Positions 1 through 64,000 of a stretch of 64,000 bases of DNA are shown here, piece by piece. Each line of letters starts with the position of its first letter. Within the stretch, counting starts at the first letter, position 1. This stretch comes from an uncultured archaeon (GTDB taxonomy: Archaea; Aenigmatarchaeota; Aenigmatarchaeia; CG10238-14; SCSR01), in assembly GCA_964475145.1 (NCBI GenBank), contig CAYYVK010000001.1, positions 6,328 through 70,327 on the forward strand, given 5' to 3'. The notes beneath the pieces were generated by a model. The model worked only from the letters and a program-made list of their open reading frames with translations. It ran no database searches and had not been told where the DNA came from. A program made the position numbers and the translations under genes.

Positions 1-517
1 AGGAAAGAAAAAGCCAGAAGTGTTTGAAGTTGGAATTGGCGGAAAAGATCCCAAAGAAAAGCTTGATTTTGCTAAGAGCATGCTTGGAAAAGAAATAAAC
101 CATAAAGATGTGTTTAGAGAAGGTGAGCTTGTAGATGTTATTGCTGTAACAAAAGGTAAAGGTACTGCTGGTCCAGTAAAAAGGTTTGGTGTAAAGATTC
201 AACCAAGACATGCTAAACAGAAAAGAAGGCACGTAGGTAGCCTAGGTCAGGAAAGACCAGGAAAGGTAAGACCTACTGTACCTATGGCTGGACAACTTGG
301 GTTTGCAAGAAGGACTGAGTTAAACAAGAGAATACTGAAACTTGGAGAGGGAGGTATATCCCCAAAAGGTGGATTTAAAAGATATGGAATTGTCAAGACC
401 AATTATATTGTGATAGAAGGCTCGGTTCCAGGTAGCAAGAAAAGACTAGTGATGATGAGACCAGCTATAAGACCTAAATTAATAAGCATGCATGAGTTTA
501 GGAAATTGGTGATATGA
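1..517 (+). CDS. rpl3: 50S ribosomal protein L3 (uL3), C-terminal part; 5' end lies upstream of window (frame continues from nt 2)
   Basis: ORF-track protein 20..517 continues without stop to window start; sits upstream of L4-L23; Gly/Lys-rich L3-like C-terminus; ATGA overlap with next gene. Confidence 0.8.
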   Translation, partial: GKKKPEVFEVGIGGKDPKEKLDFAKSMLGKEINHKDVFREGELVDVIAVTKGKGTAGPVKRFGVKIQPRHAKQKRRHVGSLGQERPGKVRPTVPMAGQLGFARRTELNKRILKLGEGGISPKGGFKRYGIVKTNYIVIEGSVPGSKKRLVMMRPAIRPKLISMHEFRKLVI

Positions 518-1317
518 TGGAAGTAGATGTTTTAAGCATAGAAGGTAAGCCTGTAGAAAAGATTAGCTTGCCAAAAGTATTTTCTGAACAAGTAAGAGAA
601 GACTTGATTAGAAGAGCTTTTTTATCGACCATGAGCAAACAAAGACAACCTTATGGTACAGATGTCATGGCTGGCCAAAGAACTTCTGCTCATTATCATG
701 GATACAGAAGGCATAGGTATACTATGATGAACAGAGAGATGGCTAGGTTGCCAAGGCTGCATGGTAAGACAGTTCCCTTCTTATACTTCCAAGCAAGGTT
801 TGTACCTCAAGCTAAAGGTGGAAGGGAGGCTCATCCTCCAAAAGTTGAGAAAGTCTGGGTAGAAAAGATAAACAAGAAGGAAAGACAAAAGGCTATTCGC
901 TCAGCAATAGCAGCTACGGCAAAGAAAGAGCTTGTAGCGAAAAGAGGGCACAAGATTAAGGATATACCTCTTCCTATAGTAGTAGAAGACAGTGTCCAAG
1001 AGTTGAAAAAGGCTAAGGATGTAGTAAAGTTTCTGAAGGCTGTTGGGCTGGAAGAGGAGCTAGAAAGAATAAAGAAGAAAAAAGTTAGAGCTGGTAAAGG
1101 TAAGGCCAGAGGAAGAAAGTATAAAAGAAAGGTAGGTCCTTTAATAGTTATAGCAGAAGATAAGGGAATTGGTAAGGCTGCAAGAAACTTACCCGGTATT
1201 CATGTTTGTAGGGTAGAAAACCTATGCGCAGCCTACCTTGCACCAGGTGGCATGCCTGGCAGATTAACTATCTGGGCTAAGTCTGCTCTTGAGAAGCTAA
1301 AGAATTTGGTTGGTTAA
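514..1317 (+). CDS. rpl4: 50S ribosomal protein L4 (uL4)
   Basis: 267 aa, basic; position L3-L4-L23; stop/start overlaps with neighbours. Confidence 0.8.
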
Positions 1318-1579
1318 AATGGACCCGTTCAAAATACTTAAGTATCCGCATACAACAGAAAAGTCTGTCAGGCTGGTAGAAAAGGAAAACAAGATAGTGT
1401 TTATTGTAGATAGAAAGGCGACCAAGCAAGAGATAAAAGAAGCTTTTGAGAAGCTTTTTGAAGTTAAAGTGGATAAAGTTAACACGCTTATAACAAAAAA
1501 AGGGGAGAAAAAAGCTTTCATAAAAATAAATCCTAAGTTTAAAGCAAGCGATGTCGCAGCAAAGCTAGGAATGATTTGA
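1310..1579 (+). CDS. rpl23: 50S ribosomal protein L23 (uL23)
   Basis: 89 aa; conserved position after L4; KxxLxYPxxTEK-like L23 N-terminus. Confidence 0.8.
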
Positions 1580-2152
1580 ACAAACTACTTTATCTTTTAT
1601 GAGCAACTTCAATTTTTCAAAATCTTTTATCATTTTCTCCCTTACTTTTGGAAACCTTCTTGCAGCTGAAGGGTGGAAGGTTGGAAAATAAATTCTTCCA
1701 TTTTTTCTTATTGGTTTGCCATGAATTTCAGAAACTTTGAACTTTTCATTAGGAAATAAAGCTTTGAGAGCAACATTCCCAAGCATCACAATTAGCTTTG
1801 GGTTTATAATTTCTATTTGCTTTGTAGTATGCAGCATACCATGCCTGATTTCTTCAGTAGTTGGTGCTCGCCTTCCTGGATAATATTTCAACGGTGAGGT
1901 GATAAAGACTTCTTCTCTCTTTATTCCAATCAAATCTAGAATTTCAGTTAAAAATCTACCAGACCTCCCTACAAATGGTCTGCCAACTTTGCTCTCAGTA
2001 GGTCCAGGTGATTCGCCGAGCAGCATGATTTTTGCATTTGGATTGCCTTCGCCAGGCACGGCTAATCCGAATTTATTTCTTTTGCATTCTTCACAGTTTT
2101 TTATTTCTTCTGAGATTTTTTCTAAAGCTTTAATTTTATAATCATCTACCAT
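1565..2152 (-). CDS. udg: uracil-DNA glycosylase, family 4 (thermophilic 4Fe-4S type)
   Basis: N-terminal CxxC cluster ([10 protein letters not shown]) followed by [17 protein letters not shown] and C-terminal HPSA motif typical of family-4 UDG. Confidence 0.75.
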
Positions 2153-2444
2153 TTTTCTACATCTTCTAATTTTTCCCTGCTCATTAAAGATATTTAAAGA
2201 GTAAAACTGAAAAACCCTAATATACTACTCTTGAACAAAAAGTTAAACCCGAAGGAAAATTACTGAGAAGCTATTGAAGCAAGAAACAATTAAAAGAAAC
2301 AAAAGACGGTAATTCTATTTGGCTGAGTTGAGGTATGGAATAGCTTGGGAAAGAAAATATATTTAAAAAACGTTAAATTCTAACTTTAAACTAAGAGATA
2401 TTAGCAACAAAACTAGGAATAACATAATTCTGATTTAAAGTTAC

Positions 2445-2456
2445 TTTTAAATATTT
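2445..2456 (+). promoter_or_regulatory. candidate TATA box (TTTTAAATATTT) about 20 nt upstream of TFB-like ATG; would imply leaderless or short-leader transcript
   Basis: A/T-rich TATA-like octamer at expected archaeal spacing in a 320-bp intergenic region. Confidence 0.25.
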
Positions 2457-2472
2457 ACCGATTTAATTTTAA

Positions 2473-3075
2473 GTGGTGCAGATGAGTAAACAGCGTGATA
2501 AAAATCTTGCCAGCAGTATAAGAGAGTTAGAAAGCCTTTGCGATAAACTCTACATTCCACAATCTGTTAAGGAGAAGGCTATTTCAATCTATTCTTCTGC
2601 ATTAGATAAAGGTTTACTACGTAGAAGCTCTAGTGTTAAATTGACCTATGCTGCTCTTTATGCTGCTTGCCGACATATGGATTTTCCAAGATTTATTTCT
2701 GAAATAGCTGAAGCAGGTCCTCTTAGCAGGAAAGAACTTCAGAGAAACTACAGGCTTCTGGTACGTGAAGGATTAGTAGAACCAAAAGCGCAAGATCCTC
2801 TCTTATATATTCCCAGAATTGCTGAAAAGTTAGGGATTTCGATGAAAGCTCAGGAGCTTGCTATTAGATACCTTAAGAAAGCTAAAGAGAAGCATATTTT
2901 ACCCGGGAAATCTCCACTAGCATTGGCTGCAGGAGCCCTTTACCTTGCTTGTATAGAGTGTGGTGAGAAGAAACTTCAAAGGGATATAGCGAAAGCAGCT
3001 TGTGTAAGTGAAGTAAGTATAAGAAATTCATATAAATATCTTATGAAAAAGCTAGACTGGAGCCTTCCTTGGTGA
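2473..3075 (+). CDS. TFB/TFIIB core-domain protein (two cyclin folds) lacking N-terminal Zn-ribbon and B-reader
   Basis: 200 aa matching both TFB cyclin repeats (AALYAACRHMDFPR...; KSPLALAAGALYLACIECGEKK...SIRNSYKYL); no CxxC ribbon encoded upstream in any frame. Confidence 0.7.
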   Translation: MVQMSKQRDKNLASSIRELESLCDKLYIPQSVKEKAISIYSSALDKGLLRRSSSVKLTYAALYAACRHMDFPRFISEIAEAGPLSRKELQRNYRLLVREGLVEPKAQDPLLYIPRIAEKLGISMKAQELAIRYLKKAKEKHILPGKSPLALAAGALYLACIECGEKKLQRDIAKAACVSEVSIRNSYKYLMKKLDWSLPW

Positions 3076-3312
3076 ATTATTTATTTTACTTAACTCTGTT
3101 ATTATATCCAGGCTAGGTTTTTCGTAAAGTACGTCACATAACACAACCTGAAATGCTCTAGTTGGCATCAAACCATCATTTACCCTTGTATAATACTTAT
3201 GCAAAAGATATCCAATTCGCTCAAAATAACCATCCAGTTCAAGCTTCCTTATTGTTGGATATACTTCTTCAAACTTTGACATTATAGGGTTTGAATAATA
3301 TAAATGCATCAA
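3052..3312 (-). CDS. hypothetical small protein
   Basis: 86-aa ORF, no recognisable motif; coding status uncertain. Confidence 0.2.
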   Translation of the reverse strand: MMHLYYSNPIMSKFEEVYPTIRKLELDGYFERIGYLLHKYYTRVNDGLMPTRAFQVVLCDVLYEKPSLDIITELSKINNSPRKAPV

Positions 3313-3600
3313 ATTAGTTATTTTCTCAACATCCTCTCCTGGAACTTCGTTTTCGACGACATTTCTTATTACACTATTAACTACAAACCAATCCTCCTCT
3401 TCTTTTTTTCTTAATGCATAAGCAGGGTCTCTAACCCATCTTTTCTTATCATACTCACGTATTGGGGGAGCTAAATTTTTTGCAGCATCCGAACATAATT
3501 TTTTTATGAGCGGGAGTGATTGATAGAGTTCTTTTAGTACTTCTTTTTTTCTAATTGAAAAAAGGATTTTTTTCCATATCCTCTATATCAGCGGTTGTTT

Positions 3601-4533
3601 CTATAAACGGAAAAAATGAAATAAAAATTCATAAACCCTCTGTTCCTCCTTACTCTTTACCTTTTTAGGCAATATTTCGAGAGCTTTCTTAGCTAAATCG
3701 TCTATGGTTACCCTTTCTTTCTGTTGAAATAATTTGAAAAATCTAACAAAAGCTCTTGGTTCTGAGTTAGAAGAATAGAGAAATTCCTTAACAGGTTCGT
3801 CAGCTTCTACATGATATGCGTCAAAAAGATTTAGCCATTCCTCATAAGAAATAGGAATCTCCCTATGGGCAAGGTAATTACGCTTATTTCTATATTTCAG
3901 ATATTTTTTAGGATCTAACGGAAGCTCTCCAAATCTAGGCAAAATTTCATCGAACTCATCAATTTTTAATTTTTCTGCATAGCTTGAAAGAAGATCTTCA
4001 GAGACAAGTATGAACTTCTTCCCATGATAAACTTCTTCTAAAGACCTTTTTAAGTCTTCAACAAAAACTTCTGGAGACTCTTTACCTTTAACTAATGCTT
4101 CAAATCTATAGTGGATATCATCTTCCACTATAACATTTGCATTATTCAATAAATCCTCTCTATTACAACAAGAGTTGTATACATAGTATCTTTCGCCCCA
4201 TGTTTCAGGAGATGCTAGTTTTAAGGGGTCTAAGATTCCGCTTCTACCATCTTGTCGGTAAGTAAATACCACAGGTAATAATTTTTTATCTCTTTCAACC
4301 GAAGTTTCTAAAGCCTTCATTATTCCAAACGTCTTTCCGGAGCCTTTTGGCCCTAACAAAAAAATGGGCATCCTATCGTCTGAGAGAAGGTACTCTTCTA
4401 AAAATCTTATAAAGGAGGAATTAATTGGAGTAATTTTCCTCAAACTTTCTAAATCAAAATCTTCAGCTCTTTCTACGAGTAAAGACATAATTAAGCAATG
4501 TTTCAGAAATTTTAAAAAGTTTTCTAAAGCCAA
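3601..4533 (-). CDS. P-loop ATPase of the 'archaeal ATPase' type (Walker A LLGPKGSGKTF)
   Basis: 310 aa; Walker A GPKGSGKT, DE-rich Walker B-like segment (VIVEDD); alternative start at internal Met (MSLLVER). Confidence 0.5.
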   Translation of the reverse strand: MALENFLKFLKHCLIMSLLVERAEDFDLESLRKITPINSSFIRFLEEYLLSDDRMPIFLLGPKGSGKTFGIMKALETSVERDKKLLPVVFTYRQDGRSGILDPLKLASPETWGERYYVYNSCCNREDLLNNANVIVEDDIHYRFEALVKGKESPEVFVEDLKRSLEEVYHGKKFILVSEDLLSSYAEKLKIDEFDEILPRFGELPLDPKKYLKYRNKRNYLAHREIPISYEEWLNLFDAYHVEADEPVKEFLYSSNSEPRAFVRFFKLFQQKERVTIDDLAKKALEILPKKVKSKEEQRVYEFLFHFFRL

Positions 4534-4563
4534 AATATTAATTTACTTAAAAACTAATAACAA

Positions 4564-5274
4564 GTGAGAAAGATGGGAAAAAGGATAATTGCCAGAGCAA
4601 GAGGAAAGGGCGGGCCAAGATATAGAGCACCGAGCCACAGGTATCTAGGTAAAGTAAGTTATTTTCCTTTTAATAAGGTCGTAGGCAAGGTTGTTGACAT
4701 AGTTCATGATCCTGGAAGGTCTGCTCCTGTCGCAATCATAAGGACTGAAGATGGAAAAGAAGTTTTGCACATTGCTCCTGAAGGCTTGCAAGTTGGTTCA
4801 GAAATAGAGTATGATGGAAAAATTGTAGTAGGTAACGTAGTAGAACTGGGGAAAATTCCAGAAGGGACTAAGATATGCGCAATAGAAACTTATCCTGGTT
4901 CTGGTCCAAAGCTATGCAGAAGTAGTGGAAGTTTTGCAGAAGTTGTAGGCAGAGTTGGTGATAAGGTTGTAGTTATGCTTTCATCTAAGAAGACAAAAGA
5001 ATTAGATGCTAGATGCAGAGCTACCATAGGAATTCCTGCTGGTAGTGGTAGGGTAGAAAAGCCATGGGTAAAGGCTGGCAAACATTGGTATGCTATGCAT
5101 GCAAGAGGCAAAATCTTCCCAAGGACAAAAGGTGTAGCAATGACGCCAACCGATCATCCTTATGGAGGTAAGAGTAAGAGGCCGAGACCGTCGAAGACTG
5201 TGGCTAGAACAGCTCCACCCGGAGCAAAAGTTGGTAGCATCGCAGCTAGGAGGGTTGGAAAGAAAAAGTTGTGA
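4564..5274 (+). CDS. rpl2: 50S ribosomal protein L2 (uL2); conserved N-terminus suggests true start at 4573 (MGKRII)
   Basis: GKRIIARARGKGG..., conserved L2 C-terminal HPYGGKSKRPRP-like motif. Confidence 0.9.
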   Translation: MRKMGKRIIARARGKGGPRYRAPSHRYLGKVSYFPFNKVVGKVVDIVHDPGRSAPVAIIRTEDGKEVLHIAPEGLQVGSEIEYDGKIVVGNVVELGKIPEGTKICAIETYPGSGPKLCRSSGSFAEVVGRVGDKVVVMLSSKKTKELDARCRATIGIPAGSGRVEKPWVKAGKHWYAMHARGKIFPRTKGVAMTPTDHPYGGKSKRPRPSKTVARTAPPGAKVGSIAARRVGKKKL

Positions 5275-5687
5275 TAATTATGAAAGAGTTTAGGTATAGA
5301 GGATATACGCTAGAAGAATTGAAAAAAATGTCTATAGAAGAATTTGCAAAGATAGCTGACGCAAAAATAAGAAGAAAGTTAAGAAGAGGATTAACTGAAC
5401 AAGAGAGAAAGCTCTTAGAAAAGTTAAGGAAAGAGCCTGACAAGTTTCACAAAACACATGTAAGAAGCATGGTAATACTTCCTGAAATGGTTGGAAAAAA
5501 GATTGGCGTCTATATTGGTGGTGGAAAGGCTGGAGACGCAAGCGGTAAATGGCAACCTATTACAATAACTCCTGAAATGATAGGATTTAGGCTTGGTGAC
5601 TTTGCAATAACAATAAAGCGTGTGAAACATTCTGCACCTGGTATAGGAGCTTCTAAGGGAAGCAAACACTATGCAACAAAGACCTAG
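5271..5687 (+). CDS. rps19: 30S ribosomal protein S19 (uS19)
   Basis: 138 aa; position L2-S19-L22; GHAAPG-like C-terminal segment (KHSAPGIGASKGSKH). Confidence 0.85.
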   Translation: MIIMKEFRYRGYTLEELKKMSIEEFAKIADAKIRRKLRRGLTEQERKLLEKLRKEPDKFHKTHVRSMVILPEMVGKKIGVYIGGGKAGDASGKWQPITITPEMIGFRLGDFAITIKRVKHSAPGIGASKGSKHYATKT

Positions 5688-6048
5688 TGATGGCATGAAA
5701 GTGACTGCAAGAACTACAGCAAGAATTTCTCTCAAGCATTCCACTCTCCTATGCAAAAAACTAAAAGGAAAGAAATTGTCAAAAGCAAAAAGCTTTTTGG
5801 AAAGGCTTATAGAAAAGAAGGAAAGTGTAGACGGAAAGTATTACACAAAAGCAAGCAGCGAAATCCTTAAACTACTAAATAATGTAGAAGCAAACGCAAA
5901 ACAAAAGAACATGGATGTAGAAAGGTTATTCATAAGTAGAATAAAAGCAGATAAAGGTTTTACCTTCGTGCTTCCAAAATCAAAGGCAAAGTTCAGGGGA
6001 AGAAGAGGAAAAGTAACAAACTTGGAAGTAGTGGTGGAAGAAAGGTGA
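5671..6048 (+). CDS. rpl22: 50S ribosomal protein L22 (uL22)
   Basis: position S19-L22-S3; basic 125-aa product; start may lie further upstream with non-ATG codon. Confidence 0.7.
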   Translation: MQQRPSDGMKVTARTTARISLKHSTLLCKKLKGKKLSKAKSFLERLIEKKESVDGKYYTKASSEILKLLNNVEANAKQKNMDVERLFISRIKADKGFTFVLPKSKAKFRGRRGKVTNLEVVVEER

Positions 6049-6671
6049 TAGAAAAGATTTTCGTAAAAACTGGCATTGCCATCTCAGACTTAGAGAAGTT
6101 TTTAAGGAAAAAGGTTGAGAAAGCTGGATATAGCCATTCAGAAATAGAGAGAACTCCTCTGGGAACTAGGATAATAATCTATGTTCATAAACCAGGCTTG
6201 ATCATAGGAAAGTCTGGAAGAAAAATAGACGAGCTTGCTGAAGAGATAAAAGAAAAGTTTAAGATAGAAAATCCAATGATAGACGTAAAAGAAGTTGAAC
6301 AGCCCATGCTGGATGCTAATATAGTTGCTTACAGGATTGCAAAAGCTATAGAAAAAGGAATAAACTACAAGAAAGTTTGCAATTATTACCTGGAGCAAGT
6401 AAGGAACGCAGGAGCAATAGGAGTAAGTATTGTAGTTTCTGGAAAACTTGCTGGAAAGGAAAGATCCAGGTTTCAAAAGTTTAGGTCTGGGTTTGTAGCA
6501 TACTCTGGCGAGTATGCTGAGAGGCTTGTAGAAAAGGGTTATTCCCAAGCTATGATCAAACCTGGTGTAGTTGGTGTTGAAGTGAGAATAATGAAGCAGC
6601 CTATAGAAGAGTTTAAAATGAAAGAAGGTGAGAAGGGTGAGAGCGAAGGAACTGAGGAAACTAAAGCCTGA
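6045..6671 (+). CDS. rps3: 30S ribosomal protein S3 (uS3)
   Basis: KH-domain segment (GLIIGKSGRKIDELAEEI), acidic C-terminal tail; conserved position. Confidence 0.9.
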   Translation: MIEKIFVKTGIAISDLEKFLRKKVEKAGYSHSEIERTPLGTRIIIYVHKPGLIIGKSGRKIDELAEEIKEKFKIENPMIDVKEVEQPMLDANIVAYRIAKAIEKGINYKKVCNYYLEQVRNAGAIGVSIVVSGKLAGKERSRFQKFRSGFVAYSGEYAERLVEKGYSQAMIKPGVVGVEVRIMKQPIEEFKMKEGEKGESEGTEETKA

Positions 6672-6843
6672 AGATTTAAATAGTCAACTACAAGAATTAA
6701 AATTAGAGCTGATGAAAGAATTGAGTAATGTAAAGATGGGCAGACCTGTAAAGAACCCTGGTAAAATAAAAGAGATTAAAAAGAACATTGCCAGGATTTT
6801 AACAATAAAAAGAGAATTAAAAGCAAGAGAGGGAAAAAGATAG
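6628..6843 (+). CDS. rpl29: 50S ribosomal protein L29 (uL29)
   Basis: 71 aa, LRKLKPEDLNSQLQELKLEL coiled-coil typical of L29; follows S3. Confidence 0.8.
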   Translation: MRRVRAKELRKLKPEDLNSQLQELKLELMKELSNVKMGRPVKNPGKIKEIKKNIARILTIKRELKAREGKR

Positions 6844-6845
6844 AA

Positions 6846-7181
6846 ATGGCAGAAGTGTGTCTTAAGTGTGGAGCTCCTGCTTCTCAAGGTATTTGCTCTA
6901 AGTGTGGATTGCCAGCAGAAATTTGTGTTTGTGAAGCTTTAGAAAAAGAAGAGAAGAAAATAAAAGTTTTTATCGAAAAGAGAAAGTTTAATAAGCCTAT
7001 AACAATAATTGAAGGAGTGAGAAGTAGAGGAAAAGAAATTACTTCTCAATTGAAGCAGAAGCTTGCATGCGGTGGAACCTACAAAAACGGGAAAATAGAG
7101 TTGCAAGGTGATCATAGAAATAGGTTAAAAGACTTGCTTAAAAGTTTTGGATTTGATGAAAGTCAAATAGAAATAATATAA
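6846..7181 (+). CDS. sui1: translation initiation factor aSUI1 (eIF1 homologue)
   Basis: N-terminal CxxC...CxxC...CVC zinc motif and SUI1 core (GGTYKNGKIELQGDHRNRLKDLL); archaeal L29-SUI1-Rpp29-S17 order. Confidence 0.8.
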   Translation: MAEVCLKCGAPASQGICSKCGLPAEICVCEALEKEEKKIKVFIEKRKFNKPITIIEGVRSRGKEITSQLKQKLACGGTYKNGKIELQGDHRNRLKDLLKSFGFDESQIEII

Positions 7182-7200
7182 AGTCTTTTTCTTTATAATT

Positions 7201-7479
7201 ATGCCCATTACACCAAAGAACTTAGTCAGACATGAACTGATAGGGTTAAAAGTAAAAGTTGTTAAATCTACTGAAAAAACTCAAAAAGGTTTAACAGGAG
7301 TAGTGATAGACGAAACTTATAACACGCTTAAGATTGAAACAAAAAATGGTGAAAAGACTGTGATAAAAAGCAATTGCGTTTTCATCTTTACCCTGCCAGA
7401 CAAAACAAAAGTACAAGTAGATGGTAAGGTTTTAGTAGGTAGACCAGAAAACAGGATAAAAAAGAAATTCTTATACTAG
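7201..7479 (+). CDS. rnp1: RNase P protein component 1 (Rpp29/Pop4)
   Basis: 92 aa; [14 protein letters not shown]...[18 protein letters not shown] Sm-like Rpp29 fold; conserved position before S17. Confidence 0.7.
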
Positions 7480-7529
7480 CCTTGTTTAAGAATTTATATT
7501 TTTCCAATTTCAAGTTTATTAAAAGTGGT

Positions 7530-7859
7530 CGGATGAAAGCTAGAAACATTGGAATAAAAGTTAAACCACCAGAGAAGGAATGCTCTGACCCTAAGTGTCC
7601 GTTTCATGGTCGTTTATCCATTAGAGGGAAGATCCTAGAAGGTTTGGTTGTCTCTGCCAAATCGCCAAAAAGTGTTATAATTGAACGAAATTATCTTCAT
7701 TATGTCCCAAAGTACAAGAGGTACGAGCGTAGACACAGTAGAATTGCTGCCTACAATCCTGAATGTATAAACGCAAAGGAGGGTGATAAAGTTAGAATTG
7801 CTGAATGCAGACCTTTGAGCAAGACTAAATCTTTTGTTGTCATAGAGGTGATTAAGTGA
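7530..7859 (+). CDS. rps17: 30S ribosomal protein S17 (uS17); start chosen at internal Met MKARNIG
   Basis: [16 protein letters not shown] zinc-knuckle-like S17 N-terminus; ORF-track ORF begins 48 nt earlier. Confidence 0.8.
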
Positions 7860-8152
7860 GCATGAATTTAAAGCCTGATCCAACGTACATAAAAATCATT
7901 TCAAGATTGGCAAAGGAAAATATGCTAACAAGAAAAGAAATAGCAAGAATTGTAGAACCAAATTTCCCTTACATCCCTCCACCAGAAAAGTTGATCTATG
8001 TATTAAGCGAGGTAGACAGATACATAGATAGTTTAGAAAAGAATGGAATGATAATAAAGTTTAGGTACAAAGGGAGTAGAAAAGATTACACGGTCCAAAT
8101 CACAGAAAGAGGATTAAGTTATGCTGAAAAGTTAAGAAAAGGTGAAAAATGA
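7856..8152 (+). CDS. hypothetical winged-helix-like protein inserted in r-protein operon
   Basis: 98 aa, ATGA-coupled to S17 and L14; no ribosomal-protein signature. Confidence 0.4.
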
Positions 8153-8547
8153 AAGCAGTTAAAGCGAAAGTCACTAAAGCATTGAACGTTGGAAGTTATC
8201 TCGTTTGTGCTGATAACACAGGGGCAAAACTCTTACAGATAATTTCTGTAGGCGGGTATAAAGGTACAAGAAGAAGGCAACCAAGAGCTGGAGTAGCTGA
8301 TGTTGTTAAATGCACGGTAAAAGAAGGTGATGTAAAGATTAGAAAGCAAGTGGTAACTGCAGTAATAATCAGGCAGAAGGCAGAATATAGAAGGAAAGAA
8401 GGAATTAGAATAAAGTTTGAGGATAATGCAGCAGTCTTAGTAAACGAAAGTCTAGAACCAAGAGGTACACAGATAAAAGGTCCTGTCGCAAGAGAAGTTG
8501 TAGAAAGGTTTCCTGCAATAGGAAAGATTGCTAGCATGGTTGTTTAG
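8149..8547 (+). CDS. rpl14: 50S ribosomal protein L14 (uL14)
   Basis: 132 aa; [14 protein letters not shown]... characteristic L14 N-terminus. Confidence 0.9.
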
Positions 8548-8549
8548 GT

Positions 8550-8936
8550 GTGCTTATGCCTAAATCAAAAAAACCTAGAAAGCAAAGAAAAGCCTTGTAT
8601 ACAGCACCATTACACAAGAGAAGAAAGCTTCTTTCTGCGCATTTATCCAAGGAACTTAGAGAAAAGTATAAACGAAGATCCTTACCAATAAGAAGAGGAG
8701 ATGAAGTAAAGATACTGCGTGGAGAATTTAAAGGAAAAGTTGGTAAGGTCTCTAAGGTTGATTTGAAGAAATTAAAAGTATACGTAGAAGGTGTGACTAG
8801 AAAAAGGACTGTAGGAACTGAAGTACAAGTACCCATTCATCCAAGCAATCTAATGATAATAAACCTTGAGTTAAGCGATAAAAGAAGGCTTCTCATCCTG
8901 GAGAGGAGTTCTAAGAAAGCAAGCCAACGTTTATAA
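8550..8936 (+). CDS. rpl24: 50S ribosomal protein L24 (uL24, KOW domain)
   Basis: KOW motif [19 protein letters not shown]; follows L14. Confidence 0.85.
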
Positions 8937-9011
8937 GCTTTTCTCACGATAATTTTAAAAATTCAAGGATAAGTTAAAAGAAGTTAAAATAGATTAAAAA
9001 GGTGGGAGTAT

Positions 9012-9710
9012 ATAGCAAAGTTAAAAAGGCTTTTAGCACCAAAATACTGGAAAATTCCAAGAAAGAAGTTAGAGTGGGTTGTATCGCCTAGGCCAGGGCC
9101 TCATAAGAAGTTAGAGTGCATCCCCTTGCTAATAGTGGTAAGAGATTTTCTACATCTAGCAGAAACTGGAAAAGAAGCTAAAAGTATAATAAAAAAAGGT
9201 GAAATTCTTGTAGACGGAAAGCCAAGAAAAGACCATGCTTATCCTGTTGGATTGTTTGATGTAGTCTTTATACCTAAACTTAACGAATGTTATAGAGTAG
9301 TTCCAACTTCATACGGCTTAGACTTGTTGAAAATAAATAAGGAGGAGTCTAACTTAAAAATCTGCAAAATCCTAAATAAAACTACTCTCAAAGGTGGAAA
9401 AACACAACTAAACTTGAACGATGGGAAAAACATTATTGTAACTGAAGATGTGTACAAGACTAACGATTCTCTTTTGATCGAGCTACCGAGCTTAAAAATA
9501 GTTCAGCATATTCCACTTGAAAAAGGTTGCACAGGAATTGTTGTAAAAGGGAAGAACTCTGGAAAAGTTTGTGTTGTTGATAAAGTTTACAAAGGTGAAT
9601 TTAGAAAACCTGCTAGAGTATTATGTAAAATTGGAGAAGAAAAAATTGAAACACTTCTGGACTACTTGATTGTCTTGGGGAAGGAAAAACCTCTCATTAC
9701 AGTGATGTAA
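9012..9710 (+). CDS. rps4e: 30S ribosomal protein S4e (eS4); N-terminus extends upstream of first ATG, probable ATA (or other non-ATG) start at 9012 preceded by AGGTGG
   Basis: Open frame from 8988; translated AKLKRLLAPKYWKIPRKKLEWVVSPRPGPHKK matches conserved eS4 N-terminus; first in-frame ATG only at 9126. Confidence 0.75.
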   Translation: MAKLKRLLAPKYWKIPRKKLEWVVSPRPGPHKKLECIPLLIVVRDFLHLAETGKEAKSIIKKGEILVDGKPRKDHAYPVGLFDVVFIPKLNECYRVVPTSYGLDLLKINKEESNLKICKILNKTTLKGGKTQLNLNDGKNIIVTEDVYKTNDSLLIELPSLKIVQHIPLEKGCTGIVVKGKNSGKVCVVDKVYKGEFRKPARVLCKIGEEKIETLLDYLIVLGKEKPLITVM

Positions 9711-10220
9711 ATGGAAGAAAATCCTATGCGTGAAATCAGGATAGAGAAAGTTACTTTAAACATAGGATGCGGCGGAGATTTGCAGAAGATAGAAAGAGCG
9801 AAAAAGCTCTTAGAAATGTTAAGCGGACAAAAGCCTACGGTAACAAAAAGTAAGAGAAGGTCTACTTTTGGAATAGCTAAGGGTAAGCCTGTAGGCGTTA
9901 AAGTTACTCTTAGGAAAAAGCATGCTGAAGAATTCTTTAAAAGAGTTCTACTGGCTGTAGATAAAAAAATTAAAAGGTCTCAATTCGATAGTGACGGAAA
10001 CTTGAACATAGGAATAAAAGAGTACATAGACTTACCAAACGTAAAGTATCAACCTACGATAGGAATACTGGGCTTGGATGTTGCTGTAACTTTTGAGAGG
10101 CCAGGTTACAGGGTGAAAAGAAGGAAAGTAAAAAAAGGAAAAATACCAAAAGAGCATAGAATTAATAAAGAGGATGTGATAAAATTTTTGGAAGAAAAAT
10201 TCGGTGTTAGAATTGAATGA
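9711..10220 (+). CDS. rpl5: 50S ribosomal protein L5 (uL5)
   Basis: 169 aa; KVTLNIGCGGD...; conserved position. Confidence 0.9.
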   Translation: MEENPMREIRIEKVTLNIGCGGDLQKIERAKKLLEMLSGQKPTVTKSKRRSTFGIAKGKPVGVKVTLRKKHAEEFFKRVLLAVDKKIKRSQFDSDGNLNIGIKEYIDLPNVKYQPTIGILGLDVAVTFERPGYRVKRRKVKKGKIPKEHRINKEDVIKFLEEKFGVRIE

Positions 10221-10224
10221 AGAG

Positions 10225-10383
10225 ATGCTTATACTGAGTGCAAACTTGAACGGGATAATACTGGAAAAGGCTGAAATGGAAGAAAACTTTAGTCTTTTCT
10301 ACTCGAAAATATTTGAAAAAATGGAAGAACTGGAAGATTCGGAGCAAGACCTCCTTTACTTGTTAGGAGAGGTAGGTAGCTAA
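10225..10383 (+). CDS. hypothetical acidic 52-aa ORF whose TAA overlaps S14 ATG
   Basis: [52 protein letters not shown]; coupling to S14 start; below ORF-track size cutoff. Confidence 0.2.
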
Positions 10384-10526
10384 TGCCAAAAAAGTTTGGT
10401 AGAGCTGCTCATCCTTGCAGAAGATGCGGAAGTACACGTGGTGTAATAAGAAAGTATGGACTTTACTACTGCAGGAAATGCTTCAGAGAAGTTGCCAGAA
10501 GCATAGGGTTTAAAAAATATTCTTAG
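10383..10526 (+). CDS. rps14: 30S ribosomal protein S14 type Z (uS14, zinc-binding)
   Basis: 47 aa [47 protein letters not shown] with CxxC...CxxC; follows L5. Confidence 0.85.
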
Positions 10527-10543
10527 AAGAACAAATAATATCT

Positions 10544-11410
10544 ATGTTTAGTGAAATTCGTTTTTTAGTTGCTCTTGTAGGCTCGGTCGTTGGTGGAGCT
10601 TACGATTTGAAGACGACTGAAATTCCTGACATAATTCCGCATGCAATGATAATTTTAGCTTTATTTTTAGCTATCGTGGAATCCTTAATTCAACATAGCT
10701 ACTTACCAATATTCTATAGTTTAGTAGCTGGTCTTCCATTCTTAGCTTTTGGTTTCTTGCTATACTATTTCGGACAATGGGGAGGTGGAGATGCCAAGCT
10801 ACTAGCGGCAATAGTATTTTTGCTGCCAACAAAACCTAATTTTCTAAATTTCAATTTCTTGTTACCTTTTCCACTAACTTATCTTTTAAACGTTCTGTAC
10901 GTTGGAGCTGGATACATGATACTTTATGCGTTAGTTCTTGCTTTCATGGAGAAAAAAATACTAAGAGAGTTCTTCAAAAGAGTGGAAGCATCTGCAACCT
11001 TTTTTTCCTTAGTAGCTCTTGCTTGCTTCATCGCATTTTTTGCTACGAACTTGTACTTTACAAGTGTACTTGATTTAGAAAAAGATCTTTTTATCTTGCT
11101 GAGAAATTCTGTATTGCCACTAGTACTCTTTGTTTCTCTAATTCTTCTTTGGAAGTTTGTGAGAGTTGTTGAAGATGTTGGATTTAAAAAAAGAATTCCA
11201 GTAAGTAAGCTAAAAGTTGGTGACGTGTTGCTCGAATCTAAGAGATGGGATGGAATAACAGAAGCCGAACTTAGAAAAATAAAAAAATCTGGCAAGAAAT
11301 TTGTTACAATAAAGACTGGTGTGAGGTTTGGCCCGGTCTTTTCTTTAGCCCTTTTATTCACATTCTTTTATGGAGACGTTACATTTTTCTTAACTAGATA
11401 TTTGATTTAA
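10544..11410 (+). CDS. type IV prepilin/prearchaellin peptidase (A24 family, FlaK/PibD/EppA-like) with extra C-terminal soluble domain
   Basis: Two catalytic Asp motifs in polytopic membrane context: GGAYDLKT (Asp ~21) and WGGGDAKLLAAIVFLLP (Asp ~83). Confidence 0.7.
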   Translation: MFSEIRFLVALVGSVVGGAYDLKTTEIPDIIPHAMIILALFLAIVESLIQHSYLPIFYSLVAGLPFLAFGFLLYYFGQWGGGDAKLLAAIVFLLPTKPNFLNFNFLLPFPLTYLLNVLYVGAGYMILYALVLAFMEKKILREFFKRVEASATFFSLVALACFIAFFATNLYFTSVLDLEKDLFILLRNSVLPLVLFVSLILLWKFVRVVEDVGFKKRIPVSKLKVGDVLLESKRWDGITEAELRKIKKSGKKFVTIKTGVRFGPVFSLALLFTFFYGDVTFFLTRYLI

Positions 11411-12690
11411 CTCTTTGCTAGTCTTTCTATACCATTCATGTATGGTCTGAGTGCCTCTGGTATTATAACACTACCATCCTTCTGTTGATATTGCTCTACT
11501 ATAGCAACTATAGTCCTGCTCGTTGCTAATGCTGTATTGTTTAAGGTATGAACAAAACCCTTAGGAGCTTGACCTGGCTTTTCTCTGTACCTTATGTTTA
11601 GCCTGCGTGCCTGATAATCTGTGCAGTTGCTGTTAGAGCCACTTTCTCTAAACTTTCCGTCGGCCATCCAAACTTCTATATCATATTTTTTTGCTGCTAC
11701 TGTCCCTATCTCTCCAGTACATACATTGACAACCCTATAGTGTAAGCCAAGCTTTTGATAAAGTTCTTCTGAGTTTTTCTGAAGCTCTTCGTGTATTTCC
11801 CAAGATTGCTCTGGTAAACAGAAAACAAATTGTTCTACTTTATTGAATTGATGCATCCTGAATAAACCCCGTGTGTACTTTCCATGCGCGCCTACTTCCT
11901 TCCTAAAGCATGGAGATACGCCGCAAAACTTGAGAGGAAGCTCGTCCTTATCTAGAACTTCATTCATGTACATTGCACCCAGTGGATGCTCTGCAGTAGC
12001 TATCAAGTACAAGTCCTCGTTCTCCACCTTATAAGTGACCATTTCAAAGTCTGTTGGGTCTATCATTCCTTCGTATGCTTTTCTATTTATCATGTAAGGA
12101 GGGTTTATTAGTATGAAACCTTTCTTCAAAAGACTATCTATAGCAAACCTTTGTATTGCTATATCTAACAGCACAAGCTCCTTTTTCAAGTAAAAGAATT
12201 GATGCCCTGCTACCTTTGCGCCTCTCTCCACGTCTATTAACCCTAAATTCTGTAAAATTGTCAGATGGTCCTTAGGCTGGAAATCAAACTTAGGTGGTTG
12301 CCCCCACCTCCTTATTTCGACATTATCGTTTTCGTCTTTTCCATAAGGCACAGAATCGTGTAGAAGGTTTGGTATAGACAACAAAAGAGACCTCTCCTTT
12401 TCCTTTAGCTCTTTAAGCTTTTGCTCTTTTTCTTCTATTTCTTCGGCTACTTTCGACGCTTCTTCCAACTTTTTCTTGAAAGACTTCCCCTCTTTCTTCA
12501 GCTCTGCTATCTCTCTTGTAAGCTCGTTCCTTCTTCGCCTTAGAAGATTAAGGTCTGTCTGAACTTTTCTCCAGAATTTATCCACTTCAACAAGCTCTTC
12601 AAAAAGCTTTAGCTTGCCTGGGTCTCTCCTTTTTTCTAAGTTCTTTCTAACGTAGTCCGGATTCTCTCTAACTAGTTTTATGTCTATCAT
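11407..12690 (-). CDS. serS: seryl-tRNA synthetase
   Basis: 427 aa; N-terminal coiled coil, class II core motifs (FRKE...GTRGL, GSGSALVGPR-like SNCTDYQARR). Confidence 0.9.
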   Translation of the reverse strand: MIDIKLVRENPDYVRKNLEKRRDPGKLKLFEELVEVDKFWRKVQTDLNLLRRRRNELTREIAELKKEGKSFKKKLEEASKVAEEIEEKEQKLKELKEKERSLLLSIPNLLHDSVPYGKDENDNVEIRRWGQPPKFDFQPKDHLTILQNLGLIDVERGAKVAGHQFFYLKKELVLLDIAIQRFAIDSLLKKGFILINPPYMINRKAYEGMIDPTDFEMVTYKVENEDLYLIATAEHPLGAMYMNEVLDKDELPLKFCGVSPCFRKEVGAHGKYTRGLFRMHQFNKVEQFVFCLPEQSWEIHEELQKNSEELYQKLGLHYRVVNVCTGEIGTVAAKKYDIEVWMADGKFRESGSNSNCTDYQARRLNIRYREKPGQAPKGFVHTLNNTALATSRTIVAIVEQYQQKDGSVIIPEALRPYMNGIERLAKS

Positions 12691-12770
12691 CCTACCACTA
12701 ATAGATTTTTAGGAGAGTATTAATTTAAAGAAAGTTAAAGTTTTAATTCTTTCCGGATAAACTTCTAAAA

Positions 12771-13421
12771 ATGGGAAGTGAGTTGAGAGGGGTTATTTAC
12801 GACTTCGACAACACATTAGTACTTACAGATAAATATCTCCAGAAAAAGATTGAAGAGATTTGTAAATATACCAGAAAAGAAATAAGGATAAATAGAAAAG
12901 AACTAGAAACTGGTTCCCATTTGATAAGCTGGCTAAAGAAGTGGCAAATTCCAAAGAGGAAAGCTGAAGAGATATACCTATCTGAAATTCATTCTCTTAC
13001 TCTTGTTGATTGTGCTAGAGAAATGCTAAAGCATGTGCATTCTTTAGACTATCCACAAGGTATTGCCACACATTCACCAAGGTGTGTTGTTGAAACTGTC
13101 TTAGAAAACAATAAAGCACTAGAATATGTAACAAAAATGGTTACTTTTGACGAAATTCTAAAATTGAAGTTAAAGCCTAAGCCTGCGCCTGACACCCTTC
13201 TATGGCTTGCTGACCAGTTGGATGTAAAGCCACAAAATTGTTTGTATGCAGGTGATACGCCTGAAGACATAAAAGCTGGAAAAAGTGCTGGTATGATAAC
13301 TGTTGGTGTAGCTTACGATAAAAATAGAATAAAGAGATTAAGAAAAACTTATCCAGACTTGGGGATAATGACTAGTAGCAAACAACTTTACAACTTGGTC
13401 TGTCTTCTTTTCTCCAGGTAA
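12771..13421 (+). CDS. HAD-superfamily hydrolase
   Basis: motif I IYDFDNTLV; C-terminal GD...D motif (AGDTPEDIKAG). Confidence 0.6.
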   Translation: MGSELRGVIYDFDNTLVLTDKYLQKKIEEICKYTRKEIRINRKELETGSHLISWLKKWQIPKRKAEEIYLSEIHSLTLVDCAREMLKHVHSLDYPQGIATHSPRCVVETVLENNKALEYVTKMVTFDEILKLKLKPKPAPDTLLWLADQLDVKPQNCLYAGDTPEDIKAGKSAGMITVGVAYDKNRIKRLRKTYPDLGIMTSSKQLYNLVCLLFSR

Positions 13422-13456
13422 ATAAATTTATTTACTCTTCACCAAATTATTTACGA

Positions 13457-14071
13457 ATGGTAGAGTTTACAGAAGTTTTAGTTAGCATTTCAGAGTCTTT
13501 TGTAAAATTCTTGCCAAATGTTATAGGAGCTTTGGTGCTTCTTGGGATAGGTTGGTTGATAGGAAGCGTTGTAGGAAGAATAGTAAAAGAAGTAATTAGA
13601 AGGTTAAAGCTTGACGACCTTCTTTTCAAGAAAAAGAAGCCTTTGTTCAAGTTGAGCGATCTTTTCTCAATAATCTTTTCATGGGCCATCTACATTCTCT
13701 TTATCCAAGCTTCTTTTGAAACTCTTGGAGTCCCTGTATTAGTAGAAGCTCTTGGTGCAATTCTTGCATTCATTCCTGGCTTGATAAAAGCAATAATCGT
13801 AGTTATAGCTGGTTATGCTGTTGCAGAGTATGTAAGAGAAAAGATAGAAGAGAGTAAAATTATGTATTCCAACCTTGTAGCAAAAATTATGTTCTTCCTT
13901 ATCATCTACATAGCAGTTGCTACAGCCTTGCCTTCTGTAGGTATAGATGCAAGCCTAATAAACATGATACTGATAATCATCGTTGCTTCGTTTGGTCTAG
14001 GTATAGCAATTGCAATCGGGCTTGGGTTTAAGGATACAGTAGCAAGACTTGCTAAGAAAAAGTTTAAGTAG
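13457..14071 (+). CDS. small polytopic membrane protein (conserved TM-helix/MscS-like N-terminal region?)
   Basis: 204 aa, 4-5 hydrophobic helices. Confidence 0.35.
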   Translation: MVEFTEVLVSISESFVKFLPNVIGALVLLGIGWLIGSVVGRIVKEVIRRLKLDDLLFKKKKPLFKLSDLFSIIFSWAIYILFIQASFETLGVPVLVEALGAILAFIPGLIKAIIVVIAGYAVAEYVREKIEESKIMYSNLVAKIMFFLIIYIAVATALPSVGIDASLINMILIIIVASFGLGIAIAIGLGFKDTVARLAKKKFK

Positions 14072-15341
14072 ACCTTCTTTTCTTCAGCTCTAAAGTCTTC
14101 TCTATAAGAAGAAAATAAGTTGAAATAAACGTTTGTACTCTTGAAATTAGTCCAAAAGGCTCAGGCCCTATTTTTGCCATCCCTTCCGACCTTAAACCGA
14201 CTTTCTCTTCTAACCCATCCAAGAATCTCATGGAAATAATTCTTAAGAGAGTTGAGAGGATGAAGACAAACCATATGCTAGTAAACTCTGCGACCATTCC
14301 TCCAACAAAAGGTGCTACTGCCGAGCTTAAACCAGTTAACATATTGTACATAGCAATAGAAGAAGATCCTTTCTCATGCGGTAGGATGTGTGAAAGATAT
14401 ACGAACAAAGCAGTATCGAAGCCTGCCCAAGAAGCTTGACCTATAAAAGCATAAAGATATACCCAAACTAAACTGTTAGAGATAGCATAGACGAATGGAT
14501 AAAAAGATATTGGAATTATACAGCTTAGCATGACAGTTCTTGTTCCTAAGTAGTCTACTAAAGACCCCCATGGACGATAAAAGATTATACGTGAAATAAA
14601 GCCTATGGCTGAAATTATAGCAACATCCATGATGCTTCCTCCTAAATTTTTCACTATATAGACTGAAAAGAAAGGTCCTGCGATGCTAACTGAAAAATTT
14701 AGGAATGCTATGGCGCCAATTAAATTTATCATTTTTTTGTTTTTTGTTATTTCAAGACAAAACGTTGACTTTAAAACTTCCTTAAAACTCCGAGTAGAAA
14801 GTATTACAGGTTCTTCAACATGAATAAAAACAATCTTGCTGATAATTCCCAGGAAACAAATCATGTAAAAGATGAAGTACACAAAACCAAATTGACGAAG
14901 TATTAAACCGCCTATCATACTTCCTACAAAATATCCTAAACTAGAAGCAGTGTTTAAATTGCCGATCACTTCTCCACGCCTATACTTTGGAGATAGTTGG
15001 ATAAACATGATCGTCCATGCTGGCACTGTGATAGAAGAGAGGATAGACTGGAGAGTTAGCAAAATTATCAAAGTATATACTTCTTTCACAAAAGATATGG
15101 GTATCCAAAAAAGAGACCAAACTATTCCTCCTAGAATGACTAGAAACTTTCTGTTTTTTGCTATTTCCACAACACTACCCCAAAGCACTTGAGAAAGTAA
15201 GCCAGTAATGTTTGGCAAAGATGAGACTAAACCTATTAGAGTTTTCGTAGCACCTAAGGATAGAGCAAACAAAGGTATGAAAGGTGCTATCAGTTCTTCC
15301 GCCAAACCTTGGACGAAAGATGAAACGTAAAAATGTTTCAT
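14064..15341 (-). CDS. MFS-type transporter
   Basis: 425 aa, ~12 TM helices, two-fold repeat. Confidence 0.55.
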   Translation of the reverse strand: MKHFYVSSFVQGLAEELIAPFIPLFALSLGATKTLIGLVSSLPNITGLLSQVLWGSVVEIAKNRKFLVILGGIVWSLFWIPISFVKEVYTLIILLTLQSILSSITVPAWTIMFIQLSPKYRRGEVIGNLNTASSLGYFVGSMIGGLILRQFGFVYFIFYMICFLGIISKIVFIHVEEPVILSTRSFKEVLKSTFCLEITKNKKMINLIGAIAFLNFSVSIAGPFFSVYIVKNLGGSIMDVAIISAIGFISRIIFYRPWGSLVDYLGTRTVMLSCIIPISFYPFVYAISNSLVWVYLYAFIGQASWAGFDTALFVYLSHILPHEKGSSSIAMYNMLTGLSSAVAPFVGGMVAEFTSIWFVFILSTLLRIISMRFLDGLEEKVGLRSEGMAKIGPEPFGLISRVQTFISTYFLLIEKTLELKKRRST

Positions 15342-15415
15342 AGGATTAATTTTGTTCTTTTGAGTTCTTATTCCTGAAGTTAACTTATTCTGAAAGAAAA
15401 GAGAAAATTATTCTT

Positions 15416-16738
15416 ATGGATAAGTTGAAGAGAACGCTCAGTCTTTTTGAAGCTATAATGTATGGTATAGGTGTAATTGTAGGAGTTGGTGTTTATACTC
15501 TCATCGGCAAAGCTTCCGGATTTGCTGGAAATGCTATATGGCTTGCTTTTGTTCTAGGAAGTTTCATAGCTATCTGCACTGGACTAAGCTATGCTGAACT
15601 TTCCTCCATGTTTCCCAAATCTTCAGCAGACTATTACTATGCAATGAAAGCTTTCAGAAATAGGGTCCTGGCCTTTCTCATCTCTTGGCTCTTGATTTTT
15701 GCAGGACTTATGGGAGTAGCTACAGTCTCACGCGGCTTTGGTGGCTATGCTAAAGGACTTACCAATATAGACGAAACTGTACTTTCTATACTCCTTATAA
15801 TCTTTATTTCCTTCGTAGCTATAAGAGGAATAAAGATTTCTTCTACACTCAACGTTTTCCTTGTAACCTTAACTATTTTTGGGTTATTGATTGTTATAGG
15901 ATTTGGAATGAAACACTTCGGCTCAGTAAACTATTTTTATTCACCATACGGAATAAACGGTGTATTACTGGCTGCTCCTATAATCTTCTTTGCCTTTCTA
16001 GGTTTTGAAAATATTGTAAGCATTGCTGAAGAAACTAAGTCACCAAGAAAGAATATTCCAAGAGCAATAATTGGCTCTCTTACAATAACTACAATTCTGT
16101 ATATTTTAGTCTCTTTGTCTATCGTAAGTCTAGTAGGGTGGCAAGCTTTAGCAAATTCAGACGCGCCACTAGCACTAGCAGTAGAAAAGGAAAGCAGACT
16201 AGGAAGCTTTATCGTCTCGCTGATAGCTTTGACCGCAACTTCGACGACAGTCCTTGGCTTGATCATTTACCTATCAAGAATTGTATACGGAATTGCAAAA
16301 GAAGGGTCTTTACCAAAGTTTCTTGCATTAGTTCATCCCACTTACAAAACACCATGGACAGCTATAATCCTTGTTGCAACCTTTTCTATCCTTTTTCTGT
16401 TTTTAGGCGATATGGTCTCTACCGCATCTTTAGCTACTTTTTCAACTTTAACAGCGTTCATAGCTGTTAACCTTGCGGTAATTCGATTGAGGAGGCATAA
16501 CATCCGAAGAAAGTTTAAAGTACCTCTAAACTTTAGGAATTTACCCATCCCATCTCTTCTTGGAATTCTACTCTGCTTTTTTATGCTTTCCAACGTAACT
16601 TTGGAAGTTTTTAAAGTAGGAATCTTGGTAATCCTTACAGGAATATTATACAGCCTCCTCATAGATAGAATACTAAAATGGCTAAAATTTTGGAAAAATT
16701 TAAAACGTGAACTACAGAAAATCTCTAGAAACTTCTAG
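15416..16738 (+). CDS. amino acid/polyamine permease (APC superfamily)
   Basis: 440 aa, 12 TM; N-terminal GVIVGVGVYTLIGKASG... APC signature. Confidence 0.65.
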   Translation: MDKLKRTLSLFEAIMYGIGVIVGVGVYTLIGKASGFAGNAIWLAFVLGSFIAICTGLSYAELSSMFPKSSADYYYAMKAFRNRVLAFLISWLLIFAGLMGVATVSRGFGGYAKGLTNIDETVLSILLIIFISFVAIRGIKISSTLNVFLVTLTIFGLLIVIGFGMKHFGSVNYFYSPYGINGVLLAAPIIFFAFLGFENIVSIAEETKSPRKNIPRAIIGSLTITTILYILVSLSIVSLVGWQALANSDAPLALAVEKESRLGSFIVSLIALTATSTTVLGLIIYLSRIVYGIAKEGSLPKFLALVHPTYKTPWTAIILVATFSILFLFLGDMVSTASLATFSTLTAFIAVNLAVIRLRRHNIRRKFKVPLNFRNLPIPSLLGILLCFFMLSNVTLEVFKVGILVILTGILYSLLIDRILKWLKFWKNLKRELQKISRNF

Positions 16739-17772
16739 TGCTTTATTCCTAGTGACCTATTTGTTTTTTCTATAGATTTAAACTTATCTCTTTCCAGCTC
16801 AAACATCGCTCTTATCGCATCTACGTTCTCTGGCACAACTATAGCTTCCTGATGCACCATGTGTCCCCAATACACATCCTTACCTTTAGCAGCTACAAGC
16901 TCTTCTATCACAGCAACTTCATACATATCGCTCCTTATTCTACCTAAATCTCTAAATTTTTCCAAAATTTTTGCAGTAGAAGTATATCCCTCACTTCCCT
17001 TGAATGTGAGAATTCTAGAACCATTCCTGAAAACTTCCAATAGCTTTTCTGTAGTTGTTTCTTTTTTAACTTTTGCATGAATCATATGGAAGTGTGCAAG
17101 TGTTGTTGGAACTTTGACAGCCATGCTTGTTATGTTTAGGTTTGGTAGAACAGTCTTCACGTCTGGAGCATGGTGTGAAGGAATCTTTAAATCTGGTGTT
17201 ATCGCATTTATTGGACCTTTTTCATCCTCCCACGGGTCTGCTGCTCTTCTTACCAAAGCTGCAAAGACTTCCTCTACTCCAAAGTTTTCCTCTACTGTAA
17301 AAATAGTCCTGACTAGAGAGGTTGTATTACAACTAACAACCCTAACAGAAGTTGCACCAAAAGCCTTTTCATAACTTGCTATTGCTGTAAAGCTTAAGTC
17401 AGCAACATGTGCCTTTTCACCACCCTGAAATACTTGCTTTACCTTGTACTTTTGATAAAGTGGTTTAAGAGTTTCACCTACACCTTCTGAAGTACAATCT
17501 ACAACTACATCCACTTCCCCACTTGCTAGAAGTTCTTCTAAAGTACCGTTCACTATCATTCCTGCATTTCTCATAGCTTCTAAAGAGTTTTGATTAGCTG
17601 CCCAAAGGTCTACGCCGTATAAAGGTGCTCCTGGTTCTAAAACTGTTTTTAAGACGAAAGAAGGAGATCTTGTAGATATGCCGATGAGCTTCATGTCATC
17701 TTGAAGTCTTATTGCATGAGCAACTCTTTTCCCTATAGTCCCTATACCATTAACAACTACTCTCACTGGCAT
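16735..17772 (-). CDS. gap: glyceraldehyde-3-phosphate dehydrogenase, archaeal type
   Basis: MPVRVVVNGIGTIGKRVAHAI Rossmann start, catalytic SCNTTS motif. Confidence 0.85.
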   Translation of the reverse strand: MPVRVVVNGIGTIGKRVAHAIRLQDDMKLIGISTRSPSFVLKTVLEPGAPLYGVDLWAANQNSLEAMRNAGMIVNGTLEELLASGEVDVVVDCTSEGVGETLKPLYQKYKVKQVFQGGEKAHVADLSFTAIASYEKAFGATSVRVVSCNTTSLVRTIFTVEENFGVEEVFAALVRRAADPWEDEKGPINAITPDLKIPSHHAPDVKTVLPNLNITSMAVKVPTTLAHFHMIHAKVKKETTTEKLLEVFRNGSRILTFKGSEGYTSTAKILEKFRDLGRIRSDMYEVAVIEELVAAKGKDVYWGHMVHQEAIVVPENVDAIRAMFELERDKFKSIEKTNRSLGIKH

Positions 17773-17798
17773 GTTTATAATTTTAAACTTTCTTCCTA

Positions 17799-18638
17799 TT
17801 AAGCTTTTATTACGCGAGAAATTTGCTCTATCAGGTCTGTAGGCAGCATTCCCTCCCCGTATTGCTTGGCTGCCAATTCTCCAGCTTTACCGTTTATGTA
17901 AGCAGCTGCACAAGCAGCAATAAATGTCTCAACCTTTCTAGCTAGAATGGCTGCGCATATCCCTGCAAGAGTATTGCCAAAACCAGCTTTAGTCATCAAA
18001 GGAGTTCCTGTCTTGTTAATTGCAACCTCTTTACCGTTTGAAATAACATCTATATGACCTTTAAGTATGATTGTTGCTCCCAACTCTGCTGCAACTTTTC
18101 TTACAGTTTCTGCTCTTTTCTTTAGGTCTGTTGAGACCTTCTTTCCTGACAAGACATAGAACTCAAAAGAATGAGGAGTAAGAACAAAATTTTCTTTTAT
18201 CACTTCTTTGTTTTTGGCAATAGCATAGAGTGCATCATCGTCAATTACACAAGGAACTTTAACTTCCTTCAAGAATTCTGTTATTGCAGAAAGTACATGC
18301 TCGCTTCTTGTTAAACCTCCACCTATCTCTACTGCAGTTCTTTTGTTCAAAATCTCTAAAAGCTTACTAACATGCCTTATCTCTAGAAATTCTCCTTCAA
18401 GAGGATAAGTCATGATGTTTGGCGAATGTGTGGCAATTATTCTTGCAGCTTCTTGAGGTGCAGCAACGGTCACCCAATCCACCCCTGCACGATAAGCAGC
18501 AAGACCAACTAATACAGGCGTTGTTGGGTATATCTTACTTCCACCCACCACAAGAAGATTGCCAAAGTCATGCTTCCTTGCCCAATCAGGTCTTTTCTTG
18601 TATATATGCTTGAGCAAGGATTTACCAACAACTTCCAT
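17799..18638 (-). CDS. ADP-dependent NAD(P)H-hydrate dehydratase (YjeF C-terminal/carbohydrate-kinase-like)
   Basis: 279 aa; GxGNTLAGICAAILARK and GGGLT motifs. Confidence 0.7.
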   Translation of the reverse strand: MEVVGKSLLKHIYKKRPDWARKHDFGNLLVVGGSKIYPTTPVLVGLAAYRAGVDWVTVAAPQEAARIIATHSPNIMTYPLEGEFLEIRHVSKLLEILNKRTAVEIGGGLTRSEHVLSAITEFLKEVKVPCVIDDDALYAIAKNKEVIKENFVLTPHSFEFYVLSGKKVSTDLKKRAETVRKVAAELGATIILKGHIDVISNGKEVAINKTGTPLMTKAGFGNTLAGICAAILARKVETFIAACAAAYINGKAGELAAKQYGEGMLPTDLIEQISRVIKA

Positions 18639-18766
18639 AAGAAAAATTAGTGTTTTAGTAAATATCTACTTTAGTATAATTACTCCTCTTCCCTTCCTCT
18701 TAAAGCCTTTTTTATATCCTTTATACCTTTTTTTCTTTTCTGGCAACTCTATAGTATCGACATCCA

Positions 18767-19348
18767 TCAATATTGTACCCCTTTTGTAGTTGGTATATCT
18801 TTCGGATGTTTAACATCTATTATTTCATTCACAAAATCTGACCTCTCTATAATCTCTTTAGGAGCATACCTTCCTGTTAGGACTAAGTCTGTTCTCTTAG
18901 GAAGTTTTTCTATAAGCTCAAGAAGCTCCTCAACTTTCAGAAGCTTTAGATGCAAAGCCAAGCATACTTCGTCTAGAACCAGTAAATGAGGTTTTTCTTT
19001 CAGCATAATTTTCTTTGCAAACTCTAATCCTCTTCTTGCAAACTCTCTGTCTAATTCTTCCACATTTCTTACTTTAAACGTGGCTTTCCCGTACTTTATC
19101 TTTCCTGTCTTATCATCTATTTTTAACCAACCAGGTCTACCAAACTGGTATATCTTGTAGTAAGGGTAAAGCATTTTTCTTATCTTGTATTCGCCTGTGT
19201 TTTTCCACCATTTGAGAAATTGAATTATAACAACTTTATGTTTGTGCCCAACAGAACGAAGAGCCAGCCCTAAAGCATTTGTAGTTTTTCCTGCGCCAGT
19301 TCCAGTGTATAAGTATACATAACCCATATATCTTATTTTAATCATCAT
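18767..19348 (-). CDS. cobO: cob(I)alamin adenosyltransferase (CobA/CobO/BtuR family)
   Basis: GYVYLYTGTGAGKTTNALGLALRSVGHKHKVVIIQFLK P-loop signature. Confidence 0.75.
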   Translation of the reverse strand: MMIKIRYMGYVYLYTGTGAGKTTNALGLALRSVGHKHKVVIIQFLKWWKNTGEYKIRKMLYPYYKIYQFGRPGWLKIDDKTGKIKYGKATFKVRNVEELDREFARRGLEFAKKIMLKEKPHLLVLDEVCLALHLKLLKVEELLELIEKLPKRTDLVLTGRYAPKEIIERSDFVNEIIDVKHPKDIPTTKGVQY

Positions 19349-19356
19349 AAATTAAT

Positions 19357-19656
19357 TTGGTGGTCAAGATTCAGCTGTTGTTGACGATACTTGCACTAAT
19401 AGATATAGCTGCTGGTTCTGCTTTAGTTTTCCGTCTATCCATCTTTTCATCCTACATCGGCTATGCAATCCTTGTAAAAGGTGGGTGGACTGTTTTAAGC
19501 ACGTTCAAAAGTGACTTTCTATTTTTGCTGATAGGTGTTCTAGACTGCATTGCTGCACTGATTTTACTTTTACCTAGTGCTTTAACTTCTCTTTCCTGGC
19601 TTGTAGGAATTTTAATTATGGTAAAAGGAGCTTGGTCTTTTCTATCTTCTCTCTAA
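19357..19656 (+). CDS. small membrane protein
   Basis: 99 aa, three hydrophobic helices; between cobO and RNR. Confidence 0.3.
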   Translation: MVVKIQLLLTILALIDIAAGSALVFRLSIFSSYIGYAILVKGGWTVLSTFKSDFLFLLIGVLDCIAALILLLPSALTSLSWLVGILIMVKGAWSFLSSL

Positions 19657-22600
19657 CTTAGTTCGCATACTTCACAAACGGATATACCCTCTCCTATTGG
19701 CTTCAGAACTTCCTGTTGTCTACTGCCTTGTCTGTAAACAGTAACACCTAAACATCCAAGGTCGTATGCAAGCATAAAAGCCTTTTCCACGTCATGAGGC
19801 GTAGCATCGTGTGGAAAGTTTATCGTTTTGCTTATACCATTGTCTACGAACTCTTGGAAGGCTGCTTGAATTCTTACATGCCATTCTGGTGAAATGTCAT
19901 GAGCTGTAACGAAGATTCTTCTTATTCTCTCCGGTATTTCTTTTATGTGCTGAATGCTTGTAGAACTTAAAACTTCTTTCAAAATTTTCTCGTCGTAAAA
20001 TCCTTCTTCTATGGCAATTCTCTCAAAGTAAGGATTAACAACAATCAAGTTTGTTCCTAAACTCTCAGCCACATTTCTTATATAACCTATAGCAAAAAGT
20101 GGTTCTATGCCTTGAGAACAACCTGCTATCTCACTTATGCTTCCAGTAGGTGCTATAGTAGTTACTGTAGCATTTCTCATTGCTTCATAACCAAGCTCAT
20201 CCCATCTGCTACCTTTAAAGTTTGGAAAGCTACCTTTTTCCTTACCAAGCTCTACAGAAGTTTTCCTTGCTTCTTCTGTTATAAATTTCATCAATTCTCT
20301 TGCAGTCTTGAGAGCTTCTTCAGAATTGTAAGGAATTCTCAACAAAATTAACATGTCAGCAAATCCCATTACACCCAAACCTATTTTCCTGTTTCCCTTT
20401 GTCATTTCCTCTATCTGCTTAATCGGATACTTATTGGCATCAATAACATTGTCTAAGAAACGAACTGCTAGTTTTACTGTTTTTCTAAGCTTTTCCCAAT
20501 CTATCTCGTACTTTCCTTCTACTTCTTTAACCATCTTAGAAAGGTTTATAGAGCCTAGATTGCAAGACTCGTAAGGCAAAAGAGGTTGTTCTGAGCAAGG
20601 GTTAGTAGACTCTATTTCACCCAACTTTGGTGTTGTGTTGCAATGCCTGTTTATCCTATCTATAAAAACTACACCAGGTTCACCATTCTTCCAAGCCATT
20701 GTAACTATTAAGTTCCAGATAGCTCTTGCTTTCAAGGTTTTAACTACTGCTTTGTTTCTAGGATTGATTAGCTCAAAGTCCTTGTCATTTTTTACAGCAT
20801 CCATGAATTTGTCCGTTATTGCCACAGAAATGTTAAAGTTTCTCAAAAATCCTTCTTGCTCTTTGCAAACTATAAAGTCTAATATATCTGGATGGTCCAC
20901 TCGCAAAATTCCCATGTTGGCTCCACGACGTTTTCCCCCTTGTTTTATCTCTTCTGTTGCTGCATTGAAAACTTTCATGAAGCTTATAGGTCCTGAAGCT
21001 GTGCCAGTAGTCGATTTTACTATATCACCTTTTGGCCTTAGACGAGAAAAGCTGAATCCGGTGTTGTGAACAAACACTAGGCCGTTGACACCAGCAAGAT
21101 AATTCTGAAAATTCTCTACTGTTAAATCATAAAAGATTTTATCTTCTTTCGTTCTTGAAACCGATTTTACAACCTCTAAAGATTCTACAAGTCTCAACAA
21201 CTTTTCAAGTTGGCGTAGGTTTAAAACATTACCAACTTTTCTTAAAAACTTTACTAAAGTAGCCTTAGCAACAACACCTCTCTTATGCCACTGTCCGAGT
21301 GAAATTTTTTCACCATCAACAACAGCAATTGTCTGATTACCGTTGGTCTTGAATTCAACATCAGACCCAGATAGTAACTTTTTAAATGATTCGAAATTTA
21401 ACGGTAGTCCAAAACTTCCACCCTTATGATTTTCTAACAAAGTTTTAAGTTTCTCCCTTTTGTCGTTTCGCTGTAAGTTCATGCCTATGAGTTCATAAAA
21501 CCTTAATAGCGAAGAATATTCCTCGACTTGCAAAACATAATCAACACCATCTTTTCTTTTTTTCTTTCTCATTCTTGCCTTTATTCCTATAGAGTTTAGA
21601 AAGTATGTAATCGCTTCTATCTGTTCTTCATTAATCATGGAGAGCTCAACACTAGGTTTGGAGCTAACATGCCCTTCTGCATCAAAAAGTCCTGTAATGA
21701 AAGAAAGTGTAGCATTTTTATTTTTATATACAGTTTCTCTTAGTTTAAGGTAGTACGAGATTATTTCTTTGTTCTTTATATCAATGTAGAAAATGTTCCT
21801 ATCTTTTTGGATCGAGTATCTTCTTCTAAACTTCTTCTCCAAATGTTTATTTATTTTTTCAAGCGTTTCTTTACAGTTGTCATAAATCCTCAATCTATCT
21901 GTTTCATAGCCAGCTGCTCTATTTCTATACCTTCCGATACTACCATCACCTACTATGAAGCCAGTCGTCCAATAATCGAAGTCAAAACTGGTCTTAACTT
22001 TTGGCGGAATAGCCCCTAAAATCATATCTCCTTTTTTAATCTCATCAGCTCTTTTTTGTACAACTTCAAAATTCGGTGTCATTACAAGAAAGGGATGCCA
22101 AGCAGAAGTCAAAATCTTAGTACCTTTGTTAGTTTTTATTTCGTGTTTTTCTTCGCCATTGCTTAAAACATACTTCCAAATAAATTGGACTTTACCCCTT
22201 GCTAACTCTTTTGTTTTTGGATCAAAAGAGAAAACGAATATTTGCTTGTCTCTCACGTCAATTCCGTGTCTATTAAACTCTCCATCATAAAATTCTTTGT
22301 GCCTATTTTTCTCGTAGAACCTACTCATACTTAAAACATGAAACTCTCCATCATTTTCAAATACAAGTTTAGCTCTTCCGTCTACACATCCTCCACCTGA
22401 TTTTTGAACGATTGCCATAACTTTAAGAGCATCAAAAATACTTTCTATGCTATCTTCAACAGGTATAACAAAACATGCAGATAAGTTAAGACCATCAGGA
22501 ACTCCTGCGTTCATAAGCGTTGGTGAATTTGGCAGAAACTCTAGATTTGTCATCATCCTGTAAAACTCCTCTTCTAGGCTTTTAATGTATTCCTCGTCTT

Positions 22601-23072
22601 TTCCGTACATCCTTTCGACTTCTGCTATAGCTTTGGCAACTCTCCTGAACATTTGCCCGGTAGACTCTATTATCTTGCCGTTAACGTCTTTTCTCAGATA
22701 CCTAGCTGCCAGAATTAATAAAGCATTTGTTGGTAGCTTCAACTCGTCCTCTACACCCAACATTGCTTTTATCCTTCTTGCCTCTGCCCTTTTTTGTCTG
22801 TACAAAATATATGCTTTAGCAGTCTTGTAATGTCCATTTTCTACAAGAACTTTTTCTACAAGATCCTGAACTTGTTCAACAGTAGGAATATCTCCAGGCT
22901 TCAGTTGTTTTTCCAGCAACTCTACAACTTGTTTAGAAAGCTTTTCTGCTATTGTCCTATCCTTTCCACCTACAGCCTGGGCAGCCTTAAAAATTGCGTT
23001 AGTAATTTTTTCAGGCTCGAAGTCGACGATTCTTCCGTCTCTTTTTTTGATTTTAGAAATTGTCATCAACAT
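19653..23072 (-). CDS. nrdJ: ribonucleoside-diphosphate reductase, class II (adenosylcobalamin-dependent), intein-containing precursor (1139 aa; ~697-aa mature extein)
   Basis: N-terminal ATP-cone; thiyl-radical loop TNPCSEQ; KSGGG/TGFSFSRLRP motif split by intein; C-terminal Cys pair CEVCE. Confidence 0.9.
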   Translation of the reverse strand: MLMTISKIKKRDGRIVDFEPEKITNAIFKAAQAVGGKDRTIAEKLSKQVVELLEKQLKPGDIPTVEQVQDLVEKVLVENGHYKTAKAYILYRQKRAEARRIKAMLGVEDELKLPTNALLILAARYLRKDVNGKIIESTGQMFRRVAKAIAEVERMYGKDEEYIKSLEEEFYRMMTNLEFLPNSPTLMNAGVPDGLNLSACFVIPVEDSIESIFDALKVMAIVQKSGGGCVDGRAKLVFENDGEFHVLSMSRFYEKNRHKEFYDGEFNRHGIDVRDKQIFVFSFDPKTKELARGKVQFIWKYVLSNGEEKHEIKTNKGTKILTSAWHPFLVMTPNFEVVQKRADEIKKGDMILGAIPPKVKTSFDFDYWTTGFIVGDGSIGRYRNRAAGYETDRLRIYDNCKETLEKINKHLEKKFRRRYSIQKDRNIFYIDIKNKEIISYYLKLRETVYKNKNATLSFITGLFDAEGHVSSKPSVELSMINEEQIEAITYFLNSIGIKARMRKKKRKDGVDYVLQVEEYSSLLRFYELIGMNLQRNDKREKLKTLLENHKGGSFGLPLNFESFKKLLSGSDVEFKTNGNQTIAVVDGEKISLGQWHKRGVVAKATLVKFLRKVGNVLNLRQLEKLLRLVESLEVVKSVSRTKEDKIFYDLTVENFQNYLAGVNGLVFVHNTGFSFSRLRPKGDIVKSTTGTASGPISFMKVFNAATEEIKQGGKRRGANMGILRVDHPDILDFIVCKEQEGFLRNFNISVAITDKFMDAVKNDKDFELINPRNKAVVKTLKARAIWNLIVTMAWKNGEPGVVFIDRINRHCNTTPKLGEIESTNPCSEQPLLPYESCNLGSINLSKMVKEVEGKYEIDWEKLRKTVKLAVRFLDNVIDANKYPIKQIEEMTKGNRKIGLGVMGFADMLILLRIPYNSEEALKTARELMKFITEEARKTSVELGKEKGSFPNFKGSRWDELGYEAMRNATVTTIAPTGSISEIAGCSQGIEPLFAIGYIRNVAESLGTNLIVVNPYFERIAIEEGFYDEKILKEVLSSTSIQHIKEIPERIRRIFVTAHDISPEWHVRIQAAFQEFVDNGISKTINFPHDATPHDVEKAFMLAYDLGCLGVTVYRQGSRQQEVLKPIGEGISVCEVCELS
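21063..22388 (-). mobile_element. intein (442 aa) with LAGLIDADG homing-endonuclease domain inside nrdJ
   Basis: Starts with Cys directly after KSGGG, ends VHN before Thr of TGFSFS; block B TSAWHPF, LAGLIDADG blocks GFIVGDGSIG and GLFDAEGHV. Confidence 0.85.
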
Positions 23073-23129
23073 AAGTTTTTGTTTATAGCTTAAAAACCTT
23101 TTCTGTTGTAGAAAAAATATTTTCCAAGT

Positions 23130-23720
23130 TTATTCTTCTACCCCAAAATCTTTTAGAGTATACTTAAACTCTGCATCTGACTTTATCTGCTTCCTTTCTT
23201 TCATGATTTCTCTTGTCAATAACATGCAGGCTGTAGCTAAAGATTTTTTACCCTTATTGTTCATAGGAATTACTAAATCTATGTTTTTCGTCTCATGTCC
23301 TGTATCACACATTGCAACTATAGGAACTCTAGCTGTTACTGCCTCCTTTATAGCTTGTTGATCAATCACAGGATCTACAACAAACATAACATCAGCCTCA
23401 AAATAGTCCTTGTAATGAGGGTTCGTGAGCATCCCAGGCATAAACCTACCAACCACAACTTTTGCTCCTATCAGTTCGCCAAACTTTTTTATAGCTTCTT
23501 GGGCTACAGGCTTTCTGCTTGCAACTACAATGTTTTTATGTCTTGCCAAGAATTTTGCAGCGACTCTAATTCTCTCGTCTATCTCCCTTAGGTTTAAAAC
23601 TGCTAACCCGTCAGCTCTTATCTTGTATATGAACTCTTTCATGTCTTTTGTCTTTTGTTTCATTCCTATATGGATTCCAGAAGCAAGATATTGTTGCTTG
23701 CTCAAGAGTAATTTTGCCAT
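23130..23720 (-). CDS. rps2: 30S ribosomal protein S2 (uS2)
   Basis: 196 aa; LLASGIHIG...RADGLAVLNL; VVDP...PIVAMCDT. Confidence 0.85.
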   Translation of the reverse strand: MAKLLLSKQQYLASGIHIGMKQKTKDMKEFIYKIRADGLAVLNLREIDERIRVAAKFLARHKNIVVASRKPVAQEAIKKFGELIGAKVVVGRFMPGMLTNPHYKDYFEADVMFVVDPVIDQQAIKEAVTARVPIVAMCDTGHETKNIDLVIPMNNKGKKSLATACMLLTREIMKERKQIKSDAEFKYTLKDFGVEE

Positions 23721-24224
23721 TTATACACCTCTTGATTTTTTGCCAGCAGACGTCAAACCGCGAAACACCCTACCTTTATGCGTCGGTCTGCATATCCAGT
23801 TTATCTTTGGGTCATTCTTTATGCTTGGATTGTTAGGATCGACCAGAATGACTTCAAACCATTTATAAGTGCCATCTTCACCAACAGGATAACTGTTCAA
23901 AACTTCAAGGTTTGGAAACTTCCTAGCTGCTTTCTCTTCTGCCTGCCATTGCAAACTTTTACCAGGTGTAAATTTGACAAGACCTGCCTTGCTAGGTTTT
24001 CTTCCTCTCCTTCCATACAAAGGTCTTCTTCTACCACCCTTTCTTACCCTCACTCTGCAGAGGACAAAACCAGGCTTTGCCTTGTAGCCTAAAGCTCTTG
24101 CCCTGTCTAAGCGTGTAGGTTTTTCTACTCTTTCGACTACATTCTGCTTCCTCCACAGGATTAGCTTTGAAGCTAAGTTTTTCTGCCAGTTTTCTCTTAA
24201 ATGCTGGTATAGGCCTTTTACCAT
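23721..24224 (-). CDS. rpl15e: 50S ribosomal protein L15e (eL15)
   Basis: 167 aa; [10 protein letters not shown]...[19 protein letters not shown] typical eL15. Confidence 0.85.
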
Positions 24225-24269
24225 ACGCTCGCCCTTAGTATTTGTATTGTTTTGTTTTTAAATTTAAAC

Positions 24270-25760
24270 TTAAAAAGGATATCCTAAACCTAGTGTAAAC
24301 AAGTAGACGTCAAACATGTCCCTGTTTAGTGTATTCACGTAAGAGACTTCATAACCTTTCTTTACTGGTGTAATAGTAGCTTCTAAAGAGATTTTTTTAG
24401 AGGCGAAAAGGAGCAAAGAAATGAGAAGCATTCTTTCATCATCACCAACTCCACCATCAGTAAAATTGGCTATCCAAGCAGTATTGTAAGCAGGTGTACT
24501 CTTGAGTACTACTCCTGGTATTATCCCTCCGGTCTCTGTTGTATTTTCTGCTTGAATTAACACCCTATTATAATCGTTATCATCTGGAAGTATGATATAA
24601 TATCTTCCCCACCTATTTACCAGGCCAGCAGCTACAGCATGCGCAGGTGGACCCTTACCTGGCTTATTCGGATCTATCTGGTATCCAAACTCGTATCTGA
24701 TAAAATCATAAAACTTGTACTTCGGCTGAAATGTTATGCCAATTTTTCCTTCACGGATATAGCTTAAAAGAAAAGTAAAGTTTTCACTCTGATTGTGAAG
24801 GTTTGGTAACTCGAATTTCTCACCTACACCTACTTTCAAATCAGCAGTACCATTCCAATCTGTGTCGAAGTAAACACTACTAAAGTTGCAAACCCAAAAA
24901 GAATAAGCATAAGGCTCTTCTACATTTTGACTGTCTACTTGATAGACGTAAGATTGTATCTTCAAGCTCCCATTGGTTATGTTTGAACAGTAAGGAGAAG
25001 GTAAAGAACCTTCTGTTTGGATATTACCTGATGGTAGTTGACTTGTTAAAATTGGGGCAGGAATATGGTAAAAATACTTCCAAGGTTGGTAGATTATATC
25101 ACTTGCGTTGCACGGCTTTTCGTCGCATTCGTATGTGACTCTAAATTTGTCGTAATCGGAAAACCTGGAAGTCTCTGTAATTGTCGTGTTAGTTAGCCCG
25201 AATATTTGTTTTGTTCCTAGATCGAGTAAAGTAGCGTTCAAGTCAGAAATCTCAACTATTCCGTTTCCGCTGCTAAGATAAGAATTTAGCATGCTAGTAT
25301 AAGGTGTAAGGTTTCTGTAACCCCAAATTAAAAGAAGGTCAGAACCAAAGTAGCAGGGATTAACAATACCAAGATAACTCGGACAAAACTCAATTCTAAT
25401 AGGTCTATTGTTCACCTCAAGCCCATAGGTCCAGTTGTTCAAAACGCTAATTTGTTCGTCTGTGCAATTACATGCTACAACTATTCTTCCTTTTATTGTC
25501 CCTTGTGTTGTATACCAAAAGACGGTATTGTTACCTAGAACTGTCTTAGTCAGGAAATCGGAAAGTGCATTTCTGTCAAAAGAAACACTGTATAGGATGC
25601 CTATCCTATCAGCAGTAGTTATCACATCTCGTAGTTTTAGAAGTGTGTCTGCAGCATCCCATCCGGTCTCGTAATAAAAAGGTGGGAAAAATATTGTTAG
25701 TGTAACTATCAGAATTATTATGGTTGAAATTGCTTCTATAATAGATATTTGTCCGCGCAT
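24270..25760 (-). CDS. large pilin-like surface glycoprotein with class III (type IV prepilin-like) signal peptide
   Basis: MRG|QISIIEAISTIIILIVTL N-terminus; ~19 N-x-S/T sequons in 496 aa; last gene of pilus locus. Confidence 0.5.
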   Translation of the reverse strand: MRGQISIIEAISTIIILIVTLTIFFPPFYYETGWDAADTLLKLRDVITTADRIGILYSVSFDRNALSDFLTKTVLGNNTVFWYTTQGTIKGRIVVACNCTDEQISVLNNWTYGLEVNNRPIRIEFCPSYLGIVNPCYFGSDLLLIWGYRNLTPYTSMLNSYLSSGNGIVEISDLNATLLDLGTKQIFGLTNTTITETSRFSDYDKFRVTYECDEKPCNASDIIYQPWKYFYHIPAPILTSQLPSGNIQTEGSLPSPYCSNITNGSLKIQSYVYQVDSQNVEEPYAYSFWVCNFSSVYFDTDWNGTADLKVGVGEKFELPNLHNQSENFTFLLSYIREGKIGITFQPKYKFYDFIRYEFGYQIDPNKPGKGPPAHAVAAGLVNRWGRYYIILPDDNDYNRVLIQAENTTETGGIIPGVVLKSTPAYNTAWIANFTDGGVGDDERMLLISLLLFASKKISLEATITPVKKGYEVSYVNTLNRDMFDVYLFTLGLGYPF

Positions 25761-25761
25761 C

Positions 25762-26268
25762 TTACCACACTCTTACACTTATTTTTGCATAAGAGCCTGA
25801 ATCTAAGGCCGCTATTCTAGTTACTTCTGCTATATTCTGTCTGGAAATCTTGGTAGGAGGTGAACAGCTTGCTAAGAGTGTGTTAGAAATTAAGTCTGCA
25901 ATCGTGATCTCAAATTGATAATCTTGTGGTACTCCTAATTTTTCGGCGATGGAATTGTAGTCTGAAGAACATGTTTGATTAAAGGCTTGTATTTTATCGA
26001 GAGAAATTAAGTTTGTTAAATTCTTCAACTCGCTAGAAAGGCCTATTCTCTTTATTTCACCAGGACTCGTTTGGGTCCAATTGAGTGGTTCGCCAAAATC
26101 GTTTACTAAAAGCTCAGAAATCTGGTAAGCTTCTGCTTTTAGAAGCCTATTTCTTATTTCTGCTCTGTACACCGAAGTAGCAGAAATTGTTTGAAAAACT
26201 ATGTATGTGGCAAACATTACAAACAATACTAGAGAAAAATAGTATTCGGAAGATACTTGAGCCTTCAT
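25762..26268 (-). CDS. pilin-like protein (class III signal peptide MKA|QVSSEYYF...)
   Basis: short charged N-terminus then ~20-aa hydrophobic helix; stop/start abuts neighbours. Confidence 0.4.
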   Translation of the reverse strand: MKAQVSSEYYFSLVLFVMFATYIVFQTISATSVYRAEIRNRLLKAEAYQISELLVNDFGEPLNWTQTSPGEIKRIGLSSELKNLTNLISLDKIQAFNQTCSSDYNSIAEKLGVPQDYQFEITIADLISNTLLASCSPPTKISRQNIAEVTRIAALDSGSYAKISVRVW

Positions 26269-27188
26269 ACTACCAGCAACCCTACTCTTGATAAGAACAT
26301 GAATGAAACTAAAACTATCACGCTAAGGATTAAGCTATGTTTTAATCCTGCTATTACAGAATTCTCGCTTATCTGTCCTGCAACCAAGCCAGCAAAGAAT
26401 GCTTGCATAAAAGCCATGTAGAAGAAGAGGGAAACATAGTAGGAGGGTATGCCAGGCTTAACACCAAACAAACTAGTTGAAGTTAGTTCAAAAAGTGCAC
26501 ATATACTGCAAGCTCCAGCTGTACAACTCTCGCAAGGGTTTGTTAGCCCGACTACCTGTCCAAAGGTTGGAGAATAGAAAACAGGCATTAACAAATGATT
26601 GATAAGAACGATTATCACTATGAAAATTATAGTTATAGCATAGATTATTAGCAAGTGTTTATGTAATATGCTTCTCTTCTCCTTTTCTGCCTCTTGCAAG
26701 GTTATCAAGTTGTCTGCAACAGAATCTATGACAGAAACTATCTCACCTCCAGACAAATGAGCCTCTCTTATTATATTCACTGCCATATAAAGCCTTTTAC
26801 TACTTTTTACCCTTTCAGCAAACTGACCTAGAACCTTATCTACACTCATCCCCCAGCTTATTTGATTAGACATCTTCTTTACTTCCAGGCTCAGCCTACC
26901 ATAGCCTATTTTACTAGTTTGTTGTATTGCCTTGTAAAGTGGCATTCCAGAGCTTATAGCTTCTGCCAAATCGTGTAAAAAGTTTGGAAATACTGCCTCC
27001 ATTTCTTTTATGTCTCTGTACTTCTGGTACTGGTAAAGGAAATACATGAAAACTATTGCTAAAGTAGAAACTATTATCCCATTAGCTAAAACTCCCCTGT
27101 CGCCAGTTAAAACACCTATAAGAATAGCTCCTAGTAGAATTGCTCCAGAAATCCCTATCATCCTAATTTCTCTCTTAATTTTATTCAC
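26265..27188 (-). CDS. pilus-assembly platform protein, TadC/FlaJ half-size (T2SS-F domain)
   Basis: 307 aa; cytoplasmic helical domain followed by 3-4 TM helices; paired with a second such gene next to a FlaI/TadA ATPase. Confidence 0.55.
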   Translation of the reverse strand: MNKIKREIRMIGISGAILLGAILIGVLTGDRGVLANGIIVSTLAIVFMYFLYQYQKYRDIKEMEAVFPNFLHDLAEAISSGMPLYKAIQQTSKIGYGRLSLEVKKMSNQISWGMSVDKVLGQFAERVKSSKRLYMAVNIIREAHLSGGEIVSVIDSVADNLITLQEAEKEKRSILHKHLLIIYAITIIFIVIIVLINHLLMPVFYSPTFGQVVGLTNPCESCTAGACSICALFELTSTSLFGVKPGIPSYYVSLFFYMAFMQAFFAGLVAGQISENSVIAGLKHSLILSVIVLVSFMFLSRVGLLVV

Positions 27189-28041
27189 CTCCTGGTGTTG
27201 CTGCCTTTACAAGATAGAGGAAAAGAATCGAAACTGACGGTATTACCACGAAAATCATCATAAATTGGAGGGGAAGTACGTTGCCTCCTCCTATTCCAGA
27301 AATTATTGCAGTTAGGACTGTCATAAAAATAGCTGCAAGAATTATCGCAACAAGGTATATCTCCAAGTAAATCGTCAGGCTGTGAGCAAACTCGTATAAT
27401 TTTCTTCTGTATTCTACCATCATGCTATTGGACTTCTCTTTCAAGTATACATTCAAATCTCCACCTGCTCTTACGATTGAAAGGATTCCGTAAAAGATTT
27501 CACTAAGCTTTTTTGATGGTGACCTTTCAATAGCTCTTTCAAGTGCTGTGTTTACGTCTAGTCCGAACATCTCTATGTCTGTATTAATGGAGTTTATCTC
27601 AGCTGCAATTTCTTCCCTTCCAAACTTGGAAGACATCTTTAAAATTTTTGATAAAGGTAGTTTTGTACTAGCTATAGTTGAAAGATAGAGGAGGGAAAAA
27701 GGTAGTGCGCTATCTATCTTCTTCTCCCTATCTCTAATCAAAAGCTTTGGATAGTTTATGTACAAGTAAAAGAAGATTATAGAGAGGAAGACTGATGTGG
27801 TGAAACCAGTAAAAAATGCAAAAGCAAAGCTTTTAAACAATAATCCGTAGATGAAAGAAAATATAGGCAACTCGAAAAGGAAAACTATTAAGCCTGTTAG
27901 CAAAGATTTGGAAATGAACTCTTCCACAGAAATTTTAGACTTTGATTTTCTTAAATCAGATTTTAAGTCTGGAAAGTAAACTGTAAGCTTGCCCGCATAC
28001 TCGCTGAAAAGTTTGTAGGCAACCCTATCATAGAAACCCAT
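27181..28041 (-). CDS. pilus-assembly platform protein, TadB/FlaJ half-size (T2SS-F domain)
   Basis: 286 aa polytopic membrane protein; overlaps both neighbours by a few nt. Confidence 0.5.
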   Translation of the reverse strand: MGFYDRVAYKLFSEYAGKLTVYFPDLKSDLRKSKSKISVEEFISKSLLTGLIVFLFELPIFSFIYGLLFKSFAFAFFTGFTTSVFLSIIFFYLYINYPKLLIRDREKKIDSALPFSLLYLSTIASTKLPLSKILKMSSKFGREEIAAEINSINTDIEMFGLDVNTALERAIERSPSKKLSEIFYGILSIVRAGGDLNVYLKEKSNSMMVEYRRKLYEFAHSLTIYLEIYLVAIILAAIFMTVLTAIISGIGGGNVLPLQFMMIFVVIPSVSILFLYLVKAATPGGE

Positions 28042-29841
28042 CTAGCTCTCACCCATTACTACTGCCAGAACTCGAACAGGTGATGTATAATAAAGGTTTA
28101 TTACCTGGTACACACTTCTATAATCTGTTATGTTCTTTTTCTTCATCCACTCTAGAATCAAAGCCCTCCTTTGTAGCTCGTCTATCACGTCTTGCTCTGG
28201 TATACCAAACGTCTTTGAAATTTTCTTAAGAGTTAGACTCTTGCCTTGTACATCAAACTTGTCTGTGAAAGAATTCCACTTTAGCACAGTATTTACAGTG
28301 GGTCTTTGAGTCTCAAAATCAAAACCTGTTACCTCTACCACTTCACTCACTCTTCTAACAAACTTTTCTTTATACCTAGCACGAATTAGGAAAACTATCA
28401 AATCTAAGCTTGCAACGAGTGGAGGAGGTAGGGCAATAGGTTGTGTTGTTAATCTGTCAAAAAGTTTATTCATGTCTTCTGCATGTATTGTTGCAAGAGA
28501 TGGGTGACCAGTAGAGATTTGTTGGAATAGGATGTAAGCTTCTTTACCCCTAACCTCCCCAACTACTATATAATCTGGTCTTTGTCTTAGGCTTTCTCTC
28601 AGCAGGTCGAACAAGTCTACCTCTCCTCTTTCTCCCTTACTTATAGCAGTTCTTGCAACAGTAGGAACCCAGTGAGGATGTGGTAACCTTATTTCTGCAG
28701 TATCCTCTATAGAAACGATCTTCTTCTCTGGCCTGATAAAAAGAGAAAGAACGTTTAGCATAGAAGTTTTACCAGTTGCTGTACCACCAGAAATCAGAAT
28801 ACTTCTCCCATAATCTACTGCCAGCCATAAGAATGCTAAAGTCTTTGCATCGACTGTTCCATAGTTCATTAAATGAATAGGCGTTAAAGGCTCTTCTGTG
28901 AATTTTCTGATAGTAAAATTGCTTCCTTTTCTTGCTATGTCTGTGGCTAAAGTTGCTTGTAAACGCGAGCCGTCAGGGAGAGTTCCATCAACCAAAGGTT
29001 CAGCAACTGAAATAGATTTACCGCTTAACTGAGCTAACCTTATTATAAAAGAGTCTAGTTCCTCAGCAGAAGGAAAAACTACATTAGTAACTATAGAGCC
29101 AAAAGCAGGATCTCTATGATAGACAAAAATTGGCACCCCTACTCCGTCGCAAGAAATGTCCTCTATATTCGGGTCTTGCATTAATGGTTCTATTCTTCCC
29201 AAACCAACAAAATCTCTGTTTATGTAGTAATCAAGTATTTCTCTTTCCTCTGGTGTAATTTCTACCTTAAAGTATTTTAGCAATTCACTTATCTGTTGAC
29301 GGATATACTCTCTTGCTTCAGCCACTCCTAATTTAGAGAAGTCTACCTCCAGCCTCTGTTCTAGGAGCTCTCTAAGCTTATTCATCAAACTTTTTATCTT
29401 ATCACTCAAAGGCGGTTCAACTAACTGATAAACATATTTATTTGCCTTTTCGTCCCAGAAGATCCGAGCATAAGCAAAAATCTTTTCACCTTTTTTTGGA
29501 TTTCTTGGAATTAAAGGATATATGGTGACTCCTTTTTTAATTTCTACAGCTTCTTTTTTTCCTATCCCAACTTTTTTAATTTCTGTTGGAATCTCTAATC
29601 CCTCTTCTACCTTTACTTCTTTTCGAATGGCTGGTTTTTCTACTTCCTTAGGAACTTCTACACCACCTATCATTGGCCGAATCTTTAACGGTACTTCTAT
29701 CACACCTCCAGTAGACTTTATAGCTAAAGAAACTCCCAGCGGGCCTATTCCTGCTCCTTCTGCTTCAGCACTCTTAGCTTCCGTTAGGACTTTCTTCGCA
29801 CCCCTAATCATTTTTCTTGCTACTATTTTAGCTATCCTCAT
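28042..29841 (-). CDS. type IV pilus/archaellum-family secretion ATPase (FlaI/TadA/VirB11-like) with ~120-aa Lys/Glu-rich N-terminal extension
   Basis: Walker A ILISGGTATGKTS; DYIVVGEVRG Walker B/Asp box; His box TGHPSLATIHAED. Confidence 0.8.
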   Translation of the reverse strand: MRIAKIVARKMIRGAKKVLTEAKSAEAEGAGIGPLGVSLAIKSTGGVIEVPLKIRPMIGGVEVPKEVEKPAIRKEVKVEEGLEIPTEIKKVGIGKKEAVEIKKGVTIYPLIPRNPKKGEKIFAYARIFWDEKANKYVYQLVEPPLSDKIKSLMNKLRELLEQRLEVDFSKLGVAEAREYIRQQISELLKYFKVEITPEEREILDYYINRDFVGLGRIEPLMQDPNIEDISCDGVGVPIFVYHRDPAFGSIVTNVVFPSAEELDSFIIRLAQLSGKSISVAEPLVDGTLPDGSRLQATLATDIARKGSNFTIRKFTEEPLTPIHLMNYGTVDAKTLAFLWLAVDYGRSILISGGTATGKTSMLNVLSLFIRPEKKIVSIEDTAEIRLPHPHWVPTVARTAISKGERGEVDLFDLLRESLRQRPDYIVVGEVRGKEAYILFQQISTGHPSLATIHAEDMNKLFDRLTTQPIALPPPLVASLDLIVFLIRARYKEKFVRRVSEVVEVTGFDFETQRPTVNTVLKWNSFTDKFDVQGKSLTLKKISKTFGIPEQDVIDELQRRALILEWMKKKNITDYRSVYQVINLYYTSPVRVLAVVMGES

Positions 29842-30263
29842 CAGCTTACCCCTAAAATATTTTTATCTTTTTCTAATGTTAAAGTTATAGGCTTAATCGA
29901 GTAAGAAAAGCCGTTGAAAAGAAGTGTATAGTTTAAATTGTGTAAGGATGACTTATCTGCGACTCCTCCTGGTTGAGTAATTACACTAGACTGATTGTTG
30001 CTAAAACTTATCTCTGTGTAATAACCTCCTGTCATGTTCTGGAGTTTGAAAGAAAGAGCAGCATAATCACATATTTTACATTCAGCAAGAAGGTTTATAG
30101 CAATCGCTGAAACGTAGCTATTAACCAATTTTCTGTGACCAGAAGCAACGTCTTCTCTAAATAGGTCGGACTGAAGTTTAAAAAAGTATCCTAATGCTCC
30201 TAGTATGCTTATGCTTAAGACAAAGAAAATTACAAATTGTACTACGACTGTTTGAGCTTTCAT
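29841..30263 (-). CDS. pilin-like protein (MKA|QTVVVQFVIFFVL...)
   Basis: class III-like signal peptide; 140 aa. Confidence 0.4.
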   Translation of the reverse strand: MKAQTVVVQFVIFFVLSISILGALGYFFKLQSDLFREDVASGHRKLVNSYVSAIAINLLAECKICDYAALSFKLQNMTGGYYTEISFSNNQSSVITQPGGVADKSSLHNLNYTLLFNGFSYSIKPITLTLEKDKNILGVS

Positions 30264-30874
30264 CCTAAAAGAATTTTTACTTTTGTTATAGTTAAACCTT
30301 CTGGAGTTGTGGTTATTTCACCCCTAGATATACCTATTGTTTTACCAGTAGAGGTTGTGGGACCTGTTACCTCTAACTCGATCTTCTGTCTTACATTAGG
30401 GTTGCTTGGGTCTACTAGCTCTCTAAACCATATTTTGTAAGTGATGTTGTAACCGTCTCCAAAAGGATCTGCACGACCACAAGTAACGAAAGAGTTACTT
30501 CCTAGGTATGCTGAATCTGAAGGAGATACACAATTATCGCCAGCCAAGAGTGCAACCCAGTCTCCTGTTGCTGCTAGGTTAGTAGCTTTGCTAAAAAAAG
30601 TAAACTGAATACTGTTACTTGCAGTTTCAATTATCCATATGCCGTCTACGTCTAATTTAAACGTATCATACCCACCCTTGTTAGCAACGGTTGTTATCTT
30701 TCTTTGTAAGGAGTTTGGATTGTTTGGGTCAAAATATCCAGCTACTCTTTCTGTTACAGACCTGCTCTGCATTTTTTGTATTAACGGCAAACCCCATGTA
30801 TATGCCATCGCAACAAGTGTTATGGCTATTAGCACTACCAAAACAGCAGAAATGATCTCACTCACACCTTTCAT
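30260..30874 (-). CDS. type IV pilin (archaeal class III signal peptide MKG|VSEIISAVLVVLIAITLVA)
   Basis: Textbook prepilin/prearchaellin N-terminus; first pilin of locus. Confidence 0.6.
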   Translation of the reverse strand: MKGVSEIISAVLVVLIAITLVAMAYTWGLPLIQKMQSRSVTERVAGYFDPNNPNSLQRKITTVANKGGYDTFKLDVDGIWIIETASNSIQFTFFSKATNLAATGDWVALLAGDNCVSPSDSAYLGSNSFVTCGRADPFGDGYNITYKIWFRELVDPSNPNVRQKIELEVTGPTTSTGKTIGISRGEITTTPEGLTITKVKILLG

Positions 30875-30877
30875 ATT

Positions 30878-31345
30878 TTATAGTGTTGGTTTTGGTGGTA
30901 ATAAAGGTTTTTTAATAGTAATTGGTGGTCTTCTTAGTCTCTTCTCCACTTCTTCCAAAGATGCTTGCATAGCCTGGTTCGCTTCTACCATCTTCTTTGT
31001 CATTTCTATTAGCTGGTCCAGCTTTTGAGCAATAGAAGGAGTGATTCCTTCCTTAGAAGCTACTTCCTCTTCTGCCGACGCTTTTATGAAATTTATTAGT
31101 TCTTCTAACCTTGAAGTCAGATCTTCTAACCTGGAAGGAAGCTTTGAAAGCTCTATTCTCAAGGCATCGTTGGCCTTTGCTAATTCGTCTACAATTTGTT
31201 GATTCATCCTGATTATATCTACAAGCTCTTTATAAAGCTCTTTCGAGTCAAAAGCTTTGGAAGCTTCTAACTGCTCTATTCTCTTTTCCAACCTTCTTAA
31301 AGGAGAAATAGGAATTATTTCTACTTCCTCTGTACATTCTGGCAT
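30878..31345 (-). CDS. coiled-coil protein (prefoldin-like heptad repeats), function unknown
   Basis: 155 aa; long heptad-repeat helices, Pro-rich basic tail. Confidence 0.3.
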   Translation of the reverse strand: MPECTEEVEIIPISPLRRLEKRIEQLEASKAFDSKELYKELVDIIRMNQQIVDELAKANDALRIELSKLPSRLEDLTSRLEELINFIKASAEEEVASKEGITPSIAQKLDQLIEMTKKMVEANQAMQASLEEVEKRLRRPPITIKKPLLPPKPTL

Positions 31346-31383
31346 ATTTATTATTTTAAAATTAAAGTTAATAAAAGTACCAG

Positions 31384-33030
31384 TTAGTATTCTTCCTCGC
31401 CACTAGGAGTAGGTGTTGATGGCTTTTCCTTGGAAAGCTTTCCAGCAGCTATAACATCATCTATTCTCAGAATCATTTCAGCAGCTTCTGCAGCTGAAAT
31501 TATTGCTTGCCTCTTCACTTTTAGAGGTTCTACCACGCCATACTCAAACGCATCTTCTATTCTTCCCTCAAAGATGTTTATGCCATAAGTGCTTTTGCCT
31601 TGCTCGTGAGCTGCTCTAAGTTGTACAAGAATGTCTATTGGGTCTAGACCTGCATTCTCGGCTAAAGTCCTTGGAACTATTTCTAAAGCATCTGCAAAAG
31701 CTTTTATAGCCAATTGTTCTCTCCCTGAAAACTTTTCTGCAAACTCTTTTAATTGCTTAGAAACTTCAGCCTCAGGAGCCCCTGCACCTGGAAGTATCTT
31801 ACCAACTTCTACTGCTGATGCTACAGCACCTATTGCATCTTCTATACTTCTATCAACTTCATCAACAACATGCTCCGTGCTTCCCCTTACTAGAATAGTC
31901 ACTGCCTTAGGATCTTTGCAACCTGTTACAAAAGTTACTTCTTCTCCACCTATTTTCTTCTCTTCTACCAGCTTGGCATAACCTAAGTCTTCTTTTGTCA
32001 AATCTTCTAAGTTTGAAACTATTCTTCCACCTGTTGCTCTTGCTAAAGCCTCCATGTCAGACTGTTTCACTCTTCTGCAAGCAAGAATGCCTTTTTTAGC
32101 TAGGTAGTGCTGAGCAACGTCGTCTATACCTTTCTGACAGAATACCACGTTAGCGCCTGTTGCAGCAACCTTTTCCACCATTTCTTTTAGCATCTTCTGT
32201 TCTTGCTCTAAAAATGCTTGCATCTGTTCTGGAGATGTAATTCTTATTTGTGCGTCTGTCTCAGGCTCTTTTACTTCAAGCGCAACATCCAATAAAGCTA
32301 TCTTTGCATCTTTTATTGTTTTAGGCATTCCTGGATGCACTACCTCCTTATCTATAGCAATTCCCCTTATTAGCTCTGTTTCTTCAGAAGAAGCACCATG
32401 TTTCTTCAATCTTTTTATGTTGTCTGTATCTACGACAATTTTTCCATCTTTTTTCTCTGCTACACTTCTTACTGCTTCAACAACCAGAGAAGCTAACTTT
32501 GGAGATGCCTTTTCCACAGACTTTCCAGACATGGCAGTAATCGCTATCTTTTTCAAGTCTTCTGTATCTTCTAGTGTAACCGGCCTTGCAATTTTCTCTA
32601 GAATCTTTAAAGCCTCTTCTTTAGCAATCTTAAAACCTTTTGTTATGACAGTTGGATGAACTTCTTGATCTAAAAGTTGCTCAGCATTTTTCAAAAGCTC
32701 GCCTGCTAAAATAACGGAAGTAGTGGTACCGTCGCCTGTCTCCTCGTTCTGTGTCTTTGCTACTTCAACCATCATCTTAGCAGCTGGGTGCTCTATCTCC
32801 ATTTCTTCTAGAATAGTCACACCATCGTTGGTAATAACTATATCACCTATACTGTCTACAAGCATTTTGTCCATTCCCTTAGGTCCTAGAGTAGTTTTCA
32901 CAGCCTCAGCAACTGCCTTAGCAGCTGCTATGTTATTGCGTTGAGCATCCTTACCTGTAGTTCTTAACGTACCTTCTGGCAATATCAAAACCGGCTGTCC
33001 TCCTAATTGACCTATCATTGCCTGAGCCAT
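31384..33030 (-). CDS. ths: thermosome subunit (group II chaperonin)
   Basis: 548 aa; [25 protein letters not shown] motifs; acidic GEEEY tail. Confidence 0.9.
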
Positions 33031-33037
33031 CAGAACA

Positions 33038-33043
33038 CCTCCT
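33038..33043 (-). promoter_or_regulatory. Shine-Dalgarno AGGAGG 7 nt upstream of thermosome ATG
   Basis: minus-strand AGGAGGTGTTCTGATG. Confidence 0.4.
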
Positions 33044-33368
33044 AAATCAGTATATTAGTATACGTACATTCATATATTTAAATTTTATTCTGGTAGGCCA
33101 AGTTTTTTACTTGTACTGCTTCCATTTGGCTTCTTATTCCATACAGAAAGGGTTGAACTATTTTTCTGCAGATCTTCTCCTACCAATTGAAAGCAGTAGA
33201 AGAAATTATTGATAGATGTGATGGCACTTTAGCCTTTAATATTGAGAAATTAAGTACTCTTGAATGTTATCCAGAAATTAAGGAAAAATTCTAAAACTCG
33301 TGAAACAAAATAATTGCATTCACTTCCCCAAGCTTGAACCTCTAAAATTTCAGATTGTATTTACCTCT

Positions 33369-34271
33369 TTAGAGACATGAAGATTCTACAACCTTTCTCA
33401 AATCTTTTCTACTAGTTTCTTTCAATTCTTCTTTCGATATGATTGGCAAATTGTCTAAATACTTTTTTCTATACTGTTGGATTACAAACAAAACCTTCGA
33501 GAGGGTCACCGCTGACATTTCTCTGAAATGTTGCAAACTTCTTAGAACTTTTTCCTCGTCTTCGTAAAGCGCTGTAATAAATACTTTTTCCTCTCTTCCA
33601 ATAATATTAAAAATTGATCCACGCACCGGAGAATTCTCTATTTTCATACGCTTAAACTCTTTGACAACTTCACTTTCGAAATCATCTTTTGGTTTGAGAT
33701 ACACCGGTTCTGATTGATCAAACCTAAAGTTAACTCGAAGTTTTGTGTTCAGCAATTCTTCCATCTTTTCTACATGCTCGAGTTTCGGGTTCACACGTTT
33801 GTGCTCTATTTCATACAATGCCTTTTTGGATATACCTATCCTTTTCGCCATATCCTCTAGCGTATACTTGTTCTCTAACCTCTTCCTCCTAAGCAACTCT
33901 GCGTCTATTTCTACTACATGCTTACCTTTGCTAGCCATAACTGCTGATGAGGTATTATCAATAATAGATTCTAGCGTTTGAGGCGTGACCACTGCCACAG
34001 AGAAACGGTTGTACACTGTATTGTCCTGGAGCTTAAATTTTGTACATCTATAAGCTACGATAAATGGGCAAGCTGAAAGAAAGTATGCCAAGTTCTTTAG
34101 GCTAAAAGCACTTTCCTGTGAAATGCAGTCCACGTTAAATAAAACCTTTAACAGGAGTAGATAATCTCTTCTAGCAGCAATGTCAAAACATCCACTAGTC
34201 ACGAACACATCAAATTCTTTTCTCTTTAGCATCTCGGCTACTTGCTTTAGCAGTAGAAACTTATTAAACAT
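33369..34271 (-). CDS. XRE-family HTH transcriptional regulator with N- and C-terminal domains of unknown function; start set at internal Met (MFNKF) to avoid tRNA overlap
   Basis: HTH TLEDMAKRIGISKKALYEIEHKRVNP; ORF-track start 34343 would overlap tRNA at 34314..34410. Confidence 0.5.
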   Translation of the reverse strand: MFNKFLLLKQVAEMLKRKEFDVFVTSGCFDIAARRDYLLLLKVLFNVDCISQESAFSLKNLAYFLSACPFIVAYRCTKFKLQDNTVYNRFSVAVVTPQTLESIIDNTSSAVMASKGKHVVEIDAELLRRKRLENKYTLEDMAKRIGISKKALYEIEHKRVNPKLEHVEKMEELLNTKLRVNFRFDQSEPVYLKPKDDFESEVVKEFKRMKIENSPVRGSIFNIIGREEKVFITALYEDEEKVLRSLQHFREMSAVTLSKVLFVIQQYRKKYLDNLPIISKEELKETSRKDLRKVVESSCL

Positions 34272-34313
34272 TTCTCTCAATAAATTATTGAAAAGAAATA
34301 TATTTATGATATT

Positions 34314-34410
34314 GGGCGAGTAGCTTAGCCTGGTGGAGCACAAGTGCTTAATCGCCTTATAAGGCAGCTAAGCTAGCGAGGGGTCGAGGGTTCAAATCCC
34401 TCCTCGCCCA
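34314..34410 (+). tRNA. tRNA (97 nt) with one or more non-canonical insertions/introns; isotype unresolved
   Basis: Perfect acceptor GGGCGAG/CTCGCCC, T-arm GAGGG-TTCAAAT-CCCTC, D-arm GCTT-AGCCTGGTG-GAGC, discriminator A. Anticodon region holds perfect helix GCTTA/TAAGC enclosing 18 nt with nested hairpin GCCT-TATA-AGGC; about 23 nt exceed a 74-nt tRNA. Confidence 0.7.
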
Positions 34411-34442
34411 CTTTTATAGATATTTAAAAGGAATTTTATCTT

Positions 34443-36089
34443 ATGGAGAAAAGATACGAGTTTTGGACTGACAAGCTTGCAAGAGAAATTGTAGAGAGAA
34501 AGAAGTTTCGCTTTATTGATGAGGAAATACCAACTTTCAAAAAATTCGTCGTAAAGACTGCTGCTTCAGTTTCTGGAGTGCTCCATATAGGCAGACTTAG
34601 CGATACGATCAGAAGTGAAGCTGTATATCTCTCTTTAAAAGATGCCGGGTTCGATGCAGAGTTTATATGGGTTGCGGATAATGTTGATCCTCTAAGAAAA
34701 ATACCCAGAGGGATACCAGAAAGCTACAAAGAATTTTTAGGCGTACCTGTTACAGAAGTACCTGACCCTTTTGGTTGCCATAAATCTTACGAAGAGCACT
34801 TTAGGTCTGAGTATCTTGAAGTTGTCAACCAGTTCATTCGAAGCGATATGAAAATCTTTTCCATGAGAGAAGAATACTTAAAAGGAAATTTCAGGAATGA
34901 GATAAAGACTATTCTGGAAAATTATGAAGCTATTGTAGAAATACAGAACAAGAACAGACCAAAAGATAGACCTTTACCAAAAGATTGGAGCCCATGGCAA
35001 CCTATATGCAAGAACTGCGGTAAAATCATCACTCCTAGAGTAACAAAGATAGAAAACGGTAAAGTTTACTATGTTTGTAAAGATTATGCTTTTAAAACAA
35101 CTGTAGCAAAGGGTTGTGGATATGAAGGTGAAGATAACCCCTTGCACGGGAATGGCAAGCTCATGTACAAAAGTGAGCTTGCTTCTCAGTGGTACCACTG
35201 GCAAGTTTGTTCTGAAGGTTTCGGGAAGGAATATATAGTGCCAGGAAGTGCCTTTTGGATAAATGCTGAAATAGTAGAAAGGGTTTTTAGATTTCCTATG
35301 CCTGTACCAATTTTCTACGAGCACCTAGTAGTAGATGGTAAAAAAATGTCAGCATCTGTCGGCAACGTTGTATATCCAGCTGACTGGATGAAAGTTGCAA
35401 CACCTGAATTGCTTAGACTACTATTTTTAAAAGACCCCATGAGAGTAAGAGATTTTAGATGGAGTGATGTACCAAGGTTGATGGAAGAGTACAAAAGGTT
35501 AGAAGAAATTTACTACGGAAAAAGACCTGTAAAGAATGAAAGAGAAAAGGCAAACCTCACCAGACTTTTCGAGCTTGTGAGAGTCGAGCCTTTACCAAAA
35601 GAAAAGCCTTTCAGAATATCTTTTGACTTTGCATGCATGCTTGTACAAATTATACCAAAGGAAAAAAGGATAGAAAGAATTATAGAAATTTTAAGAAAAA
35701 CGCAGGGTATAAAAGAGCTTTCTGAAGAAGAAAAGGTATTGCTTGAAAAAACGCTACAAAAGGCAGAAAACTGGGTAAACCTTTATGCACCTGAAAATAT
35801 GAAGATAAAGGTTTTAGAATACATTCCTGAGGAAGTTAAGAATAAGCTATCAGAAGAGCAGAAGATTGCACTAAGGGAGCTTGGCGAATTTTTAAAAGAA
35901 GATAGGAAAGACGAAGAAATAAGAGAAGAGATAGTAAAAATATCGGAAAGAATAAAAATTCCATACTCTAAAATCTTTGAAGCTGCCTATACTGTACTGA
36001 TTGACAAGCCTTTCGGCCCAAGACTAGTCCCGTTTATCCAAAGCCTTGACAAAAGCTTTGTAGTAAAGAGGTTTGTTGAGTTAAGATGA
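34443..36089 (+). CDS. lysK: lysyl-tRNA synthetase, class I (archaeal type)
   Basis: 548 aa; HIGR (HIGH-like), KMSAS (KMSKS), Cys-rich zinc segment CKNCGK...C..C. Confidence 0.85.
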   Translation: MEKRYEFWTDKLAREIVERKKFRFIDEEIPTFKKFVVKTAASVSGVLHIGRLSDTIRSEAVYLSLKDAGFDAEFIWVADNVDPLRKIPRGIPESYKEFLGVPVTEVPDPFGCHKSYEEHFRSEYLEVVNQFIRSDMKIFSMREEYLKGNFRNEIKTILENYEAIVEIQNKNRPKDRPLPKDWSPWQPICKNCGKIITPRVTKIENGKVYYVCKDYAFKTTVAKGCGYEGEDNPLHGNGKLMYKSELASQWYHWQVCSEGFGKEYIVPGSAFWINAEIVERVFRFPMPVPIFYEHLVVDGKKMSASVGNVVYPADWMKVATPELLRLLFLKDPMRVRDFRWSDVPRLMEEYKRLEEIYYGKRPVKNEREKANLTRLFELVRVEPLPKEKPFRISFDFACMLVQIIPKEKRIERIIEILRKTQGIKELSEEEKVLLEKTLQKAENWVNLYAPENMKIKVLEYIPEEVKNKLSEEQKIALRELGEFLKEDRKDEEIREEIVKISERIKIPYSKIFEAAYTVLIDKPFGPRLVPFIQSLDKSFVVKRFVELR

Positions 36090-36110
36090 AATTAAAGTTA
36101 ACTGATTAGT

Positions 36111-37151
36111 ATGGAGCTCGAATCAAAAATTTTTAAGAATGAAGAAATTTTGTTGCCAGAATACTTACCAGAAATTCTCCCCCATAGAGAGAGTCAGATA
36201 AAACTCTTAGCAGAGAACCTTTTAGCAACTTTAAAAGGGAGGAAGCAAAATACATTCATCTTTGGCCCTCCAGGGATAGGAAAAACAGCAACAGTAAAGT
36301 ACGTGTTTAGAGAGTTTGAAGATTATTCTGGTATAAAAACTGTATATACAAATTGTTGGGATCATAGAACTGCTACAGCTGTCCTTTCACACCTTGCACT
36401 TAGTTTAGGAATGTTTGTGCAAAGACATGGTTGGTCGAAAGATGAAATAATGTCAAGGCTTCTAGAAGGACTAAAAAAGTGGGGAAAAAGTGTTGTAGTT
36501 TGTCTAGACGAAGTAGATCAACTAATATTCAGGGATGCTTCCGTCTTGTACGACCTGCTTAGGATAGACCAGTACGTGAAAAATCCTATTACTCTTATTT
36601 TCATTTCGAACAATCCTCACGTCTTTGCTAAAGTGGAACCGAGGATAAAAAGTAGCTTATCTGTAGAAGAAATAGAATTCAAGCCTTACACACTCCAGGA
36701 AATGAAGGATATACTAGAAGAGAGAGCAAAAAATGCCTTTACTGCAGTCGAGAAAGGAGTTGTGCTGCTTGCGGCTAATCGTGCTGTTCAAATGGGAGGA
36801 GATGTTAGAATAGGTTTGGACTGCCTGCTAAGAGCTGGAAGGCTAGCAGAACGTGAAAATGCTGAGATGGTAAAAGTAGAACATGTAAAAAGGGTTCTTA
36901 AAGAAGTTGAACCTGTTAAACCGAAGATCCTTAGGGAAAAGATAAACGAACATGAAAAAGTGTTGCTAGAGATACTTGATAAGGAAAAAATTCTTAGTTC
37001 TGGAGACCTTTACAGGAAATATTGTGAAGTATCTTCAAACCCTGTAAGCGACAGAGCTTTTAGAGATCTAGTGAAACATTTACAAGAATTAAAGCTGATA
37101 AGAGTAAGGAAAGGAAAGTCAAGAAACCTAAGAATAATATCAAAAATATAA
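36111..37151 (+). CDS. cdc6: Orc1/Cdc6 replication initiator
   Basis: AAA+ Walker A FGPPGIGKTATVKY, Walker B VVCLDEVDQL, C-terminal winged helix. Confidence 0.85.
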   Translation: MELESKIFKNEEILLPEYLPEILPHRESQIKLLAENLLATLKGRKQNTFIFGPPGIGKTATVKYVFREFEDYSGIKTVYTNCWDHRTATAVLSHLALSLGMFVQRHGWSKDEIMSRLLEGLKKWGKSVVVCLDEVDQLIFRDASVLYDLLRIDQYVKNPITLIFISNNPHVFAKVEPRIKSSLSVEEIEFKPYTLQEMKDILEERAKNAFTAVEKGVVLLAANRAVQMGGDVRIGLDCLLRAGRLAERENAEMVKVEHVKRVLKEVEPVKPKILREKINEHEKVLLEILDKEKILSSGDLYRKYCEVSSNPVSDRAFRDLVKHLQELKLIRVRKGKSRNLRIISKI

Positions 37152-37179
37152 ACTGATAAGTATTGAAATATTATAGGAT

Positions 37180-37295
37180 AGCGGGGTGGAGCATAGCCTT
37201 GGAAATTCCAGGGCTCTCGAAGCCTGGAGTGCTCGTCGATGCTAAGCGAAAGGCTCATAACCCGAAGGTCGTTGGTTCAAATCCAACCCCCGCTA
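37180..37295 (+). tRNA. initiator tRNA-Met (CAT), 116 nt, with two insertions: ~11 nt in D-loop and 32 nt inside the 5' strand of the anticodon stem
   Basis: A1:U72 acceptor AGCGGGG/CCCCGCT, three G:C pairs 29-31:39-41, loop CTCATAA, variable AGGTC, T-arm GTTGG-TTCAAAT-CCAAC; D-loop ATAGCC[TTGGAAATTCC]AGG; anticodon stem TCG[AAGCCTGGAGTGCTCGTCGATGCTAAGCGAAA]GG / CCCGA. Confidence 0.75.
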
Positions 37296-37350
37296 TAAAC
37301 TTTAGAACTCTTGCATTGCAAACTTAATTATCAATTTTTAATTAGAATGT

Positions 37351-37872
37351 ATGAAGGTGTTCTTAACAGGAGCGCCGGGCTCTGGCAAGTCAACTGTCTT
37401 AATGAATATAGTTGAAATTTTAAGAGAAAAAGGGTTAAAAATTGGTGGTATTGTTACACCAGAAATAAGAAGTGGGAGGAGAAGAATTGGTTTTGGAGTA
37501 AAAGACGTCTTTTCTTGTGAAGAAGGGATCTTAGCGAGAGTAGACGAAAAAGTTGGTCCTAAAGTTGGAAAGTATACAATCAATTTGGAAAGCTTTGAAA
37601 AGATTGCTTTACCCGCATTAGATTTTGCTTTTGAAAATTGTGACTTGGTTGTTATAGACGAGATTGGGAAAATGGAAGCTTTCAGCAAGAGATTCATGGA
37701 AAAAGTTTTTGAAATTTTAAGTTCGAAGAAGAAAGTCTTGGCAGTTTTGCATAGAAACTTTGTCTCGGAATTTAAAAGTTTTGGTAGAGTTATAGAAGTT
37801 ACTGAGAAGAATAGAGACGTATTACCACAAGAGTTGGTAAAATACTTTTTAAGTGGGTCCGCGCAGAATTGA
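37351..37872 (+). CDS. nucleoside-triphosphatase THEP1 family (P-loop NTPase)
   Basis: MKVFLTGAPGSGKST Walker A, VVIDEIGKME Walker B; 173 aa. Confidence 0.7.
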   Translation: MKVFLTGAPGSGKSTVLMNIVEILREKGLKIGGIVTPEIRSGRRRIGFGVKDVFSCEEGILARVDEKVGPKVGKYTINLESFEKIALPALDFAFENCDLVVIDEIGKMEAFSKRFMEKVFEILSSKKKVLAVLHRNFVSEFKSFGRVIEVTEKNRDVLPQELVKYFLSGSAQN

Positions 37873-37925
37873 ACTGCGATCTCCACTTTGTAAGAGTGGC
37901 GTCCTAACCGTTAGACTACGGACCC
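37854..37925 (-). tRNA. tRNA-Val (TAC), 72 nt, no intron
   Basis: Reverse complement GGGTCCG-TA-GTCT-AACGGTTA-GGAC-G-CCACT-CTTACAA-AGTGG-AGAT-CGCAG-TTCAATT-CTGCG-CGGACCC-A. Confidence 0.85.
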
Positions 37926-37964
37926 TTTGTAATTAATTATTAATATGAAAAATAAATTTGAAGT

Positions 37965-40022
37965 GTGAGCCTTAAAAAGGAAAGCATCCTGAACCTACTT
38001 GTACTGATAGCAATCTATGCATTTCTTTTAAACTATTTCAAGCCAAGCCTAATCCTGAGAGATACACACATAGCTGGTGGTGATACAGGATCGTTTAACT
38101 ACATGTTATTTTACATGAAAGAGTATCTATTACCTAACGGTAAACTAATTGGTTGGAGTCCGGGCTGGTTTGCTGGCATTCCTATTTTTCAGTTTTACTT
38201 TCCTGCACCATTTTTAGTTGCAGTAATATTAAGCTATGCAACTCCACTAAACATAGCCTTTAAGCTTGTTACAGTCTCAGGGACTTTCTTACTGCCTATA
38301 ACCTGCTTTTTATTTGCTAAATCATTGAAGTTAAAGTTTCCTCTACCAGCCATTGCTGCAACACTGGCGCTTCTCTTTCTTTTTAACGAAGGAAACTCTA
38401 TGTGGGGAGGTAATATTCCAAGTACATTAGCTGGTGAATTTTCTTACAGCCTTAGCCTTGCTTTTACAGTTTTGTTTTTAGGGTCGATTTTTAGAGGAGT
38501 TAAGGAAAACAGATTTTTATTAGCAAACGTTTTGCTTCTGAGTTTCACCGCTCTAACGCACGTCTACACCCTACTCTTTGCTGTGGCATGCTCTCTTTTT
38601 TTCCTCTTCAAAAAATCTAGGAGTGAAGTTGTTAAAAACTTAAAGTATCTCTTAAAGGTTTACTTTTTAGCGTTTCTTTTAGTAAGCTTTTGGTTCATTC
38701 CTGCCCTTGCTAAGTCTGAATACAGAACTCCCCTTAATTACGTGTGGCAAACTAAAGACCTAAAGGAGGTTGTTCCAATTACATTATTACCTGCTCTAGT
38801 TTTAGCTTTTTTTGGTGCTTTAGCAGGATTTAGATTAAGAGATGAAAGAGTTTACTATATTTTGTTCGCAACTCTTGTTTCCTTAGTCTTGTACAAGCTA
38901 ACACCTTTCCTTAAACTAACAGATGCAAGGTGCTTACCATTCTTCCAACTAATGCTATGCTTTTTAGCAGCTTATGCTTTTGTTCCATTGGCTTCGGAAA
39001 GATTAAAACCACTTTTACCTGTAATCGTTCTTCTTTTAACAATTGCTTTTGTAGCCAAAACGATGTCTTACATACCTTACTGGATAGAATGGAATTATAG
39101 CGGGTTCGAAAGCAAAAACGGTTGGCAGCAGTTCGATGCTATAAACAAATACTTGCAAAGCTTGCCAGAAGGTAGAGTTGTTCATGAATTTTCTCGTATA
39201 CATGACAAATTTGGAACAGTAAGGGCTTTCGAATCTATCCCATTTTTTGCTAAAAAACCTGTTTTAGAGGGACTACTGATAGAATCTGCAGTGAACGCAC
39301 CTTTTGTATTTTGGATACAGTCAGAAATTTCTGAAACACCCACTTGCCCAATCCCAGGAATGACTTGCTCACAATTTTCTTTAGAGAATGCAACGCCTCA
39401 CCTACAACTTTTTAACGTAAACTATATAGTTGCTACTTCTGAAAAACTGAAAAATGCTTTGAGAAACAATTCACAATACACCTTTTTAAAAAAGTTTGAT
39501 GAAATAGAAATCTACAAAGTAAACAACAGTGGAAAGTATGTTGAATTAGCTAGGTACGAGCCTGTATTAGTAAAAACTAAAGACTGGAAGAAATTATCGC
39601 TAGAATGGTTTAAGAACAAAAATTTGCTAGATGTGCCACTTGTTTTTTCTGGCGATGAAAAGAGCTTTAAAATTGTAATAAACGATGACCTAACAAAATT
39701 GGTTAAGATACCTGTAGAAGCTAATTGCTCTTTAGAAGAGTTTGTAGCAAACGAAGAAATAAAGATTAAGACTTCTTGTGTAGGAAAACCCTTGTTAATA
39801 AAAATTTCTTATTTTCCAAACTGGAAGGTAGAAGGGGCTGAAAAGATTTACTTAGCATCGCCTGCCTTCATGCTTGTTTTCCCAAAAAATGAAAATGTGA
39901 GGATATACTACACGGAAACCTTAAGCGACCTGATAGGAAAAGTTTTTTCGATGGTTGGATTGATAGTATTAATAGCTTCTGCAGCATCAAAAAGAATTTC
40001 TAAATTCTTAAGCTCAATCTAA
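37965..40022 (+). CDS. large polytopic membrane protein, probable GT-C-fold glycosyltransferase (YfhO/DUF2298-like)
   Basis: 685 aa: ~400-aa multi-TM N-terminal domain, ~270-aa soluble domain, terminal TM; convergent with GT2 gene. Confidence 0.4.
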   Translation: MSLKKESILNLLVLIAIYAFLLNYFKPSLILRDTHIAGGDTGSFNYMLFYMKEYLLPNGKLIGWSPGWFAGIPIFQFYFPAPFLVAVILSYATPLNIAFKLVTVSGTFLLPITCFLFAKSLKLKFPLPAIAATLALLFLFNEGNSMWGGNIPSTLAGEFSYSLSLAFTVLFLGSIFRGVKENRFLLANVLLLSFTALTHVYTLLFAVACSLFFLFKKSRSEVVKNLKYLLKVYFLAFLLVSFWFIPALAKSEYRTPLNYVWQTKDLKEVVPITLLPALVLAFFGALAGFRLRDERVYYILFATLVSLVLYKLTPFLKLTDARCLPFFQLMLCFLAAYAFVPLASERLKPLLPVIVLLLTIAFVAKTMSYIPYWIEWNYSGFESKNGWQQFDAINKYLQSLPEGRVVHEFSRIHDKFGTVRAFESIPFFAKKPVLEGLLIESAVNAPFVFWIQSEISETPTCPIPGMTCSQFSLENATPHLQLFNVNYIVATSEKLKNALRNNSQYTFLKKFDEIEIYKVNNSGKYVELARYEPVLVKTKDWKKLSLEWFKNKNLLDVPLVFSGDEKSFKIVINDDLTKLVKIPVEANCSLEEFVANEEIKIKTSCVGKPLLIKISYFPNWKVEGAEKIYLASPAFMLVFPKNENVRIYYTETLSDLIGKVFSMVGLIVLIASAASKRISKFLSSI

Positions 40023-40683
40023 GCAGGTTTAAAAACATTCTGGGTATGTGAGAAAGCTGGAAGCTAGTAGTTTCTAGCTTTTTAACTGGCGTGTATACTT
40101 CTTTAATCTCAAAACCTTTCCTTCTTATCTTGTTTAAAAGCTCTACGTCAAACTCAAAACCTTTGCACCTAAAGTTCATGCCTATAGAGTCTAGCACATA
40201 CCTTTTCACAAATTTTAATCCTGCCTGTGTATCTTCTAGTTGTAAGTGAAGGAAAAACCTTACTAGAATGTTCCAAAACCTTCCTGCAACTTTTCTTAGA
40301 AAAGGCCAATCTACACAAGAAAACCTTTGACCCTTCCATTTAGAAGCTATTGCACAATCTGTACTTTCCAAAGCCTTAACAACATTCCTTATCTCTTTGC
40401 ATCCAAAGCTACCATCTGCATCAACAAAGCCTATGTAAGAACCTTTAGCAACCTTAAAACCTTCTACTATTGCGGCACCTTTTCCTATCTTTTCCCTGAA
40501 GACAAGAGATTTGACGTTTTTCCTTCTAAACTCATCAACAATCTCAGGAGTTCTATCCGTACAACCGTTGCAAACAACTATTATTTCTTCTGATGGAAAA
40601 CACTTACAGAGCTCCTTCAAAAAGCTACCGATGTGCTTTTCCTCGTTGTAGGCTGGAATTATTATGGATATTTTAGCCATCAA
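40000..40683 (-). CDS. family-2 glycosyltransferase (dolichyl/polyprenyl-phosphate sugar synthase-like)
   Basis: IIIPAYNEEKHIGSFL, GFVDADGSF (DxD), QAGLK motifs. Confidence 0.75.
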   Translation of the reverse strand: MMAKISIIIPAYNEEKHIGSFLKELCKCFPSEEIIVVCNGCTDRTPEIVDEFRRKNVKSLVFREKIGKGAAIVEGFKVAKGSYIGFVDADGSFGCKEIRNVVKALESTDCAIASKWKGQRFSCVDWPFLRKVAGRFWNILVRFFLHLQLEDTQAGLKFVKRYVLDSIGMNFRCKGFEFDVELLNKIRRKGFEIKEVYTPVKKLETTSFQLSHIPRMFLNLLRLSLRI

Positions 40684-40699
40684 TAAAAACTTGAAAAAG

Positions 40700-41629
40700 C
40701 TAGTATTTAGACTTTTTAACAGCTAAGAGAAAGAGAGCAAGAGCAAGCAAAACTATCTGAAGTAAGCCGAATAGGTCAAACTCTGGTAAGCTAGCAATTC
40801 CAACTTTTATTGGAATCTCTAACTTGTACCAGCATTTGTTATCTATACACGCTGAATTTGTCCCATATGGAATTAGGGGGCATGGACAGCTTATTTGATC
40901 GTCAGCCGTAGGCCTTACAAAAAGATAGAGGGTAAGATCTGTAGCTAAGAGAAAGTTCATTCTTGGATAGAACTTAGCTATTTCGCCCCAGTATACAGAG
41001 CTCGTATTACCGCTTGAAGGACTGACCCAAACTGCTTCCGGGAAAGAGGATGAAATATTTACAGAAAAGTTGGTTGCTAATGCGCCTCTGTTTATAACAC
41101 CCACTTCCCAGACAAATTGCTGCCCTACAGTCGCAGAGCTTAAGGGTGCTGTTACCTCAAACGCAATTGGCTGAATAGAACGATTTACTGTACCATTGTA
41201 CAAACTAGGATTTATTGGATCAGAAAAGTTACATATAACTACATTTAATGTAGTATAGTCGTAGGCTGGAAACATTATCGTACAACCATCCTCCTCTCCC
41301 GCAACTGAAGTTTTTGTACATTTTTGGTCTGGTGTGTTCAAGTAGCATTCTACCTTAATATCCCTTCTGCTACCATCGCTATAAGAAGCGTTCCATCGTA
41401 CGTTCAAGTAGTCTCTAACATGGCCCTCAAGCCCAAGTGGATGCTCTCCTGTCATCAGTGTTTCTGGATATAAAAAGTTTCCACCGTATGGGGAATATTT
41501 TACAGGAAACACCCATATAGATAAAATTGTAAAAGTGAAATTAGCTGGCAGTAACTGGAATTGGGCATACCCTGCAGGAGTAAAAACCAAAACTAAAGTA
41601 ATAAAAAGCAATAGAGTGATTTTCTTCAT
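40700..41629 (-). CDS. secreted surface glycoprotein with Sec signal peptide and PEF-CTERM-like sorting signal
   Basis: MKKITLLLFITLVLVFTPAGYA signal; ~9 N-x-S/T sequons; C-terminus ...SLPEFDLFGLLQIVLLALALFLLAVKKSKY (PEF, TM helix, basic tail). Confidence 0.5.
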   Translation of the reverse strand: MKKITLLLFITLVLVFTPAGYAQFQLLPANFTFTILSIWVFPVKYSPYGGNFLYPETLMTGEHPLGLEGHVRDYLNVRWNASYSDGSRRDIKVECYLNTPDQKCTKTSVAGEEDGCTIMFPAYDYTTLNVVICNFSDPINPSLYNGTVNRSIQPIAFEVTAPLSSATVGQQFVWEVGVINRGALATNFSVNISSSFPEAVWVSPSSGNTSSVYWGEIAKFYPRMNFLLATDLTLYLFVRPTADDQISCPCPLIPYGTNSACIDNKCWYKLEIPIKVGIASLPEFDLFGLLQIVLLALALFLLAVKKSKY

Positions 41630-41662
41630 AATACATATTTTGAGATGCTATTAATTAATTAC

Positions 41663-42391
41663 TCATTGAGCAAGAATTCCTAAGGTAGCTGCTATTAAGA
41701 AGATTATTTGGCGGATTTCATATCTAGGTCTCCACTTGAAGATTCCATTACCAGAAAGTCTAACAGTTCCTTTATCACCGTTAAGCGTTACTTGATACTT
41801 ACAGCCTCCATTCAGAAGCTTTATGTTTGGTCTAAAGCTTATCACTCTCAAGCAGTTGCTAAACTTTTGCATATACTCCTTAAACTTTTCATTTTTTTCT
41901 AGGGTTCTGCCTCTAAGAACCTCGTAGATTAAACCTTCTACGTTCTTGAACATTGCCTGCTTTAGCTCTAAAGAATGGTTGGTGTATATCTTTTGTAAAT
42001 CTTCTGAACTCAGTTTTAAAGGTGTAAACTTCGTACCTAAAATTTTTTCCAAACCTGCTACTATTTCTTCTGTTTTCCTATCAGGGCCTCGATAGATTTC
42101 TAGAGTTTTTGTCAACAGGTTTATAAAACAGTACACACGTTTTAACACTTTGCTCTTACCGTTTTGTTTTAAGAATGTAACTATCTCTTCTGCTTCCTCT
42201 TCAGAAAAAACTTTTCTCATGCTATCGTCTATATCCTCATACCACCAGTACTGGATGAACAACTCTTGTTTGTTGTATTTGCTAGGTCTCGAAGTTATCC
42301 ATCCTCCGTTCAATTTAACATTCTTTAAAGCTACCCATATTTCACGAATGGTAAACGTTTTCTCGAAGGTGTAAAGAGTTATACACGGCAT
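41663..42391 (-). CDS. hypothetical protein with C-terminal TM helix
   Basis: 242 aa; no recognised motif. Confidence 0.3.
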   Translation of the reverse strand: MPCITLYTFEKTFTIREIWVALKNVKLNGGWITSRPSKYNKQELFIQYWWYEDIDDSMRKVFSEEEAEEIVTFLKQNGKSKVLKRVYCFINLLTKTLEIYRGPDRKTEEIVAGLEKILGTKFTPLKLSSEDLQKIYTNHSLELKQAMFKNVEGLIYEVLRGRTLEKNEKFKEYMQKFSNCLRVISFRPNIKLLNGGCKYQVTLNGDKGTVRLSGNGIFKWRPRYEIRQIIFLIAATLGILAQ

Positions 42392-42498
42392 GTTACCACC
42401 TCCTTCTAATCATTAATATATATACATTAAGGTATATTTAAATGTTTCTATAGTGTACTTCCGATACTTTTTTATACTATTACTACAAAAGAACATAC

Positions 42499-42969
42499 AT
42501 GGGAAAAATAACATCTAAGGAAGAAGAGTACGATACAAGAAACGCAAGGAGAATAAAAGAGCTTCTCGATAAAAATGAAAGAGGTCTTACAATAGCAGAA
42601 ATAGCTAATCAGCTAAAGCTCAACAGACATACAGTAGCAAAGTTGTGTGAAAGGATGTTAATAGAAAAAAAGATCAATTATGACGAAAAAGGTCCTGCAA
42701 AAGTCTACTACTCTGTTGGTCCAAGCAGGTTTGTTGGTAGAATAGACTTAAGCCCTACCGAGAAATTGTGGATAGATGTTTTCAAACATCCTAAATATAG
42801 CGGGGAGGAAGAGTTTGTAAGAATAAACCAAACTAAACATGATAACTTAATTAGATCGAGTAGCAAGTTTAAGTCTGTTGGAGCTATAGCAATTAAAAAG
42901 AGTCAACTAATAAACTTTATAAGAATTCTAAGGGATGTCGCAAGAAAGGAGTTTGGCTTGAACGTCTAG
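42499..42969 (+). CDS. winged-helix transcriptional regulator
   Basis: LTIAEIANQLKLNRHTVAKLCERMLIEKKI HTH. Confidence 0.45.
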   Translation: MGKITSKEEEYDTRNARRIKELLDKNERGLTIAEIANQLKLNRHTVAKLCERMLIEKKINYDEKGPAKVYYSVGPSRFVGRIDLSPTEKLWIDVFKHPKYSGEEEFVRINQTKHDNLIRSSSKFKSVGAIAIKKSQLINFIRILRDVARKEFGLNV

Positions 42970-43011
42970 AAAAGAATTTTATGTGTGCTGTTAAATAATA
43001 ACTGAGGAAAA

Positions 43012-43422
43012 ATGGAAAAAAATAGAGAACTGGAAGAAAAGATTTTGGCGCACAGAATACTAGAAGTAAGGTTAGGTGCTTTGCTAAAGAATAGAGATCA
43101 AATGATTGCTAAATTGAACGAAATAGAAAACACTATAGAAGGTATAAATGAAATAAGAAAAAGTGACAAGTTTCTCTTTCCCCTTGGGAGTGACACATAT
43201 GTTTTCGGAAATGTGACAAATAAGGAAAAGCTGGTAGTTGAGATGGGTGCTGGTGTAGCATTTGAAAAAACTTTTGATTCTGCAGTTGAGACACTGAAAA
43301 AGAAAAAGAATGAGTTGGAAAAACTCGTAGCCGAAACTCAGGAAGAGATATCAAAAACTTCTCTTGCTCTTCAACAAATAGATTCTGAAATCCAGAAGCT
43401 TGCTAGCAAATCTTCCAAATAG
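43012..43422 (+). CDS. pfdA: prefoldin alpha subunit
   Basis: 136 aa coiled-coil with central beta-hairpin segment FLFPLGSDTYVFGNV...VVEMGAGVAFEK; conserved pfdA-ftsY adjacency. Confidence 0.65.
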   Translation: MEKNRELEEKILAHRILEVRLGALLKNRDQMIAKLNEIENTIEGINEIRKSDKFLFPLGSDTYVFGNVTNKEKLVVEMGAGVAFEKTFDSAVETLKKKKNELEKLVAETQEEISKTSLALQQIDSEIQKLASKSSK

Positions 43423-43433
43423 GGGTAAGTAAA

Positions 43434-44540
43434 ATGTTCAGTCTTTTGAAAGAAAAATTTAAGAAAATGATAAAATCCTTTTCTGAAAAAGTTGAGGAAA
43501 AAGGAAAGAGTGTGGAAGAATTAAGAAAAGAAATTGAAAAGTTATCCAAAGAAGAAACTGAAAAAGCAATAGAAAAAATTAAGTTGAAGGTTGAAGAACT
43601 ACCAGAAGTTAAAAAGGAAATTGAAGAAGAACTTAAAAAAGTAAAACCAAAAGAAAAAAAAGGCTTATTCAAAAAAATTGCCGAGAAGATAACAAAAAAA
43701 ATTTCTGAAAAAACTTTATCAGAAGAAGATGTAGAGCCTATACTTAACGAGCTTGGTAAAGATCTTATAGAAGCTGATGTCGCCTATAGTGTTGTAGAAA
43801 AGATGAAAAACGATTTGAAAAAAAGTCTAGTCGGAAAGGAAATAAAAAGAGGGAAAGAGAAAGAAGCTATAACGCTTGCTTTAAAAGAGAGCATTTTAAA
43901 AATACTAGAAGTTCCTAGCTTTAGCTTAACAGAAAAATTGAAAAATAAAAAACCTGTTTTAATTCTCTTCTTAGGTTTTAACGGTAGTGGTAAGACGACA
44001 AGTCTTGCTAAAGTTGCAAAGTGGCTAATAGACAAAGGCTATTCTTGTGTTTTTGCTGCTGCAGATACTTTTAGAGCTGGTTCAGAGGAACAGTTAGAAG
44101 AGCATGCAAAGAAAATATGTGCAAGAGTCATAAAGCATAAGTACGGTGCAGATCCTGCTGCTGTGATATTTGATGCTGTAAGACATGCGGAAGCGAATGG
44201 TATAGATTTTGTTTTAGCGGATACAGCAGGAAGAAGCCATACAAACGAAAACTTGATGAATGAAATGGAAAAGATAATTCGAGTAAATAAACCAGACGTA
44301 AAAGTGCTAGTGATAGACAGTCTCACAGGAAACGATGCAGTTCTACAAGCAAAGTTTTTTGGGAAGCTTGGAATAGATGCTCTTATCTTCACGAAAGTAG
44401 ACGTGAATGAAAAAGGAGGGGCAATACTTTCTGTTGTTGATGAACTAAAAAAACCTATTTTGTTCCTTTGTAATGGACAAGACTATTCAAACTTAGAAGA
44501 ATTTTCTCCTCAAAAGTTCGTCGAGAACCTTCTTAGTTAA
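43434..44540 (+). CDS. ftsY: signal recognition particle receptor FtsY
   Basis: KE-rich N-domain; NG domain GFNGSGKTTSLAKVAKWL, DTAGR, TKVD motifs. Confidence 0.85.
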   Translation: MFSLLKEKFKKMIKSFSEKVEEKGKSVEELRKEIEKLSKEETEKAIEKIKLKVEELPEVKKEIEEELKKVKPKEKKGLFKKIAEKITKKISEKTLSEEDVEPILNELGKDLIEADVAYSVVEKMKNDLKKSLVGKEIKRGKEKEAITLALKESILKILEVPSFSLTEKLKNKKPVLILFLGFNGSGKTTSLAKVAKWLIDKGYSCVFAAADTFRAGSEEQLEEHAKKICARVIKHKYGADPAAVIFDAVRHAEANGIDFVLADTAGRSHTNENLMNEMEKIIRVNKPDVKVLVIDSLTGNDAVLQAKFFGKLGIDALIFTKVDVNEKGGAILSVVDELKKPILFLCNGQDYSNLEEFSPQKFVENLLS

Positions 44541-44693
44541 TTCACCACTCTTAGTGGTAGAAAAATTCTCCTACGCTACTGAAAGTAGTTAGGCATCTAT
44601 ATCCGACTCCCTTTTCCAACTATTTCTCATGAGAGCTTTTAAAAAACAAGCTCATGAACTTTTCGAAAGTTTTAGTTACTTTGAGGTGTTAAG

Positions 44694-45026
44694 ATGGAAA
44701 GGTACAAATCAGAACATAGAAAACAGAACAGGATTGTAAAGTTCATAAAAGAATACAACGGATTAGTTCCTGTGTTAGGTGGGCTAATAGTTAGTGGAGC
44801 AGCTGGAATAATTGCTTTTGCTGTAGGTAGCGCACAAAGTGCTAGCGATTCCTTCCGATACTTAACGCAAACAGGAGACTTTCTTGGCGCAATAGGGATG
44901 CTTTATGCAAGAGGTAGTGAGCTTGCTGGTAAGTATGCCTTAGCTGGCTATGTCGGTGGCCAATTTGTCACTTATAAACTTAAGAAAAGTGTTTCAAACT
45001 TTTTTGCTGGAATACTGGGGAGGTGA
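44694..45026 (+). CDS. hypothetical small membrane protein (2 TM)
   Basis: 110 aa; Gly/Ala-rich helices. Confidence 0.3.
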   Translation: MERYKSEHRKQNRIVKFIKEYNGLVPVLGGLIVSGAAGIIAFAVGSAQSASDSFRYLTQTGDFLGAIGMLYARGSELAGKYALAGYVGGQFVTYKLKKSVSNFFAGILGR

Positions 45027-45029
45027 AAA

Positions 45030-45320
45030 ATGTCTGAAATAGTCCAACTGTTAGAGAAGTATAAACTTCCACTAGCATTTGGAAGTGGTGTTGCTGCAAC
45101 ACTTTTAGTTCAATACGTTCTTGTGCCAAGAGTTCAGAAATGGAAAGAAGATCTTGCAGAAAAAATTGCAGAGAAACAGGCTAAATACCTAAAAAGTTGT
45201 ACCTCGCAGAATTGTGACGGAATAGTTTACCAAAGTGAATTGAAGAGGTTCGTCAAGGAAGTTGTTAAAGAGAGTTTAGCTGAACTACTGGAGAATTATA
45301 AGCAATCTTTGGAAAAATAG
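45030..45320 (+). CDS. hypothetical protein (1 TM)
   Basis: 96 aa. Confidence 0.3.
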   Translation: MSEIVQLLEKYKLPLAFGSGVAATLLVQYVLVPRVQKWKEDLAEKIAEKQAKYLKSCTSQNCDGIVYQSELKRFVKEVVKESLAELLENYKQSLEK

Positions 45321-45338
45321 AAAGTTGAGCGGGAAAAT

Positions 45339-45737
45339 ATGGAAGTAAAATATGAGAAAAGTTTACCGAATTTTTTAGAAACTCTTTCCTACTCTTTAAA
45401 GAATTTTGCTGAAATTCTAAAACACCAAGAAAAAATAGACATTAGAGAGGAATTGTTGAAAGTAGGTTTGTACTTGCTTTCAGAAGCTAGAAATAATGAG
45501 TTAAAAAATCTTATCTTAGATTTTTTCCCTAAACCTTATAGACCAGTAGCGGATGCAATAATAGAAAAGTATAAGAAAGAACCTTGGGACGTCACAGTAG
45601 ACTTTATTTCGAGTGTAATAAAAGAACTTGGAAGGGACAAGGAAAAAGGTGTGTACAGGTCTACAGAAGAAGTTGTAAAAAGTACTTTTAAGAAATTGGT
45701 TGTAAGTAGCTTAGTCAAAGAACTTTTTAGCGCTTAG
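45339..45737 (+). CDS. hypothetical helical protein
   Basis: 132 aa. Confidence 0.3.
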   Translation: MEVKYEKSLPNFLETLSYSLKNFAEILKHQEKIDIREELLKVGLYLLSEARNNELKNLILDFFPKPYRPVADAIIEKYKKEPWDVTVDFISSVIKELGRDKEKGVYRSTEEVVKSTFKKLVVSSLVKELFSA

Positions 45738-45749
45738 AGTGGCTAAAAA

Positions 45750-46088
45750 ATGGAGCTCGATAGACTTATTAAAACACTAGAAACTTATGATAAGGTATTT
45801 TCTTTTCATCATACAAAAGAAGCTAGCCTAGAATTAAGAAACAGTATCTTAAAAGACCCTGAACTAAGACCATATGATAAAATGCTCTTTACAAGTTATC
45901 TAGATCGACTAAGCCAAACAAAGAACGAACAAAATAATAGTTCATTCTGGAGTTATGCGCTTGTAGGCTTACTTGGTGTTGCAGGTGGTTTTTTGATCCG
46001 AGGTTTGCTCCAAGAATTTCTTGAAAATCTTGTAGAAGATGTGAATAAAAAAGTCCTCGAGAGGCTTGAGTATGAGAGAAAAAAGTAA
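45750..46088 (+). CDS. hypothetical protein with C-terminal TM helix
   Basis: 112 aa. Confidence 0.3.
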   Translation: MELDRLIKTLETYDKVFSFHHTKEASLELRNSILKDPELRPYDKMLFTSYLDRLSQTKNEQNNSSFWSYALVGLLGVAGGFLIRGLLQEFLENLVEDVNKKVLERLEYERKK

Positions 46089-46524
46089 AATTGGGTATGA
46101 GTTTGAAAAAATAGTAGCAAAACTTTTCGAGCTAAAGGGGTATGAAGTAGAAACAAATAAAATTCTGGTTGGCAAGAGTGGGGTTCAACACGAGATAGAC
46201 ATCTACGGCAAGTTAAAAGGAACTACCATGGCTGCTGAGTGCAAGTATAGAAGTATAGAAGAAAAGGTTGAGAAAAATGACATAGCTATATTTTTGATGA
46301 AGCTAGACGACTTAAACATCCAAGAAGCCTACATAATAACAAACTCCAAGTTTGATGAAAATGCAATCAGAATAGGAAATTATTATAACATCAAAATGAT
46401 AGACGGAGATTCTCTAAAAGAAGAGTTTAGAAAGTATGGAATTAGTTACACACTCGAACCCCTTCCAGATGGTCCACTTTTAAATATCGTTAAATCTTTT
46501 ATAAATCTCGCTAAACAAATTTAA
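46066..46524 (+). CDS. stand-alone Mrr-cat-type restriction-endonuclease-fold (PD-(D/E)xK) protein
   Basis: 152 aa; FELKGYEVE...GVQHEIDIYGK...AECKYRS matches D-x(n)-E-x-K core. Confidence 0.55.
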   Translation: MSMREKSKIGYEFEKIVAKLFELKGYEVETNKILVGKSGVQHEIDIYGKLKGTTMAAECKYRSIEEKVEKNDIAIFLMKLDDLNIQEAYIITNSKFDENAIRIGNYYNIKMIDGDSLKEEFRKYGISYTLEPLPDGPLLNIVKSFINLAKQI

Positions 46525-47437
46525 ACGTGCTTTTCCCTCTTTTAGGTTTCAGTTCTAGTATAAATTCTGACCTTACTGTTTCTAAGAATTCACGAAGCAT
46601 TTGCTCATTCTCTGCTGAGAGTGTGTCCCACTCCAGTAAACTCTCGTCTAATTTGGAGTACATTTTTTTACTTGCTTCTAACAATTTTCTTGGAGCCCCT
46701 CCTCTTTCCAAAAGTTTTGAAAGTTCTCTTAGATTTGATTTTATTTTTCTACACTGGGCTTTTTCTCCTATCAGCCTATATACAAGATTAACTACCTTTT
46801 CTACCTCCCTTACATCTAACGGTGGTCTATCAACAGCTAGATCTGCTAGAAGATAAACCTGATAGATGTTCTTCTCTGCTATCTTAATAAGCTTTTCAAA
46901 ACCTTCATCTAGAGAATTAAATTTGTTCGCCGCTCTTATTATTGCCTTATACACAAAATCCCTCTTTGGAAAATCTTCTGGAACAAGATTTGCAATCCTT
47001 TCTGCTATTCTAAACCCCTTTATCAGCTCGACGTTAGACTCGTCTGCAAGAATAGAAAAAAGCTCTCCCTCTACTTCTGCAAACTTATAGCCAACTTTCT
47101 CAAGACGTTTACCCACTTCTAGTTCTACCTTCTTACAAACTCCTGAAAAAAGTTTACTATCTCTCAGCCTAAACTCGTCACCAGTTTCTTGGTAAAAGTT
47201 TGCATAAGGTTGGAGAAAAGCCAGGATAGATGCAAGCTCCTCTGAGAAAAAATTTTTATTCAAGGCATTATAGTTTATGACAAACCTATAGTTCTTAAAA
47301 TCTGCAAATCCTCTTATGCTTTTGTCTTCAAAAAATCTGCCATCCTTATCTAACTCTAATTGAAAAGTGTTTGGAAAGCCAAAATAGTCTGTATAAAGCT
47401 TTACATCTTCTAATACTTTCTTTGCTTTCTCTTCCAT
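46511..47437 (-). CDS. hypothetical protein
   Basis: 308 aa; 4-nt spacing to upstream HAD-like gene. Confidence 0.35.
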   Translation of the reverse strand: MEEKAKKVLEDVKLYTDYFGFPNTFQLELDKDGRFFEDKSIRGFADFKNYRFVINYNALNKNFFSEELASILAFLQPYANFYQETGDEFRLRDSKLFSGVCKKVELEVGKRLEKVGYKFAEVEGELFSILADESNVELIKGFRIAERIANLVPEDFPKRDFVYKAIIRAANKFNSLDEGFEKLIKIAEKNIYQVYLLADLAVDRPPLDVREVEKVVNLVYRLIGEKAQCRKIKSNLRELSKLLERGGAPRKLLEASKKMYSKLDESLLEWDTLSAENEQMLREFLETVRSEFILELKPKRGKSTFKFV

Positions 47438-47440
47438 CTT

Positions 47441-48628
47441 TCACCTTTTAAAAATTTCTGCATACTTCCTAATCTTTTCTATATCCTCTTCGGTAAAATG
47501 CCATTCCGGAATTTTAGCTTCCATCTCATTACAAATATCGTCTATAAAACTTTTCTCACTTTCCTCTTTGCCGCTTTCAAACCTTTCTAGCATCTCCTGT
47601 AATCTTGAACCTAATTCAGAATTTCTAAACTTCAGATTTTTGTCGATAAACTTAGTATTTTGTACAAGTTTCTGAATTGCATTCTTCATTGTTTCTTTGT
47701 CTAAAGAGTCTAAAGTGCTTTTCAGCTTTTTCACCTCGTTGATACTTAAGCATAGATTATAGTAAGATGAAGGATCGAGAAAGAGAGTTGTTAATCTACC
47801 AACCAACCATGACTTTACAATGTTAGTTATTTTACTTAAGTCTTCCTTCAAAGAAGCATCACCAAAGTAGAGTATACTTGGATATTTTGGCAAATTGTAG
47901 GAAGTTTCTTTTTCATCTTTTCTTGGAATTCCAACATAAAGCCCTAAACCACCTCTTGCAAAAAGTGGCTCCTCAAGCCCTATTTCTTCTGTAGAGTCTA
48001 TGTCAGTAGAGTAGATGCATAAGTCTGAAGAGCACCCAAACATCTTTGAAATGTTTTGTGTAGCTTCTAGCTTATTGTAGCCCAGGTTGTGACGCATTCC
48101 CTTAAAGTATCCTTCCTCGTCCCATTCAAAAGTAGATCCAAAACAAAAAGTAGCTGGAAGAGAAAATTTTTCTGTTGCAAACTCTTGCACCAAATCTACA
48201 GGCTCACCTGAGTTTAGAGCTATGGTAAAACCAATCTCTGTTAACTCCTTTTTAGCTTGTAAAGCTCCTGGTGTTAGTTTTGCTTCTCTTACTGTCTTCT
48301 CTCTTGCTTCTACATAATCTTCCTTCTTCATCCTCGTCTCCCTCAACTCTTGATTTAAAAGCTCTTCCCATCCTTTGTTTTCATGCTCACAAACTAACTT
48401 CAAGAAGAGCTTTTTCAACAAATTAACTTTTTCTTTCACCCTTCTGTTTCTCATGTTCTCAAACAGCCTCTCGTACAAGTTCTCGGTAGTAAGTGTGTGG
48501 TCTATGTCGAAGATGAAAAGCAAACGTGGTATGTACTTGAAGTGTGCTCCAGAGAAATCGTACTTGTTTGCAATCTTTAGGTAGAGTGTACAAACTTCTT
48601 TTGTGTAATTATTTGTAAAGTTTTCCAT
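47441..48628 (-). CDS. HAD-like domain protein (motif I FIFDIDHTLT) with long C-terminal helical extension
   Basis: 395 aa; DxDxT motif, later YFGDAS. Confidence 0.4.
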   Translation of the reverse strand: MENFTNNYTKEVCTLYLKIANKYDFSGAHFKYIPRLLFIFDIDHTLTTENLYERLFENMRNRRVKEKVNLLKKLFLKLVCEHENKGWEELLNQELRETRMKKEDYVEAREKTVREAKLTPGALQAKKELTEIGFTIALNSGEPVDLVQEFATEKFSLPATFCFGSTFEWDEEGYFKGMRHNLGYNKLEATQNISKMFGCSSDLCIYSTDIDSTEEIGLEEPLFARGGLGLYVGIPRKDEKETSYNLPKYPSILYFGDASLKEDLSKITNIVKSWLVGRLTTLFLDPSSYYNLCLSINEVKKLKSTLDSLDKETMKNAIQKLVQNTKFIDKNLKFRNSELGSRLQEMLERFESGKEESEKSFIDDICNEMEAKIPEWHFTEEDIEKIRKYAEIFKR

Positions 48629-48892
48629 CAGTTAAATTTACTACCCCCAGTGGTAAAAATCTTATACTTTTAATTCACCACTCAATAGTAGCTATGAGAA
48701 AAATGAAAAATTCAGAAGATCTGGCAAAAGCGATCATTTCTGTTGCAAGAAAGTTCGTCTCAGAATTAAAGAGAATGTGTGAAAACCCTTCTTTAAAGGG
48801 AAATTTACTGAAAGAAAGGCTTAGAAGGAAGTTGAAAGAGTTTGAATCTATCCTAGACTTCTTAGAATTTACTCGGAAATTGACTCGAAAGT

Positions 48893-49681
48893 CTAGGAAA
48901 ACTTAAAATCTTCTAGCTTCACTTCCTTTGCACTTTTCCAAATGCTTTTCATATAGCTATCAAAAACTTTTACTAAAGCTGGGTCTGTAGAGTAGAGTGA
49001 AGTAAACGGGAACTTTTCTTGTCTTGTTGGGTTATGGTCTAATCTTATTAGCACTTCTTTACCGTCTGCGACCATAATCCTTGGATGCACATTAGTAACG
49101 AAAATTCTTATTTGAACCTTATGAGAATAGTACCATTTTGCTTGATAGTAATTTTTCTCGTCTATGCCCTTCATGGCTATTATTCTTACAGTAGCTCCCC
49201 TTTTCACAGCATTCTTTACTGCCTCGCCTAGCTTTGGTGAGTAGGTAAAATCTCTACTTATCACATAAGCATACTTTTCTACTCTATCAAACATTTCGCA
49301 TACCCTATTTACAAATTCTTTTAAGCCTTTCCCTCTTGCTGTCCATAAACCCTCTATCACGTTTTGTCTAACAGGCTTTATCGATTGTAAAAGCTTGATC
49401 GATTCTTCCAACTCCTTTAGCTCACTTTTTCTTTCTTCCAAGAGGTTTGTCAATGCTACTTGTGGAGGGATCGCCCTGAACTCTTTTGGTCTACCTCCTA
49501 CAAACTCTACAAGTTGCTTGTTTGCAAGCTGCTCTAAAACTTCATAAACTTTTGACTGGGGTATTCCAGAATCCTTTCCTATTACACTAGCTTTTGCCGA
49601 GCCTAGGGAGAGAAGTGTTGAATAGGCAAGTGCCTCATATTCGCTCAAGCCAAACTTTTTGAGCAAATCTTTTGCTTCCAT
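48893..49681 (-). CDS. TrmB-family transcriptional regulator
   Basis: N-terminal wHTH GLSEYEALAYSTLLSLGSAKASVIGKDSGIPQSKVYEVLEQL; C-terminal effector domain. Confidence 0.7.
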   Translation of the reverse strand: MEAKDLLKKFGLSEYEALAYSTLLSLGSAKASVIGKDSGIPQSKVYEVLEQLANKQLVEFVGGRPKEFRAIPPQVALTNLLEERKSELKELEESIKLLQSIKPVRQNVIEGLWTARGKGLKEFVNRVCEMFDRVEKYAYVISRDFTYSPKLGEAVKNAVKRGATVRIIAMKGIDEKNYYQAKWYYSHKVQIRIFVTNVHPRIMVADGKEVLIRLDHNPTRQEKFPFTSLYSTDPALVKVFDSYMKSIWKSAKEVKLEDFKFS

Positions 49682-49762
49682 TTATTCTTAGTTTATAATG
49701 AATAAAATAAAAATGTTTCCGTTTTTGAGAAGTTTTTATTCTGCGATAAGCTAATTAATTTT

Positions 49763-50275
49763 ATGGAAGTTTTTGGCATAAGCATGCAAGAGTTAATCTT
49801 CTCCATATTTCTTCCCTTTGTTTTGTTCTATCTTCTGTTCTTTGCCTTATTAAGAAAGTCTAAGATACTTGGCGAAAATAAGAATTTAGACGCTGCCACC
49901 GCTTTAGTGTTCTCAGCCTTAGTAATCACAAGCATGTACTCCCTTGGGATAACACGATACTTAGCAAACTTTGGTGCAGCTGTCGCGGTTGCATGTTTTG
50001 CTGCCTTGTTTATCTATGGCACTATAAAGATGACTCTCACAAAAGGGTGGGAATATGCTACAGAAGTAGACAGAAAAAAATTTGAAGAACTGGAGAAAAA
50101 AGGTGAAGAGCTGTGGAAGGAATTTCTCAAAGGAGATTCTTCTGCCTTTCCTGCTTTGGAGAATGTGGTAAAAGAACTTGAAGTGCTAGCGAAAAAGTTG
50201 AAGAAGGATTTGAACCAGATCGAGTGGTACAAAAAATATAAAGAGTATAAAAGGCGTCCTGAAAAAGGTGGCTGA
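49763..50275 (+). CDS. membrane protein with charged C-terminal tail
   Basis: 170 aa, 3 TM. Confidence 0.35.
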   Translation: MEVFGISMQELIFSIFLPFVLFYLLFFALLRKSKILGENKNLDAATALVFSALVITSMYSLGITRYLANFGAAVAVACFAALFIYGTIKMTLTKGWEYATEVDRKKFEELEKKGEELWKEFLKGDSSAFPALENVVKELEVLAKKLKKDLNQIEWYKKYKEYKRRPEKGG

Positions 50276-50542
50276 ATGTTTGAGTTGCTTTTTCAGTTTT
50301 TATTTTTCATGCTTTCCTTCCTGCTAGTTTTTGGTATGCTGAACAAATTAAGAATTTTTAACAGAAACTTGAATGTTGTAATAGCTTTCGTAATTGCTTT
50401 TTATGTTATTTCTGTTTCTTTTATCTTTGCAGAAGATGTGCAGAAAGTTCTAGCGTGTTTTGGAATTCTTGTTATTATCGTCCTTGGCGCAGTCTTAGTC
50501 TACACAGCCTCTGGGTTAAGAGAACAGAAAAGGAAGTTTTAA
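50276..50542 (+). CDS. small membrane protein
   Basis: 88 aa, 3 TM; starts 1 nt after previous stop. Confidence 0.3.
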   Translation: MFELLFQFLFFMLSFLLVFGMLNKLRIFNRNLNVVIAFVIAFYVISVSFIFAEDVQKVLACFGILVIIVLGAVLVYTASGLREQKRKF

Positions 50543-50567
50543 ATACTTAAAATAATAAAAAATTTTT

Positions 50568-51449
50568 ATGAAAAAGTTGTTAGCGTTGTTGCCAGTAATG
50601 CTTTTATTAATTCTCCAAGCAGCAAATGCTCAGGAAGAAACTGTTAACATAATATCCAACATTCTTGTTCAGTTCTCTGGTGTTATATTCATCATTGCTT
50701 TTGTTATAATACTTTTGTTGATTGCTGGTGTTTTTCCAAGAATATCTATTGGAGGAATTCCGTGGGGAACTATTGGGTTGCTTATAGCTATTCTCATAGT
50801 AATGCTCGTTCCATTTTTCATCGACTTAGAGTGGCTAACATCACAATTTAAGGTTAGCCTTCCTCAATATCAGCAATCGCCGCTTCCTGCGCCTGCAGTA
50901 ACAGTTCTTTCTGATTGGCTAGGATTACCTAAAGACTGGATGTACATACCTGCGATAATATACTTCTTTCTCCTGCCTTTTGCAGCAGTCTTTGCTCTTA
51001 TTTATGCGTTCTTAGCTAGCATAAACATGTGGGGAGGAAAGAACAACATAAACAGGCTGCTCGCGTTTATAATAACGATAATGACCATACCTACTGGTAT
51101 TTTAACAAGAATGACGATGGTAATGTTTGTATTCCTAGGTATGTGGACGCTTGGCGTTTTCTTTGTGACTTTTGTCGTTGGTGTTCTCTACAGGGGAGCA
51201 GGAGTTATAGCGAAAGAAAGGGCAACCTACAAAGCCATGAGGGGTCCGATAAGGGAGCTGGCAGAATCGTTTAGAAAGTATGCTGATAGAAAAATTGCAG
51301 CTATCGCGCCTACCGAGCGTGTGAAACAAGAGACCATGAGAAGGACAAGAGATGATATAGAAGAAAAGATATATCTAGGTGAAATAAAAACTCTTGACGA
51401 AGCTAAAAGTCAGTTTGATAAGCAGTATGAGAGTATAGTCGGTAAATAA
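50568..51449 (+). CDS. membrane protein with signal peptide
   Basis: 293 aa; MKKLLALLPVMLLLILQAANA signal then 6 TM. Confidence 0.4.
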   Translation: MKKLLALLPVMLLLILQAANAQEETVNIISNILVQFSGVIFIIAFVIILLLIAGVFPRISIGGIPWGTIGLLIAILIVMLVPFFIDLEWLTSQFKVSLPQYQQSPLPAPAVTVLSDWLGLPKDWMYIPAIIYFFLLPFAAVFALIYAFLASINMWGGKNNINRLLAFIITIMTIPTGILTRMTMVMFVFLGMWTLGVFFVTFVVGVLYRGAGVIAKERATYKAMRGPIRELAESFRKYADRKIAAIAPTERVKQETMRRTRDDIEEKIYLGEIKTLDEAKSQFDKQYESIVGK

Positions 51450-51533
51450 AAGATTTAAAAATCTTTAATTTAATATCAATAAGAATAGTAGGCTTGGCAT
51501 TAAAAACAATAAAATCAAAGGAGGTGTAAGTGA

Positions 51534-51824
51534 ATGGCAACAAATCAAGCAACTCAAGATAATGTGGTATACGTCGGCAGGAAGCCTAGCATGGCATACG
51601 TCCTAGCGGTAATCACTCAGTTCAACAACGGACAGGAAGAAGTTCATGTAAAAGCACGTGGGAAAAGTATAAGTAAAGCAGTAGATGTTGCAGAAATAAT
51701 AAGGAGAAGGTTCCTGACCGGCGTAAAGATAAAGAATATAGAGCTTGGCACTGAAGAAAAAGAGTTGCCTGAAGGTAAAGGAAAGATAAACGTTTCAACA
51801 ATATCAATAACACTAGCAAAGTAA
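51534..51824 (+). CDS. albA: DNA/RNA-binding protein Alba
   Basis: 96 aa; [19 protein letters not shown]...[22 protein letters not shown]. Confidence 0.8.
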
Positions 51825-51858
51825 AGGCCTAAGTCGATGAAGAAATTCAGAGACTTTT

Positions 51859-53400
51859 TCATCTTTCCAAAACAAACATCTTTTTTGTTATTGGTATTTC
51901 TCTTACTCGATGAATCAACATTTCCCTCTTTTCTCCAATGCCGATAGGAATTTCTTCTGCTAATAAGTTAGAAGCTCTTTCCAGCTTCCTCAGTTTTTCC
52001 GCATAGATTGTGAGAATTTTCTCTTCTTTCTTTACAGGATCTCCAAGTTTCTTGTGTAAAGTTACACCAGCTCCCTTATCTTTTGGTGCTCCTGCTGCTT
52101 TGGCAACCTCGGATATACCCCCATTATCGATCCACAACACTCTCCCATTTTTCTCTGACTTTATATCCAATTTATACGCACCTACCTCCACTTCCTCAGG
52201 ACTTATCTTTTTCCCTCCTTGGGCTTCCATTATTTCATAGAGTTTTTTCATGGCTTTACCAGAGTTTAATGCAGCTTTAGCTAGATTCTCGGAATTTCTT
52301 TTACCCACCATGCTCAGAAGTATTTGTGCTAAAGAGCATACCTTCTCTTCTAGATCGCTTACAATTCTTCTTCTTGAAATGACTTCTAAAGCCTCCCTTG
52401 CTTCAAGAGCAGGACCTATCGAATAGCCTACAGGCTGTTCCCCATAAGTAACAGCGCACTGAACTTTTATTCCAACCCTTTTCCCAAGCTCTATAAAATC
52501 TTTTGCTAACAAATCTGCATCTCCTATAGTCTTAATTTTTGCTCCTCTACCAGTAGGTATATCTATCACCAAATGTGTAGCTCCAACCGCTTTTTTCTTT
52601 GCCATTATAGATGGTAGAAGAAGAGGATCTATACCAAGAGGGTATTCTATCTGAATGAATATATCGTCTGCAGGGGCTAGCTGTAAAGTGCCTCCCCAAA
52701 CTATGCAACCGTTTGTTTTTTCTACCACTTTCTTCATTTCTTCAATGGTTAAGTTAACTGGCATCAAACATCCTGCTCTATCAGCTGTGCCTGCTGGTGA
52801 AGTAATTGCTCTAGAAGATGTCTTTGGTATTGTTAAGCCAAGACAAGCGATTATAGGAACGAGGAGTAGCGTAGTCTTATCTCCTGGCACACCACCTGCA
52901 GAATGTTTATCACAAATAATTTTCCTCTTCAGATTAAGCTTTTTTCCAGTCTCGACCATAGCAATAGATAAGCTTGTAGCCTCGTCTAAGTCTAGTCCAG
53001 TATTGTGAAGAGTGGTAACAAAAGCAGATATTTCTATATCGGTCAAGTTTCTTTCTACAATATCTTTAACAATTTGCTTTATTTCGTCATAGTTCAGTTT
53101 TCTTCCTTTTAGCTTGTTCCTGATGAAATGAAGAGATTGAGGGAATTTTGCAACTTCCACTTCTAACGTTTCTTCCCTTCTTAGCCCAAGGGCTGCTTTG
53201 ACTTCCTCGTACAAGCCTATCGTACCTTTTTCTACTATCTTTTCTGTCACGTTTACTATAGCAGTTACACAATTCTTTTTGTAACCAACCCTAACTCTGT
53301 CAAGACTATGTATACCTAAATCTCCTGCATCCTCCATGTTCAAAATTACTATCGGTTTACCACCCGACTCCAAGCCTAGGAACTTTGCCTTCAAGTTCAT
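51859..53400 (-). CDS. deoA: AMP phosphorylase (thymidine-phosphorylase family, archaeal DeoA-like)
   Basis: 513 aa; N-terminal ~90-aa extension plus glycosyl-transferase family-3 core (SAGGVPGDKTTL; TGRGAKIKT). Confidence 0.8.
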   Translation of the reverse strand: MNLKAKFLGLESGGKPIVILNMEDAGDLGIHSLDRVRVGYKKNCVTAIVNVTEKIVEKGTIGLYEEVKAALGLRREETLEVEVAKFPQSLHFIRNKLKGRKLNYDEIKQIVKDIVERNLTDIEISAFVTTLHNTGLDLDEATSLSIAMVETGKKLNLKRKIICDKHSAGGVPGDKTTLLLVPIIACLGLTIPKTSSRAITSPAGTADRAGCLMPVNLTIEEMKKVVEKTNGCIVWGGTLQLAPADDIFIQIEYPLGIDPLLLPSIMAKKKAVGATHLVIDIPTGRGAKIKTIGDADLLAKDFIELGKRVGIKVQCAVTYGEQPVGYSIGPALEAREALEVISRRRIVSDLEEKVCSLAQILLSMVGKRNSENLAKAALNSGKAMKKLYEIMEAQGGKKISPEEVEVGAYKLDIKSEKNGRVLWIDNGGISEVAKAAGAPKDKGAGVTLHKKLGDPVKKEEKILTIYAEKLRKLERASNLLAEEIPIGIGEKREMLIHRVREIPITKKMFVLER

Positions 53401-53774
53401 GCTACACTACACACTCCTTCTATACATTTGCATGACAAAGAAGGTTTTGGAGAAATTATCTGAGGGCAAATAACCTTAAATCCGCTACATGTAACGTTAC
53501 TCCTTTTGTTTATGCATTCCCAATTGGCTCCGGCTGTCTCTGGACAACAATTAGTGGAAAGCCATTCACAATCTGTATCAAAAGTGCATGAACGAATTAT
53601 CTCAGGTGTATGAACTGGTATTGTAGTTGATGGAGCTGTGGTCGTGGTTGTTGTCCCTATAGTTATTTGTGTGACGCATAAATTTTTCTGGACAGATTTT
53701 AGAAAGATCCAGAAGCCGATCAACATAGTTAAAATGGTGAAAAGGATATAAGGAGTACACCTTCTTACCTTCAT
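53397..53774 (-). CDS. small secreted/anchored Cys-rich protein with poly-Thr linker
   Basis: 125 aa; N-terminal TM/signal, TTTTTTAPSTT linker, 11 Cys in final 60 aa; 4-nt overlap with deoA start. Confidence 0.4.
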   Translation of the reverse strand: MKVRRCTPYILFTILTMLIGFWIFLKSVQKNLCVTQITIGTTTTTTAPSTTIPVHTPEIIRSCTFDTDCEWLSTNCCPETAGANWECINKRSNVTCSGFKVICPQIISPKPSLSCKCIEGVCSVA

Positions 53775-53849
53775 AAGTTAAATTTTGTTATCTGAAAATA
53801 AATGCTTAGGAAGACATTTTCTTGAGTGCCAGCCTCAAAAGATTAGAAG

Positions 53850-55091
53850 TTATCTGGAAGAAACAAAACCAAACTTGTTTAATGCTAGCTTGAGTTCTTT
53901 ATGTGTCTTGGAATACTCTTGTAGCGAGATTCCTTCTAATGCAGCATCCAATGCTTGCCTCATTGCGATAGCACCTATTCTTGTTTGAAGAGAGTGTATT
54001 CCACCGCCAGCTTGAACAATGAAATCGTTACCAAATACTTTTATCAATTGAGGTATATGGCCAGGATGCAACCCTCCAGAAGCAACAGGCATAACAGGCT
54101 TAAACTTCCATAGCCCTTCTTTTAACGCTTTACAATTTTCTAAAACTTCTTCCTTCTTCTCAAACATTTTCCCTACTCCTGTGCCTACGTGCAACTGATC
54201 TACACCAACAATTCTCGCAAGCTTTGCAATAACTTTCATGGATATACCATGCTTAGAATTTCTTGTTAGAGCTGCATGCCCTGCCCTATGTGCATGAATA
54301 ACAAGGTTAAAGTCTTGATTCCTTAAAGTCTGCAACGCAGACCAACCTATAGTAATTATGTCAACCATTATATACTCGTTCCCAACGTTCTCCACAGCCT
54401 TGGCACGTTTTAGCATTTCTTGCGTTTCTGCAGTAACGTTTATCATGTATGCTTTCTTCTCACCAGTTTCTTTTTCAGCCTTTTCTTTTGCTTTAAATGT
54501 TTTCTCTAACCTCTTCTCGAACTTATTGAAGTTTTGGCTGCTTAAGTTTTCATCATCTTTTACTATATCAATACCATTAACCCAAGCTTCGTAAGCAACT
54601 TTTACATGTTCTTCTGTTCTTAATCCAATCTTAGGTTTTATTATTGTCCCCAGCAAAGGTCTATTTGTCCTAAAAATTTTCCTTATCCCTTTTATTCCAT
54701 ACTTCGGACCTTTGAAGCTTTTCAGAAGCTTCTCTGGAATTGTTAAATCGACGAGCCTTAAACTTTTTATCTCTTTCATGCCAAAGATGTTTCCTGCCAC
54801 GCTAGAGAGGATCTGAGGAATATTTCCAGGTTCAAAAAGCTCAACAGGATAAGCAACGTTTATTCTTTTTCCCTCAATCTTAAAAACTTTTGCTGCAAGT
54901 TTTCTAACATACTTTTTCTCAGTTTTCACTTCTGTCCACGTTCCAGTCGAGCTCTCTGCAGCAATTGCACCAGCTGCTCTTTCTATACTTGAATTCCCTG
55001 CAGGCTCTAAAACGAATTCACATACCAAATCGTCCTTGCCTGGCTTGTAACCAAGGTCTACATAGTCTTCGTATCGCACACCATCACCCAA
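53850..55091 (-). CDS. rbcL: ribulose-1,5-bisphosphate carboxylase, form III
   Basis: 413 aa; GTIIKPKIGL, KDDENLSSQ, AGGGIHS-type motifs; clustered with AMPpase and R15P isomerase. Confidence 0.9.
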   Translation of the reverse strand: MGDGVRYEDYVDLGYKPGKDDLVCEFVLEPAGNSSIERAAGAIAAESSTGTWTEVKTEKKYVRKLAAKVFKIEGKRINVAYPVELFEPGNIPQILSSVAGNIFGMKEIKSLRLVDLTIPEKLLKSFKGPKYGIKGIRKIFRTNRPLLGTIIKPKIGLRTEEHVKVAYEAWVNGIDIVKDDENLSSQNFNKFEKRLEKTFKAKEKAEKETGEKKAYMINVTAETQEMLKRAKAVENVGNEYIMVDIITIGWSALQTLRNQDFNLVIHAHRAGHAALTRNSKHGISMKVIAKLARIVGVDQLHVGTGVGKMFEKKEEVLENCKALKEGLWKFKPVMPVASGGLHPGHIPQLIKVFGNDFIVQAGGGIHSLQTRIGAIAMRQALDAALEGISLQEYSKTHKELKLALNKFGFVSSR

Positions 55092-55923
55092 ACCTTTTCA
55101 TAAATTCTTTTGGCGTGAAAATTCCTTTTTCATTCACCAAGTAAGAAACAAGGTCAAACTCTACCAGATCAAAAGCCGGATTTCTCACTTTAATCTTTTT
55201 AGTGTTGATTTTAGAAAAAATTTCAGCATAAATTTCTTCTGCTGGCCTTTCTTCTATCACAAGCTTTTTCCTCTTATCTATCTTTAGAGTATTGCCAACA
55301 ACGATAAATGGTTTTTTCTCTCTTGCAGCTGCTAGCGCAAGGTTTTTTGTACCTATCTTGTTCACTACACCCTTAGGCTCAACAACTCTTATAGCATCTG
55401 TTCCAACTACTACACAATCTACATCTTTCATAAAATAGCTAACAGAATTGTCTGTAATGAGTGTGACAGGTATTCCAATCTTAGAAAGCTCTTTAGCAGT
55501 TTTCACCCCTTGCTCAAGAGGTTCTGTTATCGTAGCAAAAACACGGAATTTTTTCCCTTTTTTCCAGGCATTCTTTAAAACAGATAAAGCTTCACCAGAA
55601 TGACAGTGAGTCATTATTGTATGTCCATTACCAATAAGCTTACTTCCAATCCTTGCAACCCTTTTGGTAGAAGTTTCTAGTCTTTTGATGAGATAGTCTA
55701 TCGTTTTGACACTCTTTTTCTTTTTCAAAATCTCTAAGCAATTGTGTAAAACTACTGCAGTTGGTCTTGCACGCTCAAGTATCATTGCTGCAACCTCAAA
55801 CTTTAAACCAAATCCATACTTCTTACAGAACTTCCTCAAGAATTTTAACGAATACAAAGCAATCTCTTTAGCACCTTGAACTTTCATGCTCTGTATGCTT
55901 TCAGCAACTCTGGAAACATCCAT
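55084..55923 (-). CDS. ribose-1,5-bisphosphate isomerase (eIF-2B alpha/beta/delta-like family)
   Basis: 279 aa; GTDAIRVVEPKGVVNKIGT and CHSG motifs; 8-nt overlap with rbcL. Confidence 0.8.
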   Translation of the reverse strand: MDVSRVAESIQSMKVQGAKEIALYSLKFLRKFCKKYGFGLKFEVAAMILERARPTAVVLHNCLEILKKKKSVKTIDYLIKRLETSTKRVARIGSKLIGNGHTIMTHCHSGEALSVLKNAWKKGKKFRVFATITEPLEQGVKTAKELSKIGIPVTLITDNSVSYFMKDVDCVVVGTDAIRVVEPKGVVNKIGTKNLALAAAREKKPFIVVGNTLKIDKRKKLVIEERPAEEIYAEIFSKINTKKIKVRNPAFDLVEFDLVSYLVNEKGIFTPKEFMKRFG

Positions 55924-55955
55924 AGAATAAATATTGTTTGATACAATTATAAAGT

Positions 55956-56627
55956 ATGAAAAGTTCAGAGGAAGAGAGAAAAAGGTTGGTAGAAACTCTA
56001 GAGAAAAGGGGGTATATTCGCAGCAAAGAGGTTAAGGAAGCAATGCTGAAAGTCAAAAGAGAGGACTTTGTTCCAGAAGAATATAAAAAAGATGCTTATC
56101 TAGATACACCACTTCCAATCCCAGGTAATGTAACTATATCTGCACCCCATAGCTAAGGGGAAATGCATGCAATCTCCCTAGAAGCTCTGCAGCTTAAACC
56201 TAGAGAAAAGTTTTTGGAAGTTGGCGCTGGCTCAGGAATAATGCTTGCTTATGCTTACGAAATAATTAGAAGCAAGGAGAAAGTTTTTGGGATAGAGATT
56301 GTTCCAGAAGCTTACAAGTTTGGAAAAGAAAATTTGGAAAAAGCAGGATATGGCAACAAAGTTAAGCTTGTTCTTGGAGATGGTTCTTTAGGATTGCCCA
56401 ACTATGCCCCATTCGATAAGGTCTTAATAAGTGCTGCATGCCCAGATATACCCAAACCGTTAAAGGAGCAGACTAAAGTTGGAGGGAGAATAGTCGCAGT
56501 TATTGGTTTACCACATGGGGATCAACACCTTGTTTTAGTTGAAAAAACAAAAGGTGGAAAATTTTTAAGAAAAAAACTTTTACCTGTAGTTTTTGTTCCG
56601 CTAGTTGGAGAGTACGGATGGAAATAA
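55956..56627 (+). pseudogene. pcm: protein-L-isoaspartate O-methyltransferase (pcm) interrupted by in-frame TAA; either pseudogene or split gene (66-aa N-fragment 55956..56156 and 154-aa C-fragment 56163..56627 with its own AAGGGG RBS)
   Basis: ...TISAPHS*GEMHAISLEALQL versus canonical contiguous TISxPHM; downstream SAM motif LEVGAGSGIMLAYAY. Confidence 0.6.
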
Positions 56628-56721
56628 TTATTAGGCAGGAAAAAGGATGAAGTGAAAAGTTATAAATCCTAAGAAAAGGATTGTATTTCGCCATATATTT
56701 TTTAAAAGGTAAGAGAGAAAT

Positions 56722-57639
56722 ATGCTAGGTTGGATAACTTTTGTACTCTTTCTTCTTACTCTTTTGTCCGGGATTTTGAAGAAGAAAAGAGTCCACTCTT
56801 ACCTAGCTTTCTTGACACTTTTCTCTTTGTTGCTTCATACTTATTACAACCGATTCCTTTCTCAGTTATGTATTTTCATCCTGCTATTCTTCTTCCTAAC
56901 CTTTATCACAGGTTTCAGAAAGTTTAAAATTCCAAGAAGAAGGGTGTTGCATACACTCTTCGCCCTCTTGACACTTTTACTTACTCTTTTTCATATTTAC
57001 TCCTTTACCCCTCTTCAAAGAAGAGTTGAAGCTGTAAAAGGAGAGATTACACTTCCTTCTCCAAGGTATAGTAGTAATGTAAGCATTGAAGAAGCTCTTC
57101 TCAAAAGAAGATCTATCAGAGAATATCAAGATAAACCTGTTAGCTTACAGCAAGTTGCACAAATTTTATGGGCTGTTCAAGGAATAACTTCGAAGTGGGG
57201 TGGAAGAACAGCACCTTCTGCTGGAGCTACTTATCCTTTAGAAGTCTACATAGTAGTAAGAAAAGTTGAAAATCTTGAGCCAGGGGTTTATCGTTACATC
57301 CCGAGTACACATTCTTTAAGCATTATTGCAAAGGGTGAATATTCACAAAAACTTATGGAAGCTTCTCTTAACCAGAAATGGGTTGGTGATGCAAGTTTTA
57401 ATTTGGTTATAGCAGCTGATTTTTCTCGAACTACACGAGTATATGGAGAAAGGGGCATAAGATATGTTTACTTAGAAGCTGGGCATGCTGCTCAAAACGT
57501 CTACTTGCAAGTGGTTAGTTTGAACCTTGGTTGTGTTGTTGTAGGAGCTTTCAACGATAATCTTGTGAAATCTTACTTGAAACTACCTCAAAACGTCCAG
57601 CCAATATACGTTGTTCCAGTTGGAATTCCTTTGAAATAG
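56722..57639 (+). CDS. nitroreductase-family (SagB-type) dehydrogenase with N-terminal membrane anchor
   Basis: 305 aa; 3 TM helices then RRSIREYQDKPVSLQQVAQILWAVQGIT and C-terminal nitroreductase fold. Confidence 0.55.
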   Translation: MLGWITFVLFLLTLLSGILKKKRVHSYLAFLTLFSLLLHTYYNRFLSQLCIFILLFFFLTFITGFRKFKIPRRRVLHTLFALLTLLLTLFHIYSFTPLQRRVEAVKGEITLPSPRYSSNVSIEEALLKRRSIREYQDKPVSLQQVAQILWAVQGITSKWGGRTAPSAGATYPLEVYIVVRKVENLEPGVYRYIPSTHSLSIIAKGEYSQKLMEASLNQKWVGDASFNLVIAADFSRTTRVYGERGIRYVYLEAGHAAQNVYLQVVSLNLGCVVVGAFNDNLVKSYLKLPQNVQPIYVVPVGIPLK

Positions 57640-57646
57640 GGTTAAG

Positions 57647-57748
57647 TGGGGTCGACGGGATTCGAACCCGCACACCGAGGTTTCCTCATCAAATCAGAGC
57701 TCCATTCAGCTGGAGCCTCGTGTCACTACCAGGTTAGACGACGACCCC
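57647..57748 (-). tRNA. tRNA-Trp (CCA) with 28-nt intron at canonical 37/38 position
   Basis: GGGGTCG-TC-GTCT-AACCTGGTAG-TGAC-A-CGAGG-CTCCAG[CTGAATGGAGCTCTGATTTGATGAGGAA]A-CCTCG-GTGT-GCGGG-TTCGAAT-CCCGT-CGACCCC-A; intron UGGAG pairs with anticodon loop. Confidence 0.8.
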
Positions 57749-57790
57749 TTCTTAGCTTAATGTTATTATTCCTCATTTCAAATAAAAATT

Positions 57791-59866
57791 ATGGGTAAAC
57801 CTTCTCAGGAAGCAGAAAAACCAAAAATTTCTCCTGAATACATGGAATTCCTCCTTGCAGAAATCCGCGCTAGAAAGCCTAAAGGGTTCTACGAAAGGCT
57901 GTGCAAGCTTGCTGAAAAGCTGAGGTTAAATCCGCCAAAGCAGTTTGCTGAAAAGCTGAACTATGATGTTGTATACTCAGGCTTAAACGTTACTCCAACA
58001 GGCGTCTTTTCTGCATCTTTTCTGCTCTTGTTTATTTTTTCTTTTGTTTGCTTTTTCTTCTCTTTTTTGATATCTGACGTTGCATTGCTCATAATCCTGG
58101 CAGTTTTGCCGATTGTACTCTTTTGGTATGTTTTTACCTATCCTTCCTACCAAGCAGAAGTTACGAGAATACAAGCTGGCAACGAAGCTATAAAGTTAAT
58201 ACTCTACATGGCAATTTACCTTAAGTCTAACCCCAGCTTTGAGGGTGCAGTACAGTTTGCTGTACAGCATTCAAAAGGACCGATAAGCGATGATATAAGA
58301 AAAGCTTTTTGGGACCTAGAGACTGGTAAGTACAGGACAGTAGAAGAGGCTCTAGGCGTTTATTCACAGAAATGGGTTTGGTGGAACGAAGATTTCGTCC
58401 GCTCACTAAACTTGCTTTACACGATACTTGTAGAGCCGAGTGAAAAAGGAAGAGAAGAAATTCTCAAAAAAGCGTTAGACCATATACTCATAACAACTCA
58501 TAGAAAGATGAAAGCTTATGTAGAAGAAATATCCGGTCCTATATCCATTTTGCACATTCTAGGCTTGCTACTACCAGCGTTGGGAATAGTAATGTTTCCA
58601 ATGATAGCAATTTTTCTACAGAATTCTGTAAGCATTCCTCAACTCATCGTAGGCTACATTGTATTCCTGCCGATTTTAAACTTGTTCTTTGTTAACAGGT
58701 TGCTTAGAAAAAGGCCTGGTGCTTTCATGGCCCCTGATGTTTCTAAGCATCCTGACCTACCACCACCAAACTTTTTTGCTGTAAAAATAGGTAAGGTGAA
58801 GCTGATAGTGCCAGTTTTCTTGCTATCCCTACTAGTTGGTATGATAACAATGATGTACGGTGCTTACCACTTCCTCAACCTAGGCATGACTATTTCATCA
58901 CTACCGCCTGATATCGTGAAGAAGGTTGTGCTAGAAGAGGCTGGCATAAACGTGAAAAACTTCCTTGTAGTTACTTCTTTTGTAGGTGGTTTTGCGATTT
59001 TTTTCATCTTGAACTACTATCTCAGAAGTGTGCAGAGGATAAAGGTAAGGAATGAAATAAAAGAGATAGAAAGGGATTTTACTGCTTGCATGTTTTCCTT
59101 AGGCAATTTCTTCTCAGAAGGGTACCCTATAGAGTTTGGAATAGGTAAGGCTATAGACGAGTACAGGAGGCTTGGGATGGAAAAAAGACCAACCTATGGC
59201 TTTTTGGTAAGGCTTTATGAGACTATGAAGAATTTTGGTGTGAGCTTTAAGTCTGCCCTTTTTGGTGAAAGGTTTATGCTGATAAAACATTATCACTCAG
59301 TCCTGATAGAGGATACTATGAGAATACTTGCTGATGCTTCTGAAAAGGGTTCCTATTTTTTGGGAACGGTTGCAAAAACACTTTCTAACTATCTAGAAAG
59401 CATATACACGATAGAAGATAGAATAAGGGAACTTTTAGCTGAGACTAGAAGCTCGATAAAGATGCAAGCGAGCTTTGTCATTCCTATGATAAACGGAATA
59501 ATCATGGCTCTTTCAGCTTTTATAGTCAACATGCTCAGGATACTGGCAGAAATGATAGGTAAAATTCAACAGATGTTTGGAATAAGCTTGAGTAGGATGG
59601 CTGGAAAGGATTTGCTAACTATTTTAATCGGAAACTACGAGAACATGGTTCCATCCACACTCCTTCAGGCAGTGATAGGAATATATACTGTTGAAGCAAT
59701 TGCAATTTTTTCTATACTCTTGAGTGGGATAGAAAACGGTATAGATCCTGTTGCGAAGGATTGGGAAATTTCTAACAACTTGATTAAAGGCATGGCACTG
59801 TTTTTCTTGATATACTTGGTAGCACTTTTTGTTTTTGGAAACATCCTAACCAGTGTTCAACCATGA
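57791..59866 (+). CDS. large polytopic membrane protein, possible full-length FlaJ/TadC-like pilus platform protein
   Basis: 691 aa; two cytoplasmic helical domains each followed by TM clusters; precedes five pilin-like ORFs. Confidence 0.4.
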   Translation: MGKPSQEAEKPKISPEYMEFLLAEIRARKPKGFYERLCKLAEKLRLNPPKQFAEKLNYDVVYSGLNVTPTGVFSASFLLLFIFSFVCFFFSFLISDVALLIILAVLPIVLFWYVFTYPSYQAEVTRIQAGNEAIKLILYMAIYLKSNPSFEGAVQFAVQHSKGPISDDIRKAFWDLETGKYRTVEEALGVYSQKWVWWNEDFVRSLNLLYTILVEPSEKGREEILKKALDHILITTHRKMKAYVEEISGPISILHILGLLLPALGIVMFPMIAIFLQNSVSIPQLIVGYIVFLPILNLFFVNRLLRKRPGAFMAPDVSKHPDLPPPNFFAVKIGKVKLIVPVFLLSLLVGMITMMYGAYHFLNLGMTISSLPPDIVKKVVLEEAGINVKNFLVVTSFVGGFAIFFILNYYLRSVQRIKVRNEIKEIERDFTACMFSLGNFFSEGYPIEFGIGKAIDEYRRLGMEKRPTYGFLVRLYETMKNFGVSFKSALFGERFMLIKHYHSVLIEDTMRILADASEKGSYFLGTVAKTLSNYLESIYTIEDRIRELLAETRSSIKMQASFVIPMINGIIMALSAFIVNMLRILAEMIGKIQQMFGISLSRMAGKDLLTILIGNYENMVPSTLLQAVIGIYTVEAIAIFSILLSGIENGIDPVAKDWEISNNLIKGMALFFLIYLVALFVFGNILTSVQP

Positions 59867-60249
59867 GCGACGTAGGCAAGATGCTGGCACAAGTTATTTA
59901 TGTAACAGTAGCAATAGCTGCAATGATAATTTTTGTCCTTCTAGTTCAGCAGAGAAAGGTTGAGGAATGTAGTCAAGTAATCTACGGCAATGCCCTGGAA
60001 GCCTTGGGTAAACTGAGAGTCTGTGTGAACAACTGTTGGTCTAAGCATGACTTTGGAAGGAGTAGCATGAACGAAGACTGTTACGTAGTAAAATTTATTT
60101 CTTCTGGAAGCATAGACAAGGATACTGCTGAAAAAATTCTTAGCAACCCAGCAAAAGTATCTTTTCTTGTTGATGTGCAACCAAACGTAGAAACTATTTT
60201 GCGAGTTAGGTACAATTCTACTGGAATCGTACAGATAATTCCTTATTAA
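59863..60249 (+). CDS. pilin-like protein (N-terminal hydrophobic helix)
   Basis: 128 aa; MSDVGKMLAQVIYVTVAIAAMIIFVLL. Confidence 0.3.
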   Translation: MSDVGKMLAQVIYVTVAIAAMIIFVLLVQQRKVEECSQVIYGNALEALGKLRVCVNNCWSKHDFGRSSMNEDCYVVKFISSGSIDKDTAEKILSNPAKVSFLVDVQPNVETILRVRYNSTGIVQIIPY

Positions 60250-60269
60250 TTGCTTACTTAAATATTTTT

Positions 60270-60764
60270 ATGAAGGGTATTGCAATTTCTACTGTAGCTC
60301 TGTTTATAATTGCTGTTTTTGTTGTCGTAATGCTTATAATTTTCATAGGGTCGAACTTTTCCCCTGCTTTGAGGAGTGCATACTGCTCTTTGCTAATAGG
60401 GTTGAGAGGTTTCCTTCCTTTGCCAGAAAGCTTAAAGCCTGGATTGCCTACTTACTGCAAGGAAGACGTATATCCACAGACTTATTACATAGAATCCGAC
60501 CAGCCTGACAAGATAGCTTATGAGGTTGCTTCTTACATTCTGGCATGCTGGGAGGTTACTGGAAGAGTAGACTTGAAAGCGAACAGGACATGCTCAGAAG
60601 TTGTTATAAAGCGTATACAGGGAGTTGTAGACAAGAGTTTAGTTATGAGTAAACTACCTGAAAATTATCGAAACATATTTGATTGGAAAGCTGATATCAT
60701 CGATAGACCAAAATCTTTAGGTATACTGTACGAATACCCAAGCAAGAAGGTGGTGGTTGTATGA
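60270..60764 (+). CDS. pilin-like protein, class III signal peptide MKG|IAISTVALFIIAVF
   Basis: 164 aa. Confidence 0.45.
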   Translation: MKGIAISTVALFIIAVFVVVMLIIFIGSNFSPALRSAYCSLLIGLRGFLPLPESLKPGLPTYCKEDVYPQTYYIESDQPDKIAYEVASYILACWEVTGRVDLKANRTCSEVVIKRIQGVVDKSLVMSKLPENYRNIFDWKADIIDRPKSLGILYEYPSKKVVVV

Positions 60765-61156
60765 AAGGATTCATGGTACTAGAGTATCCGTTCAAGATGC
60801 TGCTCTACCTAGTTGTAATAGTAGTGGTAATCGGTATCATCCTGTTTTTCAGGAAAGAAATCATGTCTGGTTTAAACTTTTGCTGGATAGGAGGGTGCCA
60901 CCCAGAACCGTGCAAGACTGTAAGAGTAAACGAAGCTTCTATCGATACATCAGTGCTAGACAAGTACTGTAACCTCTGCTGGCAGAAGACTGGTAAAATA
61001 GGTTTGAAGGAAGATTGTTTGTGCTATGTCGTGAGCGGAAGTTTTACTCCCTTTGCTTACACATCAGAACATTGTGTGCTTAAGTGTAACTCTAACTCAC
61101 AGTTTGTCACGTTTACTTACAGCCATTTGTTTAATCAGATATTTATAGAGTGTTGA
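60761..61156 (+). CDS. pilin-like protein with G|FxxxE motif (MKG|FMVLEYPF...)
   Basis: 131 aa; 6 Cys in C-terminal domain. Confidence 0.5.
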   Translation: MKGFMVLEYPFKMLLYLVVIVVVIGIILFFRKEIMSGLNFCWIGGCHPEPCKTVRVNEASIDTSVLDKYCNLCWQKTGKIGLKEDCLCYVVSGSFTPFAYTSEHCVLKCNSNSQFVTFTYSHLFNQIFIEC

Positions 61157-61157
61157 G

Positions 61158-61595
61158 ATGGAGTTGAAGTACGTTGCTGCAGTAATAGTTGCTTTTGTAG
61201 TAATGATAGTGTTTTTTGGTTTTTATGCTGGTTTGTTCAAATTAAATGTTGGGTTTAACCAGCATGTTGACGTAAAGTATGCTTGCTCCAAATTGAATGG
61301 AACGACAATCTCAAAGATGGATTTGGAAACGATACTATATGGGTTTCTTACTGACCAGTGCAACTATTTTGAGTTTAATTTGACCGAAAGTCTGCAGATT
61401 AGTGAAATAGAAAGGATTGTACACAAGATAGACAATAAGGTAGAAGTACTACCAAAGAACGATTGCAAGCTACCTTTGACTGCTACGAACACTGTTTTTG
61501 TCTGCTGCTCTGATCCTTTAGAACAAGGAAAACGAATAAATATCTCAAAAAGACAAATTACTTATAGTGATGTGCTGATATGCCAAAAGGAATAA
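61158..61595 (+). CDS. pilin-like/hydrophobic N-terminus protein
   Basis: 145 aa; MELKYVAAVIVAFVVMIVFFGF. Confidence 0.3.
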   Translation: MELKYVAAVIVAFVVMIVFFGFYAGLFKLNVGFNQHVDVKYACSKLNGTTISKMDLETILYGFLTDQCNYFEFNLTESLQISEIERIVHKIDNKVEVLPKNDCKLPLTATNTVFVCCSDPLEQGKRINISKRQITYSDVLICQKE

Positions 61596-62440
61596 GTGCC
61601 CTAGAAATTATATTTGCTATGTTCATTCTTATAGTCGTTGCTTTTGTAGTCATTAGGCTTTTTACAGGAGTTGTAAGCCCTAGCACTTTACCGAACATAC
61701 AAGACTTCAAGGATACATACAACTACCAGCGAGAAAAGCAGAAATGTGAAAACTTGTGCAACAGGTTTATAGAAAGCAACTGTCAAGACTACAGTGCAGC
61801 AGCTTCCTATTGCTTGCAGAAAGTAGCTGTAAGCATAGACGGAAATTCTGTTACAGGAGAAAAGGGACATTATGGAATGGTTGCTAATCTACCCTATTGT
61901 GAAGATGGATTGTACTGTTTTCATGTAAGCGATTGTGTGTGCGGGAGCATTAAGCTTGATGCAAAAAATTGCTTGACCTACCTTGATACCTATTATAGGG
62001 AGGTTGCAGGTTTTGACGAGGATACGACAAAGCGGCTAATATGTTCTGACACTGGTGTGAAATATGGTTCGTGCTGTCCTCAACCAACCACGTGTAACCC
62101 AAAGCAGTGGAGCATAAAGCCGAAAGGGTTTGACGAAAGTACTTACCCAGACATAGACGCAACTCATTGGTGGGTGAACGCAGGATATAAAAGGTATTGC
62201 ACAGGTGGAGGTGGAGCACTTAGTTTAGATTGTACTGGTGGTAGTGGAACTATAACATGTAATTGGGATAATTGTGAGATTACAAGTGGAGAAGGAATAC
62301 TCACCGTGGATACTAAAACTCATATTGTTAATACCGTAAGAGGTTCATATACATTTTCAGGTTTATCTCCAGGAGTGTATAAGGCTGTACTCAGTTGTGA
62401 TAATGGTGTTGAAATTCGAGGAAACATTATAGTAGGGTAA
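61580..62440 (+). CDS. pilin-like protein with class III signal peptide (MPKG|ISALEIIFAMFILIVVAF) and Cys-rich extracellular domain
   Basis: 286 aa; >20 Cys; Gly-rich GGGGALSLDCTGGSG. Confidence 0.5.
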   Translation: MPKGISALEIIFAMFILIVVAFVVIRLFTGVVSPSTLPNIQDFKDTYNYQREKQKCENLCNRFIESNCQDYSAAASYCLQKVAVSIDGNSVTGEKGHYGMVANLPYCEDGLYCFHVSDCVCGSIKLDAKNCLTYLDTYYREVAGFDEDTTKRLICSDTGVKYGSCCPQPTTCNPKQWSIKPKGFDESTYPDIDATHWWVNAGYKRYCTGGGGALSLDCTGGSGTITCNWDNCEITSGEGILTVDTKTHIVNTVRGSYTFSGLSPGVYKAVLSCDNGVEIRGNIIVG

Positions 62441-62910
62441 TTATTAGTAGAAAAAATATTACCAACTTAAGGATGTAACTTTTCTGTAGGAGTAATACAT
62501 TTATTGGGACTAACTTGGATCTCTGTCAGTTCGTAGTCCTAAATCATTCATAGTAGACTGTTCCAGCGATTACATATTAACGCAACAAGAAGCCTTTATC
62601 AATCAAAAATATTGGGCGTCGTAGGCAAGGTGGTTGGTTTAAGTGTTATAAAGATAAGACGTACCAGTCATACGAATAACGGTAAGTCATGAAGCTATTA
62701 GGAAGAGATGAAAGAAACTAAAAATCGTTCTCTAATAACTTTCCTTATAGAGATGCTGCTATTAATGAAATGAGTGAATTCCTAAGATTGTTTGTATTCT
62801 AGTACAACTGCATAATAGCATACGAGTTTAAGTAAAACATCTATGAAATTAGAAGAGTGTTAAGTTGATAGTATGAAAAGTTTAAATCGTTAGAAAGCTA
62901 AAATATTAAT

Positions 62911-64000
62911 ATGTTAAAAAGGATGTTTTTAGTATTTCCTGTTTTCATGCTTTTGTTAATTTCTGTAGTTAAGGCAGGTTGTATAGAGTCTATAGGATAT
63001 CCTCCAGCTTATCCAGGTATCGATCCTTGGTGCTCTTTACCTGGTAATGTGTGTCAACAAGGAGATGGTATATTTGGTACGCTTAAAACCACTGGTTGCC
63101 CCTCAACACCGAGTGTTCAAATCGAAATAAAAGGAGATGGTTGCTCTATAACAGATACCTTTTCTGCAGGCAGGTACTACTGCAGTGGGCCTGGCTGTTG
63201 GTACGAATATCTATGGTACATCCCACAACTGCCTTCCGGCTGCCTTGGAAAAATAGTTACTGTTACTGTTACATCAGAAGGTGTGTCGGCATCAAAAACT
63301 ATAAAGCTTTCTACAGATTCTACTAGAGACAATCCTCCGACAATGCCTAAGCCAGGAGAGTGGTCAGTATCACCTATATATTCAACGGATAAAGTGTCGT
63401 ATACTGCTTATGCTGAAGATGATAAAGGATTGAAAGAAATAAAAATTTTAGCTATGATCAACGGTCAACCATGGACTGTAGTTAAAGTGTGTTCCGTCTC
63501 TGGAACTTCTGCCTCCTGCACGTATACAGGAGGGCCTTATCCTGCTGACACTGAAGTTTGCTTCAAGGGTGCTGCAACTGATACAAGAGGTCAAGAAGCA
63601 AGTAGCACAGATGTTGGTGCGAGAGCAGAGTGTCAGCGTGTCCTTAGCCCGCCACATGACACAGATAACGGTAAAAATTATACGACAAAAGGTGTATGCA
63701 TAGATACAAGAACATGGGAAGACTTCTGCCCGTGGGAAGGGCCTAGAGGATATTGTTGTGGTATTTTGCCAGGGTATTACTGGCATGTTATAAACTTGTC
63801 AACGGACGGAACAGTTACTTGCTGCAGAACAAGCTCACCAAAACCCGTTGGAGGCTGTTTGGAAACAAGGATAATAAACTGTAAAAATGTTTTGGGAGAA
63901 TATTACCCAAGTGCTAGAGAGTGTAGCTTAGAACTATATGATTGCTCGAAAGAGGGAAAGACTTGCTTTAACGGAGCTTGTGTTTCTGGAATACCGACAA
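62911..64000 (+). CDS. secreted Cys-rich protein, 3' end beyond window
   Basis: ATG at 62911, open to window end (>360 aa); signal peptide MLKRMFLVFPVFMLLLISVVKAG; many Cys; not in ORF track because no stop. Confidence 0.5.
   Translation, partial: MLKRMFLVFPVFMLLLISVVKAGCIESIGYPPAYPGIDPWCSLPGNVCQQGDGIFGTLKTTGCPSTPSVQIEIKGDGCSITDTFSAGRYYCSGPGCWYEYLWYIPQLPSGCLGKIVTVTVTSEGVSASKTIKLSTDSTRDNPPTMPKPGEWSVSPIYSTDKVSYTAYAEDDKGLKEIKILAMINGQPWTVVKVCSVSGTSASCTYTGGPYPADTEVCFKGAATDTRGQEASSTDVGARAECQRVLSPPHDTDNGKNYTTKGVCIDTRTWEDFCPWEGPRGYCCGILPGYYWHVINLSTDGTVTCCRTSSPKPVGGCLETRIINCKNVLGEYYPSARECSLELYDCSKEGKTCFNGACVSGIPT

Follow-up and report, generated by a model that had tools for sequence, protein, structure and literature searches.

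Archaeal tRNA-Trp introns, with a median length of 65 nt, harbour a box C/D sRNA responsible for the modifications Cm34 and Um39 (PMC4090602; PMC7994747), and Cm34 is present in the tRNA-Trp of H. volcanii, T. kodakarensis and S. acidocaldarius (PMC7668247). The primary studies of these pre-tRNA-Trp intron guides (Omer 2000, Clouet d'Orval 2001, Singh 2004) are taken here as they are cited in the same two reviews (PMC7994747; PMC4090602). In its classical form, the guide has 45-105 nt, four boxes (C, D', C' and D), a terminal stem joining C to D, and two 12-nt guides, one for C34 and one for position 39. Singh et al. are said to have reported in 2004 that the classical D guide aims at C34. To our knowledge, archaeal C/D guides have been described as obligatorily two-sided.

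Smaller or rearranged forms of these RNAs have been described as well. Archaeal C/D sRNAs contain a K-loop at their C'/D' motif, in which a D-type box, a few nucleotides and a C-type box follow each other, and a loop takes the place of stem I (Nolivos 2005, as cited in PMC1865073 and PMC5558902). L7Ae, an archaeal ribosomal protein, binds K-turns and K-loops alike (PMC1865073; PMC1635284). Engineered half-mer C/D RNPs have one K-turn and one guide, recruit fibrillarin and methylate; such a hemi-complex with a single K-turn is active in vitro but loses site specificity (Hardin and Batey 2006, PMC1635284). In the DPANN archaeon N. equitans, finally, 27 C/D sRNAs are expressed, among them permuted or circular ones and one within a tRNA-Met intron; its three other tRNA introns are simply called considerably shorter (PMC3491384). 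In the literature that we searched, we found no description of a class of short, K-turn-type tRNA-Trp introns.

A tRNA-Trp gene with a 28-nt intron

The DNA analysed here is a stretch of 64 kb (hereafter, the window) with a G+C content of 37%. Its genes include those for archaeal ribosomal proteins, a thermosome, a form III RuBisCO, AMP phosphorylase and archaeal pilus-type genes. The named homologues of one neighbour of the tRNA gene, a FlaJ/TadC-like membrane protein of 691 aa, come only from MAGs of Candidatus Aenigmarchaeota / Aenigmatarchaeota, a member of the DPANN group (Nanobdellati); an exact-protein look-up of another neighbour, a nitroreductase, gave no match.

Rfam detects a minus-strand tRNA at 57647-57748 (RF00005, 44.3 bits); the match covers the full model (1-71), and 32 nt are inserted in the anticodon loop. 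A permissive Rfam scan of the locus returned nothing besides the tRNA family, and ARAGORN, run on the window, did not call this gene. The RNA of 102 nt is GGGGUCG UC GUCU..GAC A CGAGG CUCCAG / CUGAAUGGAGCUCUGAUUUGAUGAGGAA / A CCUCG GUGU GCGGG UUCGAAU CCCGU CGACCCC A, where slashes delimit the intron. By direct reading, it has the anticodon CCA, the acceptor strands GGGGUCG/CGACCCC, the discriminator A, the T arm GCGGG-UUCGAAU-CCCGU and the anticodon arm CGAGG-CUCCAG...A-CCUCG, and reads as a normal archaeal tRNA-Trp with one intron. The 5' exon (57710-57748; this and all other elements of the gene lie on the minus strand) comprises tRNA positions 1-37 and ends with C32 U33 C34 C35 A36 G37, and the 3' exon (57647-57681) runs from A38 to A73. 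The intron of 28 nt between them (57682-57709) occupies the canonical 37/38 position. This had been stated in a first-pass annotation of the DNA and is borne out both by the Rfam call and by direct reading, as excision of the 28 nt after position 37 restores a 5-bp stem, a 7-nt loop (CUCCAGA) and a 5-bp stem. When considered by hand against the scored 37/38 motif, splicing after position 35, 36 or 38 gave no better bulge-helix-bulge.

The intron can be parsed as CUGAA-UGGAGCU-CUGA-UUUGAUGAGGAA. The second of these elements (UGGAGCU, intron nt 6-12, 57698-57704) is complementary to the exon strand G30 G31 C32 U33 C34 C35 A36 (57711-57717). The pairing of UGGAG (nt 6-10) with anticodon-loop positions 32-36, described in the first-pass annotation, is an exact complementarity to C32-A36, and it is extended by C11:G31 and then by U12.G30. 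Two nucleotides downstream of UGGAG lies the D-like box CUGA (nt 13-16, 57694-57697), again in agreement with the annotation, and the fifth nucleotide upstream of the box is G8 (57702), which pairs with C34 (57713). The arithmetic of the N+5 rule is therefore exact, and C34, at which Cm34 is documented in archaeal tRNA-Trp, is the predicted site of 2'-O-methylation. The complementarity spans N+1/N+2 to N+7 and is intramolecular; it amounts to 6-7 bp, including one G.U pair, compared with ~10-12 nt in typical guides, and its formation partly requires the opening of the stem pairs 30:40 and 31:39. The palindrome GAGCUC (intron nt 8-13) was considered as a dimerisation site and rejected, since it is conserved in close relatives only.

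Downstream of CUGA, nucleotides U17-U22 (57688-57693) would form the loop of a K-loop closed by the C-like box AUGAGGA (nt 21-27, 57683-57689). In this register, which is that of the whole family, the loop nucleotides L1-L3 are G20 A21 U22 and the predicted pairs are G23.A16, A24.G15, G25.U14, G26:C13 and A27:U12, with G15 and A16 of the D-like box in the sheared pairs. At the level of sequence, a box C and a box D able to form a K-turn are thus recognisable: CUGA is exact, and AUGAGGA agrees with RUGAUGA at 6/7 positions. There is only this one box pair in the 28 nt, and the bipartite C'/D' architecture is lacking: at a distance of 12 nt upstream of CUGA, the 7 nt (GCUCCAG) already belong to the exon.

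A conserved arrangement in tRNA-Trp introns of DPANN

The first-pass annotation had left it undecided whether these motifs form a minimal cis-guide or a coincidence. Single boxes are short, and an ordinary short intron could contain them by chance. However, the arrangement UGGAG-NN-CUGA-N1..8-UGAUGA was reproduced in 1 of 2,000,000 mononucleotide shuffles of the intron (210 of 500,000 for CUGA-N1..8-UGAUGA alone). We then turned to relatives, which were first sought by synteny, fetching contigs that encode homologues of the 691-aa membrane protein, and then with a DNA pattern defined by the exons. Three metagenome contigs carry the tRNA-Trp gene with 100% identity, and its locus is shared with several metagenome assemblies. 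Where the neighbour protein is 89% identical (L005), a tRNA-Trp gene with a 29-nt intron lies at the same spot, and this is the sole relative that keeps the position. Where it is 83% identical (L006), the gene lies elsewhere on the contig and has a 25-nt intron, and in more distant relatives (55% and 47% identity of the neighbour) tRNA-Trp is absent within 4 kb.

The blind scan covered one genome per species (GTDB) and used an exon-only pattern (CTCCAR, a gap of 25-55, the T loop, CCCCA). It gave at least 120 loci, reduced to 113 records with 102 distinct introns of ~11-42 nt once bacterial false positives were dropped. Longer introns (45-75 nt) were sampled from metagenomes with the same exon-only pattern. 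Among the matches listed in the blind scan, 30 of the 102 distinct introns contain UGGR-N4-UGA-N2..16-RUGA, versus 0.0003 of shuffled introns. When the spacer was allowed to vary from 0 to 8, it was exactly 4 in 30/30 of these carriers, so that among the matches listed the partner of C34 is always found five nucleotides upstream of the D-like box. Once both scans are pooled, the motif is present in 44 distinct sequences, ten of which are longer ones from the metagenome scan.

Among the matches listed, the carriers with an informative lineage label belong to Nanobdellati (DPANN), save two TPA bins labelled Methanosarcinales. All eight matches labelled Aenigmatarchaeota carry the motif; the others include many Woesearchaeota and Nanoarchaeota, Parvarchaeota, Candidatus Haiyanarchaeum and one Micrarchaeota MAG, and several bear only the labels 'archaeon' or 'uncultured archaeon'. 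Other types of intron are found, among the same matches, in Asgard, Thaumarchaeota, Bathyarchaeia, Methanococci and most Micrarchaeota, and some tRNA-Trp introns of DPANN have no box elements at all (e.g., L021, L024, L054 and L073).

The order of elements from the 5' splice site to the 3' one, which precedes A38, is the same throughout the family: a spacer (2-11 nt), UGGAGC, two variable nucleotides, UGA, a loop or hairpin, N-A-U-G-A, and a tail. In one subgroup of Nanoarchaeota, UGGAAA replaces UGGAGC and the pairing has moved to positions 33-37. In the 44 sequences, the segment between the boxes is a loop of 2-6 nt or a hairpin of 2-3 bp (2-14 nt overall), and the tail has 1-41 nt and mostly ends with GAAGAA. 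The lengths of the spacer, of the inter-box segment and of the tail thus vary freely, and the distance between guide and box is constant.

Covariation supports a K-turn and a shifted box register

The 44 sequences also covary at the positions expected of a K-turn. We denote as 4b the second nucleotide after RUGA and as 4n the first nucleotide of the NUGA box. These two form a Watson-Crick pair in 38/44 sequences (C:G 9, A:U 16, U:A 13), compared with a mean of 14.2 in shuffled sets, none of which (0/20,000) reached 38. In inter-box segments of at least 6 nt, the closing pair is G:C (19 cases) or C:G (7), and the next pair covaries too. L2 is an A in 40/44 sequences, and a U (3n) precedes the GA of the NUGA box in 36/44; the invariance of RUGA itself follows from the search pattern. 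With its conserved GA and UGA and its covarying pairs, the pattern is, as judged from the aligned sequences, the signature of a predicted K-turn, in which a 3-nt bulge with U as its last nucleotide and tandem G.A pairs lie between a C stem and an NC stem. In the window form, a loop stands in for the hairpin, which makes it a putative K-loop.

The box register that emerges differs in part from the one first proposed. The annotation had placed a UGAUGA box two nucleotides after CUGA, and this motif is indeed present at intron nt 19-24 (57686-57691), but the C-like box conserved in the family is AUGAGGA, and its 4b:4n pair covaries. As an alternative K-loop register, the literal UGAUGA was rejected: its positions 4 and 5 do not covary, it reads CGAUGA in L005 and it is impossible in L006 (AAUGA). 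The covariance check proposed earlier is therefore favourable to a K-turn or K-loop built from CUGA and AUGAGGA and unfavourable to the literal register. The boxes of the family are degenerate (NUGA, and RUGA with one covarying pair).

The predicted element of the window shares with the K-loops of archaeal C/D sRNAs the succession of D-type box, few nucleotides and C-type box, the loop in place of stem I, the tandem sheared G.A pairs and the protruding U. The difference is that it would be the sole K-motif of its RNA, whereas in a C/D sRNA the K-loop lies internally and accompanies a terminal C/D K-turn. Many relatives of the window intron have a hairpin of 2-3 bp instead of the loop, which makes a standard K-turn.

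The pairing of the guide is conserved beyond the anticodon loop. Complementarity to the anticodon is not diagnostic by itself, because every 37/38 intron needs such pairing for its splicing helix. Yet the nucleotide that follows UGGAG pairs with position 31 in 33/44 sequences (G:C 27, U:A 2, C:G 4), a value reached in 0/20,000 shuffles. Position 31 is normally paired to 39 in the anticodon stem. The pair between guide and position 31 competes with 31:39, and this suggests an alternative fold, like that of a guide-target duplex, rather than a splicing helix.

Shuffles, recurrence and covariation together exclude coincidence, so that of the two options in the first-pass annotation the cis-guide is the one retained, as the best-supported reading. 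Judging from these patterns, the arrangement is almost certainly functional, and the probability of a chance origin seems to us practically negligible. One may also ask if the element is the decaying, functionless remnant of a full-length C/D intron: the genomes of DPANN are reduced, and the four introns without boxes mentioned above have lost them. We regard such decay as very unlikely, since the spacing is invariant and the 4b:4n pair, position 31 and the inter-box hairpin all show compensatory changes in several phyla of DPANN, which points to ongoing selection.

Longer introns link the short form to the classical guide

In the metagenome sample of introns of 45-75 nt, a different set of 44 distinct introns has a common layout: a D'-like box, a loop or hairpin, a C' box and a 12-nt spacer with UGG at its positions 6-8, i.e., at N+5 of the D position. 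The gap from RUGA to UGGR is exactly 8 nt in 44/44 of them. Some are textbook four-box RNAs (e.g., L154, L163 and L248), in which the C34 guide lies between C' and D and has its G at spacer position 8; in many others, the D box is degenerate. L161 and L240 have the layout [D'-hairpin-C']-12-nt guide-[D-loop-C], and L188 and L214 look alike by visual reading. This layout bridges the classical and the short forms, as it corresponds to the window module placed after a second predicted K-turn at the canonical distance of 12 nt. Hence, the window intron is apparently the smallest of a graded series: it would keep the C34 guide and the D/C K-motif, without the second K-turn or the second guide. The UGGAG shared at N+5 with the longer introns ties the short form to the known C/D system.

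The comparison with described systems follows the same lines. With the pre-tRNA-Trp intron C/D guides of Pyrococcus (sR50) and Haloferax volcanii, as these are portrayed in the reviews, the window intron has in common the host gene, the 37/38 position, the UGGAG(C) antisense element, the N+5 relation to C34 and the GA/GA boxes that form K-turns. It differs from the classical form in its length of 28 nt, in its single D-like and single C-like box across a 6-nt loop, in lacking both a second guide and a box 12 nt before the guide, and in its duplex of 6-7 bp. The engineered half-mers have the same combination of one K-turn and one guide, but these are artificial constructs working in trans, with a loss of positional specificity in vitro (PMC1635284), whereas the window element is natural, would act in cis and has a conserved N+5 register. 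The C/D sRNAs of N. equitans, also from DPANN, include one in a tRNA-Met intron and permuted or circular ones with a non-linear order of boxes; they are, however, full-size (~66 nt), have two motifs, and are located in tRNA-Met or free-standing (PMC3491384). The window element should thus be described not as a complete box C/D RNA, given its short guide and the lack of a second motif, but as one that would work like one half.

Predicted fold and its conflict with splicing

The minimum free energy structure of the full precursor (-36.9 kcal/mol) consists of the cloverleaf, a helix between positions 32-36 and intron nt 6-10, and the K-loop stem; the cloverleaf alone gives -27.2 kcal/mol. In the short forms of Aenigmatarchaeota, the guide hairpin is capped by a tetraloop, GAAA or GUAA, made up of the 3-nt spacer and G37. 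This bears on the possibility that the element acts in trans, with the excised intron, linear or circularised, forming an RNP that methylates other pre-tRNA-Trp or the spliced tRNA-Trp. The intronic C/D RNP of H. volcanii does act in trans, and archaeal introns are circularised (reviewed in PMC4090602; PMC7994747). We nevertheless find action in trans quite improbable here: an intermolecular duplex of 6-7 bp would be weak, the capping tetraloop points to a fold in cis, and the shortest members (L040 and L129) build their NC stem with the exon nucleotide A38, which is lost on excision.

The intron is at the canonical position, but it does not form the canonical bulge-helix-bulge (3-nt bulge, 4-bp helix, 3-nt bulge). 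When the central helix is forced in the window gene, it contains C32:G26, U33.G25, a C34.A24 mismatch and C35:G23, there is no h' helix, and leaving the loop open is energetically better than the resulting structure (-25.8 to -26.5 kcal/mol). The same is true of the forced motif in all the short forms of Aenigmatarchaeota. In canonical 37/38 introns of other taxa, intron positions -6 to -3 read GGAG and pair perfectly with CUCC as a 4-bp central helix, a register in agreement with PMC4090602. In K-turn-type introns these positions are GAAG or GAGG, and C34 is always opposite an A. The longer forms have an h' of 3-5 bp between the U-rich spacer and the purine-rich tail. In the stable conformer of the precursor both splice sites are buried, and since the same GA(R)G strand takes part in the K-loop and in the would-be central helix, the two folds are mutually exclusive.

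These observations can also be read in terms of splicing. The K-turn or K-loop might be an L7Ae-binding structural module for the folding or splicing of the pre-tRNA, unrelated to methylation. By kinking the intron, for instance, it could let a DPANN endonuclease of relaxed specificity reach a 5' site in a hairpin loop and a 3' site at a three-way junction, and the UGGAG:anticodon helix would be a plain central splicing helix. The short forms lack a predicted canonical motif (-1 to -4 kcal/mol, compared with -10 to -16.5 kcal/mol for the guide conformer), and their helix 32-35:GGAG lies between the 5' splice site, two nucleotides into the loop, and the anticodon stem, like a bulge-helix-loop. 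DPANN splicing endonucleases (EndA) have an L3 insert, which has been linked to relaxed motifs and to disrupted tRNA genes (PMC5829648), and a single K-turn is enough to bind L7Ae but atypical for the targeting of fibrillarin (PMC1635284). A purely structural role leaves unexplained, however, why the box position puts N+5 exactly on C34 in every member, and why the pairing of the guide extends to position 31 at the cost of the anticodon stem. Moreover, the longer relatives have a near-canonical splicing motif with an h' helix in addition to the K-turn, UGGAG is also at N+5 in classical C/D tRNA-Trp introns, and a tRNA splicing motif that depends on a K-turn is without precedent in the literature searched. 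We consider this explanation unlikely, but it is the main rival of the cis guide and more probable than action in trans.

Protein machinery

A guide of this type would need fibrillarin, Nop5 and L7Ae. Searches with phmmer, using approximate query sequences, found no homologue of the three among the ORFs of the 64-kb window. In the fetched loci, the same approximate queries detected fibrillarin and Nop5 only in loci of Thorarchaeota and L7Ae in one locus (L213), and none in the loci of Aenigmatarchaeota. A box pattern tolerant of divergent internal boxes revealed no classical C/D sRNA in the 64-kb window. Fibrillarin (COG1889) and Nop5 (COG1498) are among 38 single-copy markers used to assess the completeness of archaeal genomes, DPANN included (PMC9258230).

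A probable minimal guide acting in cis

Taking these results together, we favour the reading, with a probability of about 0.58, that the intron is a minimal, cis-acting relative of the tRNA-Trp intron C/D guide, with a single K-loop, and that it directs Cm34. Several points speak against it: the single K-turn, given how the hemi-complex behaves in vitro (PMC1635284), the shortness of the guide duplex, the degenerate boxes, the burial of both splice sites in the stable conformer, and the negative searches of the 64-kb window for the three proteins and for classical C/D sRNAs. We infer protein binding, methylation, the action in cis and the order of events from the conserved patterns. Intron nt 6-11/12 (UGGAGC[U]) would fold onto the anticodon loop and the top of its stem (positions 36 to 31/30), forming a hairpin of 6-7 bp. 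The adjacent CUGA and AUGAGGA would form the K-loop, with its tandem sheared G.A pairs, to be bound by L7Ae. Nop5-fibrillarin would dock on this K-loop and methylate the 2'-OH opposite the fifth guide nucleotide upstream of CUGA, i.e., that of C34. The RNP would then leave before the splicing endonuclease removes the intron; it would have to leave first, because the 3' strand of the K-loop (GAGG) is the only possible partner for the central helix of the bulge-helix-bulge.

A broader proposal, which we put forward tentatively and hold to be somewhat less probable than its opposite, is that natural 'half' C/D RNPs with a single K-turn exist and are the rule for tRNA-Trp in DPANN, and that the assembly and release of the RNP gate splicing, as a checkpoint that imposes modification before splicing. 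One K-loop and a cis guide of 6-7 bp would then suffice for Cm34, with the other half of the Nop5-fibrillarin dimer either unanchored or shared by two precursors. The gating would arise from the use of one strand by both the K-loop and the splicing helix.

If these ideas are correct, a conserved and natural one-sided guide would reveal the smallest unit that functions in vivo, and introns of 22-42 nt would be a model substrate for structural studies. The tRNA-Trp intron guide, known from few archaea, would extend to Aenigmatarchaeota, to Nanoarchaeota/Woesearchaeota, to Parvarchaeota and to one MAG labelled Micrarchaeota, and there would be a reason for the reduced genomes of DPANN to retain an intron in tRNA-Trp.

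The introns also affect the detection of the genes that carry them. ARAGORN, as run here, missed 29 of 32 K-turn-type tRNA-Trp genes and called the other three as unknown tRNAs with the anticodon 'gaaa'. These failures suggest that the guide hairpin defeats gene finders, with the GAAA tetraloop being taken for the anticodon loop. According to a 2026 preprint, tRNA-Trp is 'missing' from 30/123 complete genomes of Woesearchaeales and from 9/54 of Pacearchaeales, and it is plausible that this class of K-turn introns is the cause.

Detection of K-turn-type genes and genes with additional structure

The tRNA-Trp genes with K-turn-type introns, a short intron class found mostly in DPANN archaea, are largely overlooked by standard gene finding. 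As run here, ARAGORN left them undetected in 29 of 32 DPANN loci and reported the remaining three as "tRNA-??? anticodon gaaa", a call that arises when the tetraloop of the guide hairpin is read as the anticodon loop. Among these 32 loci are L040 (2809-2902), L053 (3463-3562) and L076 (1869-1967). A 2026 preprint reported tRNA-Trp as missing in 30/123 complete genomes of Woesearchaeales and 9/54 of Pacearchaeales, and this intron class may explain such absences.

Some tRNA genes carry further or unusual structure. The tRNA-Trp gene of L006, a relative whose neighbouring protein is 83% identical to that of the window, lies at 2246-2358 (minus strand) and has a 25-nt K-loop intron; its variable region carries another insertion of around 13 nt (AAACGAAAGGCUGAAAC), which is probably a second, non-canonical intron. 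In two K-turn-type genes (L055 and L060), the region 5' of the anticodon arm looks unlike a normal 5' half, with neither an acceptor arm nor a D arm recognisable upstream of the anticodon arm, and these genes may contain additional introns or be split. The window itself encodes a second tRNA-like gene (34314-34411, plus strand; Rfam tRNA, 43 bits), whose anticodon arm contains an insertion of 38 nt and which ARAGORN labels "tRNA-???" with a 4-nt anticodon (taat). Removal of any single intron, tried with both short and long variable arms, failed to produce a canonical 5-7-5 anticodon arm; the presence of two introns, or a structure that is not canonical, may account for this.

Possible guide targets and methylation genes in other lineages

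Five metagenome contigs (L163, L179, L200, L232 and L248) have four-box tRNA-Trp introns whose D' guide (e.g., AAAUAGGGUCGU) looks by eye complementary to the 3' acceptor strand of the same tRNA (ACGACCC), the position-39 region not being an apparent partner by the same inspection. If correct, this match suggests that the second target differs in the lineage of these contigs.

In three contigs of Thorarchaeota MAGs (L063, L086 and L101), a nop5-fibrillarin operon is located about 1-2 kb or less from the tRNA-Trp gene, whereas in a fourth (L120) nothing beyond a fibrillarin ORF cut short by the end of the contig was seen. The tRNA-Trp introns of these genomes span 33-34 nt and are of a type other than K-turn. 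The proximity of methylation machinery genes to the gene of a classical substrate is possibly noteworthy.

Genomic neighbourhood of the tRNA-Trp locus

A cluster encoding AMP phosphorylase, form III RuBisCO and ribose-1,5-bisphosphate isomerase (51859-55923, minus strand) adjoins the tRNA locus of the window and is kept in the relatives L001, L002 and L005. Together these enzymes make up the nucleotide-salvage pathway by which archaea fix CO2.

At 55956-56627 (plus strand), the gene for protein-L-isoaspartate O-methyltransferase (PCMT) is split into two ORFs of 66 and 154 aa, with a 12-nt insert (AGC TAA GGGGAA) that lies between ..ISAPH and MHAIS... and contains a stop and an RBS-like GGGG. 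In L005 (2226-2898), the relative at 89% identity, an insert of 13 nt occupies the corresponding site, so that the split is conserved and an assembly error is ruled out.

What the first reader, a model, noticed from the sequence alone, without database searches (positions are those of the whole stretch)
57791..64000. Second pilus-like locus: platform-like membrane protein followed by five pilin-like ORFs, two with bacterial-style G|FxxxE / G|IxxxE prepilin motifs, and Cys-rich secreted proteins
Downstream of tRNA-Trp, a 691-aa two-repeat membrane protein (FlaJ/TadC-like) is followed by coupled ORFs with class III signal peptides: MKG|IAIST, MKG|FMVLE (Phe+1, Glu+5 as in bacterial type IV pilins) and MPKG|ISALE (Glu+5). 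The C-terminal domains are unusually Cys-rich (>20 Cys in the 286-aa protein). The locus ends with a >360-aa Sec-secreted Cys-rich protein. No ATPase is present, so it may share the locus-1 ATPase. Disulfide-rich pilins in an archaeon are unusual.
Basis: partly seen in the sequence, partly recalled or inferred. Interest (0 to 1): 0.6.

Follow-up and report, generated by a model that had tools for sequence, protein, structure and literature searches.

The report
ATPase-less pilus operon with cysteine-rich pilins
A tiny symbiotic archaeon (Aenigmatarchaeota) carries a conserved operon with a very divergent pilus-assembly membrane platform but no motor ATPase, followed by cysteine-rich pilin-like and adhesin-like surface proteins; it is a new variant of the known type IV pilus machinery and probably serves cell attachment.

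Summary
The window comes from an Aenigmatarchaeota (DPANN) genome. At 57791-62440 it carries six tightly coupled genes: a 691-aa polytopic membrane protein and five small proteins, each with one N-terminal hydrophobic helix. A Cys-rich secreted protein follows and is cut off by the window end.

The 691-aa protein has no Pfam hit of its own. It is nonetheless a divergent T2SSF (PilC/TadC/FlaJ) platform, on three grounds:
- Relatives give borderline PF00482 hits in both halves.
- A sister clade sits directly behind a ~745-aa T2SSE ATPase.

Three small proteins (164, 131 and 286 aa) have canonical class III signal peptides. A Peptidase_A24 prepilin peptidase lies at 10544-11410. The cysteines are conserved in even numbers across orthologues, which implies disulfides.

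The operon is conserved across Aenigmatarchaeota and continues past the window with six more genes, including protease-like and VWA-like modular pilins. It never contains an ATPase. Compact relatives encode platform A, a pilin, the ATPase and platform B together. The likely partner is therefore that ATPase encoded elsewhere, not the locus-1 ATPase.

Corrections: the 286-aa protein has 18 Cys, not more than 20, and disulfide-rich archaeal pilins have precedent. Verdict: a new variant of a known kind, of moderate interest.

The parts
57647..57748 (-). tRNA-Trp (anticodon CCA) with an intron. It marks the upstream border of the operon.
   Evidence: Rfam RF00005 scores 44.3 bits. ARAGORN missed it. 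The anticodon was read by eye from the sequence.
57791..59866 (+). 691-aa polytopic membrane protein. It is a divergent T2SSF (PilC/TadC/FlaJ) platform paralogue of the 'orphan' clade, which has no adjacent ATPase.
59863..60249 (+). 128-aa bitopic protein with an N-terminal hydrophobic helix and no K/R-G cleavage motif (MSDVGKML). Its ectodomain has 4 fully conserved Cys. It is probably an uncleaved membrane-anchored accessory subunit.
   Evidence: Its start overlaps the platform stop codon by 4 nt.
60270..60764 (+). 164-aa pilin-like protein with the class III signal peptide MKG|IAIST and 4 invariant Cys. It is the most widely conserved partner of the platform, and the only pilin in the compact loci L039 and L052.
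60761..61156 (+). 131-aa pilin-like protein starting MKG|FMVLE, with 10 Cys, 9 of them conserved in at least 95% of orthologues.
   Evidence: A weak Flp1_like hit covers the N-terminal helix (E = 0.0011, below the cut-off).
61158..61595 (+). 145-aa pilin-like protein. Orthologues start MKG|IALEY, but this genome and its 89% relative start MELKYV, so the K-G site is lost. It has 4 core conserved Cys.
61580..62440 (+). 286-aa modular pilin-like protein. It starts MPKG|ISALE, and the Glu+5 is conserved in the family. It has a helical Cys-rich core with 10 invariant Cys and the motif PYCEDGLYCFH. A variable FN3-like beta-sandwich forms the C-terminus. Total 18 Cys.
62441..62910 (.). 470-bp AT-rich non-coding spacer, probably holding the promoter for the distal genes.
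   Evidence: No ORF, no Rfam family. The sequence is shown.
62911..64000 (+). 5' part of a 700-aa Sec-type secreted Cys-rich protein, with 24 Cys in the 363 aa inside the window. It is variable between genomes. The orthologue in L068 has a faint Dockerin_1 hit. It is a putative adhesin or cargo protein.
10544..11410 (+). Peptidase_A24 class III signal (prepilin) peptidase. It is the enzyme expected to process the pilin-like proteins.
   Evidence: Pfam PF01478, E = 7.1e-10, 39.7 bits against a cut-off of 26.5.
24270..30874 (-). Locus 1, given as context. It is a complete separate type IV pilus system. It has a 599-aa T2SSE ATPase (28042-29841), two short T2SSF platform genes (27181-28041 and 26265-27188) and four pilin-like genes (24270-25760, 25762-26268, 29841-30263, 30260-30874).

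Best explanation
The locus is the proximal half of a 13-gene operon that is conserved across Aenigmatarchaeota. It belongs to a type IV filament (pilus-like) system.

**Components.** The first gene encodes a highly divergent T2SSF-family platform protein. It is followed by a fixed series of small proteins. Their N-termini are class III signal peptides followed by a hydrophobic helix, and their ectodomains are locked by conserved disulfides. Next come larger modular pilin-like proteins and secreted proteins carrying FN3-like, protease-like, VWA-like and dockerin-like modules.

**Proposed mechanism (inferred).**
1. The Peptidase_A24 at 10544-11410 cleaves after the K/R-G motif of the 164-, 131- and 286-aa proteins.
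2. The platform feeds the mature subunits from the membrane into a short filament or tip complex that displays the adhesin and enzyme modules.
3. Energy comes from a T2SSE ATPase encoded in trans.

**Which ATPase.** Comparative genomics shows that this platform is one of two platform paralogues of a two-platform system: platform A, a pilin, a ~745-aa ATPase and platform B. In this lineage, platform A and an expanded pilin set have been separated from the ATPase and platform B module. The partner is therefore most likely that ATPase, lying outside the window, rather than the locus-1 ATPase.

**Likely role.** Attachment to, or interaction with, a host cell or surface, as expected for a DPANN episymbiont living in hot springs.

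**Shown versus inferred.** Gene content, motifs, conservation, fold similarity and synteny are shown. Cleavage, disulfide formation, filament assembly, the identity of the ATPase and the biological role are inferred.
For: **Platform identity**
- PF00482 hits occur in 10 of 33 homologues. Two are just above the gathering score and cover profile positions 3-125 in the first half. Hits in the second half occur in P0071 and P0072.
- Six of 10 more distant representatives give T2SSF or Spore_III_AB hits in one half or the other.
- The family is large, with 1187 clusters at 50% identity.

**Context**
- A neighbour-joining tree splits the family in two. In one clade 9 of 13 members sit directly behind a ~745-aa T2SSE ATPase. 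In the other clade, which includes the window protein, none of about 48 has an adjacent ATPase, and most are followed by homologues of the 128-, 164- and 131-aa proteins.
- L039 and L052 show the compact arrangement platform A, pilin, ATPase, platform B.
- The ATPase, the platform-B paralogue, or both lie within 10 kb in L006, L018, L020, L023, L024, L063, L038, L039 and L052.

**Pilin-like proteins**
- The K/R-G motifs followed by a hydrophobic stretch are conserved across orthologues.
- The pattern is specific: 6 of 121 ORFs match, and all six lie in the two pilus loci.
- Peptidase_A24 is present in the window.

**Disulfides**
- Cys columns are 95-100% conserved and even in number: 4, 4, about 10, 4 and 10 invariant.
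- Cys content is 2.4-7.6% in these proteins against a 1.08% background.

**Operon extent and modules**
- See L001, L065 and L068.
- The motif HExGHxxGLCDE is conserved in 8 of 9 members of the 423-aa family.
- PF00092 VWA and a weak Peptidase_C25 hit occur in the 89% relative, behind the same pilin-like N-termini.

**Literature**
- DPANN type IV pilus islands made of unrecognisable pilins have been described (PMC6393860).
- Two platform genes occur in DPANN type IV filament systems, and Cys-bonded pilins with an extra C-terminal domain occur in subsystem 4E (10.64898/2026.04.22.720090; PMC4858521).
Against: - The window protein itself has no Pfam, NCBIfam or PDB sequence hit.
- hhalign against the locus-1 T2SSF proteins is weak: probability 4.5% and 30%.
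- No internal repeat is detectable by hhalign.
- None of the small proteins hits any pilin or archaellin Pfam family at significance.
- Two of the five small proteins lack the cleavage motif in this genome.
- The ~745-aa ATPase was not shown to exist in this genome. It is absent from the 57 kb upstream and at least 10 kb downstream, and from within 10 kb in the 89% relative.
- There are no expression or proteomic data.
Confidence: 0.7

Rival explanations
1. The operon is a self-contained second pilus locus, and its platform is driven by the 599-aa T2SSE ATPase of locus 1 (28042-29841).
For: Locus 1 holds the only T2SSE ATPase in the 64-kb window. No ATPase lies within 10 kb downstream, nor within 10 kb in the closest long-contig relative.
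Against: Locus 1 already has its own two platform genes and four pilins, so it is a complete system. In relatives, this platform family is linked to a different ATPase type. That type is about 745 aa long, has a Cys-rich N-domain, and matches the locus-1 ATPase at only E of about 1e-33. The link is either direct adjacency or proximity within 10 kb.
Confidence: 0.15
2. The operon does not build an extended pilus. One option is a short pseudopilus or secretion-type device, working like a type II secretion system, that pushes the large Cys-rich proteins and the protease or VWA modules through the S-layer. The other is a bindosome-like arrangement in which class III signal peptides only anchor and display surface proteins.
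For: - There is a fixed set of five or more different small pilin-like genes in conserved order and no obvious single major pilin.
- Large secreted Cys-rich, protease-like and VWA proteins are co-encoded.
- The modelled 286-aa protein lacks a pilin fold.
- From my own knowledge, the Sulfolobus bindosome is a precedent for class III signal peptides on proteins that are not pilins.
Against: No secretin-like or other conduit component was found. The compact relatives need only one pilin together with the ATPase and two platforms, which is the typical composition of a pilus system. These tools cannot distinguish the two alternatives.
Confidence: 0.13
3. The 691-aa protein is an unrelated transporter or a decayed platform remnant, and the small ORFs are ordinary single-pass membrane proteins.
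For: The window protein has no direct Pfam, NCBIfam or PDB sequence hit. Foldseek against the PDB is not significant.
Against: - Thirty-four columns are invariant and many more nearly invariant across homologues of 25-89% identity.
- There are 1187 family clusters.
- T2SSF and SpoIIIAB hits recur in relatives.
- A sister clade is fused in operons to T2SSE ATPases.
- The class III motif is specific to the two pilus loci.
Confidence: 0.02

Closest known systems
Archaeal type IV filament systems with two platform genes (system 1 and subsystem 4A in DPANN archaea; Makarova et al. 2016, PMC4858521; bioRxiv 10.64898/2026.04.22.720090)
   Same: - A T2SSF-type platform followed downstream by pilins and accessory or adhesin genes.
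- Two platform paralogues per system. The compact relatives L039 and L052 encode platform A, a pilin, the ATPase and platform B.
- A class III signal peptidase in the genome.
   Different: - Here the platform A operon is physically separated from any ATPase, so it lacks a core component that the published models require.
- The platform is about 700 aa long with two repeats and is barely recognisable by PF00482.
- The pilin set is expanded to about ten genes, and none of them belongs to a known pilin family.
Thermoproteales type IV pilus subsystem 4E (Pyrobaculum and Thermoproteus)
   Same: - Almost all components carry multiple conserved cysteines that are predicted or shown to form disulfides.
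[quoted passage not shown]
- The organisms live in hot environments.
   Different: - The phylum is different, and no sequence similarity was detected.
- The 4E loci include their own ATPase and short TadC-like proteins.
Bacterial modular type IV pilins, for example Streptococcus sanguinis PilB with a VWA module (PMC8179133)
   Same: A pilin-type N-terminus is grafted onto functional modules. In the distal genes of this operon and its relatives, the modules are FN3-like, zincin-like (HExxH), C25-peptidase-like and VWA.
   Different: - This is an archaeal system with no sequence homology to the bacterial proteins.
- A pilin fold in the N-terminal module has not been shown.
- The module assignments here are weak, apart from the VWA domain in the 89% relative.
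Bacterial Tad pilus platform pair TadB/TadC and the type II secretion pseudopilin set GspG-K
   Same: Two platform paralogues serve one ATPase. A fixed set of about five different pilin-like subunits is encoded in conserved order.
   Different: - Each platform here already contains two T2SSF repeats.
- There is no secretin and no outer membrane.
- The resemblance to the pseudopilin set is only numerical and organisational.

Membership tests
T2SSF platform proteins (GspF/PilC/TadC/FlaJ; Pfam PF00482) | A significant match to the PF00482 profile | tested here: inconclusive
   The window protein gives no hit at E <= 1. Ten of 33 homologues hit at E < 0.01. P0011 (25.4 bits) and P0035 (25.7 bits) are just above the gathering score of 25.2. 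Six of 10 distant representatives give sub-threshold T2SSF or Spore_III_AB hits.
T2SSF platform proteins (GspF/PilC/TadC/FlaJ; Pfam PF00482) | Two tandem T2SSF repeats, each a cytoplasmic helical bundle followed by TM helices | tested here: inconclusive
   PF00482 hits fall in the first half in P0010, P0011, P0026 and P0035, and in the second half in P0071, P0072, P0280, P0283 and P0287. The AF2 secondary structure shows two similar blocks of helical bundle plus TM helices. hhalign of the N-half against the C-half is not significant (E = 0.27).
T2SSF platform proteins (GspF/PilC/TadC/FlaJ; Pfam PF00482) | A cytoplasmic domain with the GspF/PilC helical-bundle fold | tested here: met
T2SSF platform proteins (GspF/PilC/TadC/FlaJ; Pfam PF00482) | Gene adjacent to, or co-operonic with, a T2SSE ATPase | tested here: not met
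   No ATPase is in the operon here or in about 48 members of the same clade. The sister clade is ATPase-adjacent in 9 of 13 cases, and the compact loci L039 and L052 have the ATPase one gene away.
Type IV pilins / archaeal class III signal peptide proteins | An N-terminal [KR]-[GA] cleavage motif followed by a hydrophobic helix of about 20 residues | tested here: met
   It is met for the 164-, 131- and 286-aa proteins (KGIAIS, KGFMVL, KGISAL), using my own FlaFind-like pattern, and is conserved in orthologues. It is not met for the 128-aa protein (MSDVGKML) or for the 145-aa protein in this genome (MELKYV; its orthologues have MKGIALEY).
Type IV pilins / archaeal class III signal peptide proteins | A cognate prepilin peptidase (Peptidase_A24, PibD/FlaK/EppA) in the genome | tested here: met
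   The ORF at window 10544-11410 hits PF01478 at E = 7.1e-10 with 39.7 bits, above the cut-off of 26.5.
Type IV pilins / archaeal class III signal peptide proteins | A pilin fold: a long N-terminal alpha-helix packed on an antiparallel beta-sheet | tested here: not met
Type IV pilins / archaeal class III signal peptide proteins | A match to a known pilin or archaellin family (for example PF04021 Class_IIIsignal, PF07790 Pilin_N, PF01917 archaellin, PF07963 N_methyl) | tested here: not met
   No such hit appears at E <= 1. The only related signals are a sub-threshold Flp1_like match to the hydrophobic helix of the 131-aa protein (E = 0.0011) and a ComGE match for the 286-aa protein (E = 0.074).
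Type IV pilins / archaeal class III signal peptide proteins | Cleavage in vivo and polymerisation into a filament | not testable with these tools
   This needs proteomics with N-terminal mapping, and EM or cryo-ET of cells or enrichments.
Bacterial-type type IV pilin signature (G|F-x-x-x-E) | Phe (or Met/Leu) at +1 and Glu at +5 relative to the cleavage site, both conserved | tested here: inconclusive
   In the 286-aa family, G|x-x-A-L-E with Glu at +5 is conserved. In the 131-aa family, Phe+1 and Glu+5 hold in this genome and its 89% relative, but most orthologues have G|(F/L/M)ALE with Glu at +4, or lack the K-G entirely. The 164-aa family has no conserved Glu.

The most novel reading that the evidence does not exclude
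Aenigmatarchaeota have evolved a dedicated second platform paralogue that is genetically uncoupled from any ATPase. It docks in trans onto a shared ATPase, or forms a heteromer with platform B. This reprograms one motor to assemble a distinct filament or tip complex that is disulfide-stabilised and built from about ten non-canonical pilin-like subunits. The structure displays swappable enzyme and adhesin modules: zincin-like or C25-like protease, VWA, FN3 and dockerin-like. In this reading it is a specialised apparatus for host attachment or host-envelope processing in a DPANN episymbiont.
Probability: 0.25. Interest if true: 0.7.

Novelty: new variant of a known kind. Interest (0 to 1): 0.5.

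Why it matters
DPANN archaea depend on physical contact with host cells, but the molecules that mediate contact are mostly unknown. Their surface genes are annotated as hypothetical.

This operon is conserved across Aenigmatarchaeota, and its platform family alone spans more than 1000 sequence clusters. Pfam does not detect it, and type IV filament detection models that require an ATPase in the locus would miss it.

The work gives a concrete, testable candidate for an attachment or host-interaction apparatus. It offers:
- defined cleavage sites;
- conserved disulfide patterns;
- protease-like and VWA-like modules fused to pilin-type N-termini.

It also provides a natural case in which a platform protein has been separated from its motor ATPase. 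That bears on how platform paralogues specify which filament a type IV machine builds. The general category, an archaeal type IV pilus-like system with Cys-rich components, is already known.

Tried and rejected
- **Direct family searches.** Pfam and NCBIfam scans of the six window proteins gave nothing significant.
- **Profile search of solved structures.** The platform-family profile found no PilC or GspF in the PDB sequences. The only hit was an irrelevant channel at E = 0.26.
- **Comparison with locus 1.** hhalign of the platform profile against the two locus-1 T2SSF proteins was weak, with probabilities of 4.5% and 30%. These comparisons were limited by the single-sequence templates.
- **Internal repeat.** hhalign of the N-half against the C-half was negative.
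- **Regulatory signals.** The sigma-70 promoter and intrinsic terminator scan was uninformative for an archaeon, with counts close to those of shuffled sequence.
- **Extending the contig.** Relatives were used instead.
- **Rejected reading, unrelated transporter.** See rival 3.
- **Rejected reading, chance Cys-richness.** The Cys columns are 95-100% conserved and even in number.
- **Rejected reading, locus ends at the Cys-rich protein.** It continues for six more genes.

Full report
**1. What is in the sequence**

The window has about 37% G+C. All close protein matches are to Candidatus Aenigmatarchaeota MAGs, many of them from hot springs.

- 57791-59866, 691 aa
- 59863-60249, 128 aa
- 60270-60764, 164 aa
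- 60761-61156, 131 aa
- 61158-61595, 145 aa
- 61580-62440, 286 aa

They overlap or abut, so they form one operon. A 470-bp spacer follows. A further ORF then starts at 62911 and runs off the window. On an identical metagenomic contig it is 700 aa long.

Upstream, Rfam finds an intron-containing tRNA on the minus strand at 57647-57748. ARAGORN missed it. Reading the sequence, the anticodon is CCA, so it is tRNA-Trp.

The quoted N-termini are exact: MKGIAIST, MKGFMVLE and MPKGISALE. The 286-aa protein has 18 Cys, not more than 20.

**2. The 691-aa protein is a divergent T2SSF platform**

It has about nine hydrophobic segments. It has no Pfam, NCBIfam or PDB sequence hit of its own. Four lines of evidence still place it in the GspF/PilC/TadC/FlaJ superfamily.

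- **Pfam hits in relatives.** Ten of 33 homologues hit PF00482 at E < 0.01, and two are just over the gathering score. Hits fall in the first half in some members (profile positions 3-125) and in the second half in others. Six of 10 more distant representatives give T2SSF or Spore_III_AB hits.
- **Gene context in the sister clade.** Members sit directly behind a ~745-aa T2SSE ATPase.
- **Downstream genes.** The protein is followed by proteins with class III signal peptides.

The negative or weak results were Foldseek against the PDB, hhalign against the locus-1 T2SSF proteins and an internal-repeat test. The family is large, with 1187 clusters at 50% identity at E <= 1e-3.

**3. The small proteins**

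I wrote a FlaFind-style pattern that also requires a downstream hydrophobic stretch. It matches 6 of 121 ORFs of at least 60 aa. Three are in locus 1. The other three are the 164-, 131- and 286-aa proteins.

The motifs are conserved in orthologues taken from 60 related loci:
- The 164-aa family has MKG|IALST.
- The 131-aa family has MKG|(F/L/M)ALE. Some members lack the K-G.
- The 145-aa family has MKG|IALEY.
- The 286-aa family has (K/R)KG|xNALE(I/L)VF, with Glu consistently at +5.

The 145-aa protein of this genome and of its 89% relative starts MELKYV, so it has lost the K-G site. The 128-aa family (MEVGKxL) never has one, so it is more likely an uncleaved bitopic accessory protein.

A Peptidase_A24 prepilin peptidase is encoded at 10544-11410.

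**4. Cysteines**

Background Cys content in the window is 1.08%. The five small proteins have 2.4-7.6%, and the partial 700-aa protein has 6.6%.

The Cys positions are conserved in even numbers:

| Protein family | Conserved Cys |
|---|---|
| 128 aa | 4 of 4, at 100% |
| 164 aa | 4 of 4, at 100% |
| 131 aa | 9 of 10, at 95% or more |
| 145 aa | 4 core positions, at 100% |
| 286 aa | 10 invariant, including the motif PYCEDGLYCFH |

All of them lie after the N-terminal helix, on the outside of the cell. This strongly implies structural disulfides.

It is not unprecedented. Makarova et al. 2016 describe multiple conserved cysteines in almost all components of Thermoproteales subsystem 4E (PMC4858521). 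A 2026 preprint notes a 4E pilin with Cys bonds and an extra C-terminal domain (10.64898/2026.04.22.720090).

**5. Extent and conservation of the operon**

On the identical contig L001 the operon continues past the 700-aa protein with six more genes:
- 187 aa
- 423 aa, starting MKGVAYE, with 36 Cys and a HEFGHTFGLCDEG zincin-like motif
- 210 aa
- 255 aa, starting MKAQASL
- 375/389 aa, with a KGQ motif and a DTSAS (DxSxS) motif
- 462 aa

The same gene families recur in the same order in many Aenigmatarchaeota. L065 shows a compact 11-gene version flanked by housekeeping genes, with no ATPase.

In the 89% relative L068, the proteins at equivalent positions carry other modules. They have a faint Dockerin_1 hit, a weak Peptidase_C25 hit and a clear PF00092 VWA hit. 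These sit behind the same pilin-like N-termini. This points to swapping of C-terminal modules.

The HExGHxxGLCDE motif is conserved in 8 of 9 members of the 423-aa family.

**6. Where is the ATPase?**

The only T2SSE ATPase in the window is the 599-aa protein of locus 1 (28042-29841). Locus 1 is itself complete, with two short T2SSF genes and four pilin-like genes. It resembles the "system 1" type with two platform genes described for methanogens and DPANN (10.64898/2026.04.22.720090).

A neighbour-joining tree of the platform homologues from the fetched loci gives two clades:
- **ATPase-adjacent clade.** Nine of 13 members have a ~745-aa T2SSE ATPase directly upstream.
- **Orphan clade.** This includes the window protein. 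None of about 48 members has an adjacent ATPase, and most are followed by homologues of the 128-, 164- and 131-aa proteins.

L039 and L052 contain both paralogues in one compact system. The order is an orphan-type platform, one 164-type pilin, a 743-aa ATPase with a Cys-rich N-domain, and a second platform.

In L006, L018, L020, L023, L024 and L063, part or all of the ATPase and platform-B module lies within 10 kb of the orphan-type operon.

The most parsimonious reading is that the 691-aa protein is one of two platform paralogues of a two-platform system. In this lineage it has been separated from the ATPase and platform-B module. I could not verify that this genome has that module. It is not in the window, not within 10 kb downstream, and not within 10 kb in the 89% relative.

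**7. Mechanism and rivals**

- **Best explanation (confidence about 0.7).** The operon builds a type IV filament-type surface structure. Its subunits are processed by the A24 peptidase, assembled on this platform and powered in trans. The structure is stabilised by disulfides and displays adhesin or enzyme modules, probably for attachment to a host cell or a surface.
- **Rival 1 (0.15).** It uses the locus-1 ATPase.
- **Rival 2 (0.13).** It is a pseudopilus, secretion device or bindosome-like display system rather than a long pilus.
- **Rival 3 (0.02).** The 691-aa protein is an unrelated transporter or a decayed remnant.

**8. Novelty**

The general class is known. The literature covers archaeal type IV pilus diversity, DPANN islands of unrecognisable pilins (PMC6393860), Cys-rich 4E components (PMC4858521), and the generic presence of FlaI/FlaJ and type IV pili in Aenigmarchaeota (PMC8407114).

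What appears to be undescribed is this specific conserved operon:
- an ATPase-uncoupled, Pfam-invisible platform paralogue;
- its fixed set of Cys-rich pilin-like proteins;
- its modular distal genes.

All members seen are annotated as hypothetical proteins. I rate it a new variant of a known kind, with interest 0.5.

Noticed in passing
window 55956-56156 and 56163-56627 (+): The protein-L-isoaspartate O-methyltransferase (PCMT) gene is split into 66-aa and 154-aa ORFs. The split falls exactly inside the conserved ISAPH|MHA motif, through an inserted TAA followed by GGGGAA and ATG. The 89% relative L068 has the same split with 13 nt of spacing instead of 12, which puts the second ORF in a different frame. 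This argues for a genuine two-piece gene rather than stop-codon readthrough. L065 has an intact 218-aa PCMT.
   Followed up: partly
L001 17896-19167 (about 7.9-9.2 kb downstream of the 691-aa platform gene's start, beyond the window end): A 423-aa protein has a pilin-type N-terminus (MKGVAYE), 36 Cys and a HEFGHTFGLCDEG motif. The motif is conserved in 8 of 9 orthologues and resembles the HExxHxxGxxD zincin type. A weak Reprolysin hit was found (E = 0.01). In the 89% relative, the same N-terminal module carries a weak Peptidase_C25 match instead. It looks like a modular pilin with swappable protease domains.
   Followed up: partly
L001 20515-21684; L068 20375-21760: The distal pilin-like protein carries a conserved DxSxS (MIDAS-like) motif. 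The protein at the equivalent position in the 89% relative has a clear PF00092 VWA domain behind an MKAQASLITK N-terminus.
   Followed up: partly
window 53397-53774 (-): A 125-aa ORF has an N-terminal hydrophobic helix, 12 Cys (9.6%) and a poly-Thr stretch. It lies next to the AMP phosphorylase gene and has no Pfam hit. It is conserved at the same position in L001 and L068.
   Followed up: no
window 51859-55923 (-): A three-gene AMP-salvage cluster typical of DPANN and other archaea. It holds an AMP/thymidine phosphorylase-like gene (513 aa), form III RuBisCO (413 aa) and a ribose-1,5-bisphosphate isomerase of the IF-2B family (279 aa).
   Followed up: no
window 19653-23072 (-): The ribonucleotide reductase large subunit (1139 aa) is interrupted by an intein that carries a PI-PfuI-type LAGLIDADG homing endonuclease.
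   Followed up: no
window 34314-34411 (+): This is a second intron-containing tRNA. Rfam scores it at 43 bits. ARAGORN reports an undetermined identity with a 4-base anticodon 'taat', which is probably an artefact of the intron.
   Followed up: no
L039 12759-14990; L052 7046-9280: The ~745-aa T2SSE ATPase that partners this platform family in relatives has a Cys-rich N-terminal domain (MPCDYTxEEGxxxVNCIGCxHE...). It resembles the Cys-rich N-domains noted for some archaeal type IV pilus ATPases in PMC4858521.
   Followed up: no
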